DNA of 64,000 bases. Source: Candidatus Culexmicrobium cathedralense (lineage in GTDB: Archaea > Thermoproteota > Methanomethylicia > Culexarchaeales > Culexmicrobiaceae). The stretch covers positions 1 to 64,000 of the forward strand of contig JANZKC010000001.1 in NCBI GenBank assembly GCA_025061115.1, given 5' to 3'. Made by a program: the position numbers and the translations under genes. The notes under the pieces were generated by a model. The model did no database searches, was not told the origin of the DNA, and saw nothing but the letters and a program-made list of their open reading frames with translations. This document shows positions 1-64,000 of the stretch, one piece after another (within the stretch, counting starts at the first letter, position 1; each line of letters starts with the position of its first letter).

Positions 1-369
1 TCCGTATTAGTTTATAAACCCGAAATATTAATGCTTGATGAGCCCACAGCAAATATCAGCTATAAGTACGTGGAAAAAATTAAGCAAATTATTAATGAAA
101 TGAAAAGCACGGGTAAAGCCATTTTAATTACGTCGCATAATGTTGAATTTGTAGCTGATAGAGTTTACATATTGAACCACGGCGAAATCATCGCCGAAGG
201 TAGATCCAAGGAAATCCTTACAAATGAGGGGATTTTGGAAATGGCAGAAATGAAAATGCCAATTGCAACCCAAACATCAAAAGCATTGAAAATAAATTCT
301 AATGGAAAGTATCCATTAACTGCTACTGAATTAATAATAATACTTAAAAATAAATTAAAATTAAATTAA
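1..369 (+). CDS. ABC/ECF-type transporter ATP-binding protein, C-terminal part (5' end outside window)
   Basis: Frame is open from base 1 (SVLVYKPEILMLDEPTAN); Walker B/D-loop LDEPT and H-loop ITSHN. Confidence 0.85.
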   Translation, partial: SVLVYKPEILMLDEPTANISYKYVEKIKQIINEMKSTGKAILITSHNVEFVADRVYILNHGEIIAEGRSKEILTNEGILEMAEMKMPIATQTSKALKINSNGKYPLTATELIIILKNKLKLN

Positions 370-383
370 TTTTAATTTATATA

Positions 384-738
384 TTATGTAACTTCTACTC
401 CAAATAGTAGTGATGTAATTCTACCAACAATAAATGTTACTCCAGCAACTTGCCTCTAACAATCGTAATGTTAAGCCTAGTCCAAGCAATCTTAGCGTAA
501 AAGCATATAGCGCTAACTTAAATTTGCTTGCTTTAATTGATGATGGATCACGACCTCTCCTTTCAAGAAAATCATGCCAAAAATTTGCATGCCTAGTTTC
601 CATTTCAGCCATTTTAATTAGCTTCGACCTTATAGACTTGCCAGAATAGAGCTTGGCTAATCGCCTGTAAATAGCTGATGATGATAGTTCATCTGCAAGC
701 GCCAATTTAGCTAATTCGATAATTGTTTCAGCTGACAC
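384..738 (-). pseudogene. Rubrerythrin-like/VIT1(CCC1) iron-export fusion with an internal deletion
   Basis: N-terminal ferritin-like helices (DELSSSAIY...EMETRHANFW) in 421-738; an out-of-frame hydrophobic VIT1-like C-terminus VAGVTFIVGRITSLLFGVEVT* ends at 384. Confidence 0.65.
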
Positions 739-834
739 GCGACTTCACTCCATCATACATTGCCTAGTTAAGCTATATTGTTAACTTCATAAAAACGTTG
801 ATAGGCTAAAAATTGATGAAAGTTTAAGAGATTT

Positions 835-1209
835 CTAGAACTTCCAAAGTCCATGAATGTTGCAGTAAGCTCTTGCAGTTACCTTCTCCGCTTTAATTTC
901 GAATTCTGCTTCAGGCTTATCTCCAGGCTTTAGAAACTTCCTGCAAAGCGCATTATCTGCAATTAATTCTATCCATTCAATATAGTGCTTTTCCTCCATG
1001 GGGTGAGGAGTTGAGCCAACTTTAACTATCACTCTCCCATTCATCATTTCTATTACTGGAACATGCTTCTCCATGCCAGCCTCTTCCGTTTTCTCTGTTA
1101 GCAATTCCATCGGCTGACCACAGCATACAAGCTTACCTGCACCGCCATGCAGCACTTCAACGATGTTCCCGCAAATATTACACTTATAGACCTGCTTTTT
1201 CTCAGGCAT
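835..1209 (-). CDS. dfx: Desulfoferrodoxin (2Fe superoxide reductase)
   Basis: YKCNICGN...LVCCGQPM desulforedoxin domain; EKHVP, HPM, HYI and CNIHGLW SOR ligands. Confidence 0.95.
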
Positions 1210-1227
1210 GACCGTAACCCCTCGAAG

Positions 1228-1812
1228 CTAGTATTCTTCACATTTTATTTGGAAGTAGTTCCTTGAATGGTGGCAAGATGGACATATTTCAGGAGGCTCT
1301 TCACCATAATGCACATAACCGCACTTTCTACAGACCCAATAAACTTTCTTATCCTTCTTAAACGCTGTTCCGCCTTCAACTTCCTTCAGCAACTTCCTAT
1401 ATCTCTCCTCATGATGCTTTTCAGCTACAGCTATTGCCCTCAACCTTGCTGCAATTTCATTTAATCCTTCCTTCTCAGCTATATCTGCAAATTCAGGATA
1501 CATGGTTGTATGCTCATAATTTTCTCCAGCAATTGCGGCTTTCAAGTTCTCAACAGTATTGCCTAAAATTGTAGGTGCAGCTACCTCAACCCTAATTTCA
1601 TCCAATTTTTCACATGCCTTCCTCTTAAGCTCATTTATTAACTCGAATAGCGTTTCAGCATGCTCCTTCTCATTTTCAGCCGTAATAGTAAATATTTCTG
1701 CTATCTGCTCATACCCCTCCTTCTTAGCAACTTTCGCATAAAAGGTGTACCGATTTCTCGCCATGCTTTCGCCGATAAACGCCTTCATAAGGTTTTCAAT
1801 CGTTTTCCTCAT
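1228..1812 (-). CDS. rbr: Rubrerythrin
   Basis: [19 protein letters not shown] and EKHHEERY diiron motifs; C-terminal CRKCG...CPSC rubredoxin domain. Confidence 0.95.
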
Positions 1813-2027
1813 AAAATCATCACCAATTTAAATTTTAGTATTAATTTTATAAAAATATTTAGTTCGAATTTCTAGCTGTTAATTATAAAACTTCAAGATT
1901 TTAAATTGAATGATTTTACTACGAATAATCGTTTAATTTCAAAATAATTATAAGGTTAAGGAAAAATAAATTTATATTCAAAATATCCTCGGCATTTGAA
2001 TTAACCATCGGGAGCACGGGATGCAGC

Positions 2028-3098
2028 ATGAAGCTGAACATGAAGGAGCTCTGGGCATCAACCATTATCGTTTTCATAATTTTCGCCTTAAGCTCAATAT
2101 GTAGCATTCCCGAAGAGAACTTCATCAGAGAAATCATTTTATTAATTGGATTTATTGCAGGTTTATGGGCAGTATTTAGAGGAAGCGAAGCTGCAGTTGT
2201 TGGTTTGAAGTCAGCGGTAATTCACATCGGACAAACAGAATATACTGCGGGGGTAATTTCTAGCTTAGCATCAAATTCCCCAGAATTGGTTGTAGCTGCA
2301 CTCATGTCCTTTAGAGGGCTCAACATTGGGTCGAAGGAGCTCATTGAAGTTGCCGCGCTAACAGTCATTATTGGTGCAGGATTTAATGTTCTCCTTCTAG
2401 GCTTACTAATCGTCGTAATTTCTTGGAAGAAGGGTGAGGTGAGATTTCCATATAAAGCAATAGCTCATGAAAGCGATCTAATTAGAATGGCGATAGTAAC
2501 GTGCCTACTATTATTTGCATACGCAGTTATTATGAGCGGTGAAGGATCATATCCGAGAGAACTTGGAATTTTCATGCTTGCAACTTATGCCTCCTACGTG
2601 TTCTTCCTCACCAAAAGCCAGAAAATCAAGGCTAAAGCCAAGCCGAACTTGACGAAAAGAGCCACCATGCTTTACCTTGCTTTGGGATTTGCAGCCATTA
2701 TTTTTGGCGGAGAGCTCATCGTAAGATCAGTGGAGTACGTGATTCACGTAGCTCACATAAATATAGTTACAACCGCCATAATTATTGGGTGCATTGGAAG
2801 CATACCTGAGCATGGAGTAGCTTTAATTGGAGCCCACAAGGGATTCGTGGAACTTGGATTAGCAAACTTGCTTGGCGGAATAACTCAATACATATTAGTT
2901 ATATTTGGCATAATGATGATTCTTGTCCCGCTTCCAATCGATGGATACATTATGTTTCAACTAATTTCAATAGCATCCTCCCTATGGATAGTTAAGAAGG
3001 CAATAATAGATGATCAGAAATTGACTTTGGATGAAGGCGTTTTCATTCTCATACTTCAAGTAATGCTTTTCATAATGCTAGAAGAGCTTAGAATGTAA
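2028..3098 (+). CDS. Sodium/calcium (CaCA family) exchanger-like membrane protein
   Basis: About 10 TM segments; two alpha-repeats ASNSPEL and GSIPEH. Confidence 0.75.
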   Translation: MKLNMKELWASTIIVFIIFALSSICSIPEENFIREIILLIGFIAGLWAVFRGSEAAVVGLKSAVIHIGQTEYTAGVISSLASNSPELVVAALMSFRGLNIGSKELIEVAALTVIIGAGFNVLLLGLLIVVISWKKGEVRFPYKAIAHESDLIRMAIVTCLLLFAYAVIMSGEGSYPRELGIFMLATYASYVFFLTKSQKIKAKAKPNLTKRATMLYLALGFAAIIFGGELIVRSVEYVIHVAHINIVTTAIIIGCIGSIPEHGVALIGAHKGFVELGLANLLGGITQYILVIFGIMMILVPLPIDGYIMFQLISIASSLWIVKKAIIDDQKLTLDEGVFILILQVMLFIMLEELRM

Positions 3099-3115
3099 TT
3101 TGGGCGTAAAGCGGA

Positions 3116-4387
3116 TTAGTAATAAACTTGCTTTGGCTCCTTGACCATTGTAAGGAGGAGAATTGCAGTTAATGCTGAAAAGAATATGTCGATGAAGAAT
3201 GGCGTTGCAGGATTTATTTCATATCCAGCACCAGCAATATATCCAATTGGAATGAGCAGTAGTTGATTGAGCATTAATCCAGCAGCATTAATTCTGCCCC
3301 TAAGTCTACGGGGAGTTAAATCTGCCTGCAGCGTCCTTAAGCCAGCTGCTAACCCGCTTCTCGTTACAGATATTGCGGTAACTGCAATGAGGAAGGTGTA
3401 AAAGTCGTATGAAGTTATGAATAAGATGCTTGAAAGCATTAGCGATAGCGACAATAGTATGCTCATCCTCCTTCTACCATACCTATCTATCATGAAGCCA
3501 ACGGCTATGCCCAATAATATCGAAAGCGCATTTGAAATAGTTAATATCAATCCCCAAGAAAATACATCTAAACCTCTAACTTGAGTGTAATATAGAATTC
3601 TGAACTGCCCTATCGTTTGACCCAATGCTCCAGTAAATAGAGCTATCAGTATGCACCAAATCTCCTTAGGCGCCTCCCTTAATGCCTCCACCAAATCAAT
3701 AATTGCCTTTTTAATTGAAACTTTTTCAGCGCTCCTTACCGTCATCGTTTCCTTCAAAAATAATGTTCTTATGATTGCAGCGGTAGTTCCACTTATGAAT
3801 TGAAGTGTAAATGCAATTCTAATACCGAAATCAAAGCCATAGTATTGAATTAACAGTGCTCCTATAGCTGGAGAGAATATTGCAGGTATGCTTGGCAAGT
3901 AGCTTTGCAAGGTAAATCCCATGCCCCTGTACTCGGGCGATAGTGAGTCTGCAGTCATGGCCCTCAAAGCCGGCATATATATTCCAGCTACAGCTGAAAT
4001 GATGGATGCTAGGAAAGCCCACTTCCAATCAAATGCAAAAGCATAGAATAGATATGAGACTGCCATGAAGAAAGTCATTATTGAAATTATTCGCTTCCTA
4101 CCCCACCTATCAGCAATGTATCCTCCAGGTATGAGAACTATGAATCTAATAATTGATGAGGCTGAAGACATTAATCCGATAATAGTTGCACTTCCGCCCA
4201 GCACATCTATTATGAATGGAGACCTATATGGCTGAGCTAATCGCATGGAGAAGCGCCAAACAATCCAACTTACGAGGAGAGTTAGGAAATTACCTTTAAG
4301 CACCTCTCTCCAAACTTTAAAATCCTTAAGGGTAAACTTGCCCCTATCAACAGTGATTAATTCCTCATTATCACTTTCACTCTGCAC
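3116..4387 (-). CDS. MFS transporter
   Basis: Motif A GYIADRWGRKR, repeated as GFMIDRYGRRR; about 12 TM segments. Confidence 0.9.
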   Translation of the reverse strand: MQSESDNEELITVDRGKFTLKDFKVWREVLKGNFLTLLVSWIVWRFSMRLAQPYRSPFIIDVLGGSATIIGLMSSASSIIRFIVLIPGGYIADRWGRKRIISIMTFFMAVSYLFYAFAFDWKWAFLASIISAVAGIYMPALRAMTADSLSPEYRGMGFTLQSYLPSIPAIFSPAIGALLIQYYGFDFGIRIAFTLQFISGTTAAIIRTLFLKETMTVRSAEKVSIKKAIIDLVEALREAPKEIWCILIALFTGALGQTIGQFRILYYTQVRGLDVFSWGLILTISNALSILLGIAVGFMIDRYGRRRMSILLSLSLMLSSILFITSYDFYTFLIAVTAISVTRSGLAAGLRTLQADLTPRRLRGRINAAGLMLNQLLLIPIGYIAGAGYEINPATPFFIDIFFSALTAILLLTMVKEPKQVYY

Positions 4388-4895
4388 TTTACTTCCTCAC
4401 CCGCATCATTGGATTTCATTATATTTATTTCCAAAACTTTTATCGTTTACCAATCCAAAACATACATTGTGATGTTAAGTTGTTGAATTCAAATCAAGCT
4501 TGTAATTGACTACTGCTAAAGCAACTTAAATTCGTTCTCCTTCACAACTTTAATAAGCCATTCTAAGAAGAGCTTCAAAAGCAATTGAGCTTAACTAATA
4601 ATAAAATTTAAAATTTAATTTTTAATCGTAGAGATCTCTAATTATAAAGTCTAGGCCTAGTCTTCGCAGAGTTGATCTCAGCGTGTCGTGCTCCTTTCCC
4701 GCTCCTTTTGGAGGTGGCTCTAGAAATCTTGGACAGCCAATATACGCTACGTGCTCAAATATTAACCGCATATGCGGTAATGCAAACTTGAGAAAATAAA
4801 TTTAAAAGTGAAGATAGAACATCTAATTCATCTTTACCCAGCACATTTTAATTAAATATAAAAATTACTTATGCAATTAAATTATTCCAGCACGT

Positions 4896-7088
4896 TTGCA
4901 TGGTGAAATCATGATTAATAATGAGTGGCTCGGAAAAGTTGACATCACCTTGAAAAGAGCCGTGGCCGGAAGCTTATCTTCATGGACAATCACATACACT
5001 GTAGGAAAATATGGCATAGATGATAAGGGCAGCATACTCATAGTTCAGCGAGACATCTCCGACATGCAAATTCCCCAATTCGATCATCCAAGCAAACCCG
5101 GATACGTAACTGTCAAAACAAATGGAAAAGCTAAGCTGAAAATCTCATTTCACAATAGAATTTTCATTCGACCATGGAGAAGCGGCCTGCTCATAAAAGT
5201 TTACGACGGAGCTTTGAAGGAAGGAGACAAGGTAGTAATGACATTTGGAGATAAAAATTCCGGCTGCCCTGGATTCAAAATCCAAACTTTCCGTGAAAAA
5301 AGGCACATCTTCAGAGTTTTAGTAGATCCATTTGGAACTGGAAAGTACATGGATGTTGAGCCGCCTCCAGTCATGCAGATCGTAGGCGGCCCAGCTGAAA
5401 AGCTTGAAATTGTAGCTCCATCAATCGTTGAAGTTAGAGAAAAATTTAATGTGATTATAAGGGCATTGGACCGCTGGGGAAACCCGTCAGAGTCGTACAT
5501 TGATGAAGTAAGATTTTCATGCAGCGATGAGCTAGCCCTAATTCCAGACAGCTATCGCTTTGATGGTGAAAATTTGGCAGCTGCACGCGTAGGAGAATTT
5601 GCATTAAGCACTCCAGGCATCCACCACATCTACGCTGAAAGCAAATCCGGGCTAACAGCCATAAGCAATCCAATTCTATGCATAAGTAAGAAGATTGAAC
5701 ATCGAATATTCTGGGGCGACCTTCACGGCCAAACTGAAATAACCATTGGAACCGGCACAGTTGAAGAATACTTCAAATACGCTAGAGATGTAGCTGGGCT
5801 AGATTTCACGTCATGGCAAGGAAATGACTTCCAAATTGAAGGCAAAGATTGGTGGGAGGACGTTTGCATTCAAGTTCAGAAATTTCATGAGCCAGGTAAA
5901 TTCGTGACATTTCTAGGATACGAGTGGAGCGGAATAACCTCTGCAGGGGGAGACCATAACATCATTTTTCTACACGACTACCAGCAAATTTACAGAAGCA
6001 GCCACTGGCTAATTAAAGATAAATCAGATGCCTACACCGACAGATATCCAATCACTGAACTATGGAAAACATTCAAGGGAAGAAGAGATGTCATGGCCAT
6101 TCCACACGTTGGCGGCCGACCGGCAAACTTCGACTTCTACAATCCCGAATTTATAAGGGTAATAGAGATTTACTCTCAGCACGGCCTCTTCGAATGGTTT
6201 GCAAGAGAAGCGCTAGATAGAGGCTTAGAGGTAGGCTTCATAGCAAGCAGCGACGACCACACTGGAAGACCAGGACTAACACGCCCAACAGATGAAGTTC
6301 AAATAGGAGAGCCATTCGGAGTTAAAGGAGGACTAACAGGAGTATTCGCAGAAAGATTGACGAGAGAAGCAATATGGGAAGCACTTTGGAATAGAAGATG
6401 CTATGCAACAACTGGAGACAGAATAATCCTATACTTCTACGCGGACAGCCACTTCATGGGAGAAAAATACACTACAAATAAACCCCCAAAACTACATTTG
6501 AAAGTCATAGGAACAAGCGGAATTCAAGAAATCGAACTAAGAAGAGGATCAACAACAATCCACAACCACATCGTTCCAGGAAAAGCAAAAAGCCTCATAA
6601 AAGTCGAGTGGAGCGGCTTAAAAACAAAATACAGATCAAAGAGAACTGTCTGGAATGGAGAGCTAACCCTAGATAAAGGTAGAATTTTAAACGCACATCC
6701 CTACGCATTTGACCGGCCAGAAGAAGGCATAACCTCAATTACAAGCAGGAAAGTAACATGGAAATCAACAAGCTACGGAGATCCAGACGGAATAATACTT
6801 GAAATAGATGCACCAGACGATGCAACATTAACATTCAACTCAACACAGGGAAAAATAAAGTTCAAGCTAGGCGAAGTCAGGAAGACTATTAAAACAGTCT
6901 ATTTAGGACCCATAGATAAGAAGGTCAGAGTCGTACCGCTACAAGACTCAAGAAACACAAAAGAAATAACCTTCACATACACTGACCGCGAAATAAAGCC
7001 AGGAACAAACCCATACTGGGTAAAAATAGTCCAATGGAATGGCGAAATAGCTTGGAGCAGCCCAATATTCATAAAATACAAACCTTAA
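4896..7088 (+). CDS. DUF3604-family PHP-like metallohydrolase
   Basis: WGDLHGQT, GYEWS, IPH, SSDDH and YATTG motifs; C-terminal WSSPIF. Confidence 0.75.
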   Translation: MHGEIMINNEWLGKVDITLKRAVAGSLSSWTITYTVGKYGIDDKGSILIVQRDISDMQIPQFDHPSKPGYVTVKTNGKAKLKISFHNRIFIRPWRSGLLIKVYDGALKEGDKVVMTFGDKNSGCPGFKIQTFREKRHIFRVLVDPFGTGKYMDVEPPPVMQIVGGPAEKLEIVAPSIVEVREKFNVIIRALDRWGNPSESYIDEVRFSCSDELALIPDSYRFDGENLAAARVGEFALSTPGIHHIYAESKSGLTAISNPILCISKKIEHRIFWGDLHGQTEITIGTGTVEEYFKYARDVAGLDFTSWQGNDFQIEGKDWWEDVCIQVQKFHEPGKFVTFLGYEWSGITSAGGDHNIIFLHDYQQIYRSSHWLIKDKSDAYTDRYPITELWKTFKGRRDVMAIPHVGGRPANFDFYNPEFIRVIEIYSQHGLFEWFAREALDRGLEVGFIASSDDHTGRPGLTRPTDEVQIGEPFGVKGGLTGVFAERLTREAIWEALWNRRCYATTGDRIILYFYADSHFMGEKYTTNKPPKLHLKVIGTSGIQEIELRRGSTTIHNHIVPGKAKSLIKVEWSGLKTKYRSKRTVWNGELTLDKGRILNAHPYAFDRPEEGITSITSRKVTWKSTSYGDPDGIILEIDAPDDATLTFNSTQGKIKFKLGEVRKTIKTVYLGPIDKKVRVVPLQDSRNTKEITFTYTDREIKPGTNPYWVKIVQWNGEIAWSSPIFIKYKP

Positions 7089-7134
7089 AGAAAATCCCCG
7101 CCATACCAAAGCTTCAAACCTACTCATCGCATGC

Positions 7135-7683
7135 TTAAAGTTCTTCCACTGCTTGGAGAAGCTTACCAAACTCCTCAAAGCTAACAATTTCACTAAGCTT
7201 CTTCCTCCGCCTAATGAGATGGAGAAACTTACCTGCAAAATCAAATTTCTCGCGGGGATAGCCTACAGCAAGAAGCGCTACAACTTTAAAGCGCTCCGGA
7301 ATTTTCAAAAGCCTTTTAACCTGCTCCTCATTAAAGCTGCCAACCCAGCAAGTCCCCAAACCCTCAGCAGTAGCAGCTAAAACCATGTTTTGCATAGCAA
7401 TTGCCGTGTCAACAACATGCCATTTAGGCGAAGCCTTCATATCTCCACAGCCAACAATGACAACTGGAGCCTCAGCCAAAAATCTAGCAAACATACCACT
7501 CCTAGAAAGCTTCTCCCTAATTGAAGGATCAGTCACAACAATGAAGTGCCAAGGCTGAATATTGCCAGCTGATGGAGCCAACCTGCCAGCCTCCAAAATT
7601 CGCAAAAGCTTCTCCCTAGGAACTGGGGTCGATTTGTAAGCTCGAACAGACCTCCTAATACGAATAGCTTCAAAAACCTCCAT
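7135..7683 (-). CDS. Nitroreductase family protein
   Basis: RRSVRAY, APSAGNIQPWHF, GLGTCWVG. Confidence 0.92.
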   Translation of the reverse strand: MEVFEAIRIRRSVRAYKSTPVPREKLLRILEAGRLAPSAGNIQPWHFIVVTDPSIREKLSRSGMFARFLAEAPVVIVGCGDMKASPKWHVVDTAIAMQNMVLAATAEGLGTCWVGSFNEEQVKRLLKIPERFKVVALLAVGYPREKFDFAGKFLHLIRRRKKLSEIVSFEEFGKLLQAVEEL

Positions 7684-7840
7684 ACTTCACACCAACCCTC
7701 AAAGCAACCTACAAACTAACTTTCAAGTATAAAACCAAAAACTTTACAAGCAAACATGTATTTAAAATCCACCAGTACCACTAGCAGATAAGTAAGAACT
7801 TAAATATAAGAAATAACAAAGATACATGGAGACTAAATAA

Positions 7841-8137
7841 ATGCCACATTTTATAGCTATTCATAAATGGAAGAAAGAAAACACCTCAACAGTATTAAAG
7901 AAAGTAATAGAAGTTCTAAAACAACTCCCAGAAGATATCTGTATATGCCATTCATACTCGAAAGATTTGGAAGCATGGTGCATATATAAAGCAAAAACTG
8001 AGGATGCGGGAGAACAAATTAAAAAATTATTTGAAGAACACGTTCCAGAAATGGAAACCGAAGTCAAATCAGTATTACAATTCTATCCACCATCAGAGGA
8101 TCTCTACTCACTAATATACGATCTGGTAAAAAGCTAG
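7841..8137 (+). CDS. Small hypothetical protein (possibly DUF4242/dimeric alpha-beta barrel-like)
   Basis: Clean ORF with TATA-like TTAAATATA and GGAG upstream; F-x-x-x-H N-terminus and WCIY motif. Confidence 0.55.
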   Translation: MPHFIAIHKWKKENTSTVLKKVIEVLKQLPEDICICHSYSKDLEAWCIYKAKTEDAGEQIKKLFEEHVPEMETEVKSVLQFYPPSEDLYSLIYDLVKS

Positions 8138-8197
8138 GATAATCCAAAAATCTCCACTCCTATTTTACTTTCATCTCAACTCAACATGATACATGGA

Positions 8198-10006
8198 TTA
8201 GCGAGTAAATAGACGTTCTAGCAGCAATTCTTCATTGTTAGGCGCTCTGATAAATACTGGAATATTCTTCCTCCTCGTAGCTTTATGCGATACGAATAGC
8301 CATTCGCCAGTGTCTAGTAATGCGGTTTTATCAAGTATTTCTGGACTCACCCCTGAAGCTTCAGCAATAACATGCCGGTCATAGCCTCTCGGCAGCGTGC
8401 CAGCAAAATAGCTATGCAACTGCTGAATAGCATTCACGTTCAAGTGGGCAACTCTCTGAGTACTTATCCACCCATGAATCCTATACTTCCTACCCTGCCG
8501 TAAAAGCCGCTCAACAGCTAAATTCGACTGAGCAGTAAAATCATCCTGCCTAACCCTATCAGGAATAAACTCCTGAGCCTCATCAATCACGACTAGCACT
8601 CTAGCGCCGCGAGTACTGCGCTTCCTCAACGCAAAAAGCTCGTCAATCAACCTGCTAACAAACTGCCTAGCCTTAATTGGCTCAGGCAAATAGCAAATAA
8701 ACAGCCTCAAATCACTTTCACTCATAGGTTTAATCAACTCAAACGCAATATCTTCAGGCGCGTAATCCTGCTTTTCACCCTCCTCCTTACTTTTCGACTC
8801 TTCAAAGAACTCTAAGATTTCACGAATAGTATTCAGCAATTTCTGAGGAGGATACCTTCTCCGGGAAAGATCAGCTTCATGAGTTGTAAGAATTGAAATA
8901 ACTTCACCATAAGCATCCTCATAATTCCTCTTCAATTGGTCAACAGTTAATGTTGGGCTTAAGCCCTTAAGCGCGCGCTTAAGCTCATCGTAAATTCTTT
9001 GGGCCCTCAACTTAATGTCAGGCCTATCGTCAGCCATAAAGGCTTCAAAGCTCGATAATATATCCTCAACAGTCAATGAAATCTCCTTAGCCAAATTAAT
9101 AAACCTCACCTTACCCTTTCGGAACAGCTCTCCAGCAAGCTTCCTAAGCAAATCATCAGAGCCAAACTTGGAATTAATCATTTCCAGAAGAGTTTCAGGA
9201 ATAGCCTGCGAAGCCAGGAAAGCTTCAACCTTATCCTCAGCCAACATGTAATTCTCAGTCGTAAAGATCAATCCGCACTCAAGAACCTTATCAATCAAAT
9301 TAATTCCGTACTCGCCAGCCACATCAACAATGATAACCCTAGTATCATCAAGATTATCAAGCACATTCCTAATAACCAGCGAAGTTAAATTCGACTTGCC
9401 AGCTCCAGTGAAACCGAAAACTCCGCCGTGATATTTAATGAGCTTAAGCACGTCAATCTTCAATTCATGATTAAAGCCAACCATCTCACCAATACCTATG
9501 CCATCCTCAACATTAACCAGCTTATCAACAGCCTCGCGAGAAAGCAGATAGGCTTCAGCGCCTACAAGCGGCATGAAAGTCTCATCACGAATAAAGTTAA
9601 CTTCGCCGCCATCAATCTTCATAACGTAGCCAGTGTAAATAGCATAAATGTCAATCCAAGTATCTTCGCTTTCACCCCACATATTATAGATTTCCTCGAG
9701 AAACTCGCCGCGCAGAGTTTTAGGCATGCTGACATCCATCGACAACTCCTGATAATGAATAGGCTTAGCGCTAACAACCTCATAAATAAGGTAAACCTCA
9801 CCTGTGCTGGTCGGGCGCTTCAAAGCCAAAAAGCAAGGCTTACTCAGACGATCGAGAACTTCAATGTCAAATGCAGCCTCAAACACTCCAATAATGCTGG
9901 TTAATACTATTCTGCCCTCCTCATAAGTCCTAGTCTTAACCTGAGTCTGACGCAACCTAGCCCTAAACTTACCATTAAAATCCTCAAAAAGTCTCAAGCT
10001 ACTCAT
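8198..10006 (-). CDS. herA: HerA-like (FtsK/HerA, DUF87) ATPase
   Basis: HGGVFGFTGAGKS Walker A, VIIVDVAGEY, VIDEAQEF, RQGRKY, STQR; N-terminal HAS-barrel-like region; overlaps the upstream NurA gene. Confidence 0.85.
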   Translation of the reverse strand: MSSLRLFEDFNGKFRARLRQTQVKTRTYEEGRIVLTSIIGVFEAAFDIEVLDRLSKPCFLALKRPTSTGEVYLIYEVVSAKPIHYQELSMDVSMPKTLRGEFLEEIYNMWGESEDTWIDIYAIYTGYVMKIDGGEVNFIRDETFMPLVGAEAYLLSREAVDKLVNVEDGIGIGEMVGFNHELKIDVLKLIKYHGGVFGFTGAGKSNLTSLVIRNVLDNLDDTRVIIVDVAGEYGINLIDKVLECGLIFTTENYMLAEDKVEAFLASQAIPETLLEMINSKFGSDDLLRKLAGELFRKGKVRFINLAKEISLTVEDILSSFEAFMADDRPDIKLRAQRIYDELKRALKGLSPTLTVDQLKRNYEDAYGEVISILTTHEADLSRRRYPPQKLLNTIREILEFFEESKSKEEGEKQDYAPEDIAFELIKPMSESDLRLFICYLPEPIKARQFVSRLIDELFALRKRSTRGARVLVVIDEAQEFIPDRVRQDDFTAQSNLAVERLLRQGRKYRIHGWISTQRVAHLNVNAIQQLHSYFAGTLPRGYDRHVIAEASGVSPEILDKTALLDTGEWLFVSHKATRRKNIPVFIRAPNNEELLLERLFTR

Positions 10007-11843
10007 ACTCCTCCCTCACAAACCTCGCACGACTACGCTCAGCCTCACTCCTAATATCCCTAAACCTCCTAGATGAAAAATACGCCTTATACTTACTCGC
10101 AACATTAACAAGATCAAGGTCAGCAATACCCCTAAGCATAACCCTAGCCTGCTTAGCCCAAACCTTAACAAGCTTATCAGCAAGAAACAGCAGGTGATTA
10201 TGACCCATCTCCTCAATAACATTAGGATTATCACACTGACTAAGAATATAGAGTACAAGGTCTCCAATGAAGCTACGCGTATTCACTTCAAGGAAAGGCT
10301 TAACCACTGACACGCCGCTCTTCTCCAAACAATTAAAATCAACAATCAACTTCGAGTCAAATTCGGGGCAGAAGGGCCGGTCATATAGGAAGACTGCACT
10401 CCTAATCGAAGGATCAGACTTAAGGCTTCTCAGCTGGAAGTAACCCCTAACAAAAAGCTGCTCACAAAAAACAGCCTTCCTAGCAGCACGAGCAACCACA
10501 CCCTCGTCATCACAACCTTCATCCCTAACCATAGTGGCAAAGCAAGCATCATACTCAACCGAACGCCAAGGAGTAGGAATCCTATCAAAATTAGCAGCAC
10601 TAACCATAGAAAGCAGAGCACGATCACTCCTAAGCGCAGGAGGCAACTCACTAGAAGAACGCGAAGAATCAGTCAACTTCAACCATACTGGTAAGACTGC
10701 ACGAATAACGTCGGTAGCACTAGTATCCTTAACAATACCAACAATTAACTTACCATTATTAACAGCGTAATCAACGATTCTATGCAAAAGAAACACATTC
10801 AAAGCATTAATATCAAGAGTAGTAATCCACCTACCATCCTCACCTTCAAGCATTAATGGGTGATCAGCGCCGCCGCCCAAAATCCTATCAACAAACTTTT
10901 CAGTCACAAACCAAACGCGCTTCCAATAATCCTCAACGCCGTCGCGAACCATCAAATACTTATCGCCAACACTTGAATCGAGCAGCTGACCATCATAACG
11001 CTCATCCAACCGCCGAACCCGACGAACAAAACGCTTAGCATCATCAACAGAAACACCCAACAAACCAGGAATCTCACTCTTCCGAACAGCCCTACCCTCA
11101 CGCTTAAAATCAATAAGCAACTTAATCAATGCATAAGCGCCGTAAGCACCTCTAGGCGGAACATACACGCGGCCAGCACCCAGAAAACAAGCCAAACGCA
11201 AATCAAGCAATGAAACTTCCCCATAAGGCGTGGAAAAACCAGCCAACACAGAAGAGCCACGCCTAAGCAGCAACCTCAAATCACGACTAGCAGGACCATA
11301 AGTACCAGAAAGCAACCTATCCAACAAAACAACCCTAACATCATCACTCAACAATGCCTTATAAGCAAGCCACAACTCAGCCAAAGTCATCAAAGCATAA
11401 GGAACACTCTCAATAGACCGCTTAACATCAAAATCAGAAACAGCACCCAACGAAGAAGGATCAACATTAGGCAAATCCTCCAACCACAAAGGAACACTAG
11501 CACTAACCTTCAAAGCATCCTCACGAACAGCACCAAAAACATCAAAAACAACCCGGCCACCATCAACCCTCACCCAACAAGAATACCCAGCCGCACACAC
11601 ATACAACAAAAGCAGCTCAAGCCTCTCCTCAACAGCATAAGAACCATCAACACCAACAACCTTAAACCCACCATCACCAAAAAACCCAGCCAAATTCAAA
11701 TTACATTCGCCAACGTCAAGCGACTTAAAGAAACCCAAAATAAAATCCAACTTAGAAACATGCCTCACCCTACCCTCAAAAACATCAAGCACACGCCGAG
11801 TAGCACGCCTCAAACCACGAGCATCAACAGACGAAGGAAACAA
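9999..11843 (-). CDS. nurA: NurA-domain nuclease (long form)
   Basis: VVGVDGS, VLLDRLL, VGIVKD and terminal GHNHLLFLADK (GYP..L..AD-like) motifs; coupled to the HerA gene. Confidence 0.75.
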   Translation of the reverse strand: MFPSSVDARGLRRATRRVLDVFEGRVRHVSKLDFILGFFKSLDVGECNLNLAGFFGDGGFKVVGVDGSYAVEERLELLLLYVCAAGYSCWVRVDGGRVVFDVFGAVREDALKVSASVPLWLEDLPNVDPSSLGAVSDFDVKRSIESVPYALMTLAELWLAYKALLSDDVRVVLLDRLLSGTYGPASRDLRLLLRRGSSVLAGFSTPYGEVSLLDLRLACFLGAGRVYVPPRGAYGAYALIKLLIDFKREGRAVRKSEIPGLLGVSVDDAKRFVRRVRRLDERYDGQLLDSSVGDKYLMVRDGVEDYWKRVWFVTEKFVDRILGGGADHPLMLEGEDGRWITTLDINALNVFLLHRIVDYAVNNGKLIVGIVKDTSATDVIRAVLPVWLKLTDSSRSSSELPPALRSDRALLSMVSAANFDRIPTPWRSVEYDACFATMVRDEGCDDEGVVARAARKAVFCEQLFVRGYFQLRSLKSDPSIRSAVFLYDRPFCPEFDSKLIVDFNCLEKSGVSVVKPFLEVNTRSFIGDLVLYILSQCDNPNVIEEMGHNHLLFLADKLVKVWAKQARVMLRGIADLDLVNVASKYKAYFSSRRFRDIRSEAERSRARFVREEYE

Positions 11844-12188
11844 ACCAACACACCAAAAAATAATTCATCAGGCAACAAAATAACATTAACGTCATAGTTA
11901 AAAACTGATGATATAATTATAAACTAAAGTTACCCTAAAACTATATTAGTAAAATACAGAACACTTAAGCCATTTCAGAGGTAAAGAAGTTAGACGGACC
12001 GTTGTAATAAAGGGTAAGTATATGACCGGAAAAAAGAAAACATCGACCCGTTCTGAAACTATACCAACGATAAAATCATAACGGACTTATACACTTATCT
12101 ATTTTCAAAATTTTATGGAAACATTCATTAATAGTTTAATAATTTAAAGAAAATTCTTAGAAAAATTAAATTAAAATAAAATTCAAAT

Positions 12189-12500
12189 TTACGAAATATT
12201 AGCATTTATATTTGCTAGATCAGATTTTTTCATTACTATTATATCTTTCCATGTATTAAGTTCCAAAATACCCTTATAAGATTTAACAAATGCTTCAATT
12301 ACCCTAATGTAGTCCCCAACGTTCACTTGATCGGCTTGTTCGCGCCATAAATTTAAAATAATTTCACCAGTCTCATCTCGGAGTATTGCCTTAGCTAGTC
12401 TTTTGGTTAACCTTGGAACATCCCACTTTTTAATAATCAAACCCTCAATAGTCAAGTTTTTCATACCTGGTTTTAAGTCTTTTATCTTGACCGTTGACAT
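12189..12500 (-). CDS. ssb: Single OB-fold ssDNA-binding protein (crenarchaeal SSB/RPA-like)
   Basis: KIKDLKPGMKN...LRDETGEI.L.LW...GD; no acidic C-terminal tail. Confidence 0.8.
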   Translation of the reverse strand: MSTVKIKDLKPGMKNLTIEGLIIKKWDVPRLTKRLAKAILRDETGEIILNLWREQADQVNVGDYIRVIEAFVKSYKGILELNTWKDIIVMKKSDLANINANIS

Positions 12501-12619
12501 CTTACCTTACCTCCAACATTTTATTAAATACTTTAAGTGCTTATATTGTTTTATTTTGACGTTAAAATAAAATTTTATAACCTAAGTAGTTAAATTATAT
12601 ATTGGACGAGGGGTGAGGG

Positions 12620-12904
12620 ATGAAGGATAATAGATTTTATATAAAGAGATGGGCACTTCGTTGGATTGAGGGCTCCGTGATAAGTTATATGAGGGGCGCA
12701 ACACCATTAAACATTTTAATGGGAAGAATCAGAAAATGCTTAAAAGATTATGATGTTGATATGAGAGAGATAGACGCACTTTTAACAAGCATCGAAAATA
12801 ATCCAATCTTTTTGCCATTACTAACAAAAAATGAAAATAAATTTCTACTTGGTCAGCTTAGAGACGCTTTAAAATTAAGTAAAAAGAAGAAGGAGGCGAT
12901 ATGA
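12620..12904 (+). CDS. Hypothetical protein, first gene of the methyltransferase operon
   Basis: GGGGTGAGGG RBS directly before ATG; TATA-like TTTTATAA upstream. Confidence 0.7.
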   Translation: MKDNRFYIKRWALRWIEGSVISYMRGATPLNILMGRIRKCLKDYDVDMREIDALLTSIENNPIFLPLLTKNENKFLLGQLRDALKLSKKKKEAI

Positions 12905-12905
12905 T

Positions 12906-13577
12906 CTGACAACCGTTAATAATTTAGACAGGATTAATAATGAGCTAGAACACTTAAGACACAAGATACATGAGCTAGAGAAATCTTTAGCTAAATATGG
13001 ATTCAATGCGAGCAGGGGGATAGAAAGTTACAAAATTAACGAGCTTAAGAAAATAATACGAAATTCTGGAGCTCAAAATGAAATAAAAAAACTTTTAAAA
13101 GAAATAATTAGTCTACAAGAGACATTATATCAAAAACTTTATGAAAATGCCAACTCAAAAATGCTTGATATTGATACAGACTCGCCAGAAAGGAGACTTG
13201 TAAGAATAAAAGAGTGGCTGGAGAAAAAGGCCGCACATAAACCCATTAGAAGTCGAAAAAAATTCATCGATACTATAAAATCAGTATTACAAGTAATAAA
13301 ATTAAGAGATTCTAATAACGACGAAGTTTTAACAAACATAATTATGGGAATACTCACAAAATCCTATAAAAGAGATTATGATAGATATAGAGTACTTAAG
13401 TTCATTATCGAATCGATGCAAAGATTTTGCGCAACTAACCATCTTGAAAGTCTGCAAATGAATATAGAAATGCTGCCTATCAATGAATTAGTACGTAAGG
13501 TTGTAAAAGACCTTAGAAAGGTAGATGTGAATAAATTGGAAACATATATTCTAACAATGTATGAGGGAAGATTATGA
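12906..13577 (+). CDS. Hypothetical helical/coiled-coil protein (about 223 aa, probable CTG start)
   Basis: Frame of ORF 13161 stays open back to CTG at 12906, 9 nt after GGAGG; stop overlaps the methyltransferase ATG (ATGA). Confidence 0.6.
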   Translation: MTTVNNLDRINNELEHLRHKIHELEKSLAKYGFNASRGIESYKINELKKIIRNSGAQNEIKKLLKEIISLQETLYQKLYENANSKMLDIDTDSPERRLVRIKEWLEKKAAHKPIRSRKKFIDTIKSVLQVIKLRDSNNDEVLTNIIMGILTKSYKRDYDRYRVLKFIIESMQRFCATNHLESLQMNIEMLPINELVRKVVKDLRKVDVNKLETYILTMYEGRL

Positions 13578-14659
13578 AAAGCACAAACACCATGATTGAT
13601 TTATTTAGTGGAGCGGGAGGACTAACTCTAGGTTTTCGATGGGCTGGATTCAAACCTGTCTTGGCTCTTGATGTTGACTGGGACGCTATTGTAACTTATA
13701 AAGCAAACAATCCTGGTGTTTCTTGGATTTGCAAAGACATTAGAAAAGTATCGACTAAAGAGATTATCGAAGTTTCAGGTGTGGAAAAAGGCGGGATTGA
13801 TGTCATAGTTGCAGGGATACCATGTGAAGGTTATTCACTTCTCAACAGAAGATATGATCCATCAGACCCTAGAAATTATCTATTCATCGAATTTATGAGA
13901 ATTGTTAGAAGTTTAAAGCCCAAGGCAGTTGTTATTGAGAATGTACCTGGTCTTTTCAGACGAGCTAACAGCTTGTTTAGAAAAGCTATAGAAAGTGCAC
14001 TTGAAGATTTAGGGTATAAAGTAAAGTCGTTTGAGTTAAACGCTTTAAATTATGGAGTGCCACAAAGAAGAGTTAGGGTATTCTTCGTTGGTACTACGAA
14101 TGAACTTTACGAGCCTCCACCTCCAACACATAAATTTGAAAAACATGGGATTGAAACATATATTTATGGCAAAAATCGTGAATTAAAGTCCCCATTAACA
14201 GTCTGGGATGCAATATCAGATTTACCTCCGTTAAAACCAGGCGAGAAAAAGGAGAGATATGAGAGCGAGCCGAAAACTGAGTATCAAAAACTAATGCGTT
14301 GTGGTAGTACTAAATTATACAATCACATTGCTCCTAAACATCCGGAATGGACAATAAAGCTAATCGAACGGACTAAACCCGGAGAACCTCTATATAACAC
14401 ATTCAAACAAAGAGTAAGACTAAGATGGGATGAGCCTTCACCAACCATACCTGCAGGTGGAGTAAGGCCCCAATGGTTTTTCGCTCACCCAAGCCAAGCA
14501 AGAGGACTTACTGTAAGAGAAATGGCTAGATTACAATCATTTCCTGATAAATACATCTTTTACGGATCGATTATCAAACAAAGAATTTTAGTTGGAGACG
14601 CTGTCCCTCCATTACTTGCCAAAGTTTTAGCCGAGCAGTTGATAAAGTATATAAGGTGA
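13574..14659 (+). CDS. dcm: DNA (cytosine-5)-methyltransferase
   Basis: Motif I FSGAGG, catalytic GIPCEGYS, ENVPG, QRRVRVF, RLQSFPD, GDAVPP. Confidence 0.95.
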   Translation: MKSTNTMIDLFSGAGGLTLGFRWAGFKPVLALDVDWDAIVTYKANNPGVSWICKDIRKVSTKEIIEVSGVEKGGIDVIVAGIPCEGYSLLNRRYDPSDPRNYLFIEFMRIVRSLKPKAVVIENVPGLFRRANSLFRKAIESALEDLGYKVKSFELNALNYGVPQRRVRVFFVGTTNELYEPPPPTHKFEKHGIETYIYGKNRELKSPLTVWDAISDLPPLKPGEKKERYESEPKTEYQKLMRCGSTKLYNHIAPKHPEWTIKLIERTKPGEPLYNTFKQRVRLRWDEPSPTIPAGGVRPQWFFAHPSQARGLTVREMARLQSFPDKYIFYGSIIKQRILVGDAVPPLLAKVLAEQLIKYIR

Positions 14660-14660
14660 G

Positions 14661-15383
14661 TTGATGTACATGAGAACTAAAAATGATGATATTATCAAAT
14701 GCATTGCTGATAGACTCGTACGCTGGTTCGATGTTAACGGTAGAAGATTTCCTTGGAGATTTATTTCTGATCCTTACAAGATACTCATAACAGAACTTTT
14801 ACTTCAACGCACAAAGGCTGAGACTATAGAAAAAATATATGATAAATTTTTTAATAGATTTCCAAATATAGGCGCACTTGCAAAGGCGGATATAGCAGAA
14901 CTAAAAAAAATCTTTTCTAAACTCGGTCTTTCGTATAGAGCTCAAAGAGCAAAGAAAGTCGCCGAAGAATTGATGAGAATTTATGGTGGAAAAATTCCAT
15001 GTAATATGTATGACCTTCTCAAGTTAAAAGGTATTGGCGTTTACATAGCCTCTGCAACTCTCAATTTTGGTTTCAATAAACCAACACCTGTAGTCGATAA
15101 AAATGTCATGCGAGTGCTAAACAGGTTGCGTGGAATAACAAACGAAAAAAGTGCAAGAATATTCGTAAAAAAATTATTTAATTATGGGGATAATCAAAAG
15201 ATAGCATATGCTCTAATCGATCTGGGCTCTTTAATTTGCGTTGAAAACCCTAAGTGTACTTTGTGCCCTCTTAAGGGTATTTGCCATAAAATCCCGTTGA
15301 AAAAAGAAAAATGGCGTTTTATGAGAAAGATTATTGGAAAGGATGGGATGATCAGGCTTCGAGAACAGCCAACATCGAAATAA
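14661..15383 (+). CDS. mig: HhH-GPD DNA glycosylase, Mig/TDG-like G:T mismatch glycosylase
   Basis: LLQRT, HhH LKGIGVY (Tyr at the lyase-Lys position, so monofunctional), VVDKNV, C-x6-C-x2-C-x5-C FeS motif; directly after a C5-MTase as for Mig.MthI. Confidence 0.8.
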   Translation: MMYMRTKNDDIIKCIADRLVRWFDVNGRRFPWRFISDPYKILITELLLQRTKAETIEKIYDKFFNRFPNIGALAKADIAELKKIFSKLGLSYRAQRAKKVAEELMRIYGGKIPCNMYDLLKLKGIGVYIASATLNFGFNKPTPVVDKNVMRVLNRLRGITNEKSARIFVKKLFNYGDNQKIAYALIDLGSLICVENPKCTLCPLKGICHKIPLKKEKWRFMRKIIGKDGMIRLREQPTSK

Positions 15384-15402
15384 ATATATGATTTTTACCT
15401 TT

Positions 15403-16938
15403 TTAAAGTACTTTTAGATATTGTCTTGATACCCAATCCTTCTCCACTTCAGTTGTTGTATAGCTTATTGGAGGCGGCAAGATGGCCCTTGTAGGTAGAT
15501 ACTTAATATCAAAGTCAATGTCATTTGCATAGTATTGGTCATTAACCTTAAATACACTAGAAATGGAATATGCAATTATTATTGGTGAACTTACTTTAAC
15601 ATTTTTCGGCTGTTCACTTGTCATGAATTTGAGCTTCATGTTATATCTTTGGGGGATGCGCCTGACATTAATCTCCCTTCCTACAATAACTGGTTGTACT
15701 TCTATATCGGTTGTTTCAGGTCTGAATTGCGTTAGCACCTGAACTACCCAGGGTACGTAAAGGAGAGTCTCGGCAAGAGCTTTTTTGTCTATAACGCTCT
15801 TTTTAAACTCGAATAAGTAAATCTTAAAACGCCCTTTTGTTTCATCCCATAAACTAGCAACAAAATCTGCAGTATCACCCGTATAACCCCATGGAAGCTC
15901 GCTGGTCCAATACTCAAGTTTTGTTAGTGGAACCCCTAACATCTTATGAATCTTGTAACCTTGATTATCGATATAAAGTGAAAAATGCAGATTTAGATGA
16001 AACTCATGTTCTAATTCCCATGCGCCTCTTTTTAGCCTTACTCTTGCATAGAAAGCAGGAATATTGTTATGATCAGTAATAGGATTTCCTACCTTTCCTG
16101 GATACTTACATCCTCCTATATCACATAATGACTGTGTGTCTTCTGTCGCAAGCATATATGCGATCTTAGCTGCCTCTTCCGGAAGAAGTACTCTTATAGA
16201 TGAACCCTTCCCTGCACCCATCGCATTATCAGTCCTGCTTATCCATATAAAAGGAGACATAGACATGTCACTATAAACTCTGTTATCGCCAGCGGTTTTT
16301 GAGAATACAATTAATGGTTTTATCAGGATCCTTGCAGAAAGAACTACCCTTGAGTATGCTTTGAACCCACTATCAGTCTTAACATAAACGGATCCGTACG
16401 GATTCCCGCACAAAGGACAATTCTTTCCGTTCTGCATTTTCCCTTGACCAAAATTAAATGGTACATTACAATTCGGGCATTTGCCTAAGATTTCATAGCC
16501 AGTTATTGGGTGTTTTAGTGATGTTGTATCTCTAAAAGGCTGAGATGTCACAATCCATATTCCTCTAAAGCCCCTTCTATTTAGTATATCCCTTGGCCAT
16601 TGAGGGTCTGCTTGGAAGAAAAATATTAGATCTCCCGGTCGCACGCCATAAAGGTACGCTAGCATCGAATATCGTCTCTTGCTCCGCTGGATGTTTATTC
16701 TATACTTCCTTCTTTTCCTGTCAAATATGATTTCGTGAGGATCGGGTACTGAGGCAAAGCAAAAGTCTCTGTGGAGAGGATAGGTCAGACCATTTATCGT
16801 GAAAAGATGTGCACGAGGTGCAGGCTTGTTCTTTGGCTTAAGATACTCCCTTATGGCCTCCATTAAGGCTTCTGGCTCAGCAAATGGATTAATATTTGTC
16901 AGTCTTTTTAATAAATTTTCGAAATTAAAATCAGTCAT
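15403..16938 (-). CDS. EVE-like domain + Zn-finger insert + PD-(D/E)XK (NucS-like) endonuclease
   Basis: VRPGDLIFFF...GFRGIWIVTSQPF EVE-like pattern; CPNC...CPLC; C-terminal E...ADFV...FEFKK nuclease motif. Confidence 0.6.
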   Translation of the reverse strand: MTDFNFENLLKRLTNINPFAEPEALMEAIREYLKPKNKPAPRAHLFTINGLTYPLHRDFCFASVPDPHEIIFDRKRRKYRINIQRSKRRYSMLAYLYGVRPGDLIFFFQADPQWPRDILNRRGFRGIWIVTSQPFRDTTSLKHPITGYEILGKCPNCNVPFNFGQGKMQNGKNCPLCGNPYGSVYVKTDSGFKAYSRVVLSARILIKPLIVFSKTAGDNRVYSDMSMSPFIWISRTDNAMGAGKGSSIRVLLPEEAAKIAYMLATEDTQSLCDIGGCKYPGKVGNPITDHNNIPAFYARVRLKRGAWELEHEFHLNLHFSLYIDNQGYKIHKMLGVPLTKLEYWTSELPWGYTGDTADFVASLWDETKGRFKIYLFEFKKSVIDKKALAETLLYVPWVVQVLTQFRPETTDIEVQPVIVGREINVRRIPQRYNMKLKFMTSEQPKNVKVSSPIIIAYSISSVFKVNDQYYANDIDFDIKYLPTRAILPPPISYTTTEVEKDWVSRQYLKVL

Positions 16939-17153
16939 ACGTACAACCCCGTATATCGGTATTAATTAAAGATGATACTTGGAATAAATATTATTCCATA
17001 GAGTATTTATTATTTTGTATCCATTAAATTTAAATTTTACAAATTTATAAAGGATTTTACAACATAGCGCGAAACAACCTGACACCCTTATAAACCCTAG
17101 GCTTAATTAGTTTTAATAGAAAAACTATAAAAACTGTAGTTTTATCAGCTGTC

Positions 17154-18359
17154 TTAGAACCAATCTGTCAATTTTCTCTCAGCATAAGATCCGCTATAAA
17201 GCAATGCCTTGATTAGAGAGCCTTGTTTGTATTCCTGAAGCATTCTTTTGTTACGTATATACTCTTTAACACTACCATTGTTTAGAAGTGCTTTAGATTG
17301 GCGATTGAATTCTTCATCTACAAGCTTAGTGTTAATTGCCATGTTTGTTCTTTTGCTTTTCAAGATTCGTGATTTAACTTCTTGGTTTAACCAACATACC
17401 ATAGAAACTTTAAAATAATAATATGTGTTAGAGTCAAAGACTCTAGCCTTGTGTTCCAATAACTTGTCTTTTTCAATTACAACCTTACCTTCTATAGGCC
17501 TAACAGGCTCTCTATTAACACCTATTATATTAGCCCCGATCAGAGATGCTAACACATCCGAGGAAGGAGTATAATCCTTCTTTACATTGGACATTATTTC
17601 TCTACGAATATTTGTGGCAATTAGAACAAGCTTATCGAATAGTCCTCTTTCATCAAATTTACGTAAAAACTTACGAACACGAGCTATTTTATCTTCAGTT
17701 ACAGCACCTCCTTCAAAATCTATCCAGATGTTGTAATACTCCTTTTTCATATAATGTTCTGCAAGCTTATCTATATCAGCCATTGAAAATCTGAGAGAAA
17801 GTGGCACGAAGATCGGCTTGTTAGTACTATAATCAAGGATACCATACATAATATCAACTATATCTACAAACTCATCGATTGTGGCTATAGTCTCCTTTTT
17901 CCTTTTACCTCCAGTCTCCTCAACTATACGATGTATCTTTACATTAGGTACTAGAAGAAAGGATGTTGAGTAAGACTGATAGTACATTAGATATCCTTCT
18001 AAATAATCTTCGGTAATCCTACGATTTTCAAAATACCTGAATGGATTAAACGTAAATGTTACAGAAATATATCGCGGAAACTCTCTCGCATAATACGGAA
18101 ATCTGAAATGACTTCTTATTCTCCTATTATCATCGGTTTCTACGATTTTACAAAACCTATTTGAGTTTACGAAAAAGGATTTTTCAAGTACAATAGGGTA
18201 ACCGTCAAACAGCATTACTATGTGTTCATAACATATGTTTTTAGCATCGAGCACTCTAATTGGTCTTTCTATAAATAGCTTACCAAAATTAAACCGTTTT
18301 ATATTAAATAACGAATACCTGTCACGAATAGTCTCTTTAACGTCTATCAGTTTACCCAT
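17154..18359 (-). CDS. Divergent tRNA-guanine-transglycosylase-like TIM-barrel protein
   Basis: N-terminal GKLFIERPIR (cf. TGT G.IETP.F), WIDFEG, GANIIG, C-terminal INTKLVDEEF...NGSVKEY (cf. HN....E...IR.AI..G.L.EY); no CxCxxC Zn site. Confidence 0.45.
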   Translation of the reverse strand: MGKLIDVKETIRDRYSLFNIKRFNFGKLFIERPIRVLDAKNICYEHIVMLFDGYPIVLEKSFFVNSNRFCKIVETDDNRRIRSHFRFPYYAREFPRYISVTFTFNPFRYFENRRITEDYLEGYLMYYQSYSTSFLLVPNVKIHRIVEETGGKRKKETIATIDEFVDIVDIMYGILDYSTNKPIFVPLSLRFSMADIDKLAEHYMKKEYYNIWIDFEGGAVTEDKIARVRKFLRKFDERGLFDKLVLIATNIRREIMSNVKKDYTPSSDVLASLIGANIIGVNREPVRPIEGKVVIEKDKLLEHKARVFDSNTYYYFKVSMVCWLNQEVKSRILKSKRTNMAINTKLVDEEFNRQSKALLNNGSVKEYIRNKRMLQEYKQGSLIKALLYSGSYAERKLTDWF

Positions 18360-18364
18360 GTTTA

Positions 18365-18937
18365 CTACCTCTCGATACTAATTATTTCATTTTTGACTTT
18401 CTCCAAAATATCTCTACTCACTCTAAATTTAGAGTTCTCTATTGCCTTTAGTATATTTAACGCTTCATCCTTAGATATAATGCCGTAAATACTATAGCAT
18501 TGTTTAATAAAACCAAGTGTACCTACAATATTTTCAAAAATCTCCGGGAAGTTCCTTTGAATAAACCTTCTCGTTTCTGTTTCATCAATGATAACTATGT
18601 AGTTTCGGTTTAAAACATGGTGATAAACATATGCTGCAACTATAACCTCGTGTTCACCTTTAACTATCTCCTCTTCAGCAAATAAGGGTTTAAGAATCTC
18701 GGCGTACATACCATATTCGAAGTGTTTGAAGTAATCGTTTAAATCATTAAAGAGTGTATTAAACCTAGAATTCATCATCAATTCTTCTTTGACTTTTTCA
18801 CATAGAACGAATATGAAGCGATTATAGGTTATTGTCCGTTTAAGAATAGCGGGTATTTTTATGTCATCAAGAAAACATACAAAGAAACTAGAATTAGGAA
18901 TTACATTAACAACATCTTTATCATGTTCCCTCGACAA
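18365..18937 (-). CDS. PIN-domain protein (DUF3368-like)
   Basis: VIPNSSFF, GEHEVI, IIDETETR, GTLG, FRVS pattern. Confidence 0.65.
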   Translation of the reverse strand: MSREHDKDVVNVIPNSSFFVCFLDDIKIPAILKRTITYNRFIFVLCEKVKEELMMNSRFNTLFNDLNDYFKHFEYGMYAEILKPLFAEEEIVKGEHEVIVAAYVYHHVLNRNYIVIIDETETRRFIQRNFPEIFENIVGTLGFIKQCYSIYGIISKDEALNILKAIENSKFRVSRDILEKVKNEIISIER

Positions 18938-19463
18938 TCTCTAAGCACCTCTTCTTAGTAATCAATCCTTTCCTAAACAAGCTTAATGCAAGCTCTTTTT
19001 TCTTTTTAACAAGTTTTTCATAGTAGATAGAATGCTCTCCAAACTCTGGATAAGTTATGTATATTAAGAGTAACAACTCATCAGTCAATAATTTATCGTA
19101 GATCCTTCGTATCATTTTAAGCATTGCCAAGAACTGTTTAAAACCAGGAACTTCCTCATAGGTTTTAACTAATTCTTTATACTTCTTTTTACCTATATCA
19201 TTCAAAGAAATTCTACCATTATCTATCGCAACATAATTACTGTCATACACAAGGTTTCTTATTACATCAGAATATGGACCATAACTATGAGGAGCAAACT
19301 GCAATATTTTAGCTACATTATGGTTTGCTCTACTCAATATGAAAAGCTCTTTCTCTAAGTGAAATATAGATGGAATAGGTTTTTCCTCAACACCAAGTAG
19401 TAGCACGATGTACCTCTCAATAATTTCCATTAAATCCTCCAAATAATGATCATGACCAGCCAT
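18921..19463 (-). CDS. Panacea/SocA (DUF4065)-like winged-helix antitoxin
   Basis: LEKELF...FAPHSYGPYS...LL.YIY..YPE signature. Confidence 0.65.
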   Translation of the reverse strand: MAGHDHYLEDLMEIIERYIVLLLGVEEKPIPSIFHLEKELFILSRANHNVAKILQFAPHSYGPYSDVIRNLVYDSNYVAIDNGRISLNDIGKKKYKELVKTYEEVPGFKQFLAMLKMIRRIYDKLLTDELLLLIYITYPEFGEHSIYYEKLVKKKKELALSLFRKGLITKKRCLEIVEGT

Positions 19464-19766
19464 TATGTCCCTCCCATTACTACCGCGTTGTAAATAAACC
19501 CCCGGTATTATTTAAGCAAAGCCCTAAATGAATAATACCAATACCTACCTAAAACATTATCCATCAATATTAATAATCCTTCGCACCATCACCATTATGG
19601 CAAAACAAGGATTCACACAAACCCTCTTAGAATCTTCGTCAATATCTTTTGCCATTAACAACATTTAGCATAGTATACACGCTCGCTTACGCGCCCTATA
19701 AAATCAATCCCGCCGCTCCATGCCGCCGAAACCCCACGCCGCGCCGTAGTTCTCGATGAAACGCGA

Positions 19767-20267
19767 ATGTACTGCGCTGTTATCTCTTTGTTACCATATT
19801 CTTTATGCAGATATCATCTTTATGTAGTGGGTGGGAGCATAAGAAAGAGAAAGACCAGAAGAATAAAGTACTACCCTGTAAAGGTTGTTCAATATCTTTT
19901 GAACAACAAGCTTCTAAAAGCAATATCCCATATACTCATTAGGGAGTCAACTCCTCTTAGCTGTTTAGAGATCGAAGAGCGTCTAGAGAAGGTCTTTAGA
20001 AGAAGCTTCACAACAGACCGTATATCAGCGCAACTAAGAAAGCCAGAGCGTTGAGGAATAGCAAAACCATATAGGAAGCCCTACAATGGTCACCTACTAT
20101 GGAGTATCGACAATACCAAAAACTGTAGAACTCCTGGTAGATACCTTGAGAAAGAAGGAAGCAACTGCAGCAACTAGAACACAAAAATATAATTAAGAAG
20201 GTTGAAGACAGATATGTTGCACTCACAGAGCCTGAGGAATTCATGACCTATTTCGATGTCAATTAAA
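19767..20267 (+). pseudogene. Disrupted winged-helix protein
   Basis: wHTH-like LSCLEIEERL...DRISAQLRK, then an in-frame TGA and frameshifted continuation (LEHKNIIKKVEDRYVAL). Confidence 0.4.
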
Positions 20268-20550
20268 ACGTAGTTTAGGACCAAGGACAAGAAAGGAGCT
20301 AAAGGTTCCATCAGGAATATCATACTATGCTAGAGAGGTTCTATAAGAAGCTAAGAAACTCGTAGCTAAAACCTGTTGTGCTTAAATAACTGATAGCTTC
20401 AGTTCATCTCGCATGAACATGCAAGTATAATTGCAGCCATGCTTGCTGATTGATGTTATTCTGTTTTCTGAGGGCATTCAATTGCTTGTTAGTGGTTGTC
20501 GTGGCGGGGGAAGTATTTTTAGGGCTAGGCAATCAGCTTCAAATTTAAGT

Positions 20551-23500
20551 TTAAAGTTTTGTTAAGATGTAGTGGTGTTTAGATGGGAAACCAGTCTTTG
20601 TTTCCATAAGTTTGCCACTTTTTATGTCATCGATTATCTTCTTTATTATATATTCAATATTTATGTTACCTTCTTTTGGCTCTGAGGTTGTTATTACGTG
20701 TCCTAGTAATCCTAGTTTCTCGTAAATTCTTCTCTTAGTTTCCCATCGCCCTCTATAGATTTCTTTGTCGAGAAGACCTAGATGTTCTATGTAGAATACT
20801 TTTCCGTTCATTACTACTTTAAAATCAGGTATTATACCGTGTTCCTCGAGATCTCTCGGTTCATACTCGAATTCTATGCCTAGACCATCAAGCGTTTTTG
20901 CAATCATATATTCTATCTTACTCCTAGTGTAAATGGTTCTGCCATCTTTAAGTTTTAAGCTATAAATTCTACCTGAAAACCTTCTATAATTGAATAGAAG
21001 TGTTTGTCTTCTATCAAGCTCAGATAACATCTTTATTTGTTGTAATATAGGCACCACGTTATCCTTTAAATTCGCGTTTAGTAGTAGGTACAACTTTTTC
21101 TTAGCCCTAGTTAAAGCCGTATATACAAGTTCCTTAGTGATAAAGCTACTTATCCTAGGCAATATAAATATCACATAATCAAAATCACTACCTTGAGCTT
21201 TATGAACAGTTACTGCATAACCCGGTGAAATATAGCTATCGCCTTCTTTGTACCGGCCTTTTATCTCGTATACAATATCTTTCAACAGTTCATATATTCT
21301 ATCAATGTCATTCTGAAGATGTTTTATTAATCCATAATATTTTCGTTTTTCAAATTTATTTCTTGTTTTACTTAAATATTTTATTGCTAAACCCTTATAA
21401 TCCCATAGTCTTTTCAGAAATTCACTAGTTTCCATAAATTTGGCTTTCTCTCTGAACCAGTACCCTAGCGCACCATTTGGAATAAGCAATATTCTTCCAT
21501 AGCTTTTTAAATTAACATATCTATTTCGTTCATTGATAATTTTCACATAATTATAATCTTGAATATTTTTACTATCCAGTATTAAAATTTTATTAATATA
21601 TTCTGAACCTAGCTCTCCGTACCTTGTTGGTGTCAGTATTTGTATTTTGTCGAGCTGAGGTCCATCTGCTGAGCCAAATCCTAGTATGTTATTAAATAGT
21701 TCTAATAATCCATACTCATCTATACTAACAGTATTTGATTTATCTAGTATTTCTTTAAGTATATTTTTGACCATGCCTTTTAGATCCTCTTTATCTATAA
21801 AGCATTCAATTTTAAGCGTATCGTCAACATAATTCTTCGGGTCATCAATGGGATTATCGGTCGAAGTAAAAGCTTGTGAAAAAGCCCAAATCCCTGTTTT
21901 CACCGGAAAACGTATAGGTGTCTCCAAGGTTATAACAAGTTCGCCATGCTTTTCGTTTAAGAAATCTATTATGTCTACAAAAGGTTTTCCAAAACCAATT
22001 GGTGGGAGTTGATTACTATCACCTACAATTATTAAATGTTCTAGGTTGTGGATATTTACGATGCTAAGTAGTAATGCTAATAGAACTTCATCAACCATAG
22101 ATGCTTCATCAATAATAAGAACCCGTGGATTAATCTTCAATCCACTATTTTTGGCAATATAATTTTTGAAAACACTAAAGAATCTAATGTCGTTAAAAGT
22201 CTTGTCAATTAAGTCTACAAGCTGTATATATTCTCCTCTTAAACCCAAGAATTTTTCAAAGTGATATGAGTATAATAATCTATGTATTGTTGATACCATA
22301 TCTACGTTTCTTAGTAATCCTCGACTCTTTAAGCGTTCTTCAATAACTAGTGAAGATTTACCAGTTGGTGTTACTATTAATATCGGCTTTCTACCTATAC
22401 GAGAATATAAATCCACAAGGTTAACGATAGTTTCCGTTTTACCGGTTCCTGCACCACCCGTGATCACTAAGAGACCATGCTTTACTGCCTTGTAATAAAT
22501 ATCTTTTTGGGTGCTAAGGAAATCTTCTTTCTGATTTTTAGAGATGTTTAAACAACTCATTTTTTCGCATAGTGATTTAAAGACACTTTCTATATGATAG
22601 TTGATATTTGAACTTGATACTAAGAAGGATTTCTTCAACATTTTCTTTATGAAGTCCTCTATTGTCCGCTCTATCTCCCTTATATGTTTTAACTGAAATA
22701 TTCGTCCTTCAATTGGGTCTACTACACAATGAATTATATTTGATAACGCCTCTCTTCGATTAACCATGATGTCCTCTATATCTGCTTTTGAGATTTCAGG
22801 CATAGTACCATGGTAAAGTTTTAAAACTTGATTTTCATTTATTGCTTCAATCAGATCTTCTTCTCTAACAGCAGTAACACCATCAAATACAGCTTTATTA
22901 TATAGAGTTTCGTAAATCACGGCAATCAAGCGATCTAGTGCTTTTGGTAATGATAACCAAAGAAGCTCAGAGTAGTCTGGATCCGGTATAAGTGGTATAT
23001 CTAAAAGGTACAAATCTATGTTAAAGTCCATAAACTCGACGAACCATTCTCTTTCTTGTAATTCATATTGAGGAATATAACTGTATATCAAGCTGTAAGG
23101 ATTATCTACAATGTCTCTTACATTCATTTGTTTATTTTCAACAGCTCTAATGATATTCAGTATTTGTATATAAGTGAGATCAAGTCTACTGAGTAGTTCA
23201 AGTAACTTAAAGTAAATTTTTCCGCGACTTTTTGCTAAGTGAAGGATCTCTCTTAATAACGATATGCAGTAACTATCCATGGTACTATCAGGATGTATAT
23301 TGTTAAGAAGATTTTCTAAACCATTAAGATCTCTAGTCTTAATTATCTCTATGAGTCTTTCGCCATATTGTCCTAAAAATTTTCTAATTTTTTCTTCAAT
23401 TTCCTTATATTTTTTATAGCCTAAATTATGCAACGATTTTTCTTTACCTGGTGAAATGCTAAAAATGCCGCGATTTACTCCTAGGGCTATGAGCAATTTT

Positions 23501-24495
23501 CCTAATGAGGAATGCTCACCTCTCAGCCTCCATAGATGTTTAATAAGTTCTTTAGCTCTCTTAACATAAGTTTCGATGAGGCTTTGCTCTACGATTCCAT
23601 GTTCATTAATTCTATTCAATGAATTTAGGATTTTATATAATATGTATAATGCTTTATCCGTTGAGATATGCATTGAAACATATTTAAAGTGGGGTATGAG
23701 AGTTTGCTTGTCTACTTCAACAATTATTTCATCAATCATCCTTTCTATTTTACGCTTTACATTTTCGTCCTTGACTTCCTCAAGCTTTTTAATGTATTCT
23801 TGATATGGTATAATTATAATAGTGTCTGGATCAAGAACTATCTGAAAGGACCATTCAATTGGAGGAAAGTATCCTCCGAAATCGTTTTCCAGTTTTTTAT
23901 AATATGTTGGGTCAAACTCATATTGTTTCGGTTTTTTAACGTCTTTTACTAATGCTGCCCCAACAACTAGATACCTATGTCTGTCACCATTGACAGGGTT
24001 GCTATAATTGAGGTAGAAAAAGACCACCGATTTGCCAGGAACTATATACGATAAGTAATGATTAAGTCTATCTTCAAGGTCACGTGGGTATTTAAGTAGC
24101 CCATCTCGTGAGAAAGAAAACTTGAAACACCATGAAAGAATGGCATAAGGTTCTATGGTATCTTCTATGGGTTTAATACCTCCTTGTTTAGCTTCTTCGG
24201 TAAAATCGCAAAATGGGTGTATATGCTTTACCCTTAGCTTCTTATCTGCTAATAAATTTATCACCCAATAGCATGGTGGAACATAGTTCTCCCTCTCTAT
24301 TATTTCACTAGCATCTTTGCCTGAATACTGTTCCTCTAAATTGCCAATTTTTCTTCTCTGAATTCTAGTGGAAAGTAATGAATAGTTCCCTGAACAAAAA
24401 ATGTTTTCAGAAGGCCTTCTACAAACCTTACCAGTCCAGCAACTATCATGCCAAGCTAGACGAACCGTGAGATGAAGAACCAATAATTCACCCAC
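20551..24495 (-). CDS. RecD-like SF1B helicase with long N-terminal domain and C-terminal PD-(D/E)XK/Vsr-like nuclease
   Basis: GGAGTGKT, TIHRLL, IIDEASMV, GDSNQLPPIG, YAVTVHKAQGS, YTALTRA; C-terminal RSKIE...PDF...IEHLG. Confidence 0.85.
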   Translation of the reverse strand: MGELLVLHLTVRLAWHDSCWTGKVCRRPSENIFCSGNYSLLSTRIQRRKIGNLEEQYSGKDASEIIERENYVPPCYWVINLLADKKLRVKHIHPFCDFTEEAKQGGIKPIEDTIEPYAILSWCFKFSFSRDGLLKYPRDLEDRLNHYLSYIVPGKSVVFFYLNYSNPVNGDRHRYLVVGAALVKDVKKPKQYEFDPTYYKKLENDFGGYFPPIEWSFQIVLDPDTIIIIPYQEYIKKLEEVKDENVKRKIERMIDEIIVEVDKQTLIPHFKYVSMHISTDKALYILYKILNSLNRINEHGIVEQSLIETYVKRAKELIKHLWRLRGEHSSLGKLLIALGVNRGIFSISPGKEKSLHNLGYKKYKEIEEKIRKFLGQYGERLIEIIKTRDLNGLENLLNNIHPDSTMDSYCISLLREILHLAKSRGKIYFKLLELLSRLDLTYIQILNIIRAVENKQMNVRDIVDNPYSLIYSYIPQYELQEREWFVEFMDFNIDLYLLDIPLIPDPDYSELLWLSLPKALDRLIAVIYETLYNKAVFDGVTAVREEDLIEAINENQVLKLYHGTMPEISKADIEDIMVNRREALSNIIHCVVDPIEGRIFQLKHIREIERTIEDFIKKMLKKSFLVSSSNINYHIESVFKSLCEKMSCLNISKNQKEDFLSTQKDIYYKAVKHGLLVITGGAGTGKTETIVNLVDLYSRIGRKPILIVTPTGKSSLVIEERLKSRGLLRNVDMVSTIHRLLYSYHFEKFLGLRGEYIQLVDLIDKTFNDIRFFSVFKNYIAKNSGLKINPRVLIIDEASMVDEVLLALLLSIVNIHNLEHLIIVGDSNQLPPIGFGKPFVDIIDFLNEKHGELVITLETPIRFPVKTGIWAFSQAFTSTDNPIDDPKNYVDDTLKIECFIDKEDLKGMVKNILKEILDKSNTVSIDEYGLLELFNNILGFGSADGPQLDKIQILTPTRYGELGSEYINKILILDSKNIQDYNYVKIINERNRYVNLKSYGRILLIPNGALGYWFREKAKFMETSEFLKRLWDYKGLAIKYLSKTRNKFEKRKYYGLIKHLQNDIDRIYELLKDIVYEIKGRYKEGDSYISPGYAVTVHKAQGSDFDYVIFILPRISSFITKELVYTALTRAKKKLYLLLNANLKDNVVPILQQIKMLSELDRRQTLLFNYRRFSGRIYSLKLKDGRTIYTRSKIEYMIAKTLDGLGIEFEYEPRDLEEHGIIPDFKVVMNGKVFYIEHLGLLDKEIYRGRWETKRRIYEKLGLLGHVITTSEPKEGNINIEYIIKKIIDDIKSGKLMETKTGFPSKHHYILTKL

Positions 24496-25008
24496 CTATT
24501 AGCAATTTTACTGTTCACTAGAAACTTTTTTAATATGTATATTTTTCTTACTTTCATCCTATTTAATGCAAGTCTCTAGTTTACTATCAAAGCCTAAAAT
24601 AAACTTGATTAGCTCATTTCCAATTCATTTTAAATTTTGATTTCTTTTTTTAATACAATAGCAATTTATATTAATGCACATCGTCAATTTTGAGCTATTA
24701 GTTTAGGATGATTTACTAAAAGTATTAAAACTATTGTGAATACTTAGAAACCCACGTGAAATTGCCCACATTGAGATTCTTCTCGATGTGCATCAAGATG
24801 TCATTAGTGCTTTTAAGCATGAAACTGATGCTAGATTAGTATTACTAGCTGTGTTTTTCACGAAAATTTGGTTTAATTTGGTATTATGGAATTGCAGCTG
24901 CTAAGGCATTAATAACTGAGTTTAACTCTGTATTTCATTCTTTAGCACCTTAAATGTAGAAAAGTCTAATCAAGAGTTTAGTTATATTTTTATAATTCTA
25001 GTATTTTG

Positions 25009-25084
25009 AATTGTGCCCCGCCGCTGACACTCGACTTCATGGTTGGCTTTTTGCCTCTTTGTCGAGCTCTTACCAGCGGGGCTG
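25009..25084 (-). ncRNA. Box H/ACA guide RNA, copy 1
   Basis: Minus strand: GCCCCGCUG/CGGCGGGGC lower stem then ACA; GCUCGAC/GUCGAGU upper stem; pocket GUAAGA/GUCAG with top 14 nt from ACA; apical GA...UGA. Confidence 0.75.
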
Positions 25085-25099
25085 GGTTGAAGGTGATGA

Positions 25100-25120
25100 A
25101 TGTTAGTATTAAATTTAACT
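25100..25120 (-). promoter_or_regulatory. TATA box for H/ACA RNA copy 1 (also conserved in copy 2 at about 36765-36785)
   Basis: Minus-strand TTAAATTTAATA ends about 24 nt upstream of the hairpin 5' end in both copies. Confidence 0.55.
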
Positions 25121-25373
25121 TATTGGTTAGGTGTATTGACTTTTATCTTTATTTTTGTCTATGAATTTTGTACCAGTAGTTGTATTGATCTTGGGTTGTG
25201 AGATGGATTTGTATTGGTCATCTATGTTTTATGATTTCAATTTTGATTTGTTTAGTATGCTTTCCTTTATCATTTTTACTTGATAGAAGTAGTATAGTAG
25301 TTTTTCTTTGAACTTTTAAGGGATTTATCTTCACATGACCATGTGGTGTTGTGTGAAGATATTATGTTTAAGT

Positions 25374-25425
25374 TGATCCCTACTCTTATTGAGGAGGTGG
25401 GGGTTGTCCTCTCAAGCGAGGATCA
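25374..25425 (-). ncRNA. K-turn-like hairpin, copy 1 (degenerate)
   Basis: UGAUCC...CUU-GA-GAGGA-loop-UCCUC-AAU-AA-GAG...GGAUCA. Confidence 0.4.
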
Positions 25426-25586
25426 TCTGTTGAGTTTATTTTGTTAATGGATCTATTATTTTTGTTGTCCAGTAATAGCAAGAATCTTGATACTCTATTC
25501 ACCATTTCCATTGGATTTAAGTTTAATTACCTTAGGATAGTTAAATTAAAATTATTGGTTTTCTAGATTTTGTTGGGGTTTTAAGT

Positions 25587-25772
25587 TTGGATGATAATGA
25601 TAATATTTTCATGAGGATTCTTTTGTTGGCTTTAGCTAGAGAGTTGAAAGAGTTGGGGTTGGTTGATGTTTTTCCTGAAGAGTTCGAGTGGATTTTTGAA
25701 GAGTTGAAGAAGTATGGTGTTGATTTGGATAAAAATTTTAAACATCAGTATGCTAAAAGAAGAGAACGATAA
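25587..25772 (+). CDS. Small hypothetical protein
   Basis: 61-codon ORF with amphipathic protein-like sequence; no motif recognised. Confidence 0.4.
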   Translation: MDDNDNIFMRILLLALARELKELGLVDVFPEEFEWIFEELKKYGVDLDKNFKHQYAKRRER

Positions 25773-25779
25773 CAATACT

Positions 25780-26644
25780 TTAAATTATTTGTAGAATTTT
25801 TTCTGGTATTATTGCATTTGTTCCGCAGTAGGGGCATTTGATTATTTTTCTTGTTTCAAGGTTTGTGGGTTTAGGTTTGCTCCGCAGTTTGGGCATTTTA
25901 ATGTTATTACGCCATTTTTAAAGGTGAATTCTGAGATTATGTTGTATTGTATTCTTACTCCAGCTTTCGCTTGGAAGATTTGTTTCATGTATTCTCGTAT
26001 CATGTTTGCTGTTTCTTGTAGTTCTTTTTTGTATTTTTCTTCTAAACTTTTTAGTTCTTCAATGTATTTTTGTGTATTTAAATTTGTTCTGGATAGGAAT
26101 CTGAAAGCGCTTCTTCTTGATGTTCTCATCATGTTTTTGATGCTTAATATTTTTACGTATGTTTTGGCTAATTGCGATATCCTAGCAATTATCTCGGGTG
26201 GTAGATCTTCTCTGTTTATTTCGTATTTTACTAGTCTTGATAGGTCTTCAATTATATTTTGGATTACGATAATGTCTCCAAATCTTCAGGTAATGTTAAA
26301 CGTCCATTGTGACATATTTGCTCAATACATTTAGTTACTTTTTCTGGTGGTGTAACATCAAAAAATATTCCTAAGTCATCAATTTTAGCTACACCCAACT
26401 TCATGAGATTTTCATAATCTTTCTTCACTTCCTCTCTTGCATAATTCACACTCTTCCTGCTTAGAAATGCAACAAAGAAAATGTTCTTCCACAAATTATC
26501 TTCCTTAAGAGCTAAGCAGCGGATAGTCATAGACTTGTAAAAATTATTAACTAATTTCCAGAAATTACTTAAGTTTAGTTCCTTATTCATGGAGTAGATA
26601 CTAGTGTGAATCTTGAACATAAGAATCCCCCATATCGTCTTCAC
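25780..26644 (-). pseudogene. Frameshifted protein with C-terminal Zn ribbon
   Basis: Segments 26264-26644 and 25842-26270 lie in different frames; CPNCG and the out-of-frame CPYCG...LQII* are split by a further frameshift. Confidence 0.55.
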
Positions 26645-26805
26645 GTCAATTGAAACTCAGTTTTATAAATTTACCGATTTATTTCTCAATTTAACTCACT
26701 ATTAAGTTCAAGAGGATACTTCTCAAGAACTTACTTGTCTTAGAAATTAAAATAATGTAAATTAATGAAATAAATTGGGCTGTAAACCGTTACTCACTTA
26801 AGCAA

Positions 26806-27590
26806 GTGCAACTGCCTAATATGTACCGGTCACTGCCAGCTCAAACAATATTGTTGGAATACTCAATTCAACAGCCCTACCATAATTATGCGTATCCATT
26901 TGGAATAGAAGAGTATAGAATTGGTGATAAGGCTATTATTTATTCTAGAGTTATTAATGGTGAAATGCGCTATATAGGTAAGTTATCTGTGATAAAAAGA
27001 AGTCCTGCATACATTTATGAAGAAGATGGGCTTGGCTTTGAAAATATTTTCCATCTTCCAATAACATACTACATAAACGAGCAAGGGACAGAAGATATTC
27101 CTAGAACTGATGAATTTCAAGCTATCATTAACGCGTTTCAAACATGGGAGAACGATACATATTCTTATGTAGACTTCACGTATGGTGGAACAACGAGTAA
27201 TTCACCAGATGTTTATGACGGAGTAAATGTAGTAGGTTGGATTCCTAATCACGATGGGCCTGGAGGCGTGCTAGCATATTGTGCAATATGGTATGATGGT
27301 ACACAAATAGTGGAAGCTGATATAGTATTTGATGATGCAGAAACTTGGTGCATTGGAAGTGACATAGATGTGCAAACAGTAGCAACCCATGAAGTTGGAC
27401 ACCTTATAGGATTGGATGATCTACACTTAATTGACAATCAATATCAAGTGATGTATTATATTTATACTGGAATAAAGTGGGATCTGAATTTAGGTGATGT
27501 TAGAGGCGTGAGGTATCTTTATCCAATAGTTTCGAGAAACGGTTGTAAACATAGTTTATCCATATGATGGTGAAACTGTTTCTGGAATTT
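26806..27590 (+). pseudogene. Matrixin-like (metzincin) metalloprotease, frameshifted and 3'-truncated
   Basis: HEVGHLIGLDD plus VMY Met-turn; after PIVSR the paralogous VVNIVYPYDGETVSGI continues in another frame and breaks off. Confidence 0.7.
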
Positions 27591-27846
27591 CAATTATCCT
27601 TGGATTTAACGTGTTTAGTTCAGCTTCTAGGAATGATTTAAACTCATTTTCAGGGTTAGGTTTACCGTAAGCGTATATAAGTGCATTAACTGTTAACCAG
27701 TAATCTACTGCCTTAATCTTCTCAATGCTTTGAGTTCGTATTGGTATGATGTGCATTAATGGTTGAGCTAAAATAGCTGCAATTAGCATTAGGCTCATGA
27801 AGTATGCACATAAGGTGTAGTTCATGACTCCTTCACCTTCAAGCAA
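27556..27846 (-). CDS. Membrane-anchored hypothetical protein of a pilin-like cluster (3' end probably truncated)
   Basis: N-terminal hydrophobic helix; last codons are the antisense of the matrixin tail. Confidence 0.45.
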   Translation of the reverse strand: MLEGEGVMNYTLCAYFMSLMLIAAILAQPLMHIIPIRTQSIEKIKAVDYWLTVNALIYAYGKPNPENEFKSFLEAELNTLNPRIIEIPETVSPSYG

Positions 27847-28199
27847 ACTATTAATGGTTTAATGGTTCCATTAACTCCGGCCAACATTACTATTGTAGCT
27901 ACACCTTCAACTTCAAATCCGACACTCAAGAGCTTAGTACCATTAGAACTGTAGATTGTGAAGTTGTATGGGGTCATTCCTAAATGTGCATTCAATAATG
28001 CTCTAAGCTTAGATGAATCCAAACTGTAAACTGCATGAACAAGTTCATCCTTACTCAATAAGACGCCTAGAATATCGTCGGGAGCCTCATACCTTATCAT
28101 TGTGTGTATTTGATTGATCATTAGTAGGCTGATTAAAGCAGTCAATATTAGTGCTGTTGCTGCAATAGCGTCTAAAGTGTAAATTTGACCTTTCATCAC
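27822..28199 (-). CDS. Class III signal peptide (pilin-like) protein
   Basis: MMKG|QIYTLDAIAA followed by a hydrophobic helix. Confidence 0.65.
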   Translation of the reverse strand: MMKGQIYTLDAIAATALILTALISLLMINQIHTMIRYEAPDDILGVLLSKDELVHAVYSLDSSKLRALLNAHLGMTPYNFTIYSSNGTKLLSVGFEVEGVATIVMLAGVNGTIKPLIVCLKVKES

Positions 28200-28765
28200 C
28201 TACCACCCAAGAGAATAGTTTCGTTGACAACCATCAACCTCTTAAAGTTGAAAGTGAATTTACCCAATTCAACTGGATTTACCTCAACTACTAGGCCGCC
28301 ATCAACATGAACATAAGGATGCTCAACAGGTTTACTATATACTCCGTGTGATGTAATGTAGCCTTTAATGTTTCCTGGAGGTTCACCATAAAACTTTACT
28401 GATGAACCTGAGAATGCAACAATGAATTGGTAGTAATCAACTTTTAGTGGAGTATAGCCCGTAACAATATTGCAGGATCCATCACCATTAAAGCACATGA
28501 CAGTAACTCTAACAGTTAATTTCTCAACACAATCAACTGCAAGGTACTTACCTTCACGATAAATCGTCAAGTGTACTGGGTAAGCGTAGGTTTTAGGCTC
28601 TATTGGTGCTAGTGGTTGTGGGTGTCCTAAACTCGAAGATAAAATCCACATCGACAAGACCAGTGCTGACGAAAATACTAGAAAACCAGTTAGAAAGTCG
28701 AGCGTCAGCTCCATGAGGTTAATGCTATAGTACTTAAATATCTGCAATATAGTAGCAAATTTCAA
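28196..28765 (-). CDS. Pilin-cluster membrane-anchored protein
   Basis: MELTLDFLTGFLVF hydrophobic N-terminus resembling its neighbour; 4-nt overlap with the next gene. Confidence 0.5.
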   Translation of the reverse strand: MKFATILQIFKYYSINLMELTLDFLTGFLVFSSALVLSMWILSSSLGHPQPLAPIEPKTYAYPVHLTIYREGKYLAVDCVEKLTVRVTVMCFNGDGSCNIVTGYTPLKVDYYQFIVAFSGSSVKFYGEPPGNIKGYITSHGVYSKPVEHPYVHVDGGLVVEVNPVELGKFTFNFKRLMVVNETILLGGR

Positions 28766-28873
28766 TCATCAATTATCAGATTCTCAATTTATTAAGTAGA
28801 TTATCATAGGTTTTACAGTATGCTTGGTTCATTAGAAGCTAATCAATTCAATATAAGTACCTTGGAATTGGCA

Positions 28874-29521
28874 TTATTGATTTAATTTATGTTCTTGTGC
28901 TAATCTCTTTAATGCTGTTTCTACTGTAACTCCAATCTTTAACTCTCTACTAATATGATACCTTAAAACTCCTTCAGGGTTATGAGGATACTTAACTCTA
29001 TAAATTTTAAGTAAATCCCTATACATTCTACTCAATTCATCACTCATCTCTATCTGCTTAAATACATCAACCTTTTCCCTTCGCTCTACAATTTTAGGTG
29101 GACTATATAGATTCCACAATCCGAGTATAACTCCAACAGAGCTCAAATTAAATGGAGGTAGAAATAAGAGCATTAAATTAAGTCCCAATAATAGTTCAAT
29201 TAAATTTAATTTCAAATATAATGATGCATATAACATTGGATATGCAATATACAGTATTGATAATATTGTAATTAATTTCTTAATTTTCAACTTAAATTGA
29301 TTAATACTTCTAAGGTTAATGTAAATTCCAATCATACAAATTAAAACCAGCATATAAGCAATAATGTAATAAAAGTACCATAAAACTCCTAATTGAGCAC
29401 CCCTCACAACATCCACTATACTCCTAAATGGTACATGACTTGGAAGAACGATAACACCCCATGAAAAAGCAAAAATAGCACTACCTTCACTAAAGAAAAT
29501 CAATTGAGGAAGCATCATCAA
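28874..29521 (-). CDS. Hypothetical multi-pass membrane protein
   Basis: 3-4 TM segments plus a charged C-terminal domain. Confidence 0.6.
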   Translation of the reverse strand: MMMLPQLIFFSEGSAIFAFSWGVIVLPSHVPFRSIVDVVRGAQLGVLWYFYYIIAYMLVLICMIGIYINLRSINQFKLKIKKLITILSILYIAYPMLYASLYLKLNLIELLLGLNLMLLFLPPFNLSSVGVILGLWNLYSPPKIVERREKVDVFKQIEMSDELSRMYRDLLKIYRVKYPHNPEGVLRYHISRELKIGVTVETALKRLAQEHKLNQ

Positions 29522-29585
29522 ACTTAGAATAAAAATGATATATGACCTACTTAAATAGTCACTTGAAAAAAGATGAGAAAAGACT

Positions 29586-30116
29586 TTAATAATTCGTCAC
29601 CCCCGGTTCATCCCACGCATACTTATGCCATGCTGCAATAATATCTCCATAATCTTTGGGCCACCAATATTTTGAGAAATCATTCCAATATACATGTGCT
29701 CCCTCCCAATTAGTTATTCTACAATACACTTTACCATTAAATGTATCCTCATATTCACATGGCTCACTATCCCAAACATAAATCTCCTGATGTCTAGGAT
29801 CATTGTATTCAATTATTTCTCCATCTCCAGACCAAGTTAATTCCCAAGGAATGATTCTGTTGATATTTGCTGCATGTGACTCGCATGCAATGAAAACTCT
29901 AACATGAGTACCATCTTTCTCCTTAGCATCCTCCCATGAATGACTGTATAGACCTCCATGAGCACCAGTTTTAAGTAAAACGACTTTAGATGTATTATAC
30001 TGATCCACAAATACTACTAGATGCAATTCCCAATCATGAGGGTGTGCCGTAATGTGAGAGCTATATACGTAGTAATATTCGATGCCATAGGCGTGGAGAA
30101 GTATATTCTTGAATTC
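29586..30116 (-). pseudogene. 5'-disrupted NPP1/Vps62-like protein
   Basis: Open frame upstream of the TTG reads IEYYYVY...HPHDWELHLVVF, then GAHGG, GTHVRVFIACESHA; no in-frame start before HDWE. Confidence 0.5.
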
Positions 30117-30382
30117 TTAAACAGGTTATCGAGGGAGAAATATATTCTACACAATAAGTATGGGTCCTGGAATTTAGCATTCTTCGCTAAAGTCACGCTA
30201 GCTAGGAGAAGAAAGCATAGCAGCCTCAAATAATACGGTCATCGATTCAACCGTTGAGGAACCATTGAAAACCTCTATCTGTACTAATTTTATTGGAAAA
30301 TATTGAATCGCAGCCTTTTAGTGAAAACAGTAAACCCTTATCCACTAAGACTTAACAAATAAAGCACTTTAGATTCAAGCTC

Positions 30383-30967
30383 TTAGGCAAAACTCCTCGA
30401 CCAGACAAGTAGTGCCAATTCGGCCAGTCTCGAGGCATGTTTCTCAGCATCCGTAAAAGCCCTTGTATCGCTGAGTATCTCACCGTAGTCAAATGCAATA
30501 CCCATGACCCCCCTGTCACCTATGATCATCCTATGCTTCAACCCCCAGTTATGTATGCATGTGAGAGCCGAGTCTAGACCGTAGCCTCTTCCAACAACTA
30601 TTGATCCAAGCACCTTATTCTTCAACCTACCCCTAATACACCACGTACGATCCATGAATATCTTAGTTAACGTTGAAACATTATCGAAGTTCACGGGCGA
30701 AGCAACAACGATCACGTGAGCCTCTAAGAGCAAGGGTATAATCTTCCCAGTCATATCATCATCTATGCAACAACACCCGGACTCCAAGCACTTCCTACAA
30801 CTATAACATGGCTTAACCACGTACTCCCTAAGCCTAACTTTCACACAAGAGAAACCCCCGTCTCCCAATTTGTCCAGTACGCGGTCGAGGAGAATCTCAG
30901 TATTACTCCTAGTCCTCGGACTACCGAGAACACCCACAACTCTCAAGGAATTCGAACCTCTAACCAT
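30383..30967 (-). CDS. Iron-sulfur flavoprotein / NAD(P)H-dependent FMN reductase (flavodoxin family)
   Basis: GSPRTRSNT, CYSCRKC...C, ASPV; GGTGAGG RBS before the ATG at 30967. Confidence 0.9.
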   Translation of the reverse strand: MVRGSNSLRVVGVLGSPRTRSNTEILLDRVLDKLGDGGFSCVKVRLREYVVKPCYSCRKCLESGCCCIDDDMTGKIIPLLLEAHVIVVASPVNFDNVSTLTKIFMDRTWCIRGRLKNKVLGSIVVGRGYGLDSALTCIHNWGLKHRMIIGDRGVMGIAFDYGEILSDTRAFTDAEKHASRLAELALLVWSRSFA

Positions 30968-31288
30968 GAAAACCTCACCCTCACAAACTCGAACACACAC
31001 TCAAATTTAAAATAATTTGTTTAAGACATTGGGTAATCTTCCTTTCCTAAAATCTCTATTAATTATTCTTTTTTCCAAGGTTTCAGCATTTTCAAGGGGT
31101 TGCTCTGTAATAACCATAACACTACATGATAAATGCTACTGGGGAAGTTTTCTTATTAGAAAACTTCTCATTAAATTTTTACCATAACAGTTGTCATAAC
31201 CTTTACAATTAATTATTTCTCTATAAATTTTTTCAGGATTTAATACAGTCAAACATATCACAAAGGTATATTTTACTTTAATTTATAT

Positions 31289-31516
31289 TTAAAATTTATT
31301 TTTTAAAGAAAAAGAATTAAGGAAATTTACCGTCAACTCTAATGGTGAATCCAGCTTAGAGCCGTCAGCTTCAATAACTTTAACAGTTAAACTGGTGATA
31401 TCAACTGTACCTACATTTTTCAGTGTTATTTCTGCTCTACCAGTATCAACTGCAGCTCTAAAACCCCAAGTATAAATTGCAACACCAACACCAATCACTA
31501 GTCCTAAAGCTAGCAC
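31289..31516 (-). pseudogene. Archaeal pilin/flagellin-like fragment
   Basis: Hydrophobic helix + IYTWG, then ITLKNVGTVDITSLTV; signal peptide and C-terminus missing. Confidence 0.45.
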
Positions 31517-31716
31517 TATCGCAGATTATTTTTGCGAGATTCTTCATAAGTTAAGAGGTTGGGATGGTGGCTAGCGGTATGTTGAAATTGCTTTGTCCTC
31601 ATAGTAATTTTACAGATGATGATTTGAAAATATGCATAGAAACACCATAGCGGTTGTTATTCAGGAGCAGATTCCTTATGGATCTTAAGTATTATTAATT
31701 CAAGTTGTCCATTAAA

Positions 31717-33765
31717 TTAATTTGCTGAGGCATTATTAACTATTCTACCCATGATTTTTTTCCAGGTGTATATTGATTTTTTGTCATAGCAGTATTCTAT
31801 GAATTTGTATAGTAGTGTTCCTTTGGCTTTAGTTGTTATTGCTTTACCGTTTCCTAGTACTATTAGTTTGCTTCTTGCTCTTGTGAATGCTACGTTTAGT
31901 CTATGTGGGTCTGTTGGGAATTTTAGTTTGGTTGTGTCTGTGACGCTGAGTATTATGACTTCTTTTTCTCTTCCTTGAAATGCATCCACAGTATTTACTT
32001 CAATTAACTCTTTACCTTTATCTTTAGATAGCTTGTCTATGATTAGTTTTCTTTGAGCTCTGAATGGACTTATGATTCCAATTTCTGATTTGCTTACTCC
32101 ACATCTAATTAGCTCTCTTACTATTTCAACAGCTACTTCAGCTTCTTTTTCATTTAACCTTGAATTATCAACTACTTGATCCACTCCATGAACATGAACA
32201 AATACTACTGGCTTCATACCATTAAGAAATTCATATTTGGGCTTAATTCTTAGATTTAGAACTTTGCTTGAGCACGATTTTGCTGCTTTAATCTTACCTT
32301 CATAAACATATTTTGCTGAGAATCCTATGATGTCCGGATTACTTCTATAGTGAATTTGAAGCCATAAATGTCTATGATCATACTTGTCTTTTAGTCCTGA
32401 AAATGCACTTAAACTTGTTCTCAACTTTAAATCCCTAACCGTCTTAAATATTGGTAATAGCTGTTTGTGGTCTCCAACTACTATCCACTTTTTACCTTTA
32501 ACCATCGCTAGCAGTGCTAGTGTTATTGATGCTTGACTTGCCTCGTCAATAATTACTGTGTCAAATTGAATACCTATGAGTGGGGGGAGCTGAGACTTAA
32601 TTAATGTTGATCCAATTATAGGGATTTCAAATATAAGTTCTTCACATTCCTTCCTTATCATTTGATTTCTAAGCTTAATTAACTCCCTTAACTCCATCTT
32701 GTAGTTACTGATTATTTGCTTTAATCTCCTCTTCTCATGAACGCTCTTAGATCTTCTTAGCTCTTTAATTAAATTCTCAATGGCCTTAGAGTAATCTTTC
32801 ACCTTCTTATCTATCTCTAAAATTTTTTGTCCGAGGCGCTGTCTAGCTTTATAACTTAGCAGATACTTTTTTATGTGTTCAAGAACTTTCTCTGGTCTAC
32901 CAACCCTTAATGTTTTTTCTAATGGAAGAATTTCTACTGCATTATCTACTGCTCTATTAGTGTGTGATGAAATTAGTATTTTCTCGCCTCTCTTCATTAA
33001 CTCATAAGCTATTTTTGCTATAACTCTAGTTTTACCAGTTCCTGGAGGACCAACAATCAATAACAGTTCATTATCGTTAAGAGCTAGTGCAGCCTCAACA
33101 GCTTTAATTTGAGAGAAATCTAGCTCAAAGGCATCCTTAACATCTCTTGTGTTTTCTAATTTATGGTATTTTAATGATGGTTGCTCAAGACTGTCTAAAA
33201 CTAGTTCTATAGCATTTGGGTTGAATATTTGTATAATTGCTCTTTCAACATCTTTTTCTCCCTTTATTTGTTTAATTAAGTCTAATTGAAGATCATAGCT
33301 AATTAATGGTTCATAATCAAAGATTGTTATTGGCATGTCTTCTTTAATTAAATTGCTTGAAGTTAGTACTATTAATGTGTCTGAGTATGAATCAATTACT
33401 GTTCCTAGATATTCTGGTATAATCTCACCTTTAACTTTCAAAATTATTCCTATAGGATCTCCAGCTTGAAATTTCATTGCATACTTTGTCTCTGTTGTAG
33501 CAACTCCGTGAGATACATCGATTACCCTAGCTTCATAAACTTCCTTAAATGCTTCTCTTTTAGCATACCTTCTTTCCTTGCGAATTATCTCTTCTAAATA
33601 ATTTAGATTACTTAGTGATATTGCTGGTACTAATTTCTCTGCTAATTCAATTTGCTTTTTAAATCCACAATAAATGCAGTAAAGATATAGCTCACCATCC
33701 GATCTGCGTAATCTTAACAATCCATCACATTTAGGACAGAAATTAATTATATTCATATACGCCAC
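31717..33765 (-). CDS. UPF1/SMUBP2/DNA2-NAM7-like SF1 helicase with N-terminal Zn ribbon
   Basis: FCPKC...CIYC; GPPGTGKT, HTNRAVDN, IIDEASQ, GDHKQLLP, TVDAFQGREKE, RLNVAFTRAR. Confidence 0.9.
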   Translation of the reverse strand: MAYMNIINFCPKCDGLLRLRRSDGELYLYCIYCGFKKQIELAEKLVPAISLSNLNYLEEIIRKERRYAKREAFKEVYEARVIDVSHGVATTETKYAMKFQAGDPIGIILKVKGEIIPEYLGTVIDSYSDTLIVLTSSNLIKEDMPITIFDYEPLISYDLQLDLIKQIKGEKDVERAIIQIFNPNAIELVLDSLEQPSLKYHKLENTRDVKDAFELDFSQIKAVEAALALNDNELLLIVGPPGTGKTRVIAKIAYELMKRGEKILISSHTNRAVDNAVEILPLEKTLRVGRPEKVLEHIKKYLLSYKARQRLGQKILEIDKKVKDYSKAIENLIKELRRSKSVHEKRRLKQIISNYKMELRELIKLRNQMIRKECEELIFEIPIIGSTLIKSQLPPLIGIQFDTVIIDEASQASITLALLAMVKGKKWIVVGDHKQLLPIFKTVRDLKLRTSLSAFSGLKDKYDHRHLWLQIHYRSNPDIIGFSAKYVYEGKIKAAKSCSSKVLNLRIKPKYEFLNGMKPVVFVHVHGVDQVVDNSRLNEKEAEVAVEIVRELIRCGVSKSEIGIISPFRAQRKLIIDKLSKDKGKELIEVNTVDAFQGREKEVIILSVTDTTKLKFPTDPHRLNVAFTRARSKLIVLGNGKAITTKAKGTLLYKFIEYCYDKKSIYTWKKIMGRIVNNASAN

Positions 33766-33767
33766 CG

Positions 33768-34229
33768 TTAAATACTTAATTTTAAATTGAATTTCTTTTC
33801 AAATGCTTCTTTAATTAAATTAAAGTCGTGATGTGAAACTTCACCAATACCATATCCATCAATGTAATTCTCTATTTTTATAAAGTGGGTTAGTATTGGC
33901 TCTAGTGAGAAGATTATTATTGAAAATTCAATTTTCCATGGAAATAGTACTTTATTCTCTTTAATTTCAGCTGGCCAGATAGGGGTTTGATCATCATAAT
34001 GCTTACTTTTAATTAGACCAATTGCATGAATTTCACCAGTTCCAGCTATTTGAAATGTAGCGGAATCAAATGGTTTAATTTGATTATATAACCTAATGAA
34101 AGCCCTCCAATTTCTCCTCTGCTTATCACCTGCTTCCCTATCCCAAAACCCCCATAACAATCTTTTATATGCAACTTCAATATTGTCAATATTCCTCGAT
34201 GAGAATAGCCAGACTTTCACATAATTCAA
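33768..34229 (-). CDS. EVE-domain protein
   Basis: WLF...N...LWGFW...IKPFD...FQI...IHAIG...TPIWP.E...FPWKIEF; stop lies 2 nt before the helicase ATG. Confidence 0.65.
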   Translation of the reverse strand: MNYVKVWLFSSRNIDNIEVAYKRLLWGFWDREAGDKQRRNWRAFIRLYNQIKPFDSATFQIAGTGEIHAIGLIKSKHYDDQTPIWPAEIKENKVLFPWKIEFSIIIFSLEPILTHFIKIENYIDGYGIGEVSHHDFNLIKEAFEKKFNLKLSI

Positions 34230-34532
34230 TTTCTAAATTGATAAAAATAAGTTTACTGTTTAATTATTATCTCTTTAATAAAGAGCAAGATTGAGCATAA
34301 CGATATGAAGCTGAGAGACTTGGCAAATTAAAGAGGTTACTTCATTGAATTAGAAGGACTGGCTTCTTGGATGATGCCTAATATTTATCCGCCTAGACTT
34401 AAAGTAACAAGCTAACCCCATCTAAGACTTTTGTTATGTTCATAATTCAATGTCGAATTTTTGTTTAGATATTTAAATGATTAGAAGAAAATTTAAAGAA
34501 AAACATATATATCATCGAATTAAAGTTTAGTT

Positions 34533-35129
34533 ATGATGTCTAGTCGAATTTATTATATTGAAAAAGCAATTATGATTCTACTGATATGCGTAGTAATTTT
34601 AGAGGTCTTATTAAGTGCCAATACTTTTGCTTACGAACTTCTAGGTGGGAGGTGGACTGATAGTGATGTAAAGGATCTTTCTTATCGTGTTAAGTCGGGG
34701 ATACCTTATGTAAGTGATATACGTGAAGTGTTTGCAGATGCAGCAGCATCTTGGGAAAACACTGTAGCTTATGGTGTTCCACATTTCTATGAAGTAAGTT
34801 CGGGAGAGAAGATAATTGTGAATGCATATTATGAGGAGTATGGTGCATTAGCATATGCTTATGCGGATCCAAGCCTTTACGCCTATCCTTACGAGTATGC
34901 ATATATTCATGTAAATACATATTACTTAGATGTAGCTTATTACTTGAGTTATGAGCATTTTCAAGGTGTATTGGCACATGAAATAGGTCATATTCTTGGC
35001 TTAGCTCATGAAACAGAGTACGGACCAATAGTTTTAATGTGGCCAACTGATGAATTCTACATTGAATGTGGCATATATGAACCAACACTAGATGAAATTT
35101 ATGGCGTAATGGATCTTTATGGGGGTTAA
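34533..35129 (+). CDS. Secreted matrixin-like metalloprotease
   Basis: Signal peptide; HEIGHILGLAH; LMWP Met-turn; LYG end. Confidence 0.85.
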   Translation: MMSSRIYYIEKAIMILLICVVILEVLLSANTFAYELLGGRWTDSDVKDLSYRVKSGIPYVSDIREVFADAAASWENTVAYGVPHFYEVSSGEKIIVNAYYEEYGALAYAYADPSLYAYPYEYAYIHVNTYYLDVAYYLSYEHFQGVLAHEIGHILGLAHETEYGPIVLMWPTDEFYIECGIYEPTLDEIYGVMDLYGG

Positions 35130-35132
35130 TGC

Positions 35133-35789
35133 ATGGTTAGATTTAAATACTTTATTATTTTGAGTGGTCTAATAGTGGCATTAATGGTCTCTATTGGATC
35201 ATACATTCCAAGAGTTGAGGAATCAGAAAACATTATGATTTATGACATCTCAAATCTAAATAACGTTAAAATCGTTAAAGCATATGCTATCTATCCAAGC
35301 ATCATGTATAAGTCATTGACTTATCAAAAACTTCTTAGTGAAAGAGATTTAATTGCTATTGTAGAAATAAGTTATCCAATAAAAACATACCATGTTATAG
35401 AAAAGAACTTCTACTTTACATTATATAAAGCTAAGGTAATTAAGGTGATAAAGGGACCTAAAAATATTAGTGAAATATATTTGTATCAGATAGGTGGCTA
35501 TAAACCGGAAAGAAATGTTTTCTGGACTCTTGAAGGTCTACCGGTATTTAAGCCGGGTGAAAAATGGCTATTATTTATGAAGAAAATGACTTATGAAATG
35601 AATGCCAAAATAAACTTACCGCCAAACACGTATCATGCTGGAGGTTTAGAAGCAATAAAAGTAATTAATGGGAGAGTTTATTCGATGGATAATTTTGAGA
35701 AAATAGCAGAAATTGTATTGCCAGAACAATTAAAAGTAAAGGGCATACAACTACAAGAGTTCATAAACAGCATTCTAACAAAACCATAA
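35133..35789 (+). CDS. Membrane-anchored partner protein of the protease
   Basis: N-terminal TM; V.KVIKG...Q.GG...PGEKWLLF pattern; 3 nt after the protease stop. Confidence 0.65.
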   Translation: MVRFKYFIILSGLIVALMVSIGSYIPRVEESENIMIYDISNLNNVKIVKAYAIYPSIMYKSLTYQKLLSERDLIAIVEISYPIKTYHVIEKNFYFTLYKAKVIKVIKGPKNISEIYLYQIGGYKPERNVFWTLEGLPVFKPGEKWLLFMKKMTYEMNAKINLPPNTYHAGGLEAIKVINGRVYSMDNFEKIAEIVLPEQLKVKGIQLQEFINSILTKP

Positions 35790-36027
35790 TTTAACTTTAA
35801 CAAATAAAAGTTATTTTCACCTCCATTAAATTGTATAATATTGATGTTGACTGCAAATGAAAAACTCGAACGAAGCTTTTATAATATATATATGCTGTTC
35901 CGGTGACTGCTATTGCTGCTCAGAGAGGATGGAAGTTAGAATTTGCAATTTTTTCTTTAAGATTTAAATTTTATTATAACTTAATTAATAATGAAAAATT
36001 GGAATAAATTGTGTTGGGTGATTTAGC

Positions 36028-36492
36028 GTGAGATTTGAGGGTCATGCTGGTTTGTCTTTGTTGATTGTTTCTGTTGTTTTGTTTATTTTTGATTTTAGAA
36101 ATTATGAATCCATTATAGCTGGTTTGCTTGTTGTTGGTTTTTCTAGTTTACCTGATTTGGATTTAAGTTGGGAAATCCCGCATAGAAGATATACCCATAA
36201 TATTTTGTTTGGATTTATTTCTGGATTAATTTTTGGTTTCTTATTTATGTACAGTGGTTTGAATTTTGTATTAGGTTTTGTAGGTGGTTTTGGTGGAACC
36301 ATATGCCACTTAATTGGCGATAGTTTTACTTTTATGAAGTTTAAGCCATTATGGCCTTTTAGTAATCTCGAAGTTGGTTTGGGCTTTTTTAAGTCAAGCG
36401 ATGTGAAAATTAATGAAGTATTTCTCACTATTGGAGCTCTATCTTTCGTTTTCCTTTATGTGATTAAGCTTGGTATTTTAAAATTTCCTTAA
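36028..36492 (+). CDS. Membrane-bound metal-dependent hydrolase (YdjM/DUF457-like)
   Basis: GH, LPDLD, HRRYTHN, HLIGD.FT, PLWPF. Confidence 0.85.
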   Translation: MRFEGHAGLSLLIVSVVLFIFDFRNYESIIAGLLVVGFSSLPDLDLSWEIPHRRYTHNILFGFISGLIFGFLFMYSGLNFVLGFVGGFGGTICHLIGDSFTFMKFKPLWPFSNLEVGLGFFKSSDVKINEVFLTIGALSFVFLYVIKLGILKFP

Positions 36493-36672
36493 CTATTATT
36501 AATTAATTCTTAAATATTTAATTTTTATATTGTTTAATTGAATTTTATATTAGATGTTTAGTTAGAATTGCTAAATCTTTTTTCTCTAGTGGTTGTTCTA
36601 CTTTTTCTGTTAGGGTTGTTCCGGTTGTTAGTGTTATTTCGATTGTTGTTGGCCATTTTGTTGGTTATTGTT

Positions 36673-36748
36673 AATTGTGCCCCGCCGCTGACACTCGACT
36701 TCATGGTTGGCTTTATGCCTCTTTGTCGAGCTCTTACCGGCGGGGCTG
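36673..36748 (-). ncRNA. Box H/ACA guide RNA, copy 2
   Basis: GCCCCGCCG-GUAAGA-GCUCGAC-AAAGA-GGC-AUAAA-GCC-AACCAUGAA-GUCGAGU-GUCAG-CGGCGGGGC-ACA. Confidence 0.75.
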
Positions 36749-36929
36749 GGTTAAAAGGTGGTGAATGTTAGTATTAAATTTAATTTATTGTGTTGAGGAT
36801 AAGTGAAATTAGTAGTAATTTGGGTTGTTTGATCTTGGGTTATAAAGTGGATTTGCATCAGTCATCTATGTTTTTATGATTTCAATTTTGATTTGTTTAC
36901 TTTGTTTTGTGAAGATATTATGTTTAGGT

Positions 36930-36976
36930 TGATCCCTCCTCTCATGGAGGATGGTTTTCCTCTCGAGCGAGGATCA
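36930..36976 (-). ncRNA. Canonical K-turn hairpin just downstream of vapC
   Basis: CUC-GA-GAGGA-AAACCA-UCCUC-CAU-GA-GAG closed by UGAUCC/GGAUCA. Confidence 0.55.
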
Positions 36977-36985
36977 TCTGTTTGT

Positions 36986-37417
36986 TTATTTTGTTAGTGG
37001 GTATATTATTTTTGTTGTCCAGTTTTCCATGATATTTGTTTTAGTGTTAGTAGTTCTTCGTCGTGGGTGTATATTATTGGGATTCTGTTTGCTATGTAGT
37101 TGGCTATTATTAGGGCGTCTCTTCCGTCGAGGCTGTGTTTTGCTGCTAGGTTTAGGGCTATGTTGCATATTCTTTTTGTGTGGTTGTAGAATTCTATGTA
37201 TGGGTGATGTAGTAACATTTGTAATCTTCTTTTGGCTTCGGATGGTATCCATTTTTGGCTGTATACGAGTATGTAGTATGTTTCGTGTATTACTGTTGGG
37301 TTGATTGCTATGCGGTTTTCTGGTGTTAGGTTAATAGGAGTGTTTTGAGTTTTTGTGTTCTGGATAGGCTGGGTCGAGAGCGTAGCATAGTATGTTAGTG
37401 TCTAGTCTTGTGATCAA
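36986..37417 (-). pseudogene. vapC: Frameshifted VapC (PIN) toxin
   Basis: MITRLDTNILCYALD...VIHE...DGRDALI...IYTHDEEL spread over several frames. Confidence 0.75.
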
Positions 37418-37655
37418 TTAGGTTGGCCTTCATATCGCTTTCATTTTTGATGGTGACCAGTTTTCCGGTTTTCCTGTTCTTGGTGGCTCTGATGTTATTA
37501 TTCTTTTGAATTCTTCTAGAAAGTTTATTGTTTTTCCTGGTTTTAGTATGTAGCCTCTTCTACTTTTCTAGGATGATGGAGTCTCCTATTTCTTCTCTTA
37601 CTTCTCTTGGGAGGTAGATTCGTCCTTTTGAATCTACTTTTAATTTGTACTGCAT
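37418..37655 (-). pseudogene. Disrupted AbrB/MazE-type antitoxin
   Basis: MQYKLKVDSKGRIYLPREVRE, followed by a frameshift and premature stops. Confidence 0.7.
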
Positions 37656-37923
37656 TTCCAACTAATATTTTTGGGATTTTCTTTATCTTTAGTCTTTCGT
37701 GATGGTGTTATTGTTGATTAAGTATGGTTAAACTATATGGACTGATTCGCTGGATTTTATTGGGGTTTAGGCTTTGGATGAAGTTGGAAAGTTTTTGAGA
37801 TGGAGCTTCGTGGTGGGGATTTTGTTTTAAAGTATTGTGGTGCATATACGTTGAGTTGGTTGTGTAGAAATTCTCCGTTTCAAAACTAGTTTTCTCTATT
37901 GATTTTATTATAGAATTGTTAAT

Positions 37924-38364
37924 TTATTGATTAGTTAGCCATGGACTTAAAATCCTATGTCCTTCATTTATTCCTCTTAATTTCTCTACAAGCTCTCTAT
38001 CAATAGTTAATAATTTTACGCCATATCTTTCCGCTAATGCTAGGAATAGTGCATCGTAAACTGTGACTTTAAGTTTTATTGATAGTTTTATGGCTTCCTG
38101 GATATAGTCGAGATCTCTGTGAGTTATGCATATGTTTTTCATGAATTCATGAAGTAATTCGAGATTCTTTAAGACGATATTGCTTGGCTGCTTAAATACC
38201 ATTATTCTCTTCCAAGCGGCATTACTTGTTTCTAGGAAAGCTAGTTCAGGTATGTGAATTTCAATATATCTTTTAACCTCTTTTTCACACCACTCACTAT
38301 AGTCCTCCGGGAAGAACAGTGCGAAGAGAGCTGAGCTGTCAATGACAATGCTTTTAATGCTCAC
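37924..38364 (-). CDS. vapC: VapC PIN-domain toxin
   Basis: IVIDSS, E, VTVYDALF, LLTID. Confidence 0.9.
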   Translation of the reverse strand: MSIKSIVIDSSALFALFFPEDYSEWCEKEVKRYIEIHIPELAFLETSNAAWKRIMVFKQPSNIVLKNLELLHEFMKNICITHRDLDYIQEAIKLSIKLKVTVYDALFLALAERYGVKLLTIDRELVEKLRGINEGHRILSPWLTNQ

Positions 38365-38581
38365 GTTCCCTATCCTCGCGAATCATTCTATCAACTGGTA
38401 CTGGTAGCTTTGATAATTGTCTACGCGCATCACGAGCAGCTTTAAGATATGCTTCCATTAAGATTTCCCTCACCCTTCTAGCAATAAATTGTCTAACCTC
38501 TTTGCTCCAATCAACATTTTCACATTTATCCATCAATTCCTTGAGTCTTTTTGAAACTCTTATGCTTATGACAGTGCTCAT
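38354..38581 (-). CDS. vapB: VapB/CopG-type RHH antitoxin
   Basis: STVISIRV...VDWSKEVR...IREDRE; overlaps vapC. Confidence 0.85.
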   Translation of the reverse strand: MSTVISIRVSKRLKELMDKCENVDWSKEVRQFIARRVREILMEAYLKAARDARRQLSKLPVPVDRMIREDREREH

Positions 38582-38809
38582 AATACATTACCTGTAGACA
38601 ATGAATGTATACTTTAATATAAGCATTTCCTAAACAAATATTAATTTACATTCTCATTTAGTAAGAGCTTAGGCTTTTGCAACTATATTTCCCAACGACC
38701 CAAGAATCTTAGCAACACATAAAGAGGCAGAATATAAATCTTTAACATCAATTTTATAGTCCTCAACAACTTCACTATAGGAGGCACTACTTATGACTGA
38801 AACTTGAAT

Positions 38810-39313
38810 TTATAGTTGTGTTTTAACTATATTTTTATGATCCTCCAGTTGTAGTATGTGTTTCATAATTGTTAGACCAATGTAGGTGATACCTGCTATC
38901 AATATTAGCCATACTCCTATTCCCGGATAGTATTTGTAATACTCCACACCCTCCATTCCCTGAATTACTATTTTCATACTTGAGATAATTGTTCCTGCAA
39001 ACCAGAGGTATGATGAAATTATTGCCGATAAACTACTAATCACCGCAATTTTCCAATCTTTTTTGAAAAGTGATAGCATGCAAAAGAGAATTGATGCTGC
39101 GTAGAGAATGATAGAGGAAATGGCATGTAAAAATCCTTTTTCACTGTAGATTGGTGTTGAAGTATCAAGGAATGAAAAACTTTTAACAATAATAACTTTA
39201 AAACCAGGTTTTATATCATCATACTCGTATGTCCAGGGTAGGAAAGCTGATATTAGTAGAATAATTAGAGTTAAGAGTGATGCTCTATCTGTTATTATCT
39301 TGAGTACTTTTAT
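38810..39313 (-). CDS. Hypothetical four-TM membrane protein (ATA or mutated start)
   Basis: Frame of ORF 39079 is open back to ATA at 39313, 7 nt after GGAGG; FLPW...G.GVWL pattern. Confidence 0.5.
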   Translation of the reverse strand: MKVLKIITDRASLLTLIILLISAFLPWTYEYDDIKPGFKVIIVKSFSFLDTSTPIYSEKGFLHAISSIILYAASILFCMLSLFKKDWKIAVISSLSAIISSYLWFAGTIISSMKIVIQGMEGVEYYKYYPGIGVWLILIAGITYIGLTIMKHILQLEDHKNIVKTQL

Positions 39314-39363
39314 GAAAATCCTCCTACCCTTCTCTATTATGGTGATACCCCCACTGATTTAAG

Positions 39364-39861
39364 TTAATCAACTCCAATAACATAAATATTCTCTACTCCA
39401 TCTGGTTCTGATGGTATTTCATATTCATTTAATGCTATTACCCTTATATTATAATAAGTCCCGCTTGGTGATGTAGATGAATCCCAGTAACCAACCCATA
39501 ATCCTAGAGTTGAGTCATAAAACATTGATTGCCTGCCAGAATTGTAATTCGTATTATAGACATGATAATCCACTGAGCTTATGGTTATTGTAGATGTAAC
39601 TTCAGCTTGAATCTTCACAATTCCAGAAACAGTTTCACCATCGTATGGGTAGACTATATTTACAACCGGTCTTGATACTATTGGATAAAGATATATTACA
39701 CCTCTAATATCCCCTAAATTAAGGTCATGTTTTAATCCAGTATAGTGATAGTACATTACTTGATAATAATTATCATCCAAGTAAAGGTCCTTTAAACCTA
39801 TGACATGGCCTACTTCATGAGTAGCTGCAGTCTGTACATCATAGTCATTCCCATACTTCCC
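39364..39861 (-). pseudogene. C-terminal fragment of a matrixin-like protease with an Ig-like domain
   Basis: In-frame upstream YDVQTAATHEVGHVIGL is preceded by TAA with no start codon; paralogous to 27350-27590. Confidence 0.7.
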
Positions 39862-39872
39862 TTATCACCTTT

Positions 39873-40625
39873 TTAGCTTATTCTTTTTATTAGTGTTTTT
39901 TCGTGTATTTTTATTGCAGTGATTAGGAATGTTATTGTGAAGATTATAAGGGCTGTGTAGTTTATTATGGGTGGGTAGTAGCCTTTGTTTAGGATTAGTT
40001 GTCTTGTTAGGTCTGTGTAGTAGGTAAGGGGTGAAAGTGAGGCTATTATTCTTGCCCATGGTGGTAGTTTTTCTATTGGGATGAATATTCCGCTTATGAA
40101 TATTAGTGGGAATTTTATGAGGGTTGAGATCATCATTATGGTTGCTGGTATGTCTGTTGGTGGGTATGATGATAGGAGTATGCTTAGTGCTGAGAAGCAT
40201 AGTGTTGCTAGGGTTAGGCTGAAGAGTAGTGATATGAAGTTTATGGGGTTTATGTTTAGGGTTAATGTTAGGGTTGTTGGTATTAGTGTTATTAGGAATC
40301 CGAAGATGAATGATGATAGCATGTCTCCCAGTAGGATTGCCCATAGGGTTATTGGGCAGCATAGGAGTCTTTCAAGTGTTTTTGATCTTGCTTCCCATGG
40401 TATTATGGATGGTCCTACTGATGTTGCTGTGAAGAAGGCTGTCATGCTTATTAGTTTTGATAGCATTTCTTTTATGGGCATTTCTCTTCCTATTGTGTAG
40501 GCTAGGAATAGGAAGAGTGGGAGAATTAGGCCGAATATTACTACTGGTCCCTTTGAGTAGTAAATTTTTATGTCTTTCTTCGCTATTGTCATGGAGCGTT
40601 TAACTTGTTTGAGTATATGATTCAT
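39873..40625 (-). CDS. ABC-2 type exporter permease
   Basis: TLERLLCCP, FISGIFIPIEKLP, SPLTY; about 6 TM segments. Confidence 0.9.
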   Translation of the reverse strand: MNHILKQVKRSMTIAKKDIKIYYSKGPVVIFGLILPLFLFLAYTIGREMPIKEMLSKLISMTAFFTATSVGPSIIPWEARSKTLERLLCCPITLWAILLGDMLSSFIFGFLITLIPTTLTLTLNINPINFISLLFSLTLATLCFSALSILLSSYPPTDIPATIMMISTLIKFPLIFISGIFIPIEKLPPWARIIASLSPLTYYTDLTRQLILNKGYYPPIINYTALIIFTITFLITAIKIHEKTLIKRIS

Positions 40626-41560
40626 TTCTCCATGTCCTCCTGTCCTTTTATTAATTTCATGTAGACTTCTTCTAGAGATGGCATCATGGTGTTTAGGCTT
40701 AATACTTCTAGGTTGTTTTTCCTTGAAAAGTCTACTATGAATTCAATTACTTTGCTTGGAGTGTTTGTGTAGAGTCTAATTTTGTTGCCAGAGTACATGA
40801 TTTTTGCCACATAACTGTTGGTGGAGAGTTCAGCTACTTTGATGGGCTTGTTGAATAGGACTTCTATGTATTGGAGTTCACTGTACTTCATTCTCAGTCT
40901 TTCAGGTGTGTCTATGGCTGCTATTACTCCATGGTTTATTATTGCTATTCTATGGCATAGTTGGTTTGCCTCCTCCATGTTGTGTGTTGAGAGGAATACT
41001 GTTTTTCCCTCTCTACCGTACTGTTGAATCATTTCTCTAACTTTTCTTGCACTTTCAACGTCTAGGCCTGATGTGGGTTCGTCGAGGAATAGTATGTCTG
41101 GATCATTTATCAGTGCCATGCATAGGAGGAGTCTCTGCCTCATCCCCTTTGAGAATCCTCTTACAAGTCTATTTCTAACCTTGTATAGTTCGAGTTCTTT
41201 TAGGAGTTTAATTGCCCTTGCTGTACGCTCTTCCTTGGGTATGCCGTTGAGTTCTCCGATTAGCATTAAGTTTTCCCATGCAGTTAAGTCTACATATGCA
41301 TTTGATACTTCGGGGACAACTCCTATGCGCTGCTTAACCTTGACCGGTTCTTCTAGAACATTGTAGCCTGCCACAATTGCCTTTCCCTCATCTGGCTTTA
41401 GGATTCCAGTTAGAATTCTTATGGTGGTTGTTTTTCCAGCTCCATTTGGACCTAGGAAGCCAAATATTTCTCCCCTCTTCACCTTGAAGCTTATGTGGTT
41501 TACTGCTATTACTCCATTGAATTTTTTGGTTAGGTTTTCAACTTCTATGGTGTAGGTCAT
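40622..41560 (-). CDS. ABC exporter ATP-binding protein (DrrA-like)
   Basis: GPNGAGKTT, FSKGMRQR, LDEPTSGLD, STHNMEEA. Confidence 0.93.
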   Translation of the reverse strand: MTYTIEVENLTKKFNGVIAVNHISFKVKRGEIFGFLGPNGAGKTTTIRILTGILKPDEGKAIVAGYNVLEEPVKVKQRIGVVPEVSNAYVDLTAWENLMLIGELNGIPKEERTARAIKLLKELELYKVRNRLVRGFSKGMRQRLLLCMALINDPDILFLDEPTSGLDVESARKVREMIQQYGREGKTVFLSTHNMEEANQLCHRIAIINHGVIAAIDTPERLRMKYSELQYIEVLFNKPIKVAELSTNSYVAKIMYSGNKIRLYTNTPSKVIEFIVDFSRKNNLEVLSLNTMMPSLEEVYMKLIKGQEDMEK

Positions 41561-41896
41561 CTATAAGTCCTCTAGGAAGTTTATCTTTATCCCCTTAATT
41601 TTCAGCCTCCACACCTTTTCAGGCGCTCCTTTGCCAGCCTCTCTATACTCAGCGAGTTCTATTATTCCTGCATCCCTCAACTCTGAAAGATGGTAGTAGA
41701 GGGCTGATTTTGAAATATCTTCACCTATATTCTTTAATGAATTGAAAATTTCATTTGTAGTTAACTCTCCACTTGTTAGTGACTTAATTATTATCCATCT
41801 AATTGGGCAGTGGAGGGCTTTAAAAATTTTTAGAGTTTCTTGCAGCTTCTCTTGTTTAATTAGATTCATACCATGATTGCATTCATTTCTGCACAT
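41561..41896 (-). CDS. ArsR/SmtB-like winged-helix regulator
   Basis: FKAL..PIR..I...L, SKSALYYHLSELRDAGII; Cys/His-rich N-terminus. Confidence 0.8.
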   Translation of the reverse strand: MCRNECNHGMNLIKQEKLQETLKIFKALHCPIRWIIIKSLTSGELTTNEIFNSLKNIGEDISKSALYYHLSELRDAGIIELAEYREAGKGAPEKVWRLKIKGIKINFLEDL

Positions 41897-41919
41897 TATA
41901 ATTCACTTATTATTGAAAT

Positions 41920-42075
41920 TTATTTTAAGTGTTTTTCCAAGCTTTCTAGTTCAGCTTTTGCCTCTTCAATTTTCCCTTGATCTAATAGTTTGCGGGCAGC
42001 CTCTATATGCTTCTTTACACAACTCCTTAAGTCATCTTTATATTCACATTCCGTACAGGCAGTTTCGCGACACAT
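41920..42075 (-). CDS. Small Cys-rich protein (51 aa), missed by the ORF track
   Basis: MCRETACTECEYKDDLRSCVKKHIEAARKLLDQGKIEEAKAELESLEKHLK*; GAGGTGA RBS; BRE/TATA upstream. Confidence 0.75.
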   Translation of the reverse strand: MCRETACTECEYKDDLRSCVKKHIEAARKLLDQGKIEEAKAELESLEKHLK

Positions 42076-42098
42076 GGTTATCACCTCAAAACTTCTGT

Positions 42099-42124
42099 AA
42101 TATTACAAAATTTTTTGTAATATT
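42099..42124. promoter_or_regulatory. 12-2-12 inverted repeat operator overlapping the minus-strand TATA box
   Basis: AATATTACAAAA-TT-TTTTGTAATATT; TTTAAATA TATA at 42121-42128 (minus) with an A-rich BRE. Confidence 0.7.
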
Positions 42125-42658
42125 TAAACTTTTTTGAGTGCCCTTGAGTTTGTTAGGCGTGTCCAGAGTGGTTAGGGTTTTCTAGGAGGGAACTTTGCAT
42201 GCTACTTGAACAATTTTCTGCGAATATAAGGTGCTTTTACTTGGTTCTCGCATGGTTTCTCTTAATAATCTAGATTTTTGCATTGTTAATCTGGGCGAAT
42301 TGGATATTTTAAGAGGTAGGATGCTGAAAATATGATGATCGATATTATGAGAGCTGCAATTCCTATAGAGAACATTATTGTAAACCATTTTCTAACTTGA
42401 TGCTTATTTCAACTTACTTTGGCTTTACCTCATTTATTGCTAAGCCTTCTTTGGCCTGCTCATGAGGAATCCTCATTATAAGAGTTAGCAACATAGTCTA
42501 TGGAAACAGGAGGAGTATGAATTAGAATTGCATGTTAAAGGAACGAGTTAGAGGAGGCACTCTACTAAAATTACATTTATTAAAAGATTTTGAGTTTAAC
42601 ATAGAAATATATGAAAAATATTTAGTCGTTATGTTTAAATTTTATCTTAATCTAAGTT

Positions 42659-42835
42659 GTGAAGGGATATAAGATTCCATGTCCTTGGCTTAAGAAGGAA
42701 GGCGATAAATATTATTGTACAGCTTCAACTCCTCCAATAGAGGTTGATATTAGGAAGGAGATTTGCAAACTTCCGCAATCACCATTTGATCCGACTAGAC
42801 CTTACTCCATGTGTAGAAGATGGAGACCTCCATGA
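42659..42835 (+). pseudogene. Frameshifted small four-Cys (Zn-binding-like) protein
   Basis: MKGYKIPCPWLKKEGDKYYCTA / frameshift / PPPIEVDIRKEICKLPQSPFDPTRPYSMCRRWRPP*. Confidence 0.45.
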
Positions 42836-42957
42836 CAATAGTTTCAATAACAAAATATTGCAATAGCCATCAAAATCAAAATTTCATCATTTTTATTATA
42901 TACATATAATTTCAAATCTTAATTAAATTTTATGCACATTTTTAATAATAAAGTTAT

Positions 42958-43780
42958 TTAGGAAGGGGTTAACAAATCGGGAGTGTTCAAGGGGGCTATG
43001 AGATTGACCCCAACTATGGGCAGCCTTGAAAGAACTGTAGCATTGATTGATCCTACTCGCTTAGCCATTTTTAAGCCTAGGATGTAAGAGGGTGTCAATT
43101 TTTCTTGGTCCGACGCAAAACTTGATGTAGAACCAGTAGGAGAGAAATCTTCCAATAAATGGGTCGTCGAGAGCATCAAAGGCGGCTACAATTACAAACC
43201 TACTCAAATTCTTACCGATATACTCATACTCCGCCTCCTCAACGGTCACAATACCTTCATCACTCTTTGATAACTCTCTCCATCTCTCCTCTCTTAATGA
43301 AATTGTGAGATATACACATGCAAAACCAATGAGAGAGATGATGAAGACTGGCTGGTAGGAGCTTATAATGCTGGTGAAATCTGTCGTCTTCTCAGATAGC
43401 ATTGCCTGCTCAGATGGGCTGCTGAGATATACTGAGCCTAATCCTCCAAGAGCACTTGTGATCAAGTGAATTGGTAAATTTCGAGTAGAAGCATATATTG
43501 CCCCTGAAATAGCAATAATGCCGTGTAATAAGAATAGGAAGGGTTTTGTGCCGAATCTATCTGCGTGCATGCCCTCTAATAGACTTCTTATTGCAGCGAT
43601 GAAAGCATATGCGGTGAAGAGAAAATCCATGGTTAGGGGTGGAACACCGAGTTAGCTATGTATATTGTAAAGATAAAGATAATGGATATAAATCGCTAAT
43701 GAAACTTCTAAGACCTCGAGCCAATATCAGTAGCTTCGCATCCCTATCCAGTGAGATAAGCAAAAAGAACTTTGCCCATC
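42958..43780 (-). pseudogene. Degraded MFS transporter
   Basis: SLDRDAKLLILARGLRSF fragment, ADRFG, SEQAMLSE; multiple frameshifts. Confidence 0.7.
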
Positions 43781-43840
43781 GCTATTTTTCCTAAAATTTT
43801 ATTTAAATTAATTATTAAATATTTTATGAAAAGAATTATT

Positions 43841-44506
43841 TTATTTTTCTTTATATATTTTTTCAGCTCTAATGCTTATTGGCAACCCAATTACACTTAA
43901 TATTGTAGCAATGAAGATGTTGTTTATTTTTGGTGCTGAATCAAAAATATCATATATGCCATCTCCGTCAGAATCTAGGGCTTCGATTCTTATCTGTGGA
44001 TTTCTTATTTGTAATTTAAAGCTTGATTCACTTTTTAATAATCCTTTCTGCAATATTTTTACATTTATAGTTAATTGATTTTCATCTTTTAGTAGTTCAG
44101 GTTTTATTATTGTTTTGGGAAGGGATCCTGCGATTTTAAAATACGTGCCTTCAAAGTCTTCTCTTATGGATCTAATTGGTTTACCGTTAAGAATTAGCGT
44201 ATAATTTATTATTGTTGTTCTCCATTCTTCTGTTTCTATTTCAACGAAATATTCGTAGTTGACTTTTATATTTGAATTGCCTATCCAGTTTCTTGGCATT
44301 GTAAATGGTAGTTTGATGCTTATTTCTTCACTCCAAGTTGGTGTGGTTGTGTTTTTCTCAATGTCGTATGTTGGTGGCGATGATGTGAATATGATTATGA
44401 TAGGTTTATTTATTTGCATATACATTGGAATTAGGATTATTAGGCTTGCTACAACAATCCATATGAAGAATGTGATTAAAATTAATTTATTTAGCTTCAT
44501 GAGCAC
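43841..44506 (-). CDS. Hypothetical surface protein (N- and C-terminal TM, DSDGDG Ca-binding-like motif)
   Basis: Hydrophobic termini; LDSDGDGIYDIFD. Confidence 0.65.
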   Translation of the reverse strand: MLMKLNKLILITFFIWIVVASLIILIPMYMQINKPIIIIFTSSPPTYDIEKNTTTPTWSEEISIKLPFTMPRNWIGNSNIKVNYEYFVEIETEEWRTTIINYTLILNGKPIRSIREDFEGTYFKIAGSLPKTIIKPELLKDENQLTINVKILQKGLLKSESSFKLQIRNPQIRIEALDSDGDGIYDIFDSAPKINNIFIATILSVIGLPISIRAEKIYKEK

Positions 44507-45240
44507 TCCCTAAACATTTTTGTTTTGTTTGACATATTTAGTTTTTGGTATATGCGTGATATGAGGTTTCATCTGGGTGCTATTAGTCTCTGCGTTTTGT
44601 TGCTTATTTAATTGATGAAATAATTTTGAATTAATCATAATGCATTTCCAATGTATAGATCTCCAATACCCATTTTCTACCAACTTATTTCCATCCATAA
44701 TTCCCTTTATATGGTTCTTAATGTTGTCGAAAAATTAAATTTGTAACTCAGTTAAAGAGATGGTCAAATATTGTAGATTATGCTTCTTTCATTTGAAAAT
44801 AAGGATCATTTATTGTCAAAGTCAGTACAGTTTCTCATGATTATTTCAAAGTAAAGAATGAATTACTAATTGGAAAGTCCTCTATCAATCCTTACAATTA
44901 TAACTCGGTAATTATAAGTATTTCATCTTCTTATGAAATTATGCAGTGCTGAAACATTTATAACTTCAATGTTTAGGATGACTCTGTTCATGGTTTAAGT
45001 GGTGTTTTAAAGAAGGTGAAAATGTGTTATTATGTCCTCAGATTTTAAGATTACTATTAGTCACGTTAGCTATTATTACGCCTTCTTTTTCACAAAAATT
45101 TCTCCGAGTAGGTTTTAATCCTAGTTATTCTTAAACTTAAACAGTAAAACTAATTAAAATAATCTTGCCCTATGATGGTTAAAGTACTATCTTCACATAA
45201 ATACTGGAAAGTATGTATTAGAACTCTAGGAGGCTTATCC

Positions 45241-45819
45241 TTATTCATTGATTTTTAGGTGGATTGTGTGTTGGATGGTTTGTATTGGTAGGTAGCCTAT
45301 TGGCATTAAAGCGTATATTTTGAATTTTATGGTTATGGGTAAAATATGTTCTTTTGGTGGATTTTCAGATTTAATTAAATATATTTTTAAGAGTATGTGG
45401 TCGTCCATATTCCACCAGTAATTGGTTGGACATTCAATTATAAAGTACACATCATTACATGTTACATCTATTATTTCAATAGTGAAACCTGTTACTATTG
45501 GAAGTGAAATATTTTCAGAAACTTTTCCAAGAACTATTGTATATAAATATAGTGAACCCTGGACAAGTTTAGAGGCATTAATGTAACCTGGATGAATGCC
45601 TAAAATTAACCTTAATGATCCAGCATAAGTATTAATTGTCTTATACTCAAAATACCATGGATAGAAAGAATCCATCTCTGTCAGCTTATTAAAGGTATCC
45701 TTTCCCATAACATTCAAACTTCTGGGAGAATAATATTGCCACAAGAAAAGAAGTATAATAAGAGAAAAAATAAAAATGAGGAGAAAAGACTTAGTATGTC
45801 TCTTCACGTTTTCCACCAC
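45241..45819 (-). CDS. Hypothetical membrane-anchored protein
   Basis: N-terminal TM followed by a beta-rich domain. Confidence 0.6.
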   Translation of the reverse strand: MVENVKRHTKSFLLIFIFSLIILLFLWQYYSPRSLNVMGKDTFNKLTEMDSFYPWYFEYKTINTYAGSLRLILGIHPGYINASKLVQGSLYLYTIVLGKVSENISLPIVTGFTIEIIDVTCNDVYFIIECPTNYWWNMDDHILLKIYLIKSENPPKEHILPITIKFKIYALMPIGYLPIQTIQHTIHLKINE

Positions 45820-46078
45820 TTATCAATACTCATGGCGGTATGATGTTTACGCGGTAAGTGATGTTTTCACCATATTTCTATTTTTAAACTTATTTATAAA
45901 TTTTTATGTAACCCTATTTTTAATTAATTAATTAAAGATAATTTTTATAAATTTTTAAACATAAAAAATTACTTCTCCAGAAAATAGAAGAAGATAATAT
46001 TTTTGATGAGAAACATCTCGAAGAGATAAAGCGGATTGTCGAATGGATAAATAAAATTTCTAAGAGGGAGAAGAAGAA

Positions 46079-46297
46079 ATGAGCTTCGACATTATAAGTA
46101 AACCAGCATATAATCAAGCATTAGAGTATTTAAAGGCTAAAGGCTTTAAATTCGAAATAAAAGAGAACCCACCATACTATACCCTTAAACTTACAGCTCC
46201 AAATGGGGAAATTCACATACAGAAATGTGAGCATAATGCAGGGTATAGTCCAACATTAATTATGGATTTTGTAAAGAATGAAGATGAAATAAAATAG
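46079..46297 (+). CDS. Small hypothetical protein
   Basis: 72-codon ORF with purine-rich RBS-like sequence upstream. Confidence 0.4.
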   Translation: MSFDIISKPAYNQALEYLKAKGFKFEIKENPPYYTLKLTAPNGEIHIQKCEHNAGYSPTLIMDFVKNEDEIK

Positions 46298-46587
46298 TTC
46301 ATAGCTGCCATAAACACCATTATTGATTACAGGCTTCTTAAGAAGAATGGGTGTTAAAGGAAGATTTTTTCCACGGTGTTCTTAGCGTCACTTCAACGGC
46401 TTTTCTTAAATTATTGGAAGAACCTAATAGAGCGTTATGGCTTTTGAATCATTTCTTCTAGGCGTATAATTTATTCTTGATATAGTTTGTTAAAGATTGA
46501 GATGTAGCTCGAAGGAGAAAGGAATTTTGTTTTGCTTTATTGTTTAAGTTATAAAAATTGATTGTATGTTTAAGTAGATTTTATTAT

Positions 46588-47760
46588 TTATTTTTTGGTG
46601 TAGACGATTTGTCCGTCAATTATTACCATTTCCACGTTAGTTTTGATGTCTAGTGGATCTCCATCTAGTATTCTTATGTCGGCGTCTTTGCCTTTTTCTA
46701 TGCTTCCAACTCTATCGGCTACGCCGAGTATTTCAGCTGCATTTATGGTTATGGCTTTTAGCGCTTCTTCGTATGGTAGTCCATGTTTTGCTGCTAGTGC
46801 TGCGCATATTGGTAGGAATGCAATTGTTTGTCCAACTGCGTCTGTTTGTATTGCTAGTTTTACTCCAGCTTCATATAGTATTCTTGGAGTGTTGAAGTTG
46901 AGTTCTCTCATTTCCCATTTTCCTCTGCTTAAGAGGCTTGGACCCCAAACTGCTGGCACACCTTTTTTGGCTATCCATCTTGCTATTCTGTGTCCTTCGG
47001 TTGCATGTTCCCACGATATTTTTACATTGAATTCCTCTGCAATTCTGATTGCAGTTGCAATATCATCTGCTCTGTGGGCGTGTGCTCTAAGTGGAATTTC
47101 GCCTCTTAGAACTTTTTCTAGGGCTTCAAGCTTTAAATCTATGTCAGGCATTTTTGATGGATCATCCTTTGCAAGTTCCTTCTTTCTCATATAATTCCTT
47201 GCGTTCTGTAGCCATTCTCTTATTAGGCCAGCTATCCCCATGCGTGTGCTTGGAGGCTTTTTCAGCTCGAGGCCGTATACTCTTCTTGGATTTTCTCCTA
47301 ATGCAATTTTCATTCCTGAAGGTTCTTTTAGCACCATTTCATCAACCACAATTTTAGGTGCAGTTTTTATGACTACTCCCATTCCACCAATGACATTTGC
47401 GCTTCCCGGCAGTATTTGAACGGTTGTCACTCCTGCTTCTAATGCTGCTTGAAGTCCCTTTTCATCTGCATTTGCCTTTATTGCATCAATTGCTCTTAGG
47501 TGGGGTGTAATTGGATCTGTTGCTTCATTTCCATCGCTTCCAAACCAGCCTACTGTTTCCTCGAATATTCCAATGTGGCAGTGGGCATCAATTAGTCCGG
47601 GCATAACTACTTTATCCTTGGCATCAATAACTTCAGCATTTTCTGGAATCTTTATGTCTACACCTACATCCACAATTTTGCCATTTTCTATAAGGATTGT
47701 ACCTCTCTTGATTACTCCTTTAGTTATGGTTAAAATTTTTCCATCCTTTATGGCTAACAA
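46588..47760 (-). CDS. Amidohydrolase superfamily protein
   Basis: PGLIDAHCH, KIALGENP, HAH, EHATEG, QTD, GSIEKGKDAD. Confidence 0.92.
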   Translation of the reverse strand: MLAIKDGKILTITKGVIKRGTILIENGKIVDVGVDIKIPENAEVIDAKDKVVMPGLIDAHCHIGIFEETVGWFGSDGNEATDPITPHLRAIDAIKANADEKGLQAALEAGVTTVQILPGSANVIGGMGVVIKTAPKIVVDEMVLKEPSGMKIALGENPRRVYGLELKKPPSTRMGIAGLIREWLQNARNYMRKKELAKDDPSKMPDIDLKLEALEKVLRGEIPLRAHAHRADDIATAIRIAEEFNVKISWEHATEGHRIARWIAKKGVPAVWGPSLLSRGKWEMRELNFNTPRILYEAGVKLAIQTDAVGQTIAFLPICAALAAKHGLPYEEALKAITINAAEILGVADRVGSIEKGKDADIRILDGDPLDIKTNVEMVIIDGQIVYTKK

Positions 47761-47934
47761 TTAAAGCCCGCCTCAACATTTATCATAGAATGTATTTAAG
47801 ACTAATTGAAACATTATGAAGATGCATTATTGGTGTACTCAGCATTAGAATTGTAGATGCTGTTCTTGCGTATCAAGTTGCTGCAACTTCCTAACAAGCA
47901 GAGCACTCCACAACTCTTTGCAAATTTTTAATAT

Positions 47935-48222
47935 TCAAACTAATTGCTTCTGCGATTTTAAGCGGATATGAGGAAGCAGCAACTTTAAGTGCTTATACGT
48001 TCCAAGCCACTCATAGCCTCTTTCGGTGATTCTATAATATTTTTTATTGTTTGCCTCATACATGACTATTAATCCGTATTTGGTTAGGTGATTGATTATC
48101 TTTTTACCTCTATCAACGGGAATTTTTGCCAAAAGGCATAGCTCCGTGATTCCTTTGCCGCCCTCCAAGAGTGCGTTAAGAATTGATTCAACAATGTCGT
48201 GCCAACATCTGTTTTTCCTCAT
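47935..48222 (-). CDS. Archaeal winged-helix transcriptional regulator
   Basis: R.W.DIV.SIL...ITEL...YRITERG.EWL. Confidence 0.8.
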   Translation of the reverse strand: MRKNRCWHDIVESILNALLEGGKGITELCLLAKIPVDRGKKIINHLTKYGLIVMYEANNKKYYRITERGYEWLGTYKHLKLLLPHIRLKSQKQLV

Positions 48223-48287
48223 TAACTAACAATTTGTGAGTCTAACTAATAAGATTAATTTAACATGCATTATGCGGAGGTGATTTA

Positions 48288-48926
48288 ATGCAGGAAATTG
48301 AGGAATTGTCAATTGGTGGATCGGCGAAATTTAGGGGACCGGTAAAGTTTAGGAGAATAAGTATTGGTGGAGCAATAAAGATCGAAGGAGATGCTGAGGG
48401 GGATGAACTCTCCATAAGCGGTTCAGGCAGCATTGAAGGTGATCTTAGAGTTAGGGAGCTGCGCGTTTCAGGAAGCATTAAGGTTGCTAAGAACATAGTT
48501 GGCGATGAAATCGGCATATCAGGTAGTGCTTCAATAAGTGGCGAGTTAAAGGGAGTGGAAGTAGAGATGTTTGGAAGCTTGAAGACATCAAAAATACATG
48601 CTAAATTAGCTCATCTTGAAGGAAGCGTTAAAGCTGAAGAAATAGTGGCTGAGCAGGTGTATATAGGTAGGAGGTCAAAGGTTATTGGAACCATAATCGG
48701 ACGTGAAGTAAAGGTGGATAAGGAAGCCGAGGTTGAGGTAATTATCGGTGATGAAGTTAAAATTGGAAAGAAAGCTGAAGCAGAGCTAATTGAAGGTAGA
48801 ATTGTTAGAATTGAGAGAGACGCGGAAATAGGGGAAGTAAGGTACATTGAGGAGGCAGAAATAGATGAGCAAGCGAAAGTTGGCAAGCTAATAAAAATTG
48901 AGCAATTATCAAGAGAAATACCTTAG
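48288..48926 (+). CDS. Bactofilin-like beta-helical polymer-forming protein
   Basis: Repeats of (I/V)SG(S/A)xx(I/V)xG with about 17-aa spacing; GGAGGTGA RBS. Confidence 0.7.
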   Translation: MQEIEELSIGGSAKFRGPVKFRRISIGGAIKIEGDAEGDELSISGSGSIEGDLRVRELRVSGSIKVAKNIVGDEIGISGSASISGELKGVEVEMFGSLKTSKIHAKLAHLEGSVKAEEIVAEQVYIGRRSKVIGTIIGREVKVDKEAEVEVIIGDEVKIGKKAEAELIEGRIVRIERDAEIGEVRYIEEAEIDEQAKVGKLIKIEQLSREIP

Positions 48927-49035
48927 TAAAAGCACTTTCTTTACATTTTTGAATTTAGCTTAAAGGGGATGCTTGTTGAGTTTCATCATTCATGTAATTA
49001 GTTGAAAAGCTTAAGTAGCATTTGGAATTTATCTG

Positions 49036-49962
49036 ATGTCGGCGGGTGTCTTTATGAAGTTGAGAATGAATATCGATAAGCTAGTGAAAGTGTCGGTTAT
49101 AGGTGAAGTTTCAAGTCCAATATCAACTCCATCGCCCTACAAGATATCCGCATTCGGCGAGCCACTAGTGCTGCCTGGTGTTGGTGGAATTAGATATAAT
49201 GTTAGAGTTGGTGATCCGGCTGTTGGATGGATGGCTGATCATGTTGAGCCTGGAGTAAGCATAAAGAACTTCACGACATATCCAGGTGCATCTGCAGCCT
49301 CCCCAAATCTTGCCTTAAACCTTTTGGCTTGCATTGGAAATGAAGCGAAAGTTGTCAGTGGAGATGCTAAGGGAAGTAAAGGTGTAGTTGTTGGGAAGCA
49401 TGGTGGAATAGAGCATGTAATGGTTGATTTTCCACCGGATGTTCTGGAAAAACTAGTTATTGGAGATAAAGTGTTGGTCAAAGCATTTGGAGTGGGTTTA
49501 CGGTTATTGGACTACCATCCTGACATTAAAGTTATGAATATTGATCCAAGCTTACTGGAAAAAATCGACATTAAACAGGTAGAAGATAAGCTTGAAGTCC
49601 CCGTAACCCACCTAGTACCAGCATCAATTATGGGCTCAGGGATCGGAGCAAACCACGTCTATCGGGGAGACTACGACATACAATTATTTGACGAGGAGAC
49701 AAGGAAGGAATACGGACTAGATGATCTGCGCCTTGGAGACCTAGTAGCCATACTCGATGCAGATCACAGTTACGGCAGAATATATAGGAAAGGCGCAATC
49801 TCCATTGGAGTTGTAGTCCACACAGACTGCATAACTGCTGGCCACGGTCCAGGAGTAACAACAATAATGACTTCAAGCAATGGTAAAATAATTCCAAGAA
49901 TTGATCCGAAAGCCAACATAGCATACTACCTAAACTTGAGACCAGACATATTCAAGCAGTAG
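49036..49962 (+). CDS. DUF4438-family protein
   Basis: PGVGGIRYNVRVGD, DHVEPGVS, GKHGGIEHV, GDYDI, GHGPGVT. Confidence 0.8.
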   Translation: MSAGVFMKLRMNIDKLVKVSVIGEVSSPISTPSPYKISAFGEPLVLPGVGGIRYNVRVGDPAVGWMADHVEPGVSIKNFTTYPGASAASPNLALNLLACIGNEAKVVSGDAKGSKGVVVGKHGGIEHVMVDFPPDVLEKLVIGDKVLVKAFGVGLRLLDYHPDIKVMNIDPSLLEKIDIKQVEDKLEVPVTHLVPASIMGSGIGANHVYRGDYDIQLFDEETRKEYGLDDLRLGDLVAILDADHSYGRIYRKGAISIGVVVHTDCITAGHGPGVTTIMTSSNGKIIPRIDPKANIAYYLNLRPDIFKQ

Positions 49963-50118
49963 CTACCAATCATCATTACTTCCCCTGTAAATTCTTTTTA
50001 GCATTTTCAACTTGAACTCAAGTTGTTATTCGGATTTATTTGAAGCATAGATTCCAAAGAGCATGGCACTCGTTTGATTTAAATGATTGCTGTTATGATA
50101 TTTGTTTGGTGGTTGCTT

Positions 50119-51051
50119 ATGGCTTTCAGGTTTTTGATCGTTGAGCCAATCCATAAAGATGGCATCGATATTCTTCGCAGATTTGGCGAAGTAATTGAGC
50201 TTCCTCCCATGAGTAAAGTTGAAGATTTGAAGGAAGCCATCGTTGATGTTGATGCGATTGTTTCCAGGGGATTTATAAAGATTACTAGGGATGTTTTATT
50301 GGCTGCTAAGCGCTTGAAGGTCATTGGCGTTCATGGCGTCGGCATTGACCACATTGATCTTGAGGCTGCCAAAGAATTGGGAATTAAGGTTATTAATACT
50401 CCTGCTGCTTTAACTGACACTGTTGCTGAATTTACTATCGGTATGATTCTTTCATTGCTTAGACGCATTCCTCAAGCTGATAGGGCGGTTAGGTTGGGAG
50501 AATGGCATCGCAAATTCAGTGATTTGATCGGCTTTGATTTGGCCGGCAAAACTATAGGTATTGTGGGTTTAGGTAGAATTGGTAGTGCTGTAGCTTGGAG
50601 ACTAAAAAATTTCAATGTTAAGTTGATTTATTATGATAAGATTAGGAAGCCTGATTTAGAAAATGAATTAGGTATAGAATTTAAGTTGTTTGATGATCTG
50701 CTGAGGGAGTCTGATGTGATATGCATTCACGTGCCTTTAACTGAGGAGACTTTTCACATGTTTTCAAGTAGGGAGTTTAAATTGATGAAGGATGGCGTTT
50801 TCATTATCAACATGGCTAGGGGCTCCGTAATTGATGAAAAGGCTTTAGTTAAATATTTGAGGGGTGGTAAGATTGGAGGAGCTGCTCTCGACGTCTTTGA
50901 AGCTGAGCCACTACCTAATGATAGTCCTTTACTTGAATTTGATAATGTAATTTTAACTCCTCATCTGGGTGCTTCTTCGAGGGAGGCTCTTAGGAGAATG
51001 GCTATTGAAGTTGCAGTAGGAATTTTGAGGGAGCTCGGCGTTAATTTATAA
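50119..51051 (+). CDS. D-2-hydroxyacid dehydrogenase (SerA/glyoxylate reductase-like)
   Basis: GVGIDHID, GLGRIG, INMARG, ALDVF..EP, TPHLG. Confidence 0.92.
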   Translation: MAFRFLIVEPIHKDGIDILRRFGEVIELPPMSKVEDLKEAIVDVDAIVSRGFIKITRDVLLAAKRLKVIGVHGVGIDHIDLEAAKELGIKVINTPAALTDTVAEFTIGMILSLLRRIPQADRAVRLGEWHRKFSDLIGFDLAGKTIGIVGLGRIGSAVAWRLKNFNVKLIYYDKIRKPDLENELGIEFKLFDDLLRESDVICIHVPLTEETFHMFSSREFKLMKDGVFIINMARGSVIDEKALVKYLRGGKIGGAALDVFEAEPLPNDSPLLEFDNVILTPHLGASSREALRRMAIEVAVGILRELGVNL

Positions 51052-51111
51052 TACCTTTTACGTGATAATTCTTAATTTCATTTTAATGATTTCTTTAATA
51101 GATTAATAGGT

Positions 51112-51576
51112 CTAGTCTAATACATCTGGCCACTCACAGTATCCCATGTAACTTACTTCGGGGGGTTCTGTACCTTTAGGAGGATTAAATTCATCGCCAA
51201 AATAACTATAGTACACTATTGTAATATGGGTTGCAGGATATTGATAGTATCTGAAGGGGACATAACCGCCATTCTCCCCAGCAGCCCAATGCTCATTATC
51301 CTTAAGCACGTCACCACACCAAATTTGTATTTCAAGCTCAGTGTATGCTCCTTCCCAATAGAAATCTTGGATATAAAATGAAGTTACTGGATTGGGAAAT
51401 TCATGTGTTTCGTATGAATCTTCGTAAGGTAAATAACCAGCAAGCCACATATAGTTATTTCCTATTGATTGAGTTTCATCGGATTTTGTAATCGCCCTGT
51501 AGTTGGTTGAAATTATTATTGATGATGATATGCAGCATGCAATTAATAATATTAAATTTATTTTTTCATTTTTCAC
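51112..51576 (-). CDS. Hypothetical secreted acidic Tyr-rich protein
   Basis: Signal-peptide-like N-terminus. Confidence 0.6.
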   Translation of the reverse strand: MKNEKINLILLIACCISSSIIISTNYRAITKSDETQSIGNNYMWLAGYLPYEDSYETHEFPNPVTSFYIQDFYWEGAYTELEIQIWCGDVLKDNEHWAAGENGGYVPFRYYQYPATHITIVYYSYFGDEFNPPKGTEPPEVSYMGYCEWPDVLD

Positions 51577-51644
51577 GAAATATCACAAAAAATTTATAAT
51601 AATACACAATATTTAAATTTTTCTATGAAGATAATATGTAACTG

Positions 51645-52730
51645 ATGGTAAGGCATTTCAGTTCATCGGATTTGAAGGTGCATGTAATAGCATATTTAAT
51701 ACTCATTAGCATGCTCGTTCAATATGGTTTGGTATTTGATCCATCTTTACAGTTTTTGCGTATTGCTCATGCTCAACGTGAATTTGACTACTTTTATATT
51801 TTTGTTAAAGCTGATGGCACTGTAGTTGCTGGAATAAAGTGTAATTATATTGAGCTGCCTTTCTACATTCCCTATATTCCCTCTTCAGAGTATGCTGATC
51901 ATTACCTTGAAGTTATGTATGTTGTGGATGATGGTTTAAGTTGTGAACTTATGTTAAATCTAAATGTTATGAGTGAGAGTGAAGCTGATGTTCATGCTGC
52001 AAATATCAAGAAGGCTCTTGAAGATTGGCTTGGAATTCAATTTGAATTGAAATCCAGACGTAGACAATCCGTCTTTGCAGCACCTCTTGGAATCACAATT
52101 AAAAATATATTTTATAATTTTACTTCCGAAAATTTCAATCAAGATGTAATTATTGATAAGTTTCTAAGCTTAAAACCAGATCAAGGATGGATGATATTAA
52201 TAAATAGGAAAAATTTGTCTAAGGGCGATCGCTTTTTACTACAGATTTATCCCGGCTCACGTTTCGGTAGACTTCTAATACTCAAATACTTTTATAATTA
52301 CTTTAATTTTAAAGTTGGAAACACTTATACACTAGATGTATTTAAACTATTCAACTTCACTGGTCCACTAAAGATCCATCCTATGGCAGAGCATAATAGT
52401 AGAGTAGAGATATGGCTTTTAAGTTACGGCGCACCCTCCAATATTCAAGCTCAAATAATTAATATAGAAATCCCATTTGATTATAGAGTTCTTAAGCGTA
52501 CCTGTGCAAATAGACAATGTTTCACAATAGAAAATTTCGATGGCCGTCAATATACTCTTACTGGCGGTGATGTAGTCGAATATTTGCGTGTAACCTTTAA
52601 AATTGTTGAGTATGGATATAAAATGCCGGATATTGGTGTGCAGAATGTTATTGGCATAATACTTGCCTGTATGGCTGTACTCTTATCAGTGGCGTTAGTG
52701 TATAGAATTCGTTCGAGGAGGCATGGCTGA
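51645..52730 (+). CDS. Hypothetical surface protein with C-terminal TM anchor
   Basis: N-terminal signal; C-terminal TM plus basic tail RIRSRRHG. Confidence 0.7.
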   Translation: MVRHFSSSDLKVHVIAYLILISMLVQYGLVFDPSLQFLRIAHAQREFDYFYIFVKADGTVVAGIKCNYIELPFYIPYIPSSEYADHYLEVMYVVDDGLSCELMLNLNVMSESEADVHAANIKKALEDWLGIQFELKSRRRQSVFAAPLGITIKNIFYNFTSENFNQDVIIDKFLSLKPDQGWMILINRKNLSKGDRFLLQIYPGSRFGRLLILKYFYNYFNFKVGNTYTLDVFKLFNFTGPLKIHPMAEHNSRVEIWLLSYGAPSNIQAQIINIEIPFDYRVLKRTCANRQCFTIENFDGRQYTLTGGDVVEYLRVTFKIVEYGYKMPDIGVQNVIGIILACMAVLLSVALVYRIRSRRHG

Positions 52731-53065
52731 TTTATCTAACTTCCTCTCTAAGGAATTTTATGTGCGAGGCTGCTATTAATGCTATTAGTATTGATGTTAT
52801 TATTGCCATATTTGGCCATAAGAGTGCTGGACTCCCTATTACTGTTAGTGGTCTGCCTAGGGAGCCTATTAGGAATCGAATTTTGCATTTAAAAGGTTCA
52901 TGCTGAATAGTGCTGTTTTATTCGTGAACTATGTAAAATTTAGTAATTCTACCCTGTGTTTAGTAATTGTAGTAATATGTGTGGATAAAAATGCACATCT
53001 ATTTCATGAAAGTCAGTTGTTGATCATTAATTCATGCTAATAGATGTTAAAATAATTTTAATTTA

Positions 53066-53464
53066 TTATTTTATTAATTTATCGATTATTTCTTTGATCT
53101 TTTTGAGGTTTTCTATCGCCCATTCTAGGTAGTCAAGTCCTTCTTCGGTTATTAGGTATATTCTTTTTGCTGGGCCTCCTTCCTCTATATCCCATTTTGA
53201 TGTTAAGAATCCTAGCTTTTCCATTCTCCTTAGCACTCCGTAGATTATTGGTTTTGGCGCGTCTACATCATATTTATCTTTTAGTTGGCGATAGATTTCT
53301 CCGCCGTGTATTTGGCTTTTCTTTAAAATTTTTAGTATCAGTATGTGTAGCAATCCCCTTATTGGTGTTTTTGTGAAGAATATGTGTTCACGTTTTTTAT
53401 GATGCCTTATCTTATGATGGTGATGTTCATATCCTCCATATATGTTTTCGAGCAAAAATGTCAC
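53066..53464 (-). CDS. PadR-family regulator with His-rich N-terminus
   Basis: RGLLHILIL...HGGEI...IYGVLRRME...GPAKRIY.IT. Confidence 0.88.
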   Translation of the reverse strand: MTFLLENIYGGYEHHHHKIRHHKKREHIFFTKTPIRGLLHILILKILKKSQIHGGEIYRQLKDKYDVDAPKPIIYGVLRRMEKLGFLTSKWDIEEGGPAKRIYLITEEGLDYLEWAIENLKKIKEIIDKLIK

Positions 53465-53465
53465 C

Positions 53466-53492
53466 TATCTATGAATATAATATTCTTAGATA
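53466..53492. promoter_or_regulatory. Inverted repeat upstream of padR (candidate autoregulatory operator)
   Basis: TATCTA-t-GAATAT-a-ATATTC-t-TAGATA, between a minus-strand TTTATA box and the start codon. Confidence 0.55.
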
Positions 53493-53612
53493 TAAAATTT
53501 ATCCTAGTATAATGGCTTCCATTTACATTTTTGGAATTTGGTTGGCGAAACAATTTAGGTGTATTGGGTATGATTCAAGAATTTTGGTTAAGAGTGAAAT
53601 TGCATTATTATT

Positions 53613-55301
53613 TTAGAGTTTTACTAGGACTTCTGAAGCTGCTTTTACTTGGGTTTTCACATCTACTATGGCTGTGCATTCATTTTCAGTTGCTGCTTTG
53701 ATTGCTTCTTTAATTGTTTCTTTGAGTTCGCTTGGCTTTTCAACTCTATAGCCTTTGCATTTGAATGCTTCGGCTATTTCAGCGTAGTTTAGCTCTGTGA
53801 AGTCTGTTGAAATTGTTTTCCCAAAGTAGTTTAGTTGGGCCATTTTTATCCATCCAAAGGAGCCGTTGTTTAGTACTATGTAGATTGTTGGGATTTTCAG
53901 TCTGCGGGAGGTTTCTAGTTCGTGGATTGAGTATGCGAATCCTCCATCTCCTCCCATTCCTACTACTAATTTGTTTGGTGAGGCTATTTTTGCTCCTAAT
54001 GTTAGTGGGAATCCGACGCCTATTCCGGCCATTCCTCTTGGCGCTATGAAGTATCTACCCTTTGATTGGATGGTGTAGTATATTGCTCCGTAGAATGAGG
54101 CCATGCTGCCATCACATATGAATACTGCATTTCTTGGCAGGATGCTTCTTAGCTCTTTAATTATTCTTGGTACGCTTATTGGAGTCTCATCTGAGCTCAT
54201 TATCTTCTCCGCTTCTTTCCTCCATTTCTCCACTACCTTTTTAATTTCAGCTCTTCTTTGAGATACAGTGAGTAGGTGATCTTTATTGGCGATGTTCTTA
54301 ATGGTTTTAATTAATTGTTGGAGCGTTGCTTTTGCATCTCCTATTAATGGGACTTCGGTGGGAAAGTTTCTTCCAATTTCATTTGGATCGATGTCTATGT
54401 GAATTATCTTGGCTGTTTTTGATGGTAGTGTCCAGTTTAACGTAGCGTATTGTCCTGTTTTGCATCCTACAATTATTGCCAGATCGGCTTCTTCTAGGAA
54501 TTTGTTTGCGCACTCCTTTAGGGTGGCTCCTCCCACGCCTACACTTAATGGATGGTCTTCGGGGATGGATCCTTTGCCAGTTATTGTTGTTACTACTGGA
54601 ATTGTTAGCAGTTCTGATAGCTGGATGACTTCGTCCCAGGCTTGGGAAATTATTACTCCTCCGCCAGCAAGTATAACTGGCTTCTTTGACTTCAAAATTA
54701 GCTTTGCTGCCTTCAAGATATGGTCATGGCTTGGAGTTGGTCGAGCTGATGGATATGTGGAGTATTTTGGATTAACTGAGATTTCCTCCTCTTTGATGCC
54801 TGTTTCTCCCATTAGGATGTCCATTGGAATGTTTAGGTGGACTGGGCCTGGCCTACCGCTTGTGGCGATTTTGAATGCTTCATTTACATGTGGCATTATT
54901 TTTGATGGTTCGGTTATGTTGAAGCTTGCCTTGACGAATGGCTTTAGCATTGAGATTTGATCGCAGCTTTGGGATGCCCACTTATTTGCCGTCCAGGTTG
55001 GATTGTCGGATGTTATTGCTATTAGTGGAATTGAAGCTCCCCAAGCCTCTGCGACACTTGGTACTAGGTGGGTTGCACCTGGACCTACAGTTGCATCACA
55101 TACTCCTGGCTTGTATTTGATCATTGAATACGCCATGGCCGCGTAGCCGGCGCAGCGCTCACATCTAAACATGAGATGATCTATTTTAGGCGACTCCAAT
55201 ATTCCCCAGTACAATGCCAGCGTTTGTCCTCCGGGAACTCCAAATACATGTTCAACTTCATATTTCTCCAGCATTTTTGCGAGTAGGAAGCCTCCAATCA
55301 T
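53613..55301 (-). CDS. Thiamine-diphosphate-dependent enzyme (acetolactate synthase large subunit-like)
   Basis: FGVPGG, GPGAT, GRPGPVHL, GDGGF...LNN TPP motif. Confidence 0.9.
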   Translation of the reverse strand: MIGGFLLAKMLEKYEVEHVFGVPGGQTLALYWGILESPKIDHLMFRCERCAGYAAMAYSMIKYKPGVCDATVGPGATHLVPSVAEAWGASIPLIAITSDNPTWTANKWASQSCDQISMLKPFVKASFNITEPSKIMPHVNEAFKIATSGRPGPVHLNIPMDILMGETGIKEEEISVNPKYSTYPSARPTPSHDHILKAAKLILKSKKPVILAGGGVIISQAWDEVIQLSELLTIPVVTTITGKGSIPEDHPLSVGVGGATLKECANKFLEEADLAIIVGCKTGQYATLNWTLPSKTAKIIHIDIDPNEIGRNFPTEVPLIGDAKATLQQLIKTIKNIANKDHLLTVSQRRAEIKKVVEKWRKEAEKIMSSDETPISVPRIIKELRSILPRNAVFICDGSMASFYGAIYYTIQSKGRYFIAPRGMAGIGVGFPLTLGAKIASPNKLVVGMGGDGGFAYSIHELETSRRLKIPTIYIVLNNGSFGWIKMAQLNYFGKTISTDFTELNYAEIAEAFKCKGYRVEKPSELKETIKEAIKAATENECTAIVDVKTQVKAASEVLVKL

Positions 55302-55425
55302 GATGTGAACCCAAATAGTATTGTTGGTATTGGAGATTTAAAATGTTCAGTATAGGCTAAATTCATTATCAATATGATTGATTATCTGTTAAAACTTAAA
55401 TTTGTAGAGCTGAAATAATTTTGCT

Positions 55426-56313
55426 ATGAAAGTTACTGTTTTAGGCTCGGCTCAGGACGGCGGCTTTCCAGAGTGGGATTGCAATTGCTTAAACTGCCGC
55501 CTATCTAGGCAGAATGCCTTGAAGTTTAGGTTTAGATCTTCATTAGCAGTTGAAAGCGAAAATGGCTGCATTGTAGTTTTAGATGCATCTCCAGATCTTA
55601 AAAGCCAGATTAGCATGCTTAGGCCTTATAGCAGGAGAATTAGTGAAGCCTATGCAGGTAGAGTTGCGCCCATCGATGCCATCCTAATTACTCATGCACA
55701 TTGGGGACACATCATGGGTCTTTTGGAGCTTTCAGCTGGATATCCATTCAAGATTCCAGTTTACTGCTCACATTACGTAGCTTCAATCATTCGCAGTTCA
55801 CGAATTTTCAAATCGCTTGTTGATGGCAATTTCATTGATATTATCGAGTTTGGTGATGGCGATGTTCTTGATGTTGTTGATTGGAGAGGTAGGAGAACTG
55901 GTTTGAAGTTTGAGGCATTCAAAGTTCCCCATAGAGAAGACTTTACCGACACTTATGGATTCAAAGTATTTGACAAAAAAGCGTCTATTGTGTACATTCC
56001 CGACATTAAAACGTTGAGTAACAATATTTTAAGTAGAATTGAAGGTTCTAATGCACTATTTTTTGAAGGAACATTCTATTGGGAAGATGAATTGTGGAGA
56101 ATTAGCGGCATAAGGAGGACGTCGACTGAGCTTGGCCACATTCCAATGGTTGAAAGCTTATCGATTTTAAAGGAATTACAGGTCAATTTAAAGTACTATA
56201 TTCACTTAAATCACACCAACCCCACTCTTAGAAGCAACAGTGATGAAAGAAGAACAATTGAAAAAGCTGGATTAAGAATTGCATTCGATGGCTTAGCCAT
56301 CGAATTTAGATGA
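55426..56313 (+). CDS. PqqB-like metallo-beta-lactamase-fold protein
   Basis: LGSAQDGGFPEWDCNCLNC, DASPD, THAHWGH, GH, IHLNHTNP. Confidence 0.8.
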   Translation: MKVTVLGSAQDGGFPEWDCNCLNCRLSRQNALKFRFRSSLAVESENGCIVVLDASPDLKSQISMLRPYSRRISEAYAGRVAPIDAILITHAHWGHIMGLLELSAGYPFKIPVYCSHYVASIIRSSRIFKSLVDGNFIDIIEFGDGDVLDVVDWRGRRTGLKFEAFKVPHREDFTDTYGFKVFDKKASIVYIPDIKTLSNNILSRIEGSNALFFEGTFYWEDELWRISGIRRTSTELGHIPMVESLSILKELQVNLKYYIHLNHTNPTLRSNSDERRTIEKAGLRIAFDGLAIEFR

Positions 56314-56416
56314 GCACATTGATGTAATATTTTGAGTTATGTTAAATTAAATTTTTCATAATGTTTTGAATGTAATTTTACATCAAAAATATTAACATCA
56401 AATTTCCTATTATGCG

Positions 56417-57193
56417 TTGAGAGTGATGGGTTTGGTGGATTTAAATGTTGAATTGGCTGGATTGCCAAAAACTGGTAAGCTTTACCTTGAAGATTCTTAC
56501 TTGAAATGCTGTGAAAGTAGGGTTTTGAAGGTTATTCGTGATAGGGGTTCGAGGGCATATGTAGTTCTTGATAGAAGCGTTTTTCATCCTAGGGGCGGTG
56601 GGCAGCCTAGTGATGTTGGAGTGATTAGGTGTGGCAGCTTGGTTTTCATGGTTAGAAAGGTTTTGAATGTTAATGGAGTTTTGGCTCACTATGGAAAATT
56701 TGTTGATGGTCAATTTGCTGAAAATTGTTTGGTTCAATGTGAGGTTGATTGGGGTTTTAGATTTAAGGTAATGAAGCTGCATACTACAGGCCATATTTTG
56801 GATTATGCTTTGCGGGTTGTTTATGGTGAGGTTGTTGACACACTTGCAGCATTTCATGGGCCGCCGAAAGCATATACCATTTACGCTGCAAGAGTTCCAT
56901 CAAATAATGAAGTCAAATTAATTGAGAAAATAGCTAATGAGATTGTAAGTGAAAATAGGCCCGTCAAGATTATATTCGTTAATAGGGATGAATTGCTTAG
57001 AATTACATTTAATGCTCCAAATTTAGGAAGATTGCCTAAAAGCGATCTTTATAGGGTTGTTGTCATTGAGGGAGTTAATGGCATTCCATGCACTGGAACT
57101 CACATTAGAATGACCGGTGAGATCGAGAGAATTAAAATTGTTGATGTAGAAGAAGTTGAAGGTGGATTTAAACTATATTATGATGTTAGTTAG
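56417..57193 (+). CDS. AlaX-like alanyl-tRNA editing protein
   Basis: LYLEDSY, FHPRGGGQPSD, HTTGH and CTGTH Zn ligands. Confidence 0.85.
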   Translation: MRVMGLVDLNVELAGLPKTGKLYLEDSYLKCCESRVLKVIRDRGSRAYVVLDRSVFHPRGGGQPSDVGVIRCGSLVFMVRKVLNVNGVLAHYGKFVDGQFAENCLVQCEVDWGFRFKVMKLHTTGHILDYALRVVYGEVVDTLAAFHGPPKAYTIYAARVPSNNEVKLIEKIANEIVSENRPVKIIFVNRDELLRITFNAPNLGRLPKSDLYRVVVIEGVNGIPCTGTHIRMTGEIERIKIVDVEEVEGGFKLYYDVS

Positions 57194-57218
57194 GATTGAA
57201 AGAAGAGTTATTTAACTT

Positions 57219-59006
57219 CTATTCGAAGTCCATTGCATTGTATATTTCTTCGGGCAGTCCTGGACAATTTTTGTTTAAGTAGTATTTGCTTTCTTCTATT
57301 TGCGCTTTAAGTAGTGCCTTGAATTCCTCCATTGATAAGTATGTTGTTGGCATTAATTCTTTAAGTCTCTCACTACTTATTCCTGGAACTTCCACTGGGA
57401 TTAACACTTTTTCTCCCCATACTGGGTGCGGCTTATATTTTACTGCTCCACGCACTGCTTGCAGGAGAAACAGTTCTGTTTCTTCTATTGAGGGCCTAGT
57501 TCCACCAGTTGCTTTAGGTATGCCGTCAACTTCAACTAAAACTGGTTCTGGAGCCATGATTGTTTTATTGCCAATCTTCTTTTCAACCCACTTGTATTTT
57601 GCAATTATTCTTCCAGTAGTATTAAATTGATATACTTCTATTGGATCTCCCTTTTCTTTGCGCTTCTTTAGGTATTGATAAAATCTTACTACGTGTGCAG
57701 TGTTTGTCACTCCCATCGTAAATGGATGCGCATATCTAGCAACATACCTAACTTTACCTACAACTTCCTTTGCTTGCGCGGGATGTCCAATTGTTCTTCC
57801 ATCTGCAAGTACCTTTGCAGCTAATGCTTCATCTACAATTTTAATCCAAGCGTAATCTGTGAAGTATCCTGGAGTTAGGAATACTGCTGTGGTTAATGGT
57901 CCACTTGACGCTACATCACCATCAAAGTATCCGGTGTCCTCTAGGTAAATTACGCTTCTTGAATTCTTGTTTGGAGCGCCGAAATATTGGAATAATTTTC
58001 CTTCGAAGCATGGAAGCCCTTTTTCATTAAACTCGGTGTTTTCATGTAGTGCTCTTGGACTCATGGCTGCATTCCACATTGCCTCTTGCTGTGGAGTAAG
58101 GTCTTCAGTTTTTGTCCAGCATCCCCGTTCGGAGCCTATTACTTTATCTTCAAATATTGCTACTATATCATCATTTTTTATAGCTTGATCTTTAACGTAT
58201 TCGAGTGGATTTACACCGAAGTTTTCGATGTATAGTTTGGAATTTCTTTCTGTCCATACATATAATCCATGAGTTGATTTTCCAGTTCCAGTTAATCCCC
58301 ATACGCATAGTACTATTCTCTTCCATGTTCCATCTACCCGTTTAACCGTAAATTCTCTTAATGATGCATGTTCACCTGTTCCTCCACGCTGATAGACGTG
58401 GTATATCCAGTGGGTTAGAACTGCTTTCTTGACTTCTCCTTGATATGATGATGCAGTTATAATGGTGAAATTGTGATGGGGGAACCTCATTACCATTAGC
58501 ATTCTATTTGTGCCTGGAATATTGGGATTTTTGAGGTAGTGTGGGATTACGAATACTTCTACATCAGGTTTTTCATTTGGTGGAGCTTGAAATACTAGTT
58601 GCTTCCACCTATAAGCGATGTCCGGAAATTGCGGATCAACATAAACTGTAGCATGCATTTGGGCTTTCGTTCCAGGCTTACCAACATATCCATCAACTTT
58701 AATTAGTGGTCCTTGGGCTAAAATGTGCTCTAAAACTCTAACTAAGAGCAATTTATGTTCATATTGAAGCTGATCATCATCTTCAATAACGACCGTATTT
58801 GCAGCTGATCTGCTCCAAATATTTGAAGCCCAATTCCAAGATCCATTCTTATACTGATTGCCATAAAGCTTAGCTCTATCAAGAAGATCTGGAGGATTAT
58901 CAAGTATAGCTTTCAATCCAACTTTCTCTTTTACTTCAATTATTTTTCTAAATGCTTCCTTAAATTTAACTGGAGTCATATCCTCAATTTTGGGAATAAT
59001 CGCCAC
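57219..59006 (-). CDS. pckA: Phosphoenolpyruvate carboxykinase (ATP-type, divergent)
   Basis: RSAANT, YQGEVKK, HAS, GLTGTGKST, NDD, ERGCWTKT, NSR, NTTG. Confidence 0.75.
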   Translation of the reverse strand: MAIIPKIEDMTPVKFKEAFRKIIEVKEKVGLKAILDNPPDLLDRAKLYGNQYKNGSWNWASNIWSRSAANTVVIEDDDQLQYEHKLLLVRVLEHILAQGPLIKVDGYVGKPGTKAQMHATVYVDPQFPDIAYRWKQLVFQAPPNEKPDVEVFVIPHYLKNPNIPGTNRMLMVMRFPHHNFTIITASSYQGEVKKAVLTHWIYHVYQRGGTGEHASLREFTVKRVDGTWKRIVLCVWGLTGTGKSTHGLYVWTERNSKLYIENFGVNPLEYVKDQAIKNDDIVAIFEDKVIGSERGCWTKTEDLTPQQEAMWNAAMSPRALHENTEFNEKGLPCFEGKLFQYFGAPNKNSRSVIYLEDTGYFDGDVASSGPLTTAVFLTPGYFTDYAWIKIVDEALAAKVLADGRTIGHPAQAKEVVGKVRYVARYAHPFTMGVTNTAHVVRFYQYLKKRKEKGDPIEVYQFNTTGRIIAKYKWVEKKIGNKTIMAPEPVLVEVDGIPKATGGTRPSIEETELFLLQAVRGAVKYKPHPVWGEKVLIPVEVPGISSERLKELMPTTYLSMEEFKALLKAQIEESKYYLNKNCPGLPEEIYNAMDFE

Positions 59007-59083
59007 GGCCTACACCTCCACCGCATCTAGTAACTTTAAAACAAAGCAGGGGTATAAATTATTTTAGATGCTTGGTGAATTAA

Positions 59084-59872
59084 ATGATGAGTCTTGAAGA
59101 TTTGTTGCTGAATCTTTCTGGAGGAAATCCACTTTTATTGGGTCTTCTTGGAGGACTTGTAACTGCTTTACTTAATGCTTTGGGTGCTACTCCAGTCTTA
59201 TTCATTAAGAAGCTTCCTGAAAGATTAAGCGATTTAGGAATGGGGTTTGCAGCTGGAGTTATGCTTGCAGCCAGCTTTACTAGCTTAATTGTTCCTGGAA
59301 TTGAGATTGGAGGCATAATTCCAGTTATTATTGGCATCGCGTTGGGAGCAGCCATGGTGAATTTTGCGGATATGATTGTTCCGCACATGCATGTAATTAT
59401 TGGGAGGGAAGGAATTGCTACTGATAGGTTGAGGGGTATATGGCTCTTCGTGTTGGCTATGACTCTACATAACATGCCTGAAGGACTTGCCGTTGGAGTT
59501 GACTTTGGCTCTGGAAACATCAAAGAAGCCATAGTACTTATGCTTGCAATTGGATTGCAAAATATTCCCGAAGGCCTTTCAGTTGGCTTTTCAATACTTG
59601 CTGAGGGAAGTAAAAGCCGACTTTACGCTTATTTAGCTGCAGTCATCTCTGGACTCGTGGAGCCGCCCTTAAGCCTAGTAGGTGCAAGCACAGTAGTTTT
59701 AGCGAAAAGCATTTTGCCTTACGCCATGGGATTTGCAGCTGGAGCAATGATATTCGTTATAAGTGATGAAATAATTCCGGAGAGCAACAGAATTGGCCAT
59801 GAAAAAATCTCAACATATGGCTTGATTGTAGGATTCATATTAATGCTTTACTTGGATGTAGCTTTAAGCTAG
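59084..59872 (+). CDS. ZIP-family (GufA/ZupT-like) metal transporter
   Basis: GFAAGVML, LHNMPEG, QNIPEG, FAAGAMI...EIIPES. Confidence 0.92.
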   Translation: MMSLEDLLLNLSGGNPLLLGLLGGLVTALLNALGATPVLFIKKLPERLSDLGMGFAAGVMLAASFTSLIVPGIEIGGIIPVIIGIALGAAMVNFADMIVPHMHVIIGREGIATDRLRGIWLFVLAMTLHNMPEGLAVGVDFGSGNIKEAIVLMLAIGLQNIPEGLSVGFSILAEGSKSRLYAYLAAVISGLVEPPLSLVGASTVVLAKSILPYAMGFAAGAMIFVISDEIIPESNRIGHEKISTYGLIVGFILMLYLDVALS

Positions 59873-59918
59873 CGAATTGCATTCAAATGCAAGTTCATTT
59901 TGAAACTGTATTGTTAAA

Positions 59919-60140
59919 TCATAAAAATGCAATGTACGTTATTAGAATGCCCAATAGGACGAAAAATGTTAGAACTGCCATGTCAACCGGCCTCAAAAAT
60001 GAGGTTATCAGCACTATAAAGCTAGCGATCGTGAGAAATGGAGGTTCCCTAAAGAATGACTCTGGAGCTACATAAAAAATAATTCCGATCCAAATTATAG
60101 TAAATAATATTGAAGGAATTAGCCTATTTCTAATCGACAT
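59919..60140 (-). CDS. Small hydrophobic membrane protein
   Basis: Three predicted TM segments in 73 aa. Confidence 0.55.
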   Translation of the reverse strand: MSIRNRLIPSILFTIIWIGIIFYVAPESFFREPPFLTIASFIVLITSFLRPVDMAVLTFFVLLGILITYIAFL

Positions 60141-60295
60141 CGATAATAACTTCCATTAATACGAGGGTGGATGAACTATTTATAGATGTTGTACCAAATG
60201 GTCTGATCATAAATTAATTATTAATTAAAATAAAAATAAATAATTTTGACCATCTCATGTTAGCCTTTAAATTCAACTTTAAAATTAATATAGGC

Positions 60296-61258
60296 ATGGT
60301 GAGTGAATTGAAGCTGATCGATGTCTTAAAGGCAACAAAAAGGTTGAAGCAAGTTGCCTTTAGGACTCCGTTGATTCGCTCAAAAATACTAAGCGACATT
60401 GCAGGATGCGATGTTTACTTAAAGTTGGAGAATCTGCAATTCACCAATTCCTTCAAGTTTAGAGCTGCCTACAACCTGATCAGCTTACTATCCGCTGAAG
60501 AGCGGAGAAGAGGGATCATTACCGCTTCTTCAGGTAATTTTGGAATTGCGGTTGCATGTGCTTCTAAAATGTTGGGCTTGAAGTCCACCATAATCATGCC
60601 AAAGAATACTCCTAAGTGGAAGGTTGAGCGCTGCAAAAATTTTGGAGGTAAAGTTGTTCTTGCCGGTGATAATTATGATGATGCTGAGGAGCACTGCTTA
60701 AGAATAGCTGATGAGAAGGATCTTACTTTCATTTCTGGTTATTATGATTTTAGAGTTATTGCTGGCAATGCAACTATCGCTTATGAAATTCTTGAAGATA
60801 ACCCCAATATTAACGTAATTTTAGTACCTATCGGTGGTGGAGGATTAATTTCTGGCGTTGCTTATTGGGCAAAATCTTTGAATCCAAACATGAGAATTAT
60901 TGGCGTGCAGACTACTAAGGCGAAAACAATGTATGAAAGTTTTAAGGCAGGTAGGGTTGTTGAAGTTCCTTGTGAACCTTGCTTAGCAGAGGCCTTGGCT
61001 GGCAAGATATCAGAGGTAACGTTGAATTTTGTTTTAAAGTATGTTGACGACATTGTTTTGGTTGATGATGATAAGTTGATGGATGCAGTTATTTGGACAT
61101 TAAAGTATGAGCATCAAGTTGTCGAGCCGTCTGGAGTTGTGGGAATTGCAGCAATTATTCAAAACAAATTGGAATTTAATAGCGAAGATAAAGTTGCTAT
61201 TGTTGTTTCTGGCGGCAACATTGATATTACAAATATTTTCTCAAAAGGGGTAAAGTGA
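60296..61258 (+). CDS. PLP-dependent threonine/serine dehydratase (catalytic domain only)
   Basis: KLENLQ..SFK.R, SSGN, PIGGGGL, VEPSG, SGGN. Confidence 0.88.
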   Translation: MVSELKLIDVLKATKRLKQVAFRTPLIRSKILSDIAGCDVYLKLENLQFTNSFKFRAAYNLISLLSAEERRRGIITASSGNFGIAVACASKMLGLKSTIIMPKNTPKWKVERCKNFGGKVVLAGDNYDDAEEHCLRIADEKDLTFISGYYDFRVIAGNATIAYEILEDNPNINVILVPIGGGGLISGVAYWAKSLNPNMRIIGVQTTKAKTMYESFKAGRVVEVPCEPCLAEALAGKISEVTLNFVLKYVDDIVLVDDDKLMDAVIWTLKYEHQVVEPSGVVGIAAIIQNKLEFNSEDKVAIVVSGGNIDITNIFSKGVK

Positions 61259-61381
61259 TGAAAAACCTAATTACATAATATCTTTAGTTTCAACTCATAA
61301 TAGGGCTTAAAGACGTGTGCTGATAAACATTAACGTTAAAATCTATTATTATAATAAAATAAATAATATTAAAAATGGAGA

Positions 61382-62125
61382 TTAATTTCTATTCTCTTCA
61401 ACATCTATTGTTTCTTTTAGAGTTTTTAGTATTCTCTCAGTTACTTTTTCTATGAGTTGCTTTGCGAATTCAGCTGATGATTTTGTTGGATCACCTATAC
61501 CTCCAGTGTTTGTTATTTCATTAAAGTACCTGAAACTTGATATTGGAGGTCTACTTCTAATCTTTGGTTTAACAATTTTTTGCTTTCTTACGAGTTCTGG
61601 TCTGTAGTAGAGTATTATGCTTGTCTCGTGTTCACATGCGTGGCCCCAGCCAGGCGTAGTCCATGCATCTATAAGGTCTCTTGCATATGAAGTCCAGTGA
61701 ACAAGATATGTTTTCATTCCTGTCTCTCTTCTTATGATTTGCATTGCTATTGAAAGTGCTGATAAGTTTCCTCCGTGGAAGTTCATTATTAGAAATCTTT
61801 TAGCTCCATGTCTATAAACGCTTAGACCTATGTCTTTAATTAATTGGATATATGTTTCAGGCTTGATCGTTATTGTTCCAGGAAACTTCATGTGGTGTTC
61901 CGAGCATCCGTACGGGAGTGTTGGTAGTTTAATTAATTTCAAGCCATACTTATCTGAGCTTTTTAGTACTTCATCTACTAGATATGTTGCTCTTAATGAA
62001 TCTACGTTTAATGGTAGGTGCAAGCCGTGCTGTTCCAGACTTCCTGTCGGCAATATCACGTAGTCTGCTTCTTTAAATGCTTTTTCCGCTTCTTCCCAGG
62101 TTAGTTCCTCTAATTTCCAATACAT
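61382..62125 (-). CDS. Creatininase-family amidohydrolase
   Basis: GSLEQHG.HLPL..D, SEHH..FPGT, NFHGGN, GHACEHET. Confidence 0.92.
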   Translation of the reverse strand: MYWKLEELTWEEAEKAFKEADYVILPTGSLEQHGLHLPLNVDSLRATYLVDEVLKSSDKYGLKLIKLPTLPYGCSEHHMKFPGTITIKPETYIQLIKDIGLSVYRHGAKRFLIMNFHGGNLSALSIAMQIIRRETGMKTYLVHWTSYARDLIDAWTTPGWGHACEHETSIILYYRPELVRKQKIVKPKIRSRPPISSFRYFNEITNTGGIGDPTKSSAEFAKQLIEKVTERILKTLKETIDVEENRN

Positions 62126-62181
62126 ATTCTCACCACTATTTTAAGGATAAAAATAAATAAAAATAAATAATTTATTTCAGG

Positions 62182-62856
62182 TCATTTTGACTTCATTTTC
62201 TCCATGTATATTGCTATTCCTAGAAGGATGATTGCTACCGGTATCATGTAGTATGCAGGTTCGGTGAAGAATAGGAATTGCAGCCTTCCTATTAGCAGTG
62301 AGATTCTTGCCATTACGGTTGTTCCGAAGGCAGCTCCGAAGGCAATCATTAATACGTATCTGCCTATTTTAGCTGAAATTCCAACTATACCTTTGTGTTC
62401 AACTGTTGCGAAGAAGTATGATAATGCGGTTGCCAATCCAAATACTAGCACTATATTGCTAAATGTTGTTTGCGGATCCCCAGTCACTAGCGGAACTATT
62501 GTATATCTTATCTGCTCCATAAATCTCGTCTTTAACATGTATACTAAGGACACGCCTATTCCTGATCCAACTGTTATTGCCATTGGATATCTGTAAACCC
62601 AGAAGTACTTTCTTGAGAAGTAGAATAGGAAAAGCAGTCCCAGAAGTATTGGTAGGTACCATTCAAACCTTCCTTCGGAAATTGGCTTTTCAACTATTCT
62701 TCTAATTGAATCCATTGAGAATACGAATCCGTAGCCAGCTGCCATTCCAATGAATAAATGCTCTGCTATTCTATATGCCCTGTTTTCCCTCCATAGGTAG
62801 CTGAATAGGGCGAGCGTCATTCCAGCAGCAATTAGAGTTATTATAGTCTCCTTCAC
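62182..62856 (-). CDS. Conserved hypothetical membrane protein
   Basis: FSYLWREN..YR.AEHLFIG; MIAFGAAFGTTVMAR. Confidence 0.7.
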   Translation of the reverse strand: MKETIITLIAAGMTLALFSYLWRENRAYRIAEHLFIGMAAGYGFVFSMDSIRRIVEKPISEGRFEWYLPILLGLLFLFYFSRKYFWVYRYPMAITVGSGIGVSLVYMLKTRFMEQIRYTIVPLVTGDPQTTFSNIVLVFGLATALSYFFATVEHKGIVGISAKIGRYVLMIAFGAAFGTTVMARISLLIGRLQFLFFTEPAYYMIPVAIILLGIAIYMEKMKSK

Positions 62857-63680
62857 TTTTCACTCCTCCTTTGCGCGAAGAAGTATCCGATGTTGCCTAG
62901 AATGACGAATATTATAATTAGCATGTGTCCTAGAGATTGTGCATCCATTGCTTTAACTGCACTTCCAGGTCTGCCAATAAGCAGTTCATATTCTGCGCCG
63001 CCTCTAAGCCCATTTAGGAAGCCTATAACTTTCTCTGGCCAGTAGGCGTAAACTCTGCTGGATAGTACTGCTGTGACTAGACCCGCTATTGGCGTGCCAT
63101 ATGGGTCTGTTATTAGCATGACGTAGCCGTCAACTGATGAGCCAGTTGCAACAGCATATAGTGCAAAGTCAGCTGCAGTTTTAACGCCCTCCATTATTGG
63201 AAGCTTAGTTAAGTCGTTTCCATACACGTCCGTTTTCATGTAATATACGTCTTCGGTGAATGATCTTAAACCAACGGAGCCGCCTGGCCTATATCCTAGA
63301 TTAACGAATTTCTTTCCGTAGTCCGGGTGGTCTTTCGTGCCTCCAAAAACTTCTTTCATAGTTATTTCTATGAATTGAACTCCTTCAACTCTTGATGCTA
63401 TGAATATTATTCTTGCTCCCTTCTCAGCTAGATGCCTCGTAACTGCTATAAACTGGGGTAGGCATTCCGCTGCTGTTGAAGGATTCATATCTGAATCCAT
63501 AACCACTACGCTTCCAGGAGATATCCTCTCTTCAATGAAGTCATATAGAGTTTTTGTTTCTGGGCTAATTGATATTGGTAATCTAATTGGCTTGAGTAGT
63601 GGGACACTAACTACAATGAACATTAGCAAGTATAGAATTCTTGGATCAATTTCCTGCAATTTAATTAGTGCTTTACTCAC
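62853..63680 (-). CDS. Conserved hypothetical membrane-anchored protein
   Basis: YG..FVNLGY.PG, GLRGGAEYE, MDAQSLGH; overlaps both neighbours. Confidence 0.7.
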   Translation of the reverse strand: MSKALIKLQEIDPRILYLLMFIVVSVPLLKPIRLPISISPETKTLYDFIEERISPGSVVVMDSDMNPSTAAECLPQFIAVTRHLAEKGARIIFIASRVEGVQFIEITMKEVFGGTKDHPDYGKKFVNLGYRPGGSVGLRSFTEDVYYMKTDVYGNDLTKLPIMEGVKTAADFALYAVATGSSVDGYVMLITDPYGTPIAGLVTAVLSSRVYAYWPEKVIGFLNGLRGGAEYELLIGRPGSAVKAMDAQSLGHMLIIIFVILGNIGYFFAQRRSEK

Positions 63681-64000
63681 CTTCCCTCACCCTCCCCATC
63701 CAACCTCGCTCATAGCCTAATAGCGTTCTAATGTATAGTGCCACTGTTGCTAGAGTTGCGGATATCATGATCACTCTAGCTCCAGCCTTATTTGGAACGT
63801 CAAGTAGCCAGTGAGCTAGCGGCGGAAGGCCGCTCCAGATAAGTTCACCTAATGGTATTTTGCCGAGCATCACTATTATTCCTGCGGTTAATAGCAACGT
63901 TGATTCAAGAGTTCTAGCTCTAAATGCTCTGTAGGCTGCAGAAGCTATGAAGAAGCATAGCAGTGAAAATATGGTTGCATCTCCTGGAGTTAGGAATGCG
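63673..64000 (-). CDS. Conserved hypothetical membrane protein, C-terminal part (5' end outside window)
   Basis: Frame is open to the window edge (FFIASAAYRAFRARTLESTLLL...VPN.AGAR...R.LLG.ER). Confidence 0.7.
   Translation of the reverse strand, partial: AFLTPGDATIFSLLCFFIASAAYRAFRARTLESTLLLTAGIIVMLGKIPLGELIWSGLPPLAHWLLDVPNKAGARVIMISATLATVALYIRTLLGYERGWMGRVREGE

What the first reader, a model, noticed from the sequence alone, without database searches (positions are those of the whole stretch)
17154..19463. Panacea-like + PIN + TGT-like three-gene operon: candidate undescribed toxin-antitoxin/defence system
Seen: three same-strand genes (17-nt overlap, 5-nt gap) inside the defence island: a YGPYS-type winged helix, a DUF3368-like PIN, and a 401-aa protein with TGT-like terminal motifs but no Zn site. 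Known: Panacea/SocA domains neutralise diverse toxins, PIN domains are RNases, and TGT paralogues such as DpdA exchange bases in DNA. Inference: a base-exchange or glycosylase-like effector or sensor coupled to a PIN nuclease and a Panacea antitoxin. No preQ0 synthesis or other dpd genes are in the window, so this is not a standard Dpd cluster.
Basis: inference. Interest (0 to 1): 0.72.

Follow-up and report, generated by a model that had tools for sequence, protein, structure and literature searches.

The report
Archaeal PIN module with TGT-like barrel
A compact three-gene cassette, inherited together across many archaeal lineages, joins a DarG/Panacea-like antitoxin-type protein, a PIN nuclease and an uncharacterised enzyme-like barrel shaped like tRNA-guanine transglycosylase; it looks like an undescribed toxin-antitoxin or defence module.

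Summary
Three minus-strand ORFs lie at 18921-19463 (A, 180 aa), 18365-18937 (B, 190 aa) and 17154-18359 (C, 401 aa), with a 17-nt overlap and a 5-nt gap.

- **C:** its model is confident (pLDDT 92.7). All 50 best PDB matches shown are tRNA-guanine transglycosylases. No Pfam model matches. 0 of 98 relatives carry the TGT zinc motif, and the TGT aspartate triad is not evidently kept.
- **B:** a COG2405/DUF3368-type PIN. 24 of 32 relatives match PADLOC PDC-S70. The window copy has Asn at the first catalytic Asp.
- **A:** resembles the toxin-binding C-terminal domain of DarG. 29 of 31 relatives match the DarG profile, and the only Foldseek matches with E <= 0.001 are two chains of 7yk3. The Pfam Panacea model does not match.
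- **Conservation:** the order A-B-C is intact in 31 of 36 related loci that have room upstream. Flanks vary, there is no fourth conserved gene, and the three gene trees agree.

Best reading: a mobile tripartite toxin-antitoxin-like or defence cassette, with A the antitoxin, B the nuclease effector and C a regulatory or sensing enzyme of new chemistry. C's role is inferred. My literature searches found no description of this triad.

The parts
19491..19515 (-). AT-rich TATA-like boxes (TTAAATAA at 19515-19508, TTATTTA at 19497-19491) upstream of gene A; candidate archaeal promoter of the operon
   Evidence: Read by eye in the sequence; not tested. The sigma-70 scan does not apply to archaea.
19469..19475 (-). 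GGGAGGG, a Shine-Dalgarno-like purine run 6-12 nt before the ATG of gene A
   Evidence: Read by eye.
18921..19463 (-). Gene A, 180 aa: DarG-C-terminal-domain-like / Panacea-like protein with an embedded winged-helix-like core and a C-terminal SHOCT/UPF0175-like helical tail; predicted antitoxin
   Evidence: ORF. PADLOC DarG 1.2e-5 and PDC-M19A 2.3e-7; 29 of 31 relatives match each. NCBIfam DarG 9e-4. Model pLDDT 93.9, pTM 0.88. The only Foldseek PDB matches with E <= 0.001 are 7yk3_B and 7yk3_D, E 4.9e-4 and 5.8e-4, TM 0.45. SHOCT_2 in 10 of 31. Atlas structure neighbour at TM 0.84 is a cluster with UPF0175 in 80% of members.
18365..18937 (-). Gene B, 190 aa (TTG start; the true start may lie a few codons downstream): COG2405/DUF3368-type PIN domain protein; predicted nuclease effector. 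The window copy has Asn15 (codon AAT, 18893-18895) where 30 of 32 relatives have Asp
   Evidence: ORF. PDC-S70 6e-6 and 24 of 32 relatives. DUF3368 in 5 of 32, PIN and PIN_12 in 1 each. Invariant E52, G94, D118, T140, S169 and near-invariant D15, K93, E95, E97. Codon 15.
17154..18359 (-). Gene C, 401 aa: member of a Pfam-less, mainly archaeal family with a TGT-like (beta/alpha)8 barrel, an N-terminal beta cap, a hairpin after strand 3, and a C-terminal hairpin plus helical extension; no zinc site. Conserved polar residues include E59, K181, D214, E216, N250, R253, E254, D268, R306, Y313, Y315, K371
   Evidence: ORF. No Pfam, NCBIfam or PADLOC match. Homologues. Model pLDDT 92.7, pTM 0.91. All 50 top PDB rows are TGT, ArcTGT or QTRT1, best E 4.4e-7, TM 0.52. 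Top BFVD match is a viral 'queuine tRNA-ribosyltransferase', E 4.9e-6. Conservation.
17120..17133 (-). Two T5 runs (TTTTTATAGTTTTT) starting 21 nt after the stop codon of C (17156-17154); candidate archaeal oligo-T terminator that closes the operon before the REase gene
   Evidence: Read by eye; not tested.

Best explanation
A self-contained, horizontally mobile three-gene toxin-antitoxin-like or defence cassette of archaea.

**Shown**
- The three genes form one tight unit that is inherited and transferred as a block.
- A has the fold and profile of the DarT-binding C-terminal domain of DarG, plus a SHOCT/UPF0175-like tail.
- B is a COG2405/DUF3368-type PIN.
- C is a TGT-fold barrel with a conserved polar site, without the TGT zinc site or detectable TGT sequence signature.

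**Inferred mechanism**
- A is made first. It binds and holds B, the nuclease effector, inactive. This follows UPF0175 antitoxins with COG2405 PINs, and the way the DarG C-terminal domain holds DarT.
- C is the third, obligatory arm. I take it to be an enzyme or ligand-binding sensor that acts on a nucleobase-bearing substrate (nucleic acid, nucleotide or a modified protein).
- C would thereby set or release the A-B brake. This follows Cap10 in type IV CBASS and the proposal for TIM-B (P4 beta protein), both of which control their linked effectors.
- On infection or loss of the cassette, B is freed and cleaves RNA, stopping growth.

The regulatory role for C is the weakest step. My sub-confidence in it is about 0.35.
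For: **Operon anatomy.** A/B overlap by 17 nt and B/C are 5 nt apart. Over 31 related loci the median A-B distance is -10 nt and B-C is -4 nt, using longest-ORF starts. There is an AT-rich promoter-like stretch before A and an oligo-T tract after C (read by eye).

**Conservation.**
- 42 related loci were found. 36 have at least 1.1 kb upstream of C.
- 31 of those 36 hold A-B-C intact in this order.
- No fourth gene family recurs beside the triad. The next largest cluster, a DDE transposase, occurs in 5 loci.

**Co-inheritance.**
- Pairwise distances of A, B and C correlate: r 0.74-0.78, reached by 0 of 2000 permutations.
- The A, B and C trees share their supported clades, including cross-phylum pairs.

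**Mobile or defence setting.**
- By my classification, 24 of 104 nearest flanking ORFs are transposases or integrases (10) or restriction-modification, toxin-antitoxin or defence-type genes (14).
- In the window the cassette sits between an R-M system and PDC-S68.

**A as antitoxin.**
- DarG profile in 29 of 31 relatives.
- 7yk3 DarG chains are the only PDB fold matches with E <= 0.001.
- Atlas neighbours carry UPF0175 (80% of one cluster, TM 0.84) and SocA_Panacea (20-21%).
- UPF0175 is reported to occur exclusively with COG2405 PINs (PMC5499597, passages).
- It was predicted as a PIN antitoxin, mostly in archaea and cyanobacteria (PMC2701414, passages).

**B as effector.** PIN signature residues. 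PDC-S70 in 24 of 32 relatives.

**C as TGT-fold protein.**

**Precedents for TGT-family barrels that control effectors.**
- Cap10 lacks the zinc site and binds CdnD (bioRxiv 10.1101/2025.04.06.647259, passages).
- TIM-B is proposed as a negative regulator of linked toxins (bioRxiv 10.64898/2026.10.19.760177, section 33).
Against: - No toxicity, neutralisation or phage-defence data exist for any member; every role is inferred.
- The window's own B has Asn at the first PIN catalytic Asp, as does its nearest relative L001. The effector may therefore be impaired here, which fits better with C being the active arm. COG2405 PINs are listed with a variable acidic site, 2-5 residues (PMC5499597).
- A does not match the Pfam Panacea or UPF0175 models at useful E-values: 0 of 31 and 1 of 31 at E <= 0.1.
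- C shows no profile similarity to TGT or to P4 beta / PF14350, so the analogy with Cap10 and TIM-B rests on fold alone. The TM-scores are moderate: 0.52 in PDB and 0.33-0.45 in BFVD.
- Many flanking genes are housekeeping (ribosomal proteins, tRNA synthetases), so island context is not universal.
- C occurs without A and B in 3 of 36 loci. Two of those copies are broken or fragmentary.
Confidence: 0.5

Rival explanations
1. C, not B, is the toxin or effector. It would be a TGT-fold enzyme that excises, exchanges or otherwise alters bases in DNA or RNA. A would neutralise it by occupying its nucleic-acid site, as the DarG C-terminal domain does for the DNA-modifying toxin DarT. B would be an accessory or degenerate nuclease that processes the damaged target or the operon transcript.
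For: - A's only clear structural relative is the DarT-binding domain of DarG. The title of Deep et al. 2023, seen only in a reference list, describes ssDNA mimicry by that domain.
- C carries the most elaborate conserved polar site of the three proteins.
- The window's B and its nearest relative have Asn at the first catalytic Asp.
- TGT relatives act on nucleic acids (DpdA; PMC10164549, passages).
Against: - Gene order and the A/B overlap pair A with B. The usual antitoxin-first arrangement puts the toxin directly downstream (PMC8832971, passages).
- A's tail and its Atlas neighbours point to UPF0175-type PIN antitoxins.
- 30 of 32 B proteins keep the full PIN signature.
- C lacks the TGT aspartates by my secondary-structure mapping.
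Confidence: 0.22
2. A housekeeping or stress-response RNA-metabolism operon rather than a conflict system. C would modify or repair tRNA or rRNA, B would process RNA, and A would be a winged-helix transcription regulator of the operon.
For: - TGT-fold enzymes are classically tRNA-modifying.
- Weaker fold matches of A are MarR/PadR-type winged-helix regulators, at E about 0.5-1.
- Many flanks in related loci are housekeeping genes.
Against: - Distribution is patchy: 42 loci found by the pattern scan of one genome for each of 185,579 species.
- Flanks vary and there is no conserved position.
- Cross-phylum clades recur in all three trees.
- Decayed copies exist (L029, L038, L039).
- Transposases and R-M genes are often adjacent.
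- A matches DarG and B matches PDC-S70 defence profiles.
Confidence: 0.1
3. A reduced Dpd-like DNA-modification or restriction system. C would insert a 7-deazaguanine or other base into host DNA as a self mark, and B would restrict unmarked DNA.
For: TGT/DpdA-like fold of C. The neighbourhood is rich in R-M genes.
Against: - No QueC, QueD, QueE or TGT homologue in the window by tblastn.
- No ParB-like DpdB partner or other gene is conserved beside C.
- No zinc site (0 of 98).
- Base-recognition and nucleophile aspartates are not evidently kept.
- No Pfam TGT match in C or in 53 distant relatives.
- PIN domains of this class are toxin-antitoxin-type nucleases (PMC5499597).
Confidence: 0.04

Closest known systems
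UPF0175 (COG2886) - COG2405/DUF3368 PIN toxin-antitoxin-like pairs
   Same: A small upstream helical or HTH protein followed by a COG2405-type PIN, common in archaea. B matches DUF3368 in 5 of 32 relatives. A's nearest Atlas structure cluster carries UPF0175 in 80% of members.
   Different: A is larger and carries a DarG-C-terminal-domain-like body. The Pfam UPF0175 model matches only 1 of 31 A proteins, at E 0.099. A third, obligatory 400-aa TGT-fold gene is present. The three-component COG2405 systems in PMC5499597 use HTH plus a DUF955 protease instead.
DarTG (C-terminal domain of DarG)
   Same: A shares profile and fold with the DarT-binding domain: PADLOC DarG in 29 of 31 relatives; 7yk3_B E 4.9e-4, 19% identity; shared lqK...F...GPYS motif.
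   Different: A has no macrodomain (180 aa in all). No DarT (DUF4433) gene is present. The partners are a PIN and a TGT-fold barrel.
PanAT systems (Panacea / DUF4065 / SocA antitoxins)
   Same: An antitoxin-first operon, a GP-containing motif, and modular pairing of one antitoxin fold with different toxins. Neighbouring Atlas clusters carry PF13274 in 20-21% of members.
   Different: The Pfam model that defines PanA matches 0 of 31 A proteins at E <= 0.1, so a survey at Pfam gathering cut-offs, as described in PMC8832971, would not pick this family up. In that survey third genes were sporadic; here the third gene is kept in 31 of 36 loci.
tRNA-guanine transglycosylase / DpdA family
   Same: Overall barrel with an N-terminal beta cap, a hairpin after strand 3 and a C-terminal hairpin plus helical extension. 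All 50 top PDB rows are TGTs, and viral 'queuine tRNA-ribosyltransferases' lead in BFVD.
   Different: About 10% identity. No PF01702 match. hhalign probability 0.2-0.3%. No zinc motif in 0 of 98. The aspartate triad is not evidently kept. No preQ0 pathway genes are nearby.
Cap10 of type IV CBASS
   Same: A TGT-family barrel in a defence operon that has lost the zinc site and works with a protein partner to control an effector (bioRxiv 10.1101/2025.04.06.647259, passages).
   Different: Cap10 keeps the TGT base-reading and nucleophile residues (D73, S74, D122, K154, D248). It is partnered by a QueC-like Cap9 and a CD-NTase. None of these is present here.
TIM-B systems (phage P4 Gop-beta; Pfam PF14350 Beta_protein)
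   Same: A TGT-related barrel encoded directly downstream of a toxin or effector, proposed to restrain it. PanA and TIM-B are described as alternative partners of one effector (bioRxiv 10.64898/2026.10.19.760177, sections 32-33).
   Different: C has no PF14350 match. hhalign of the C family against 50 beta-family proteins gives probability 0.3%. PIN is not among the listed TIM-B effectors in the text I read. The figure and supplementary data were not visible.
PADLOC candidates PDC-S70 and PDC-M19
   Same: B matches PDC-S70 profiles (24 of 32). PMC12988326 describes PDC-S70 as an unvalidated, mostly archaeal PIN candidate. A matches PDC-M19A (29 of 31).
   Different: PDC-S70 is treated as a single-gene candidate. 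Here the PIN is flanked by two conserved partners, and C matches no PADLOC profile. I found no paper naming PDC-M19.

Membership tests
TGT / DpdA (deazaguanine transglycosylase) family | (beta/alpha)8 barrel whose closest structural relatives are TGTs | tested here: met
   Model pLDDT 92.7. All 50 PDB rows shown are TGT, ArcTGT or QTRT1, best E 4.4e-7, TM 0.52. The BFVD top hit is a viral queuine tRNA-ribosyltransferase, E 4.9e-6.
TGT / DpdA (deazaguanine transglycosylase) family | Sequence-profile membership (Pfam PF01702 or profile-profile match) | tested here: not met
   No Pfam match for C at E <= 1 nor for 53 distant relatives at E <= 0.1. None is precomputed for the 120 listed homologues. 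hhalign against E. coli TGT gives 0.3% and 0.2%. PDB profile searches found no TGT.
TGT / DpdA (deazaguanine transglycosylase) family | Three invariant aspartates: general acid/base, base recognition, nucleophile (DpdA D95, D130, D256; PMC10164549) | tested here: inconclusive
   By order of secondary-structure elements and local motifs, the equivalents of E. coli D89, D143 and D264 are N139, S188 and G280/N282. A distant subfamily has D139 and D277. No superposition was possible, so the mapping is an inference.
TGT / DpdA (deazaguanine transglycosylase) family | Structural zinc site CxCx2C...H | tested here: not met
   0 of 98 family members contain CxCxxC. No column has Cys in 30% or more of members.
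Dpd restriction-modification system | DpdB (ParB-like ATPase), DpdC and other dpd genes, and a preQ0 supply beside the TGT-like gene | tested here: not met
   No conserved neighbour other than A and B in 42 loci. No QueC, QueD, QueE or TGT hit in the window by tblastn at E <= 0.001.
TIM-B / Beta_protein (PF14350) | Match to PF14350 or to a profile of P4 beta relatives | tested here: not met
   No PF14350 match. hhalign of A1 against P4 beta gives 0.3%, and against 50 beta-family proteins 0.3%.
Panacea (PanA, DUF4065, PF13274) | Match to the Pfam SocA_Panacea model, as used to define PanA in PMC8832971 | tested here: not met
   0 of 31 A proteins at E <= 0.1. Only leads exist: Atlas clusters with PF13274 in 20-21% of members, at feature scores 0.88-0.89 and TM 0.63.
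DarG antitoxin | C-terminal DarT-binding domain | tested here: met
   PADLOC DarG in 29 of 31 relatives, best 7.9e-9, covering profile positions 168-277 of 329 for the window protein. Foldseek 7yk3_B and 7yk3_D are the only matches with E <= 0.001.
DarG antitoxin | N-terminal macrodomain (ADP-ribosyl glycohydrolase) and a DarT partner | tested here: not met
   A is 180 aa and aligns only with the C-terminal part of the DarG profiles. No DarT-like gene is in the cassette.
PIN domain nucleases, COG2405/DUF3368 class | PIN core with conserved acidic residues plus the DUF3368 C-terminal region | tested here: met
   At family level: near-invariant D15 and invariant E52 and D118, with K93, E95 and E97 near-invariant; DUF3368 in 5 of 32; PDC-S70 in 24 of 32. 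No structure was predicted for B. In the window copy the first Asp is Asn.
Type II toxin-antitoxin system | Toxin arrests growth; antitoxin binds and neutralises it | not testable with these tools
   Needs expression and rescue assays.

The most novel reading that the evidence does not exclude
The cassette is a new class of archaeal immune or addiction module. In it, a branch of the TGT superfamily that has shed the zinc site and re-sited its carboxylates (D214 and D268, with an Asp swap between positions 139 and 214 in a sister clade) performs a chemistry not yet seen in this fold. Examples would be excising or transferring a base on RNA, or reading a nucleobase-protein conjugate. That chemistry would gate a PIN nuclease held by a DarG-like antitoxin.
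Probability: 0.25. Interest if true: 0.8.

Novelty: new variant of a known kind. Interest (0 to 1): 0.62.

Why it matters
- Archaeal immunity is poorly charted, and PIN candidates such as PDC-S70 are currently counted as single genes (PMC12988326). This cassette shows that one branch of such PINs always travels with two partners.
- One partner extends the TGT superfamily into a Pfam-less, mainly archaeal family: 146 representatives at 50% identity with E <= 0.001.
- TGT-fold proteins have recently emerged as controllers of bacterial defence effectors (Cap10, TIM-B). An archaeal counterpart with a different active site would widen that theme and offer a new enzyme to characterise.
- It also links the DarG C-terminal, Panacea-like antitoxin fold to PIN toxins.

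Tried and rejected
**Co-fold**
The verdict was 'no answer'.
- The complex scored 0.86, 0.85 and 0.88. Two controls with A replaced scored 0.00. The control that kept A and B but replaced C scored 0.85.
- The job therefore gives no support and no evidence against any binding, and I do not use it.

**Sequence-level links for C (none found)**
- phmmer and profile searches of PDB sequences. The only hit was Cfl 7a9j at E 0.018, which I took as chance.
- hhalign against E. coli TGT, P4 beta and the beta family.
- PHROGs gave only E > 0.04.
- The Atlas feature search gave one cluster with PF01702 in 14% of members, at score 0.83: a lead only.

**Other searches for C**
- Fused longer forms, 703-2005 aa: none found, which is weak evidence.
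- tblastn of C in plasmid and phage collections: no match.

**Loci where C stands alone**
- The upstream ORFs of L027 and L039 are unrelated to A and B.

**RNA and small features**
- No Rfam family and no tRNA in the window.
- The GC-rich patch at about 19700-19790 is not unusually structured: z +2.06 and +0.34.
- The sigma-70 and hairpin-terminator scan does not suit an archaeon, and I did not use it.

**Chance hit**
- A weak tblastn hit of P4 beta at 49828-50016 (E 0.006) runs past a stop codon. hhalign gives 2%, so I took it as chance.

**Not checked**
- The genomic context of the distant C subfamilies was not examined.
- The bioRxiv supplements of the TIM-B preprint were closed, and Dataset S1 of PMC8832971 was not opened. 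Either could list a related triad.


Full report
**1. What is there**

One search lists three minus-strand ORFs at the stated coordinates:
- A: 18921-19463, 180 aa.
- B: 18365-18937, 190 aa, TTG start.
- C: 17154-18359, 401 aa.

A and B overlap by 17 nt, and B and C are 5 nt apart. Three features read by eye suggest that the three genes form their own transcription unit:
- AT-rich TATA-like boxes lie upstream of A, at 19515-19508 and 19497-19491.
- A GGGAGGG run lies 6-12 nt before the ATG of A.
- Two T5 runs (17133-17120) follow the stop codon of C, before the next gene.

That unit would be separate from the 1314-aa PDC-S68 helicase gene upstream (20551-24495) and from the type II REase gene downstream (15403-16938). 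No Rfam family or tRNA lies in the window.

**2. Gene C**

Sequence searches:
- C matches nothing in Pfam, NCBIfam, PADLOC or PDB sequences.
- It is nevertheless a real, conserved protein. There are 129 relatives with E <= 0.001 among 2825 candidates in the word-indexed search. The 120 listed have no precomputed Pfam domain, and those that are named are all 'hypothetical protein' from archaeal bins.
- The exhaustive search found 146 representatives with E <= 0.001.
- 53 of the most distant representatives also have no relevant Pfam match.

Structure:
- An AlphaFold2 model built on 98 relatives is confident: pLDDT 92.7, pTM 0.91. It shows an N-terminal beta cap, alternating beta/alpha units, a hairpin after the third strand, and a hairpin plus helical extension at the C-terminus.
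- Foldseek against the PDB gives 396 matches with E <= 0.001. All 50 rows shown are bacterial TGT, archaeosine TGT or eukaryotic QTRT1. The best is 1q2r_A: E 4.4e-7, TM 0.52, about 10% identity.
- Against viral models, the best match is a 'putative queuine tRNA-ribosyltransferase' of a Sulfolobales virus (E 4.9e-6). Several phage proteins of that name follow. TM-scores there are low, 0.3-0.45.

**3. C is not an ordinary TGT**

- Profile-profile comparison with E. coli TGT gives probability 0.2-0.3%.
- None of 98 relatives has the CxCxxC zinc motif, and no Cys column is conserved.
- I lined up the order of secondary-structure elements with the E. coli TGT sequence. On that mapping the general acid/base Asp89 corresponds to Asn139, Asp143 to Ser188, and the nucleophile Asp264 to Gly280 or Asn282. 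This is an inference; I could not superpose coordinates.
- The family does have a dense set of conserved polar residues: E59, K181, D214, E216, N250, R253, E254, D268, R306, Y313, Y315 and K371.
- In a wider alignment of 89 proteins, down to 18% identity, P138 and G280 are invariant. E59, K181, W212, D268, Y313, Y315, N343, E350 and K371 hold in at least 90%.
- One distant clade has Asp139/Asn214 where the window's clade has Asn139/Asp214. I read this reciprocal swap as a sign that these two positions share one functional site.
- All 33 C proteins from the fetched loci belong to the window's clade.
- I conclude that C is probably an enzyme or a specific ligand binder, of unknown chemistry.

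**4. Relation of C to other TGT-fold defence proteins**

- A preprint of October 2026 unites the phage P4 beta protein (Pfam PF14350) with the TGT fold under the name TIM-B. It proposes that TIM-B restrains linked toxins (10.64898/2026.10.19.760177, sections 32-33 read).
- C does not match PF14350.
- A profile of 50 beta-family proteins aligns with the C family at probability 0.3%.
- Cap10 of type IV CBASS is a TGT-family barrel that lacks the zinc site and binds a protein partner, but it keeps the TGT catalytic residues (10.1101/2025.04.06.647259, passages).
- C is therefore a separate branch.

**5. Gene B**

- The window protein matches DUF3368 weakly (E 0.057) and PADLOC PDC-S70 at 6e-6.
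- Among 32 relatives, 24 match PDC-S70, 5 match DUF3368 (best 8.1e-5), and one each matches PIN and PIN_12.
- The alignment shows a PIN-like pattern: Asp15 in an xDSSF strand, then invariant Glu52 and Asp118 and near-invariant Glu95 and Glu97.
- The window copy and its nearest relative L001 have Asn at position 15, codon AAT. The other 30 have Asp.
- COG2405/DUF3368 PINs are classed as potential toxins with a variable acidic site (PMC5499597, passages).

**6. Gene A**

- The Pfam Panacea model matches none of 31 relatives at E <= 0.1. Ten match SHOCT_2 at the C-terminus.
- The DarG profiles match instead: NCBIfam 9e-4 and PADLOC 1.2e-5 for the window protein, over the C-terminal part of DarG, and 29 of 31 relatives in PADLOC. 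The same 29 of 31 match PDC-M19A.
- A confident model (pLDDT 93.9) has only two PDB matches with E <= 0.001. Both are the DarG chains of the M. tuberculosis DarTG complex 7yk3: E 4.9e-4 and 5.8e-4, TM 0.45, 19% identity. MarR/PadR-type winged-helix proteins follow at E about 0.5 and above.
- In the ESM Atlas, the nearest structure cluster (TM 0.84) is archaeal and is named 'putative DUF4065 domain-containing protein'. It carries UPF0175 in 80% of its members. Other neighbours carry SocA_Panacea in 20-21% of members. These are leads only.
- UPF0175 is reported to occur exclusively beside COG2405 PINs (PMC5499597). It was predicted to be their antitoxin (PMC2701414).
- A thus combines two antitoxin-type features. 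'Panacea-like' is a fair loose description, but membership is not shown.

**7. Conservation of the triad**

- A scan of one genome per species found 42 loci encoding a C relative. 36 of them have at least 1.1 kb upstream of C.
- In 31 of those 36, A, B and C are present, intact and in the same order and orientation.
- The five exceptions:
  - L022: B and C with an AbiEii-domain gene where A would be.
  - L029: A, a remnant of B and a truncated C.
  - L027, L038 and L039: C alone. L038 is a fragment and L039 is broken.
- In two of the six loci cut by contig ends, B is still visible at the edge.
- Median spacing is -10 nt for A-B and -4 nt for B-C, using longest-ORF starts.
- No other gene family recurs next to the triad.
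- Of 104 nearest flanking ORFs, I class 10 as transposase, integrase or TnpB, and 14 as restriction-modification, toxin-antitoxin or other defence-type. The rest are housekeeping or unknown.
- Hosts by record title span Thermoproteota-like, Methanobacteriota, Thermoplasmatota, Nitrososphaerota, Bathyarchaeia, Asgard and several DPANN lineages. A few bins are labelled bacterial.

**8. Co-inheritance**

- Pairwise distances of A, B and C across 27 loci plus the window correlate: r 0.74-0.78, reached by 0 of 2000 permutations. I dropped four loci with broken ORF calls: L006, L031, L041 and L042. Shared host phylogeny alone would also give some correlation.
- More telling, the maximum-likelihood trees of C, B and A share their supported clades. 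These include pairs that cross phylum labels:
  - L016 (Woesearchaeota) with L025 (Thermococci).
  - L020 (labelled Paceibacterota) with L028 (Nanoarchaeia).
  - L037 (Nitrososphaerota) inside a Bathyarchaeota clade.
  - The window with L001 (labelled Deltaproteobacteria).
- This fits transfer of the cassette as a block, with the caveat that bins can hold foreign contigs.

**9. Setting in the window**

PADLOC and Pfam place the cassette among:
- a HerA-type ATPase with an unknown 614-aa partner (8198-11843);
- a C5 methyltransferase, an HhH-GPD nicking-type protein and a type II REase (13574-16938);
- PDC-S68 (20551-24495);
- an MkoA-like helicase (31717-33765).

No paralogue of A, B or C, and no TGT, QueA, QueC, QueD or QueE homologue, is detectable elsewhere in the window by tblastn.

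**10. Mechanism**

Most likely this is a tripartite toxin-antitoxin-like or abortive-defence cassette.
- A, translated first and overlapping B, binds and silences the PIN nuclease B.
- C, always co-inherited, supplies an enzymatic or ligand-sensing function that sets or releases this brake. This follows Cap10 and the proposal for TIM-B.

What is shown: the anatomy, the fold and profile assignments, and the co-inheritance. What is inferred: every functional role.

The main rival makes C the toxin and A its DarG-like neutraliser. It gains weight from the Asn15 in the window's PIN and from A's kinship with a domain that blocks a nucleic-acid-modifying toxin.

**11. Novelty**

- I ran seven literature searches: Panacea with DarG; DpdA with PIN and archaea; the PDC names; DUF3368 with UPF0175; TGT-like with PIN and defence; the DarG C-terminal domain; and CBASS with deazaguanine.
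- Neither they nor the passages I read turned up a description of this triad.
- The three-component COG2405 systems in PMC5499597 are HTH plus DUF955 protease.
- The TIM-B effector list that I read does not include PIN.
- Figures, bioRxiv supplements and Dataset S1 of PMC8832971 were not seen, so a prior mention there cannot be excluded.
- I rate it a new variant of a known kind: a PIN toxin-antitoxin-type module with a new, obligatory TGT-fold third component and an unusual DarG-like antitoxin.

Noticed in passing
window 13574-16938: A compact restriction-modification unit: a C5 cytosine methyltransferase (13574-14659, +), an HhH-GPD protein that PADLOC calls a type II nicking endonuclease (14661-15383, +; possibly a mismatch-repair partner for the C5 methylase) and a convergent 511-aa type II REase (15403-16938, -).
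   Followed up: partly
window 20551-24495: A 1314-aa protein that matches PADLOC candidate PDC-S68 end to end (5e-250). It has a RecD/SF1 helicase core (AAA_19, AAA_30, UvrD_C_2) and long N- and C-terminal regions without a Pfam match.
   Followed up: partly
window 8198-11843: A HerA-type ATPase (8198-10006; PADLOC HerA 5.9e-35) overlaps a 614-aa ORF (9999-11843) that has no Pfam or PADLOC match. This may be a HerA-partnered defence pair with an unknown effector.
   Followed up: no
window 31717-34229: An SF1 helicase that matches PADLOC MkoA (4.6e-73), preceded on the same strand by a 153-aa ORF with no family match.
   Followed up: no
window 19464-20550: A 1.09-kb stretch between PDC-S68 and gene A with no convincing gene. 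It holds a locally GC-rich patch (about 19700-19790) in a 34% GC region, and two small overlapping ORFs (19767-20054 on +, 20008-20244 on -) with no family match. It has no Rfam match and no unusual folding energy.
   Followed up: partly
window 18893-18895 (codon 15 of gene B); also L001: The first PIN catalytic Asp is Asn in the window and in its nearest relative, which is 56% identical. The other 30 of 32 relatives keep Asp. This is a stable lineage-specific change, not a one-off error.
   Followed up: partly
alignment A5 of C relatives (window residues 139, 214, 277): A reciprocal Asp/Asn swap separates clades of the C superfamily. The window clade has N139/D214, mostly with N277. A distant clade of 420-460 aa proteins has D139/N214/D277, with His250, Lys253 and Gln188. 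The genomic context of that clade is unknown.
   Followed up: partly
L006 and L007; L020 and L028; L001: The B proteins of a Huberarchaeum bin (L006) and an Altarchaeum bin (L007) are identical. A bin labelled Paceibacterota (L020) carries a cassette nearly identical to that of a Nanoarchaeia bin (L028). The window's closest cassette (L001) sits in a bin labelled Deltaproteobacteria. These reflect either recent transfer between partners or mis-binned contigs.
   Followed up: no
L022:1352-2704: In one Thermoplasmata locus, a 450-aa protein with an AbiEii nucleotidyltransferase domain sits directly upstream of B and C, where A would be. A TnpB-like gene lies downstream.
   Followed up: no

Follow-up and report, generated by a model that had tools for sequence, protein, structure and literature searches.

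Two hairpin elements within a defence island of the archaeon Candidatus Culexmicrobium cathedralense are most probably genuine, independently promoted single-hairpin box H/ACA guide RNAs for U2125 in helix 69 of 23S rRNA, which belong to a family spread across the phylum and are present in addition to a native homologue. The guide RNA is of an already known kind, the archaeal box H/ACA RNA; the location of the copies, their number and their difference from the core copy are unusual. The source genome is a 1.98-Mb archaeal MAG with 7.65% contamination, in which both island copies and the native homologue (three loci) lie on the same 843-kb contig. The window referred to below is the whole stretch of 64,000 nt that was analysed, and the coordinates of the features are collected in Table 1.

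Table 1. Positions of the guide RNA genes, their parts and neighbouring features
Feature	Position	Strand	Basis or remark
H/ACA guide RNA gene, copy 1	25009..25084	-	sequence, fold, BLAST, Rfam, covariance models
Copy 1, lower stem	25082-25074 / 25023-25015	-	
Copy 1, 5' guide strand	25073-25068	-	
Copy 1, upper stem	25067-25061 / 25035-25029	-	
Copy 1, K-turn-like apex	25060-25036	-	
Copy 1, 3' guide strand	25028-25024	-	
Copy 1, ACA	25014-25012	-	
TATA-like box TTAAATTTAATA, copy 1	25107..25118	-	24 nt upstream of first stem base; read off sequence
Repeat unit, copy 1	25002..25473	-	hairpin, promoter, spacer, last vapC-like codons; two match blocks
H/ACA guide RNA gene, copy 2	36673..36748	-	sequence, fold, BLAST, HgcG match (40 bits, E 1.1e-9)
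Copy 2, lower stem	36746-36738 / 36687-36679	-	
Copy 2, 5' guide strand	36737-36732	-	
Copy 2, upper stem	36731-36725 / 36699-36693	-	
Copy 2, apex	36724-36700	-	
Copy 2, 3' guide strand	36692-36688	-	
Copy 2, ACA	36678-36676	-	
TATA-like box TTAAATTTAATA, copy 2	36772..36783	-	25 nt upstream of first stem base; read off sequence
Repeat unit, copy 2	36666..37023	-	hairpin, promoter, spacer, 3' end of vapC-like pseudogene
Decayed vapBC cassette	37006..37655	-	directly upstream of copy 2; frames and domain matches
Amidohydrolase gene	46588-47760		orthologues in two relatives
Native homologue	contig C1:794793-794876	+	covariance model match, 30.5 bits

Anatomy and divergence of the two copies

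A BLAST search of the entire 1.98-Mb genome finds exactly two places that match the element, with 100% and 97% identity. The minus strand folds at -33.6 kcal/mol (z -5.9) in copy 1 and at -35.8 kcal/mol (z -6.5) in copy 2, and 0 of 200 shuffled sequences are as stable. The plus-strand fold is plainly weaker for copy 1 (-29.5 kcal/mol, z -3.3) and nearly equal for copy 2 (-35.7 kcal/mol, z -5.5). H/ACA RNAs were recognised here by a lower stem of 7-9 bp followed directly by an ANA box, which is usually ACA. Both copies contain a 9-bp lower stem with ACA directly 3' of it, a pocket composed of the 5' strand GUAAGA and the 3' strand GUCAG, and a 7-bp upper stem whose first pair is G.U. The distance from the pocket-closing pair to ACA is 14 nt, made up of the 5-nt 3' strand and the 9 nt of the stem. 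The stem length, strand length and spacing all fit the 10/5/9 rules reported for H/ACA RNAs, in which the pocket-closing pair lies 14-16 nt from the ANA box (14-15 in productive folds) and the 3' loop strand has 5-6 nt (PMC4652768). The apex of both hairpins holds a K-turn-like ...GA...AUGA... region, which is not textbook and is the least canonical part of the molecule. Assignment by hand allows two registers. One has tandem G.A pairs followed by a C-stem of 3 bp, with a bulge of 6 nt, and the other places A.A at 2b.2n; in both, the GA stem comes to 10 layers (7 bp + A.A + 2) only if A.A is taken as a layer. The apical stem is also shorter than in homologues, and no T-rich terminator is found downstream of ACA at either copy. 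An earlier sequence-only reading of this DNA had placed two minus-strand elements of about 75 nt at these positions and described the same anatomy from lower stem to apex, and both the coordinates and the fold bear it out.

The copies differ at only 2 of 71 hairpin and ACA positions, namely a loop base (A/T) and a C/T change that converts a G-C pair to G.U on the minus strand only. Both changes, which the earlier reading had already pointed out and the copy alignment confirms, are structure-neutral and keep the pairing. The shared flank, by comparison, differs at 30 of 146 positions (20%; P = 1.5e-5), which argues for selection on the hairpin, although its high identity could partly reflect gene conversion instead. 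Similarity extends beyond the hairpin, with 25002-25254 matching 36666-36899 at 82% and 25347-25473 matching 36903-37023 at 87%, so that the repeat reaches across the promoter into the final codons of a vapC-like gene; the upstream spacer of copy 1 carries an insertion of about 90 nt relative to copy 2. In the upstream repeat block, HgcG is the only match to Rfam. The TATA-like box claimed at about 24 nt upstream of each copy is indeed present, and TTAAATTTAATA is identical in copy 1, copy 2 and the metagenome contig L095. In a strain-level metagenome contig, the copy-2 version of the hairpin sits at the copy-1 locus, and this contig departs from the present sequence some 100 nt downstream of copy 1.

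Predicted target in helix 69

Helix 69 of the genome's own 23S rRNA contains the predicted sequence CUGAC-UC-UCUUA, and the pocket has a single 5+5 Watson-Crick target in the own 16S and 23S rRNAs, which is 23S U2125 in helix 69, with U2125-C2126 left unpaired at the pocket top. Such a target would be available to a random pocket with a chance of 652/4^10 = 6.2e-4. Only two such 12-mers exist genome-wide, the second being antisense to an ORF, and 0 of 35 ARAGORN tRNAs score near the rRNA site. Of the 24 23S loci examined in relatives, 23 have an identical helix 69. In an alignment without gaps to an E. coli 23S rRNA, the target lies 4 nt 3' of the last helix-69 loop U, at what we take to be E. 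coli 1921 by standard numbering; it corresponds by alignment to one yeast helix-69 pseudouridine, psi2264, for which the guide is presumably snR3. The 1921 placement fits the position equivalences that a study of Sulfolobus islandicus lists in its Table 1 (PMC11077068). Both the helix-69 sequence and the target uridine named by the sequence-only reading are thus found in the host rRNA.

Genes for Cbf5, Nop10 and Gar1 are present in the genome. In the proposed mechanism, the K-turn-like apex of the transcript would be bound by L7Ae, and its lower stem and ACA by Cbf5-Nop10-Gar1. The 3' strand GUCAG would pair with CUGAC and the 5' strand UAAGA with UCUUA of helix 69, and with U2125-C2126 unpaired at the top of the pocket, Cbf5 would turn U2125 into pseudouridine.

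A phylum-wide family and its known relatives

A BLAST search of the element against 40 relatives recovers only its own two copies, so covariance models are needed to detect homologues. Searches with R1, a model made from the island copies, and with model R2 identify 37 homologues across the phylum; they are found in 9 of the 13 f5 family genomes, in 9 of 11 relatives from the own order together with the third locus of the own genome, and in 20 of 151 genomes of a phylum-wide sample. In the 37-sequence alignment, 90.1% of cells are paired versus 72.0% in shuffles, with 0 of 500 shuffles as high and slid controls at 35-53%; in 15 of the 19 pairs both partners vary, in an alignment that is itself fitted to the model. 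The ANA box is kept in all 37 homologues (ACA in 33, AAA in 3, AUA in 1) and the K-turn UGA in 34. The test by covariance and by conservation of ACA that had been proposed from the sequence therefore comes out in favour of the guide. When homologues outside the class are scored on the rRNA of the present genome rather than on their own, U2125 alone ranks first as target in 24 of the 37 members, including 3/3 of the island type, 12/12 of f5 and 9/12 of other families. The island-type pocket (GUCAG with xAAGA or xAGGA) also occurs in families f12 and f21, and the island copies share only 46-65% identity with every other lineage.

The best Rfam match is hairpin 3 of HgcG (RF00064), with 25.8 bits for copy 1 (E 1e-5) and 40 bits for copy 2 (E 1.1e-9); no family reaches its gathering threshold in the whole window, the HgcG cut-off of 77 bits being that of a three-hairpin model. 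The homologues appear to constitute a phylum-wide family of predicted helix-69 guides, related to Pab40/HgcG hairpin 3 and lacking an Rfam model of its own. Hairpin 3 of HgcG/Pab40 (Pf7, Afu4) resembles the island copies in its architecture, the G.U closing of the pocket and the 3' guide strand, UGU(U/C)A. Its substrate is likewise a helix-69 uridine, Pab40 motif 3 being reported to guide P. abyssi 23S U2016 in stem-loop 69 (PMC2377435). Judging from the Rfam consensus arms, motif 3 would act one register upstream, at the equivalent of E. coli 1915, whereas the island pocket would select the 1921 equivalent. In addition, Pab40 is a three-hairpin RNA, while the island guide consists of one hairpin with a promoter to itself and matches no part of the model but hairpin 3.

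Sulfolobus islandicus sR148 is likewise described as a Cbf5-dependent guide for crenarchaeal-type helix 69, with U2060 and U2066, the equivalents of E. coli 1917 and yeast 2266, as its targets (PMC11077068). According to the same report, the helix-69 pseudouridines of this organism lie at the 1917 and 1923 equivalents, and deletion of sR148 abolishes them (PMC11077068). Unlike the classic, bipartite island RNA, sR148 is presented there as atypical, without lower stem and ACA and with a single 3' guide (PMC11077068). The position selected by the island guide, the yeast 2264 equivalent, falls between the two sR148 sites. Four snoRNA-guided pseudouridines are reported in yeast helix 69 (PMC7991803). 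The yeast guides are eukaryotic two-hairpin H/ACA snoRNAs, in which Nhp2 replaces L7Ae, and the likeness noted here is that one of the four sites corresponds to the position predicted for the island guide.

The native homologue

The native homologue is an 84-nt hairpin, the second of the two in its RNA, and is syntenic across the order. It shares with the island copies the covariance family, the G.U closing pair, the K-turn motif as well as the ANA box, and its 5' arm likewise retains complementarity to the 3' strand of helix 69. Unlike the island copies, it possesses an extra outer stem that encloses ACA, and its 3' arm reads GAUCG in 10/10 sequences of the order instead of GUCAG. Because of this order-wide GAUCG arm, the native homologue no longer pairs canonically with helix 69 and does not rank U2125 first. 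U2121, with 2+6 bp, or U889, with the 3' arm only, are the best candidates, and no convincing bipartite site was found for the native homologue or for its upstream hairpin. Given the order-wide divergence of the native 3' arm, the island copies are the only canonical guide for U2125 in the genome.

Genomic setting and origin

PADLOC recognises defence genes around both copies, which substantiates the setting among defence genes originally read from the sequence. The cassette next to copy 2 comprises an AbrB/MazE-like fragment of 31 aa that runs into a stop (MazE_antitoxin, E 2e-5) and a PIN domain broken over two frames (PIN, E 2.7e-9), and no paralogue of the vapC-like pseudogene is found in the genome. 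GC content in the surrounding 12-46 kb is 0.29-0.43 per 1-kb window (mostly 0.30-0.37), compared with 0.39-0.46 for the contigs. The amidohydrolase gene has orthologues in relatives G002 and G006 at 92% and 85%, and the neighbours of these do not match the window. No integrase, transposase or recombinase is found among 64 ORFs (30 + 34) scanned with Pfam, eight short listed ORFs being left out. The strict pocket pattern has 0 matches in viral contigs and 0 in genome contigs, and in metagenomes it is found in 1 contig, a strain of the same locus. Within one genome, a core guide that has drifted stands beside two canonical copies, which are conserved and lie in a fluid defence island.

Two further signals were discarded. 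The loose pocket pattern matches 25 loci in viral contigs, 0/25 of which pass model R2, and these are attributed to chance. The A+C-rich minus strand around the copies is no special mark, as 604 of 19,710 windows of 500 nt genome-wide are equally skewed. Among the papers covered by a literature search, none joined an H/ACA guide RNA with a defence island, and there was nothing on point about horizontal transfer or duplication of archaeal H/ACA sRNAs among the matches listed.

The copies may have arrived by horizontal transfer or may be an old retained paralogue. A possible, if tentative, history that is compatible with the guide function is that the native guide lost its 3'-arm match and that a canonical guide of ancestral type was later gained from outside the class, together with vapBC, into the defence island, where it was duplicated. 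Model R1 matches 0/11 own-order genomes but does match f5 and families of other classes (best f12, 43 bits), and a tree places the island copies outside the own-class clade (split 92/86), with the native copies inside (100/100). The recurrence of the island-type pocket in f12 and f21 points in the same direction, as do the low GC and defence genes of the surroundings, the lack of synteny in G002 and G006, the departure of the strain-level contig just beyond copy 1 and the vapC-like pseudogene without paralogue. On the other hand, AU tests on an alignment of only 81 columns also allow a clade of the island copies with their own class (p 0.144) or with the native order clade (p 0.186). No donor can be named at 46-65% identity to all other lineages, the scanned ORFs include no integrase or transposase, and neither viral nor genome collections hold a near-identical copy.

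Other readings concern what the copies are. That they are non-functional relics of a former guide gene, passively copied by segmental duplication or recombination and deprived of expression or RNP assembly, seems quite improbable: the decay of the adjoining vapBC, the irregular K-turn and the short apical stem agree with such a fate, but the hairpin has diverged far less than its flank and only by pairing-preserving changes, its TATA-like box is identical in both copies, the hairpin is also retained in another strain, and every defining motif is intact. The direct repeats bracket 11.6 kb of accessory genes, and the strain-level breakpoint lies close to copy 1, as expected if a guide gene served as an attachment or recombination site in the way tRNA genes do and the intervening DNA were an inserted element. 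This is very unlikely, since the ORFs scanned, between the copies and beyond, include no integrase or recombinase, and the repeats are about 380 nt long at 82-87% rather than a short exact core, running into the 5' flank and the vapC end and stopping right after ACA. Hardly any likelihood remains for another structured element on either strand, such as a terminator, a REP/MITE-like repeat or a riboregulator, or for an H/ACA guide with a non-ribosomal target. The stable plus-strand fold of copy 2 could be cited for it; the genome, however, has two copies only, covariation and ANA conservation hold family-wide, and no tRNA scores near the rRNA site.

Implications for helix-69 modification

Helix 69 is the central bridge between the ribosomal subunits. 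Its pseudouridines in yeast are reported to affect fidelity and antibiotic sensitivity (PMC7991803). If the guide prediction is true, the family would add a helix-69 site at the 1921 equivalent, a position that does not figure among the archaeal sites in the literature examined. A bolder and rather unlikely interpretation regards an rRNA-modification guide as exchangeable accessory cargo, whereby the core helix-69 guide drifted and a canonical guide was regained from another class, in a defence island beside a toxin-antitoxin cassette, and duplicated. Were this so, helix-69 pseudouridylation would be strain-variable and possibly selected for altered sensitivity of the ribosome to toxins or viral factors. 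The contrast between core and island guides within one genome offers a concrete case for the turnover of guide RNAs and rRNA modifications, and bears on whether guides can move horizontally.

Anatomy of the two hairpins

A sequence-only reading had placed two box H/ACA guide-like elements on the minus strand of the window, and their positions and strand were borne out (island copies 1 and 2 in the table). When the whole assembly (1.98 Mb in 25 contigs; one of these, 843 kb long, begins with the 64 kb of the window) was searched by BLAST with copy 1, only two loci were returned, at 100% and 97% identity. The minus-strand RNAs fold at -33.6 kcal/mol (copy 1; z -5.9) and -35.8 kcal/mol (copy 2; z -6.5), values equalled by none of 200 shuffles; the plus-strand folds reach -29.5 (z -3.3) and -35.7 kcal/mol (z -5.5), respectively.

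Folding reproduced the architecture proposed earlier in every part: a 9-bp lower stem with ACA immediately 3', a bipartite guide pocket with GUAAGA on its 5' strand and GUCAG on its 3' strand, a 7-bp upper stem whose first pair is G.U, an apex containing ...GA...AUGA..., and 14 nt from the pocket-closing pair to ACA. Two of the 71 positions of hairpin plus ACA distinguish the copies, the same two as first noticed, namely one loop base and one C/T change that retains a G.U pair solely when the minus strand is the RNA. The TATA box expected about 24 nt upstream was read as a TATA-like TTAAATTTAATA, identical in both copies, 24 or 25 nt 5' of the first stem base. This anatomy agrees with the productive 10/5/9 fold as described by Toffano-Nioche et al. 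in PMC4652768 (lower stem of 7-9 bp, 14-15 nt to ANA, 10-layer GA stem), with the K-turn as the reservation: it has two possible registers, each giving 10 layers only when an A.A layer is counted.

Features bearing on the guide copies, their relatives and their surroundings
Feature	Location	Details
Island copy 1	window 25009-25084 (-)
Island copy 2	window 36673-36748 (-)
Second repeat hairpin	window 36915-36990 and 25359-25440 (-)	just past vapC stop; starts GAUGAUCC
Dense defence island	window 8198-24495 and 31717-34229	PADLOC matches
HerA ATPase and NurA-like pair	in defence island
Type II restriction-modification set		C5 methyltransferase, nicking endonuclease, 511-aa type II restriction enzyme
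PDC-S70 and PDC-M19A/DarG-like proteins	in defence island
PDC-S68 helicase	immediately downstream of copy 1	1314 aa; E 5e-250
MkoA-like helicase, then unassigned 153-aa protein	between copies
Strand-skewed stretches	window 24901-26300, 35801-38000, 39801-40700	0.5-6 kb
ABC-2 permease gene	window 39873-40625	intact; A+C-rich coding strand
M10 inverted repeat	window 27355-27589 / 39619-39851	77.5% identity
Third M10-like gene	window 34533-35129
Own 23S rRNA	C4:20379-23513	CUGAC-UC-UCUUA in helix 69
Native homologue (second hairpin)	C1:794793-794876
Native two-hairpin locus	C1:794680-794890	L033:1380-1600
tmRNA-model matches	L033:2376-2544, L025:2475-2644, L019:551-711	23-31 bits, sub-threshold
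Cbf5 gene	C2:254333-255303	two pieces
23S interruption, G023 (f5)	L058/L061, C1:522822-523715	~750 nt
Metagenome contig L095	window 24908-28018	98.9% identical; different gene at L095:1-198

Predicted target in 23S helix 69

When the pocket was paired with the host 23S rRNA, the helix-69 sequence that it had been predicted to select was present, and this is the sole site in the organism's 16S and 23S rRNAs that allows 5+5 pocket pairing with U-N unpaired; the probability that a 5+5 pocket of random sequence finds such a site is 652/4^10 = 6.2e-4. The target 12-mer has one further occurrence genome-wide, antisense to an ORF, and none of the 35 tRNAs detected by ARAGORN scored near the rRNA site. 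When an E. coli 23S rRNA was aligned without gaps, the target uridine (U2125) fell 4 nt downstream (3') of the final loop uridine of helix 69. In the standard numbering it corresponds to E. coli position 1921, the offset being counted from the positions of the three E. coli helix-69 pseudouridines. This numbering agrees with the equivalences in Table 1 of PMC11077068, where S. islandicus U2060 corresponds to E. coli 1917 and yeast 2260, and U2066 to yeast 2266.

A guide family across the phylum

At the Rfam gathering score the island elements had no match. Under an E-value threshold, the only sensible match was hairpin 3 of HgcG/Pab40, to which copy 1 scored 25.8 bits (E 1e-5) and copy 2 scored 40 bits (E 1.1e-9). 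Motif 3 of Pab40 is described in PMC2377435 as the guide for U2016 in stem-loop 69 of P. abyssi 23S rRNA, and the island hairpins are likewise predicted to guide in helix 69.

A covariance model built on the two island copies (R1) matched 9 of 13 genomes of f5, another family of the same class, and none of 11 relatives of the organism's own order; over the whole class, its matches were confined to f5, with 10 of the 32 f5 genomes hit and none of the 29 remaining ones. A wider search of 150 further genomes from the phylum gave matches in 19 (f5, f12, f18, f21, f24, f26, f30, f31 and f36). A second model (R2), built on 11 sequences, recovered an 84-nt homologue in nine of the 11 order relatives, together with a third locus in the organism's own genome (30.5 bits) that is 93% identical to the same-genus copy.

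In an alignment of 37 sequences, which was fitted to the model and thus somewhat favours the structure, 90.1% of cells were paired as opposed to 72.0% in shuffles, and 15 of 19 pairs carried changes on both sides; none of 500 shuffles reached the observed values, and sliding the partners lowered pairing to 35-53%. ANA is present in all 37 homologues (ACA in 33) and the K-turn UGA in 34. The covariance and box conservation sought as a check on the original proposal were both found. The guide family to which the island copies belong is widespread but uncatalogued, and is related to hairpin 3 of Pab40.

Comparison of 24 23S loci from relatives showed an identical helix 69 in 23 of them; the remaining one belongs to G023, an f5 genome with an insertion there. 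With the pockets scored on the present genome's rRNAs, which outside the class assumes the same helix 69, 24 of the 37 homologues have U2125 as their single best site (3/3 island-type, 12/12 from f5 and 9/12 from other families). Two sequences, L099 (G098, f24) and L107 (G070, f18), have U2127 as their best target, their 5' arms forming 7-8 bp in a register displaced by 2 nt; the U2127 site (equivalent to yeast 2266) is listed as modified in S. islandicus in PMC11077068. The insertion in G023 interrupts the 3' strand of helix 69 just 5' of UUAAGG; it probably represents an rRNA intron located exactly where the guide family pairs.

The native homologue

In the core genome, the homologue forms the second of two hairpins in one RNA. 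It differs from the island copies in this arrangement, in the extra outer stem that encloses each hairpin with its own ACA, and in its 3' arm. The outer stem reads GGAGCU...ACAGCUCC in the organism's own genome and GAAGCU...AGCUUC in the same-genus genome, and covaries between genera. All ten native sequences of the order are exceptional in having the 3' arm GAUCG, and the top-scoring site for them is either U2121 (2+6 bp; three f1 sequences) or U889 (3' arm only); therefore the island copies are the only canonical guides predicted for U2125 within this genome. The pocket of the native second hairpin is partly self-complementary.

The native locus is syntenic, since matches to the tmRNA model lie about 900 nt from it in three genomes of the order. 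These matches probably represent a conserved tRNA-like or intron-bearing tRNA gene.

Island setting and origin of the copies

The setting among defence genes remarked on in the sequence-only reading holds, as PADLOC recognises several such genes around the copies. Between 12 and 46 kb, GC content per 1-kb window is 0.29-0.43, with most windows at 0.30-0.37, compared with 0.39-0.46 in the contigs. Among 64 ORFs no integrase or transposase was found, which leaves a classic integrated element unsupported. In a tree of 81 columns, the island copies fall outside the own-class clade (split 92/86) and the native copies group within f5 as a clade with 100/100 support; in AU tests, neither a union of the island copies with their class (p 0.144) nor one with the native homologues (p 0.186) was rejected, and the other lineages all share just 46-65% identity with the island copies. 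Horizontal gain of the island copies would on these grounds be plausible but unproven.

Parts of the region are strand-skewed, with at least 64% G+T on one strand and A+C richness on the other; about 100 other such segments occur genome-wide (604 of 19,710 500-nt windows are equally skewed), and the stretches include intact genes. There is also an inverted repeat involving a gene for a matrixin-like (M10) protease, whose C-terminal portion recurs in truncated form joined to an Ig-like domain.

The repeat that holds the guide copies exceeds the hairpin: approximately 380 nt are common to both loci in two blocks (82% and 87% identity) that take in the promoter and the final codons of a vapC-like gene, and similarity ends immediately past ACA. 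At copy 2 a whole vapBC cassette is recognisable yet broken, with a 31-aa AbrB/MazE-like fragment closed by a stop codon and a PIN domain spread across two frames (Pfam PIN E 2.7e-9), while at copy 1 the vapC-like gene is reduced to its last six codons. The likely history is partial copying of a vapBC-guide module. The second conserved hairpin of the repeat folds at -19.9 and -18.6 kcal/mol (z -3.8 in both copies) and had no match in an Rfam scan.

Conservation and functional implications

In the shared flank, 30 of 146 aligned positions differ and 25 further columns are gaps, as against the two differences in the hairpin (P = 1.5e-5 were the flank rate to apply). Gene conversion could contribute to this inter-copy identity; family-wide conservation argues for function. 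In a strain-level 3.3-kb metagenome contig (L095), the hairpin at the copy-1 locus is of the copy-2 form; the contig diverges about 100 nt downstream, where a different gene replaces the PDC-S68 helicase, and this breakpoint marks a cassette boundary adjoining the guide gene.

Genes for the protein partners Cbf5, Nop10 and Gar1 are present. The Cbf5 match falls into two pieces in different frames, which share a few bases, and the first contains one TAA; this could reflect a frameshift or a cbf5 intron, which is known in crenarchaeal-type archaea.

The unique 5+5 target, the covariation and the conservation of ANA and UGA uphold the main interpretation put forward at the outset, an H/ACA guide directed at helix 69, and both elements are very probably functional copies of a classic archaeal guide of this kind. 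What is unusual is their duplication, their defence-island setting by a decayed toxin-antitoxin cassette, and their coexistence with a drifted core homologue.
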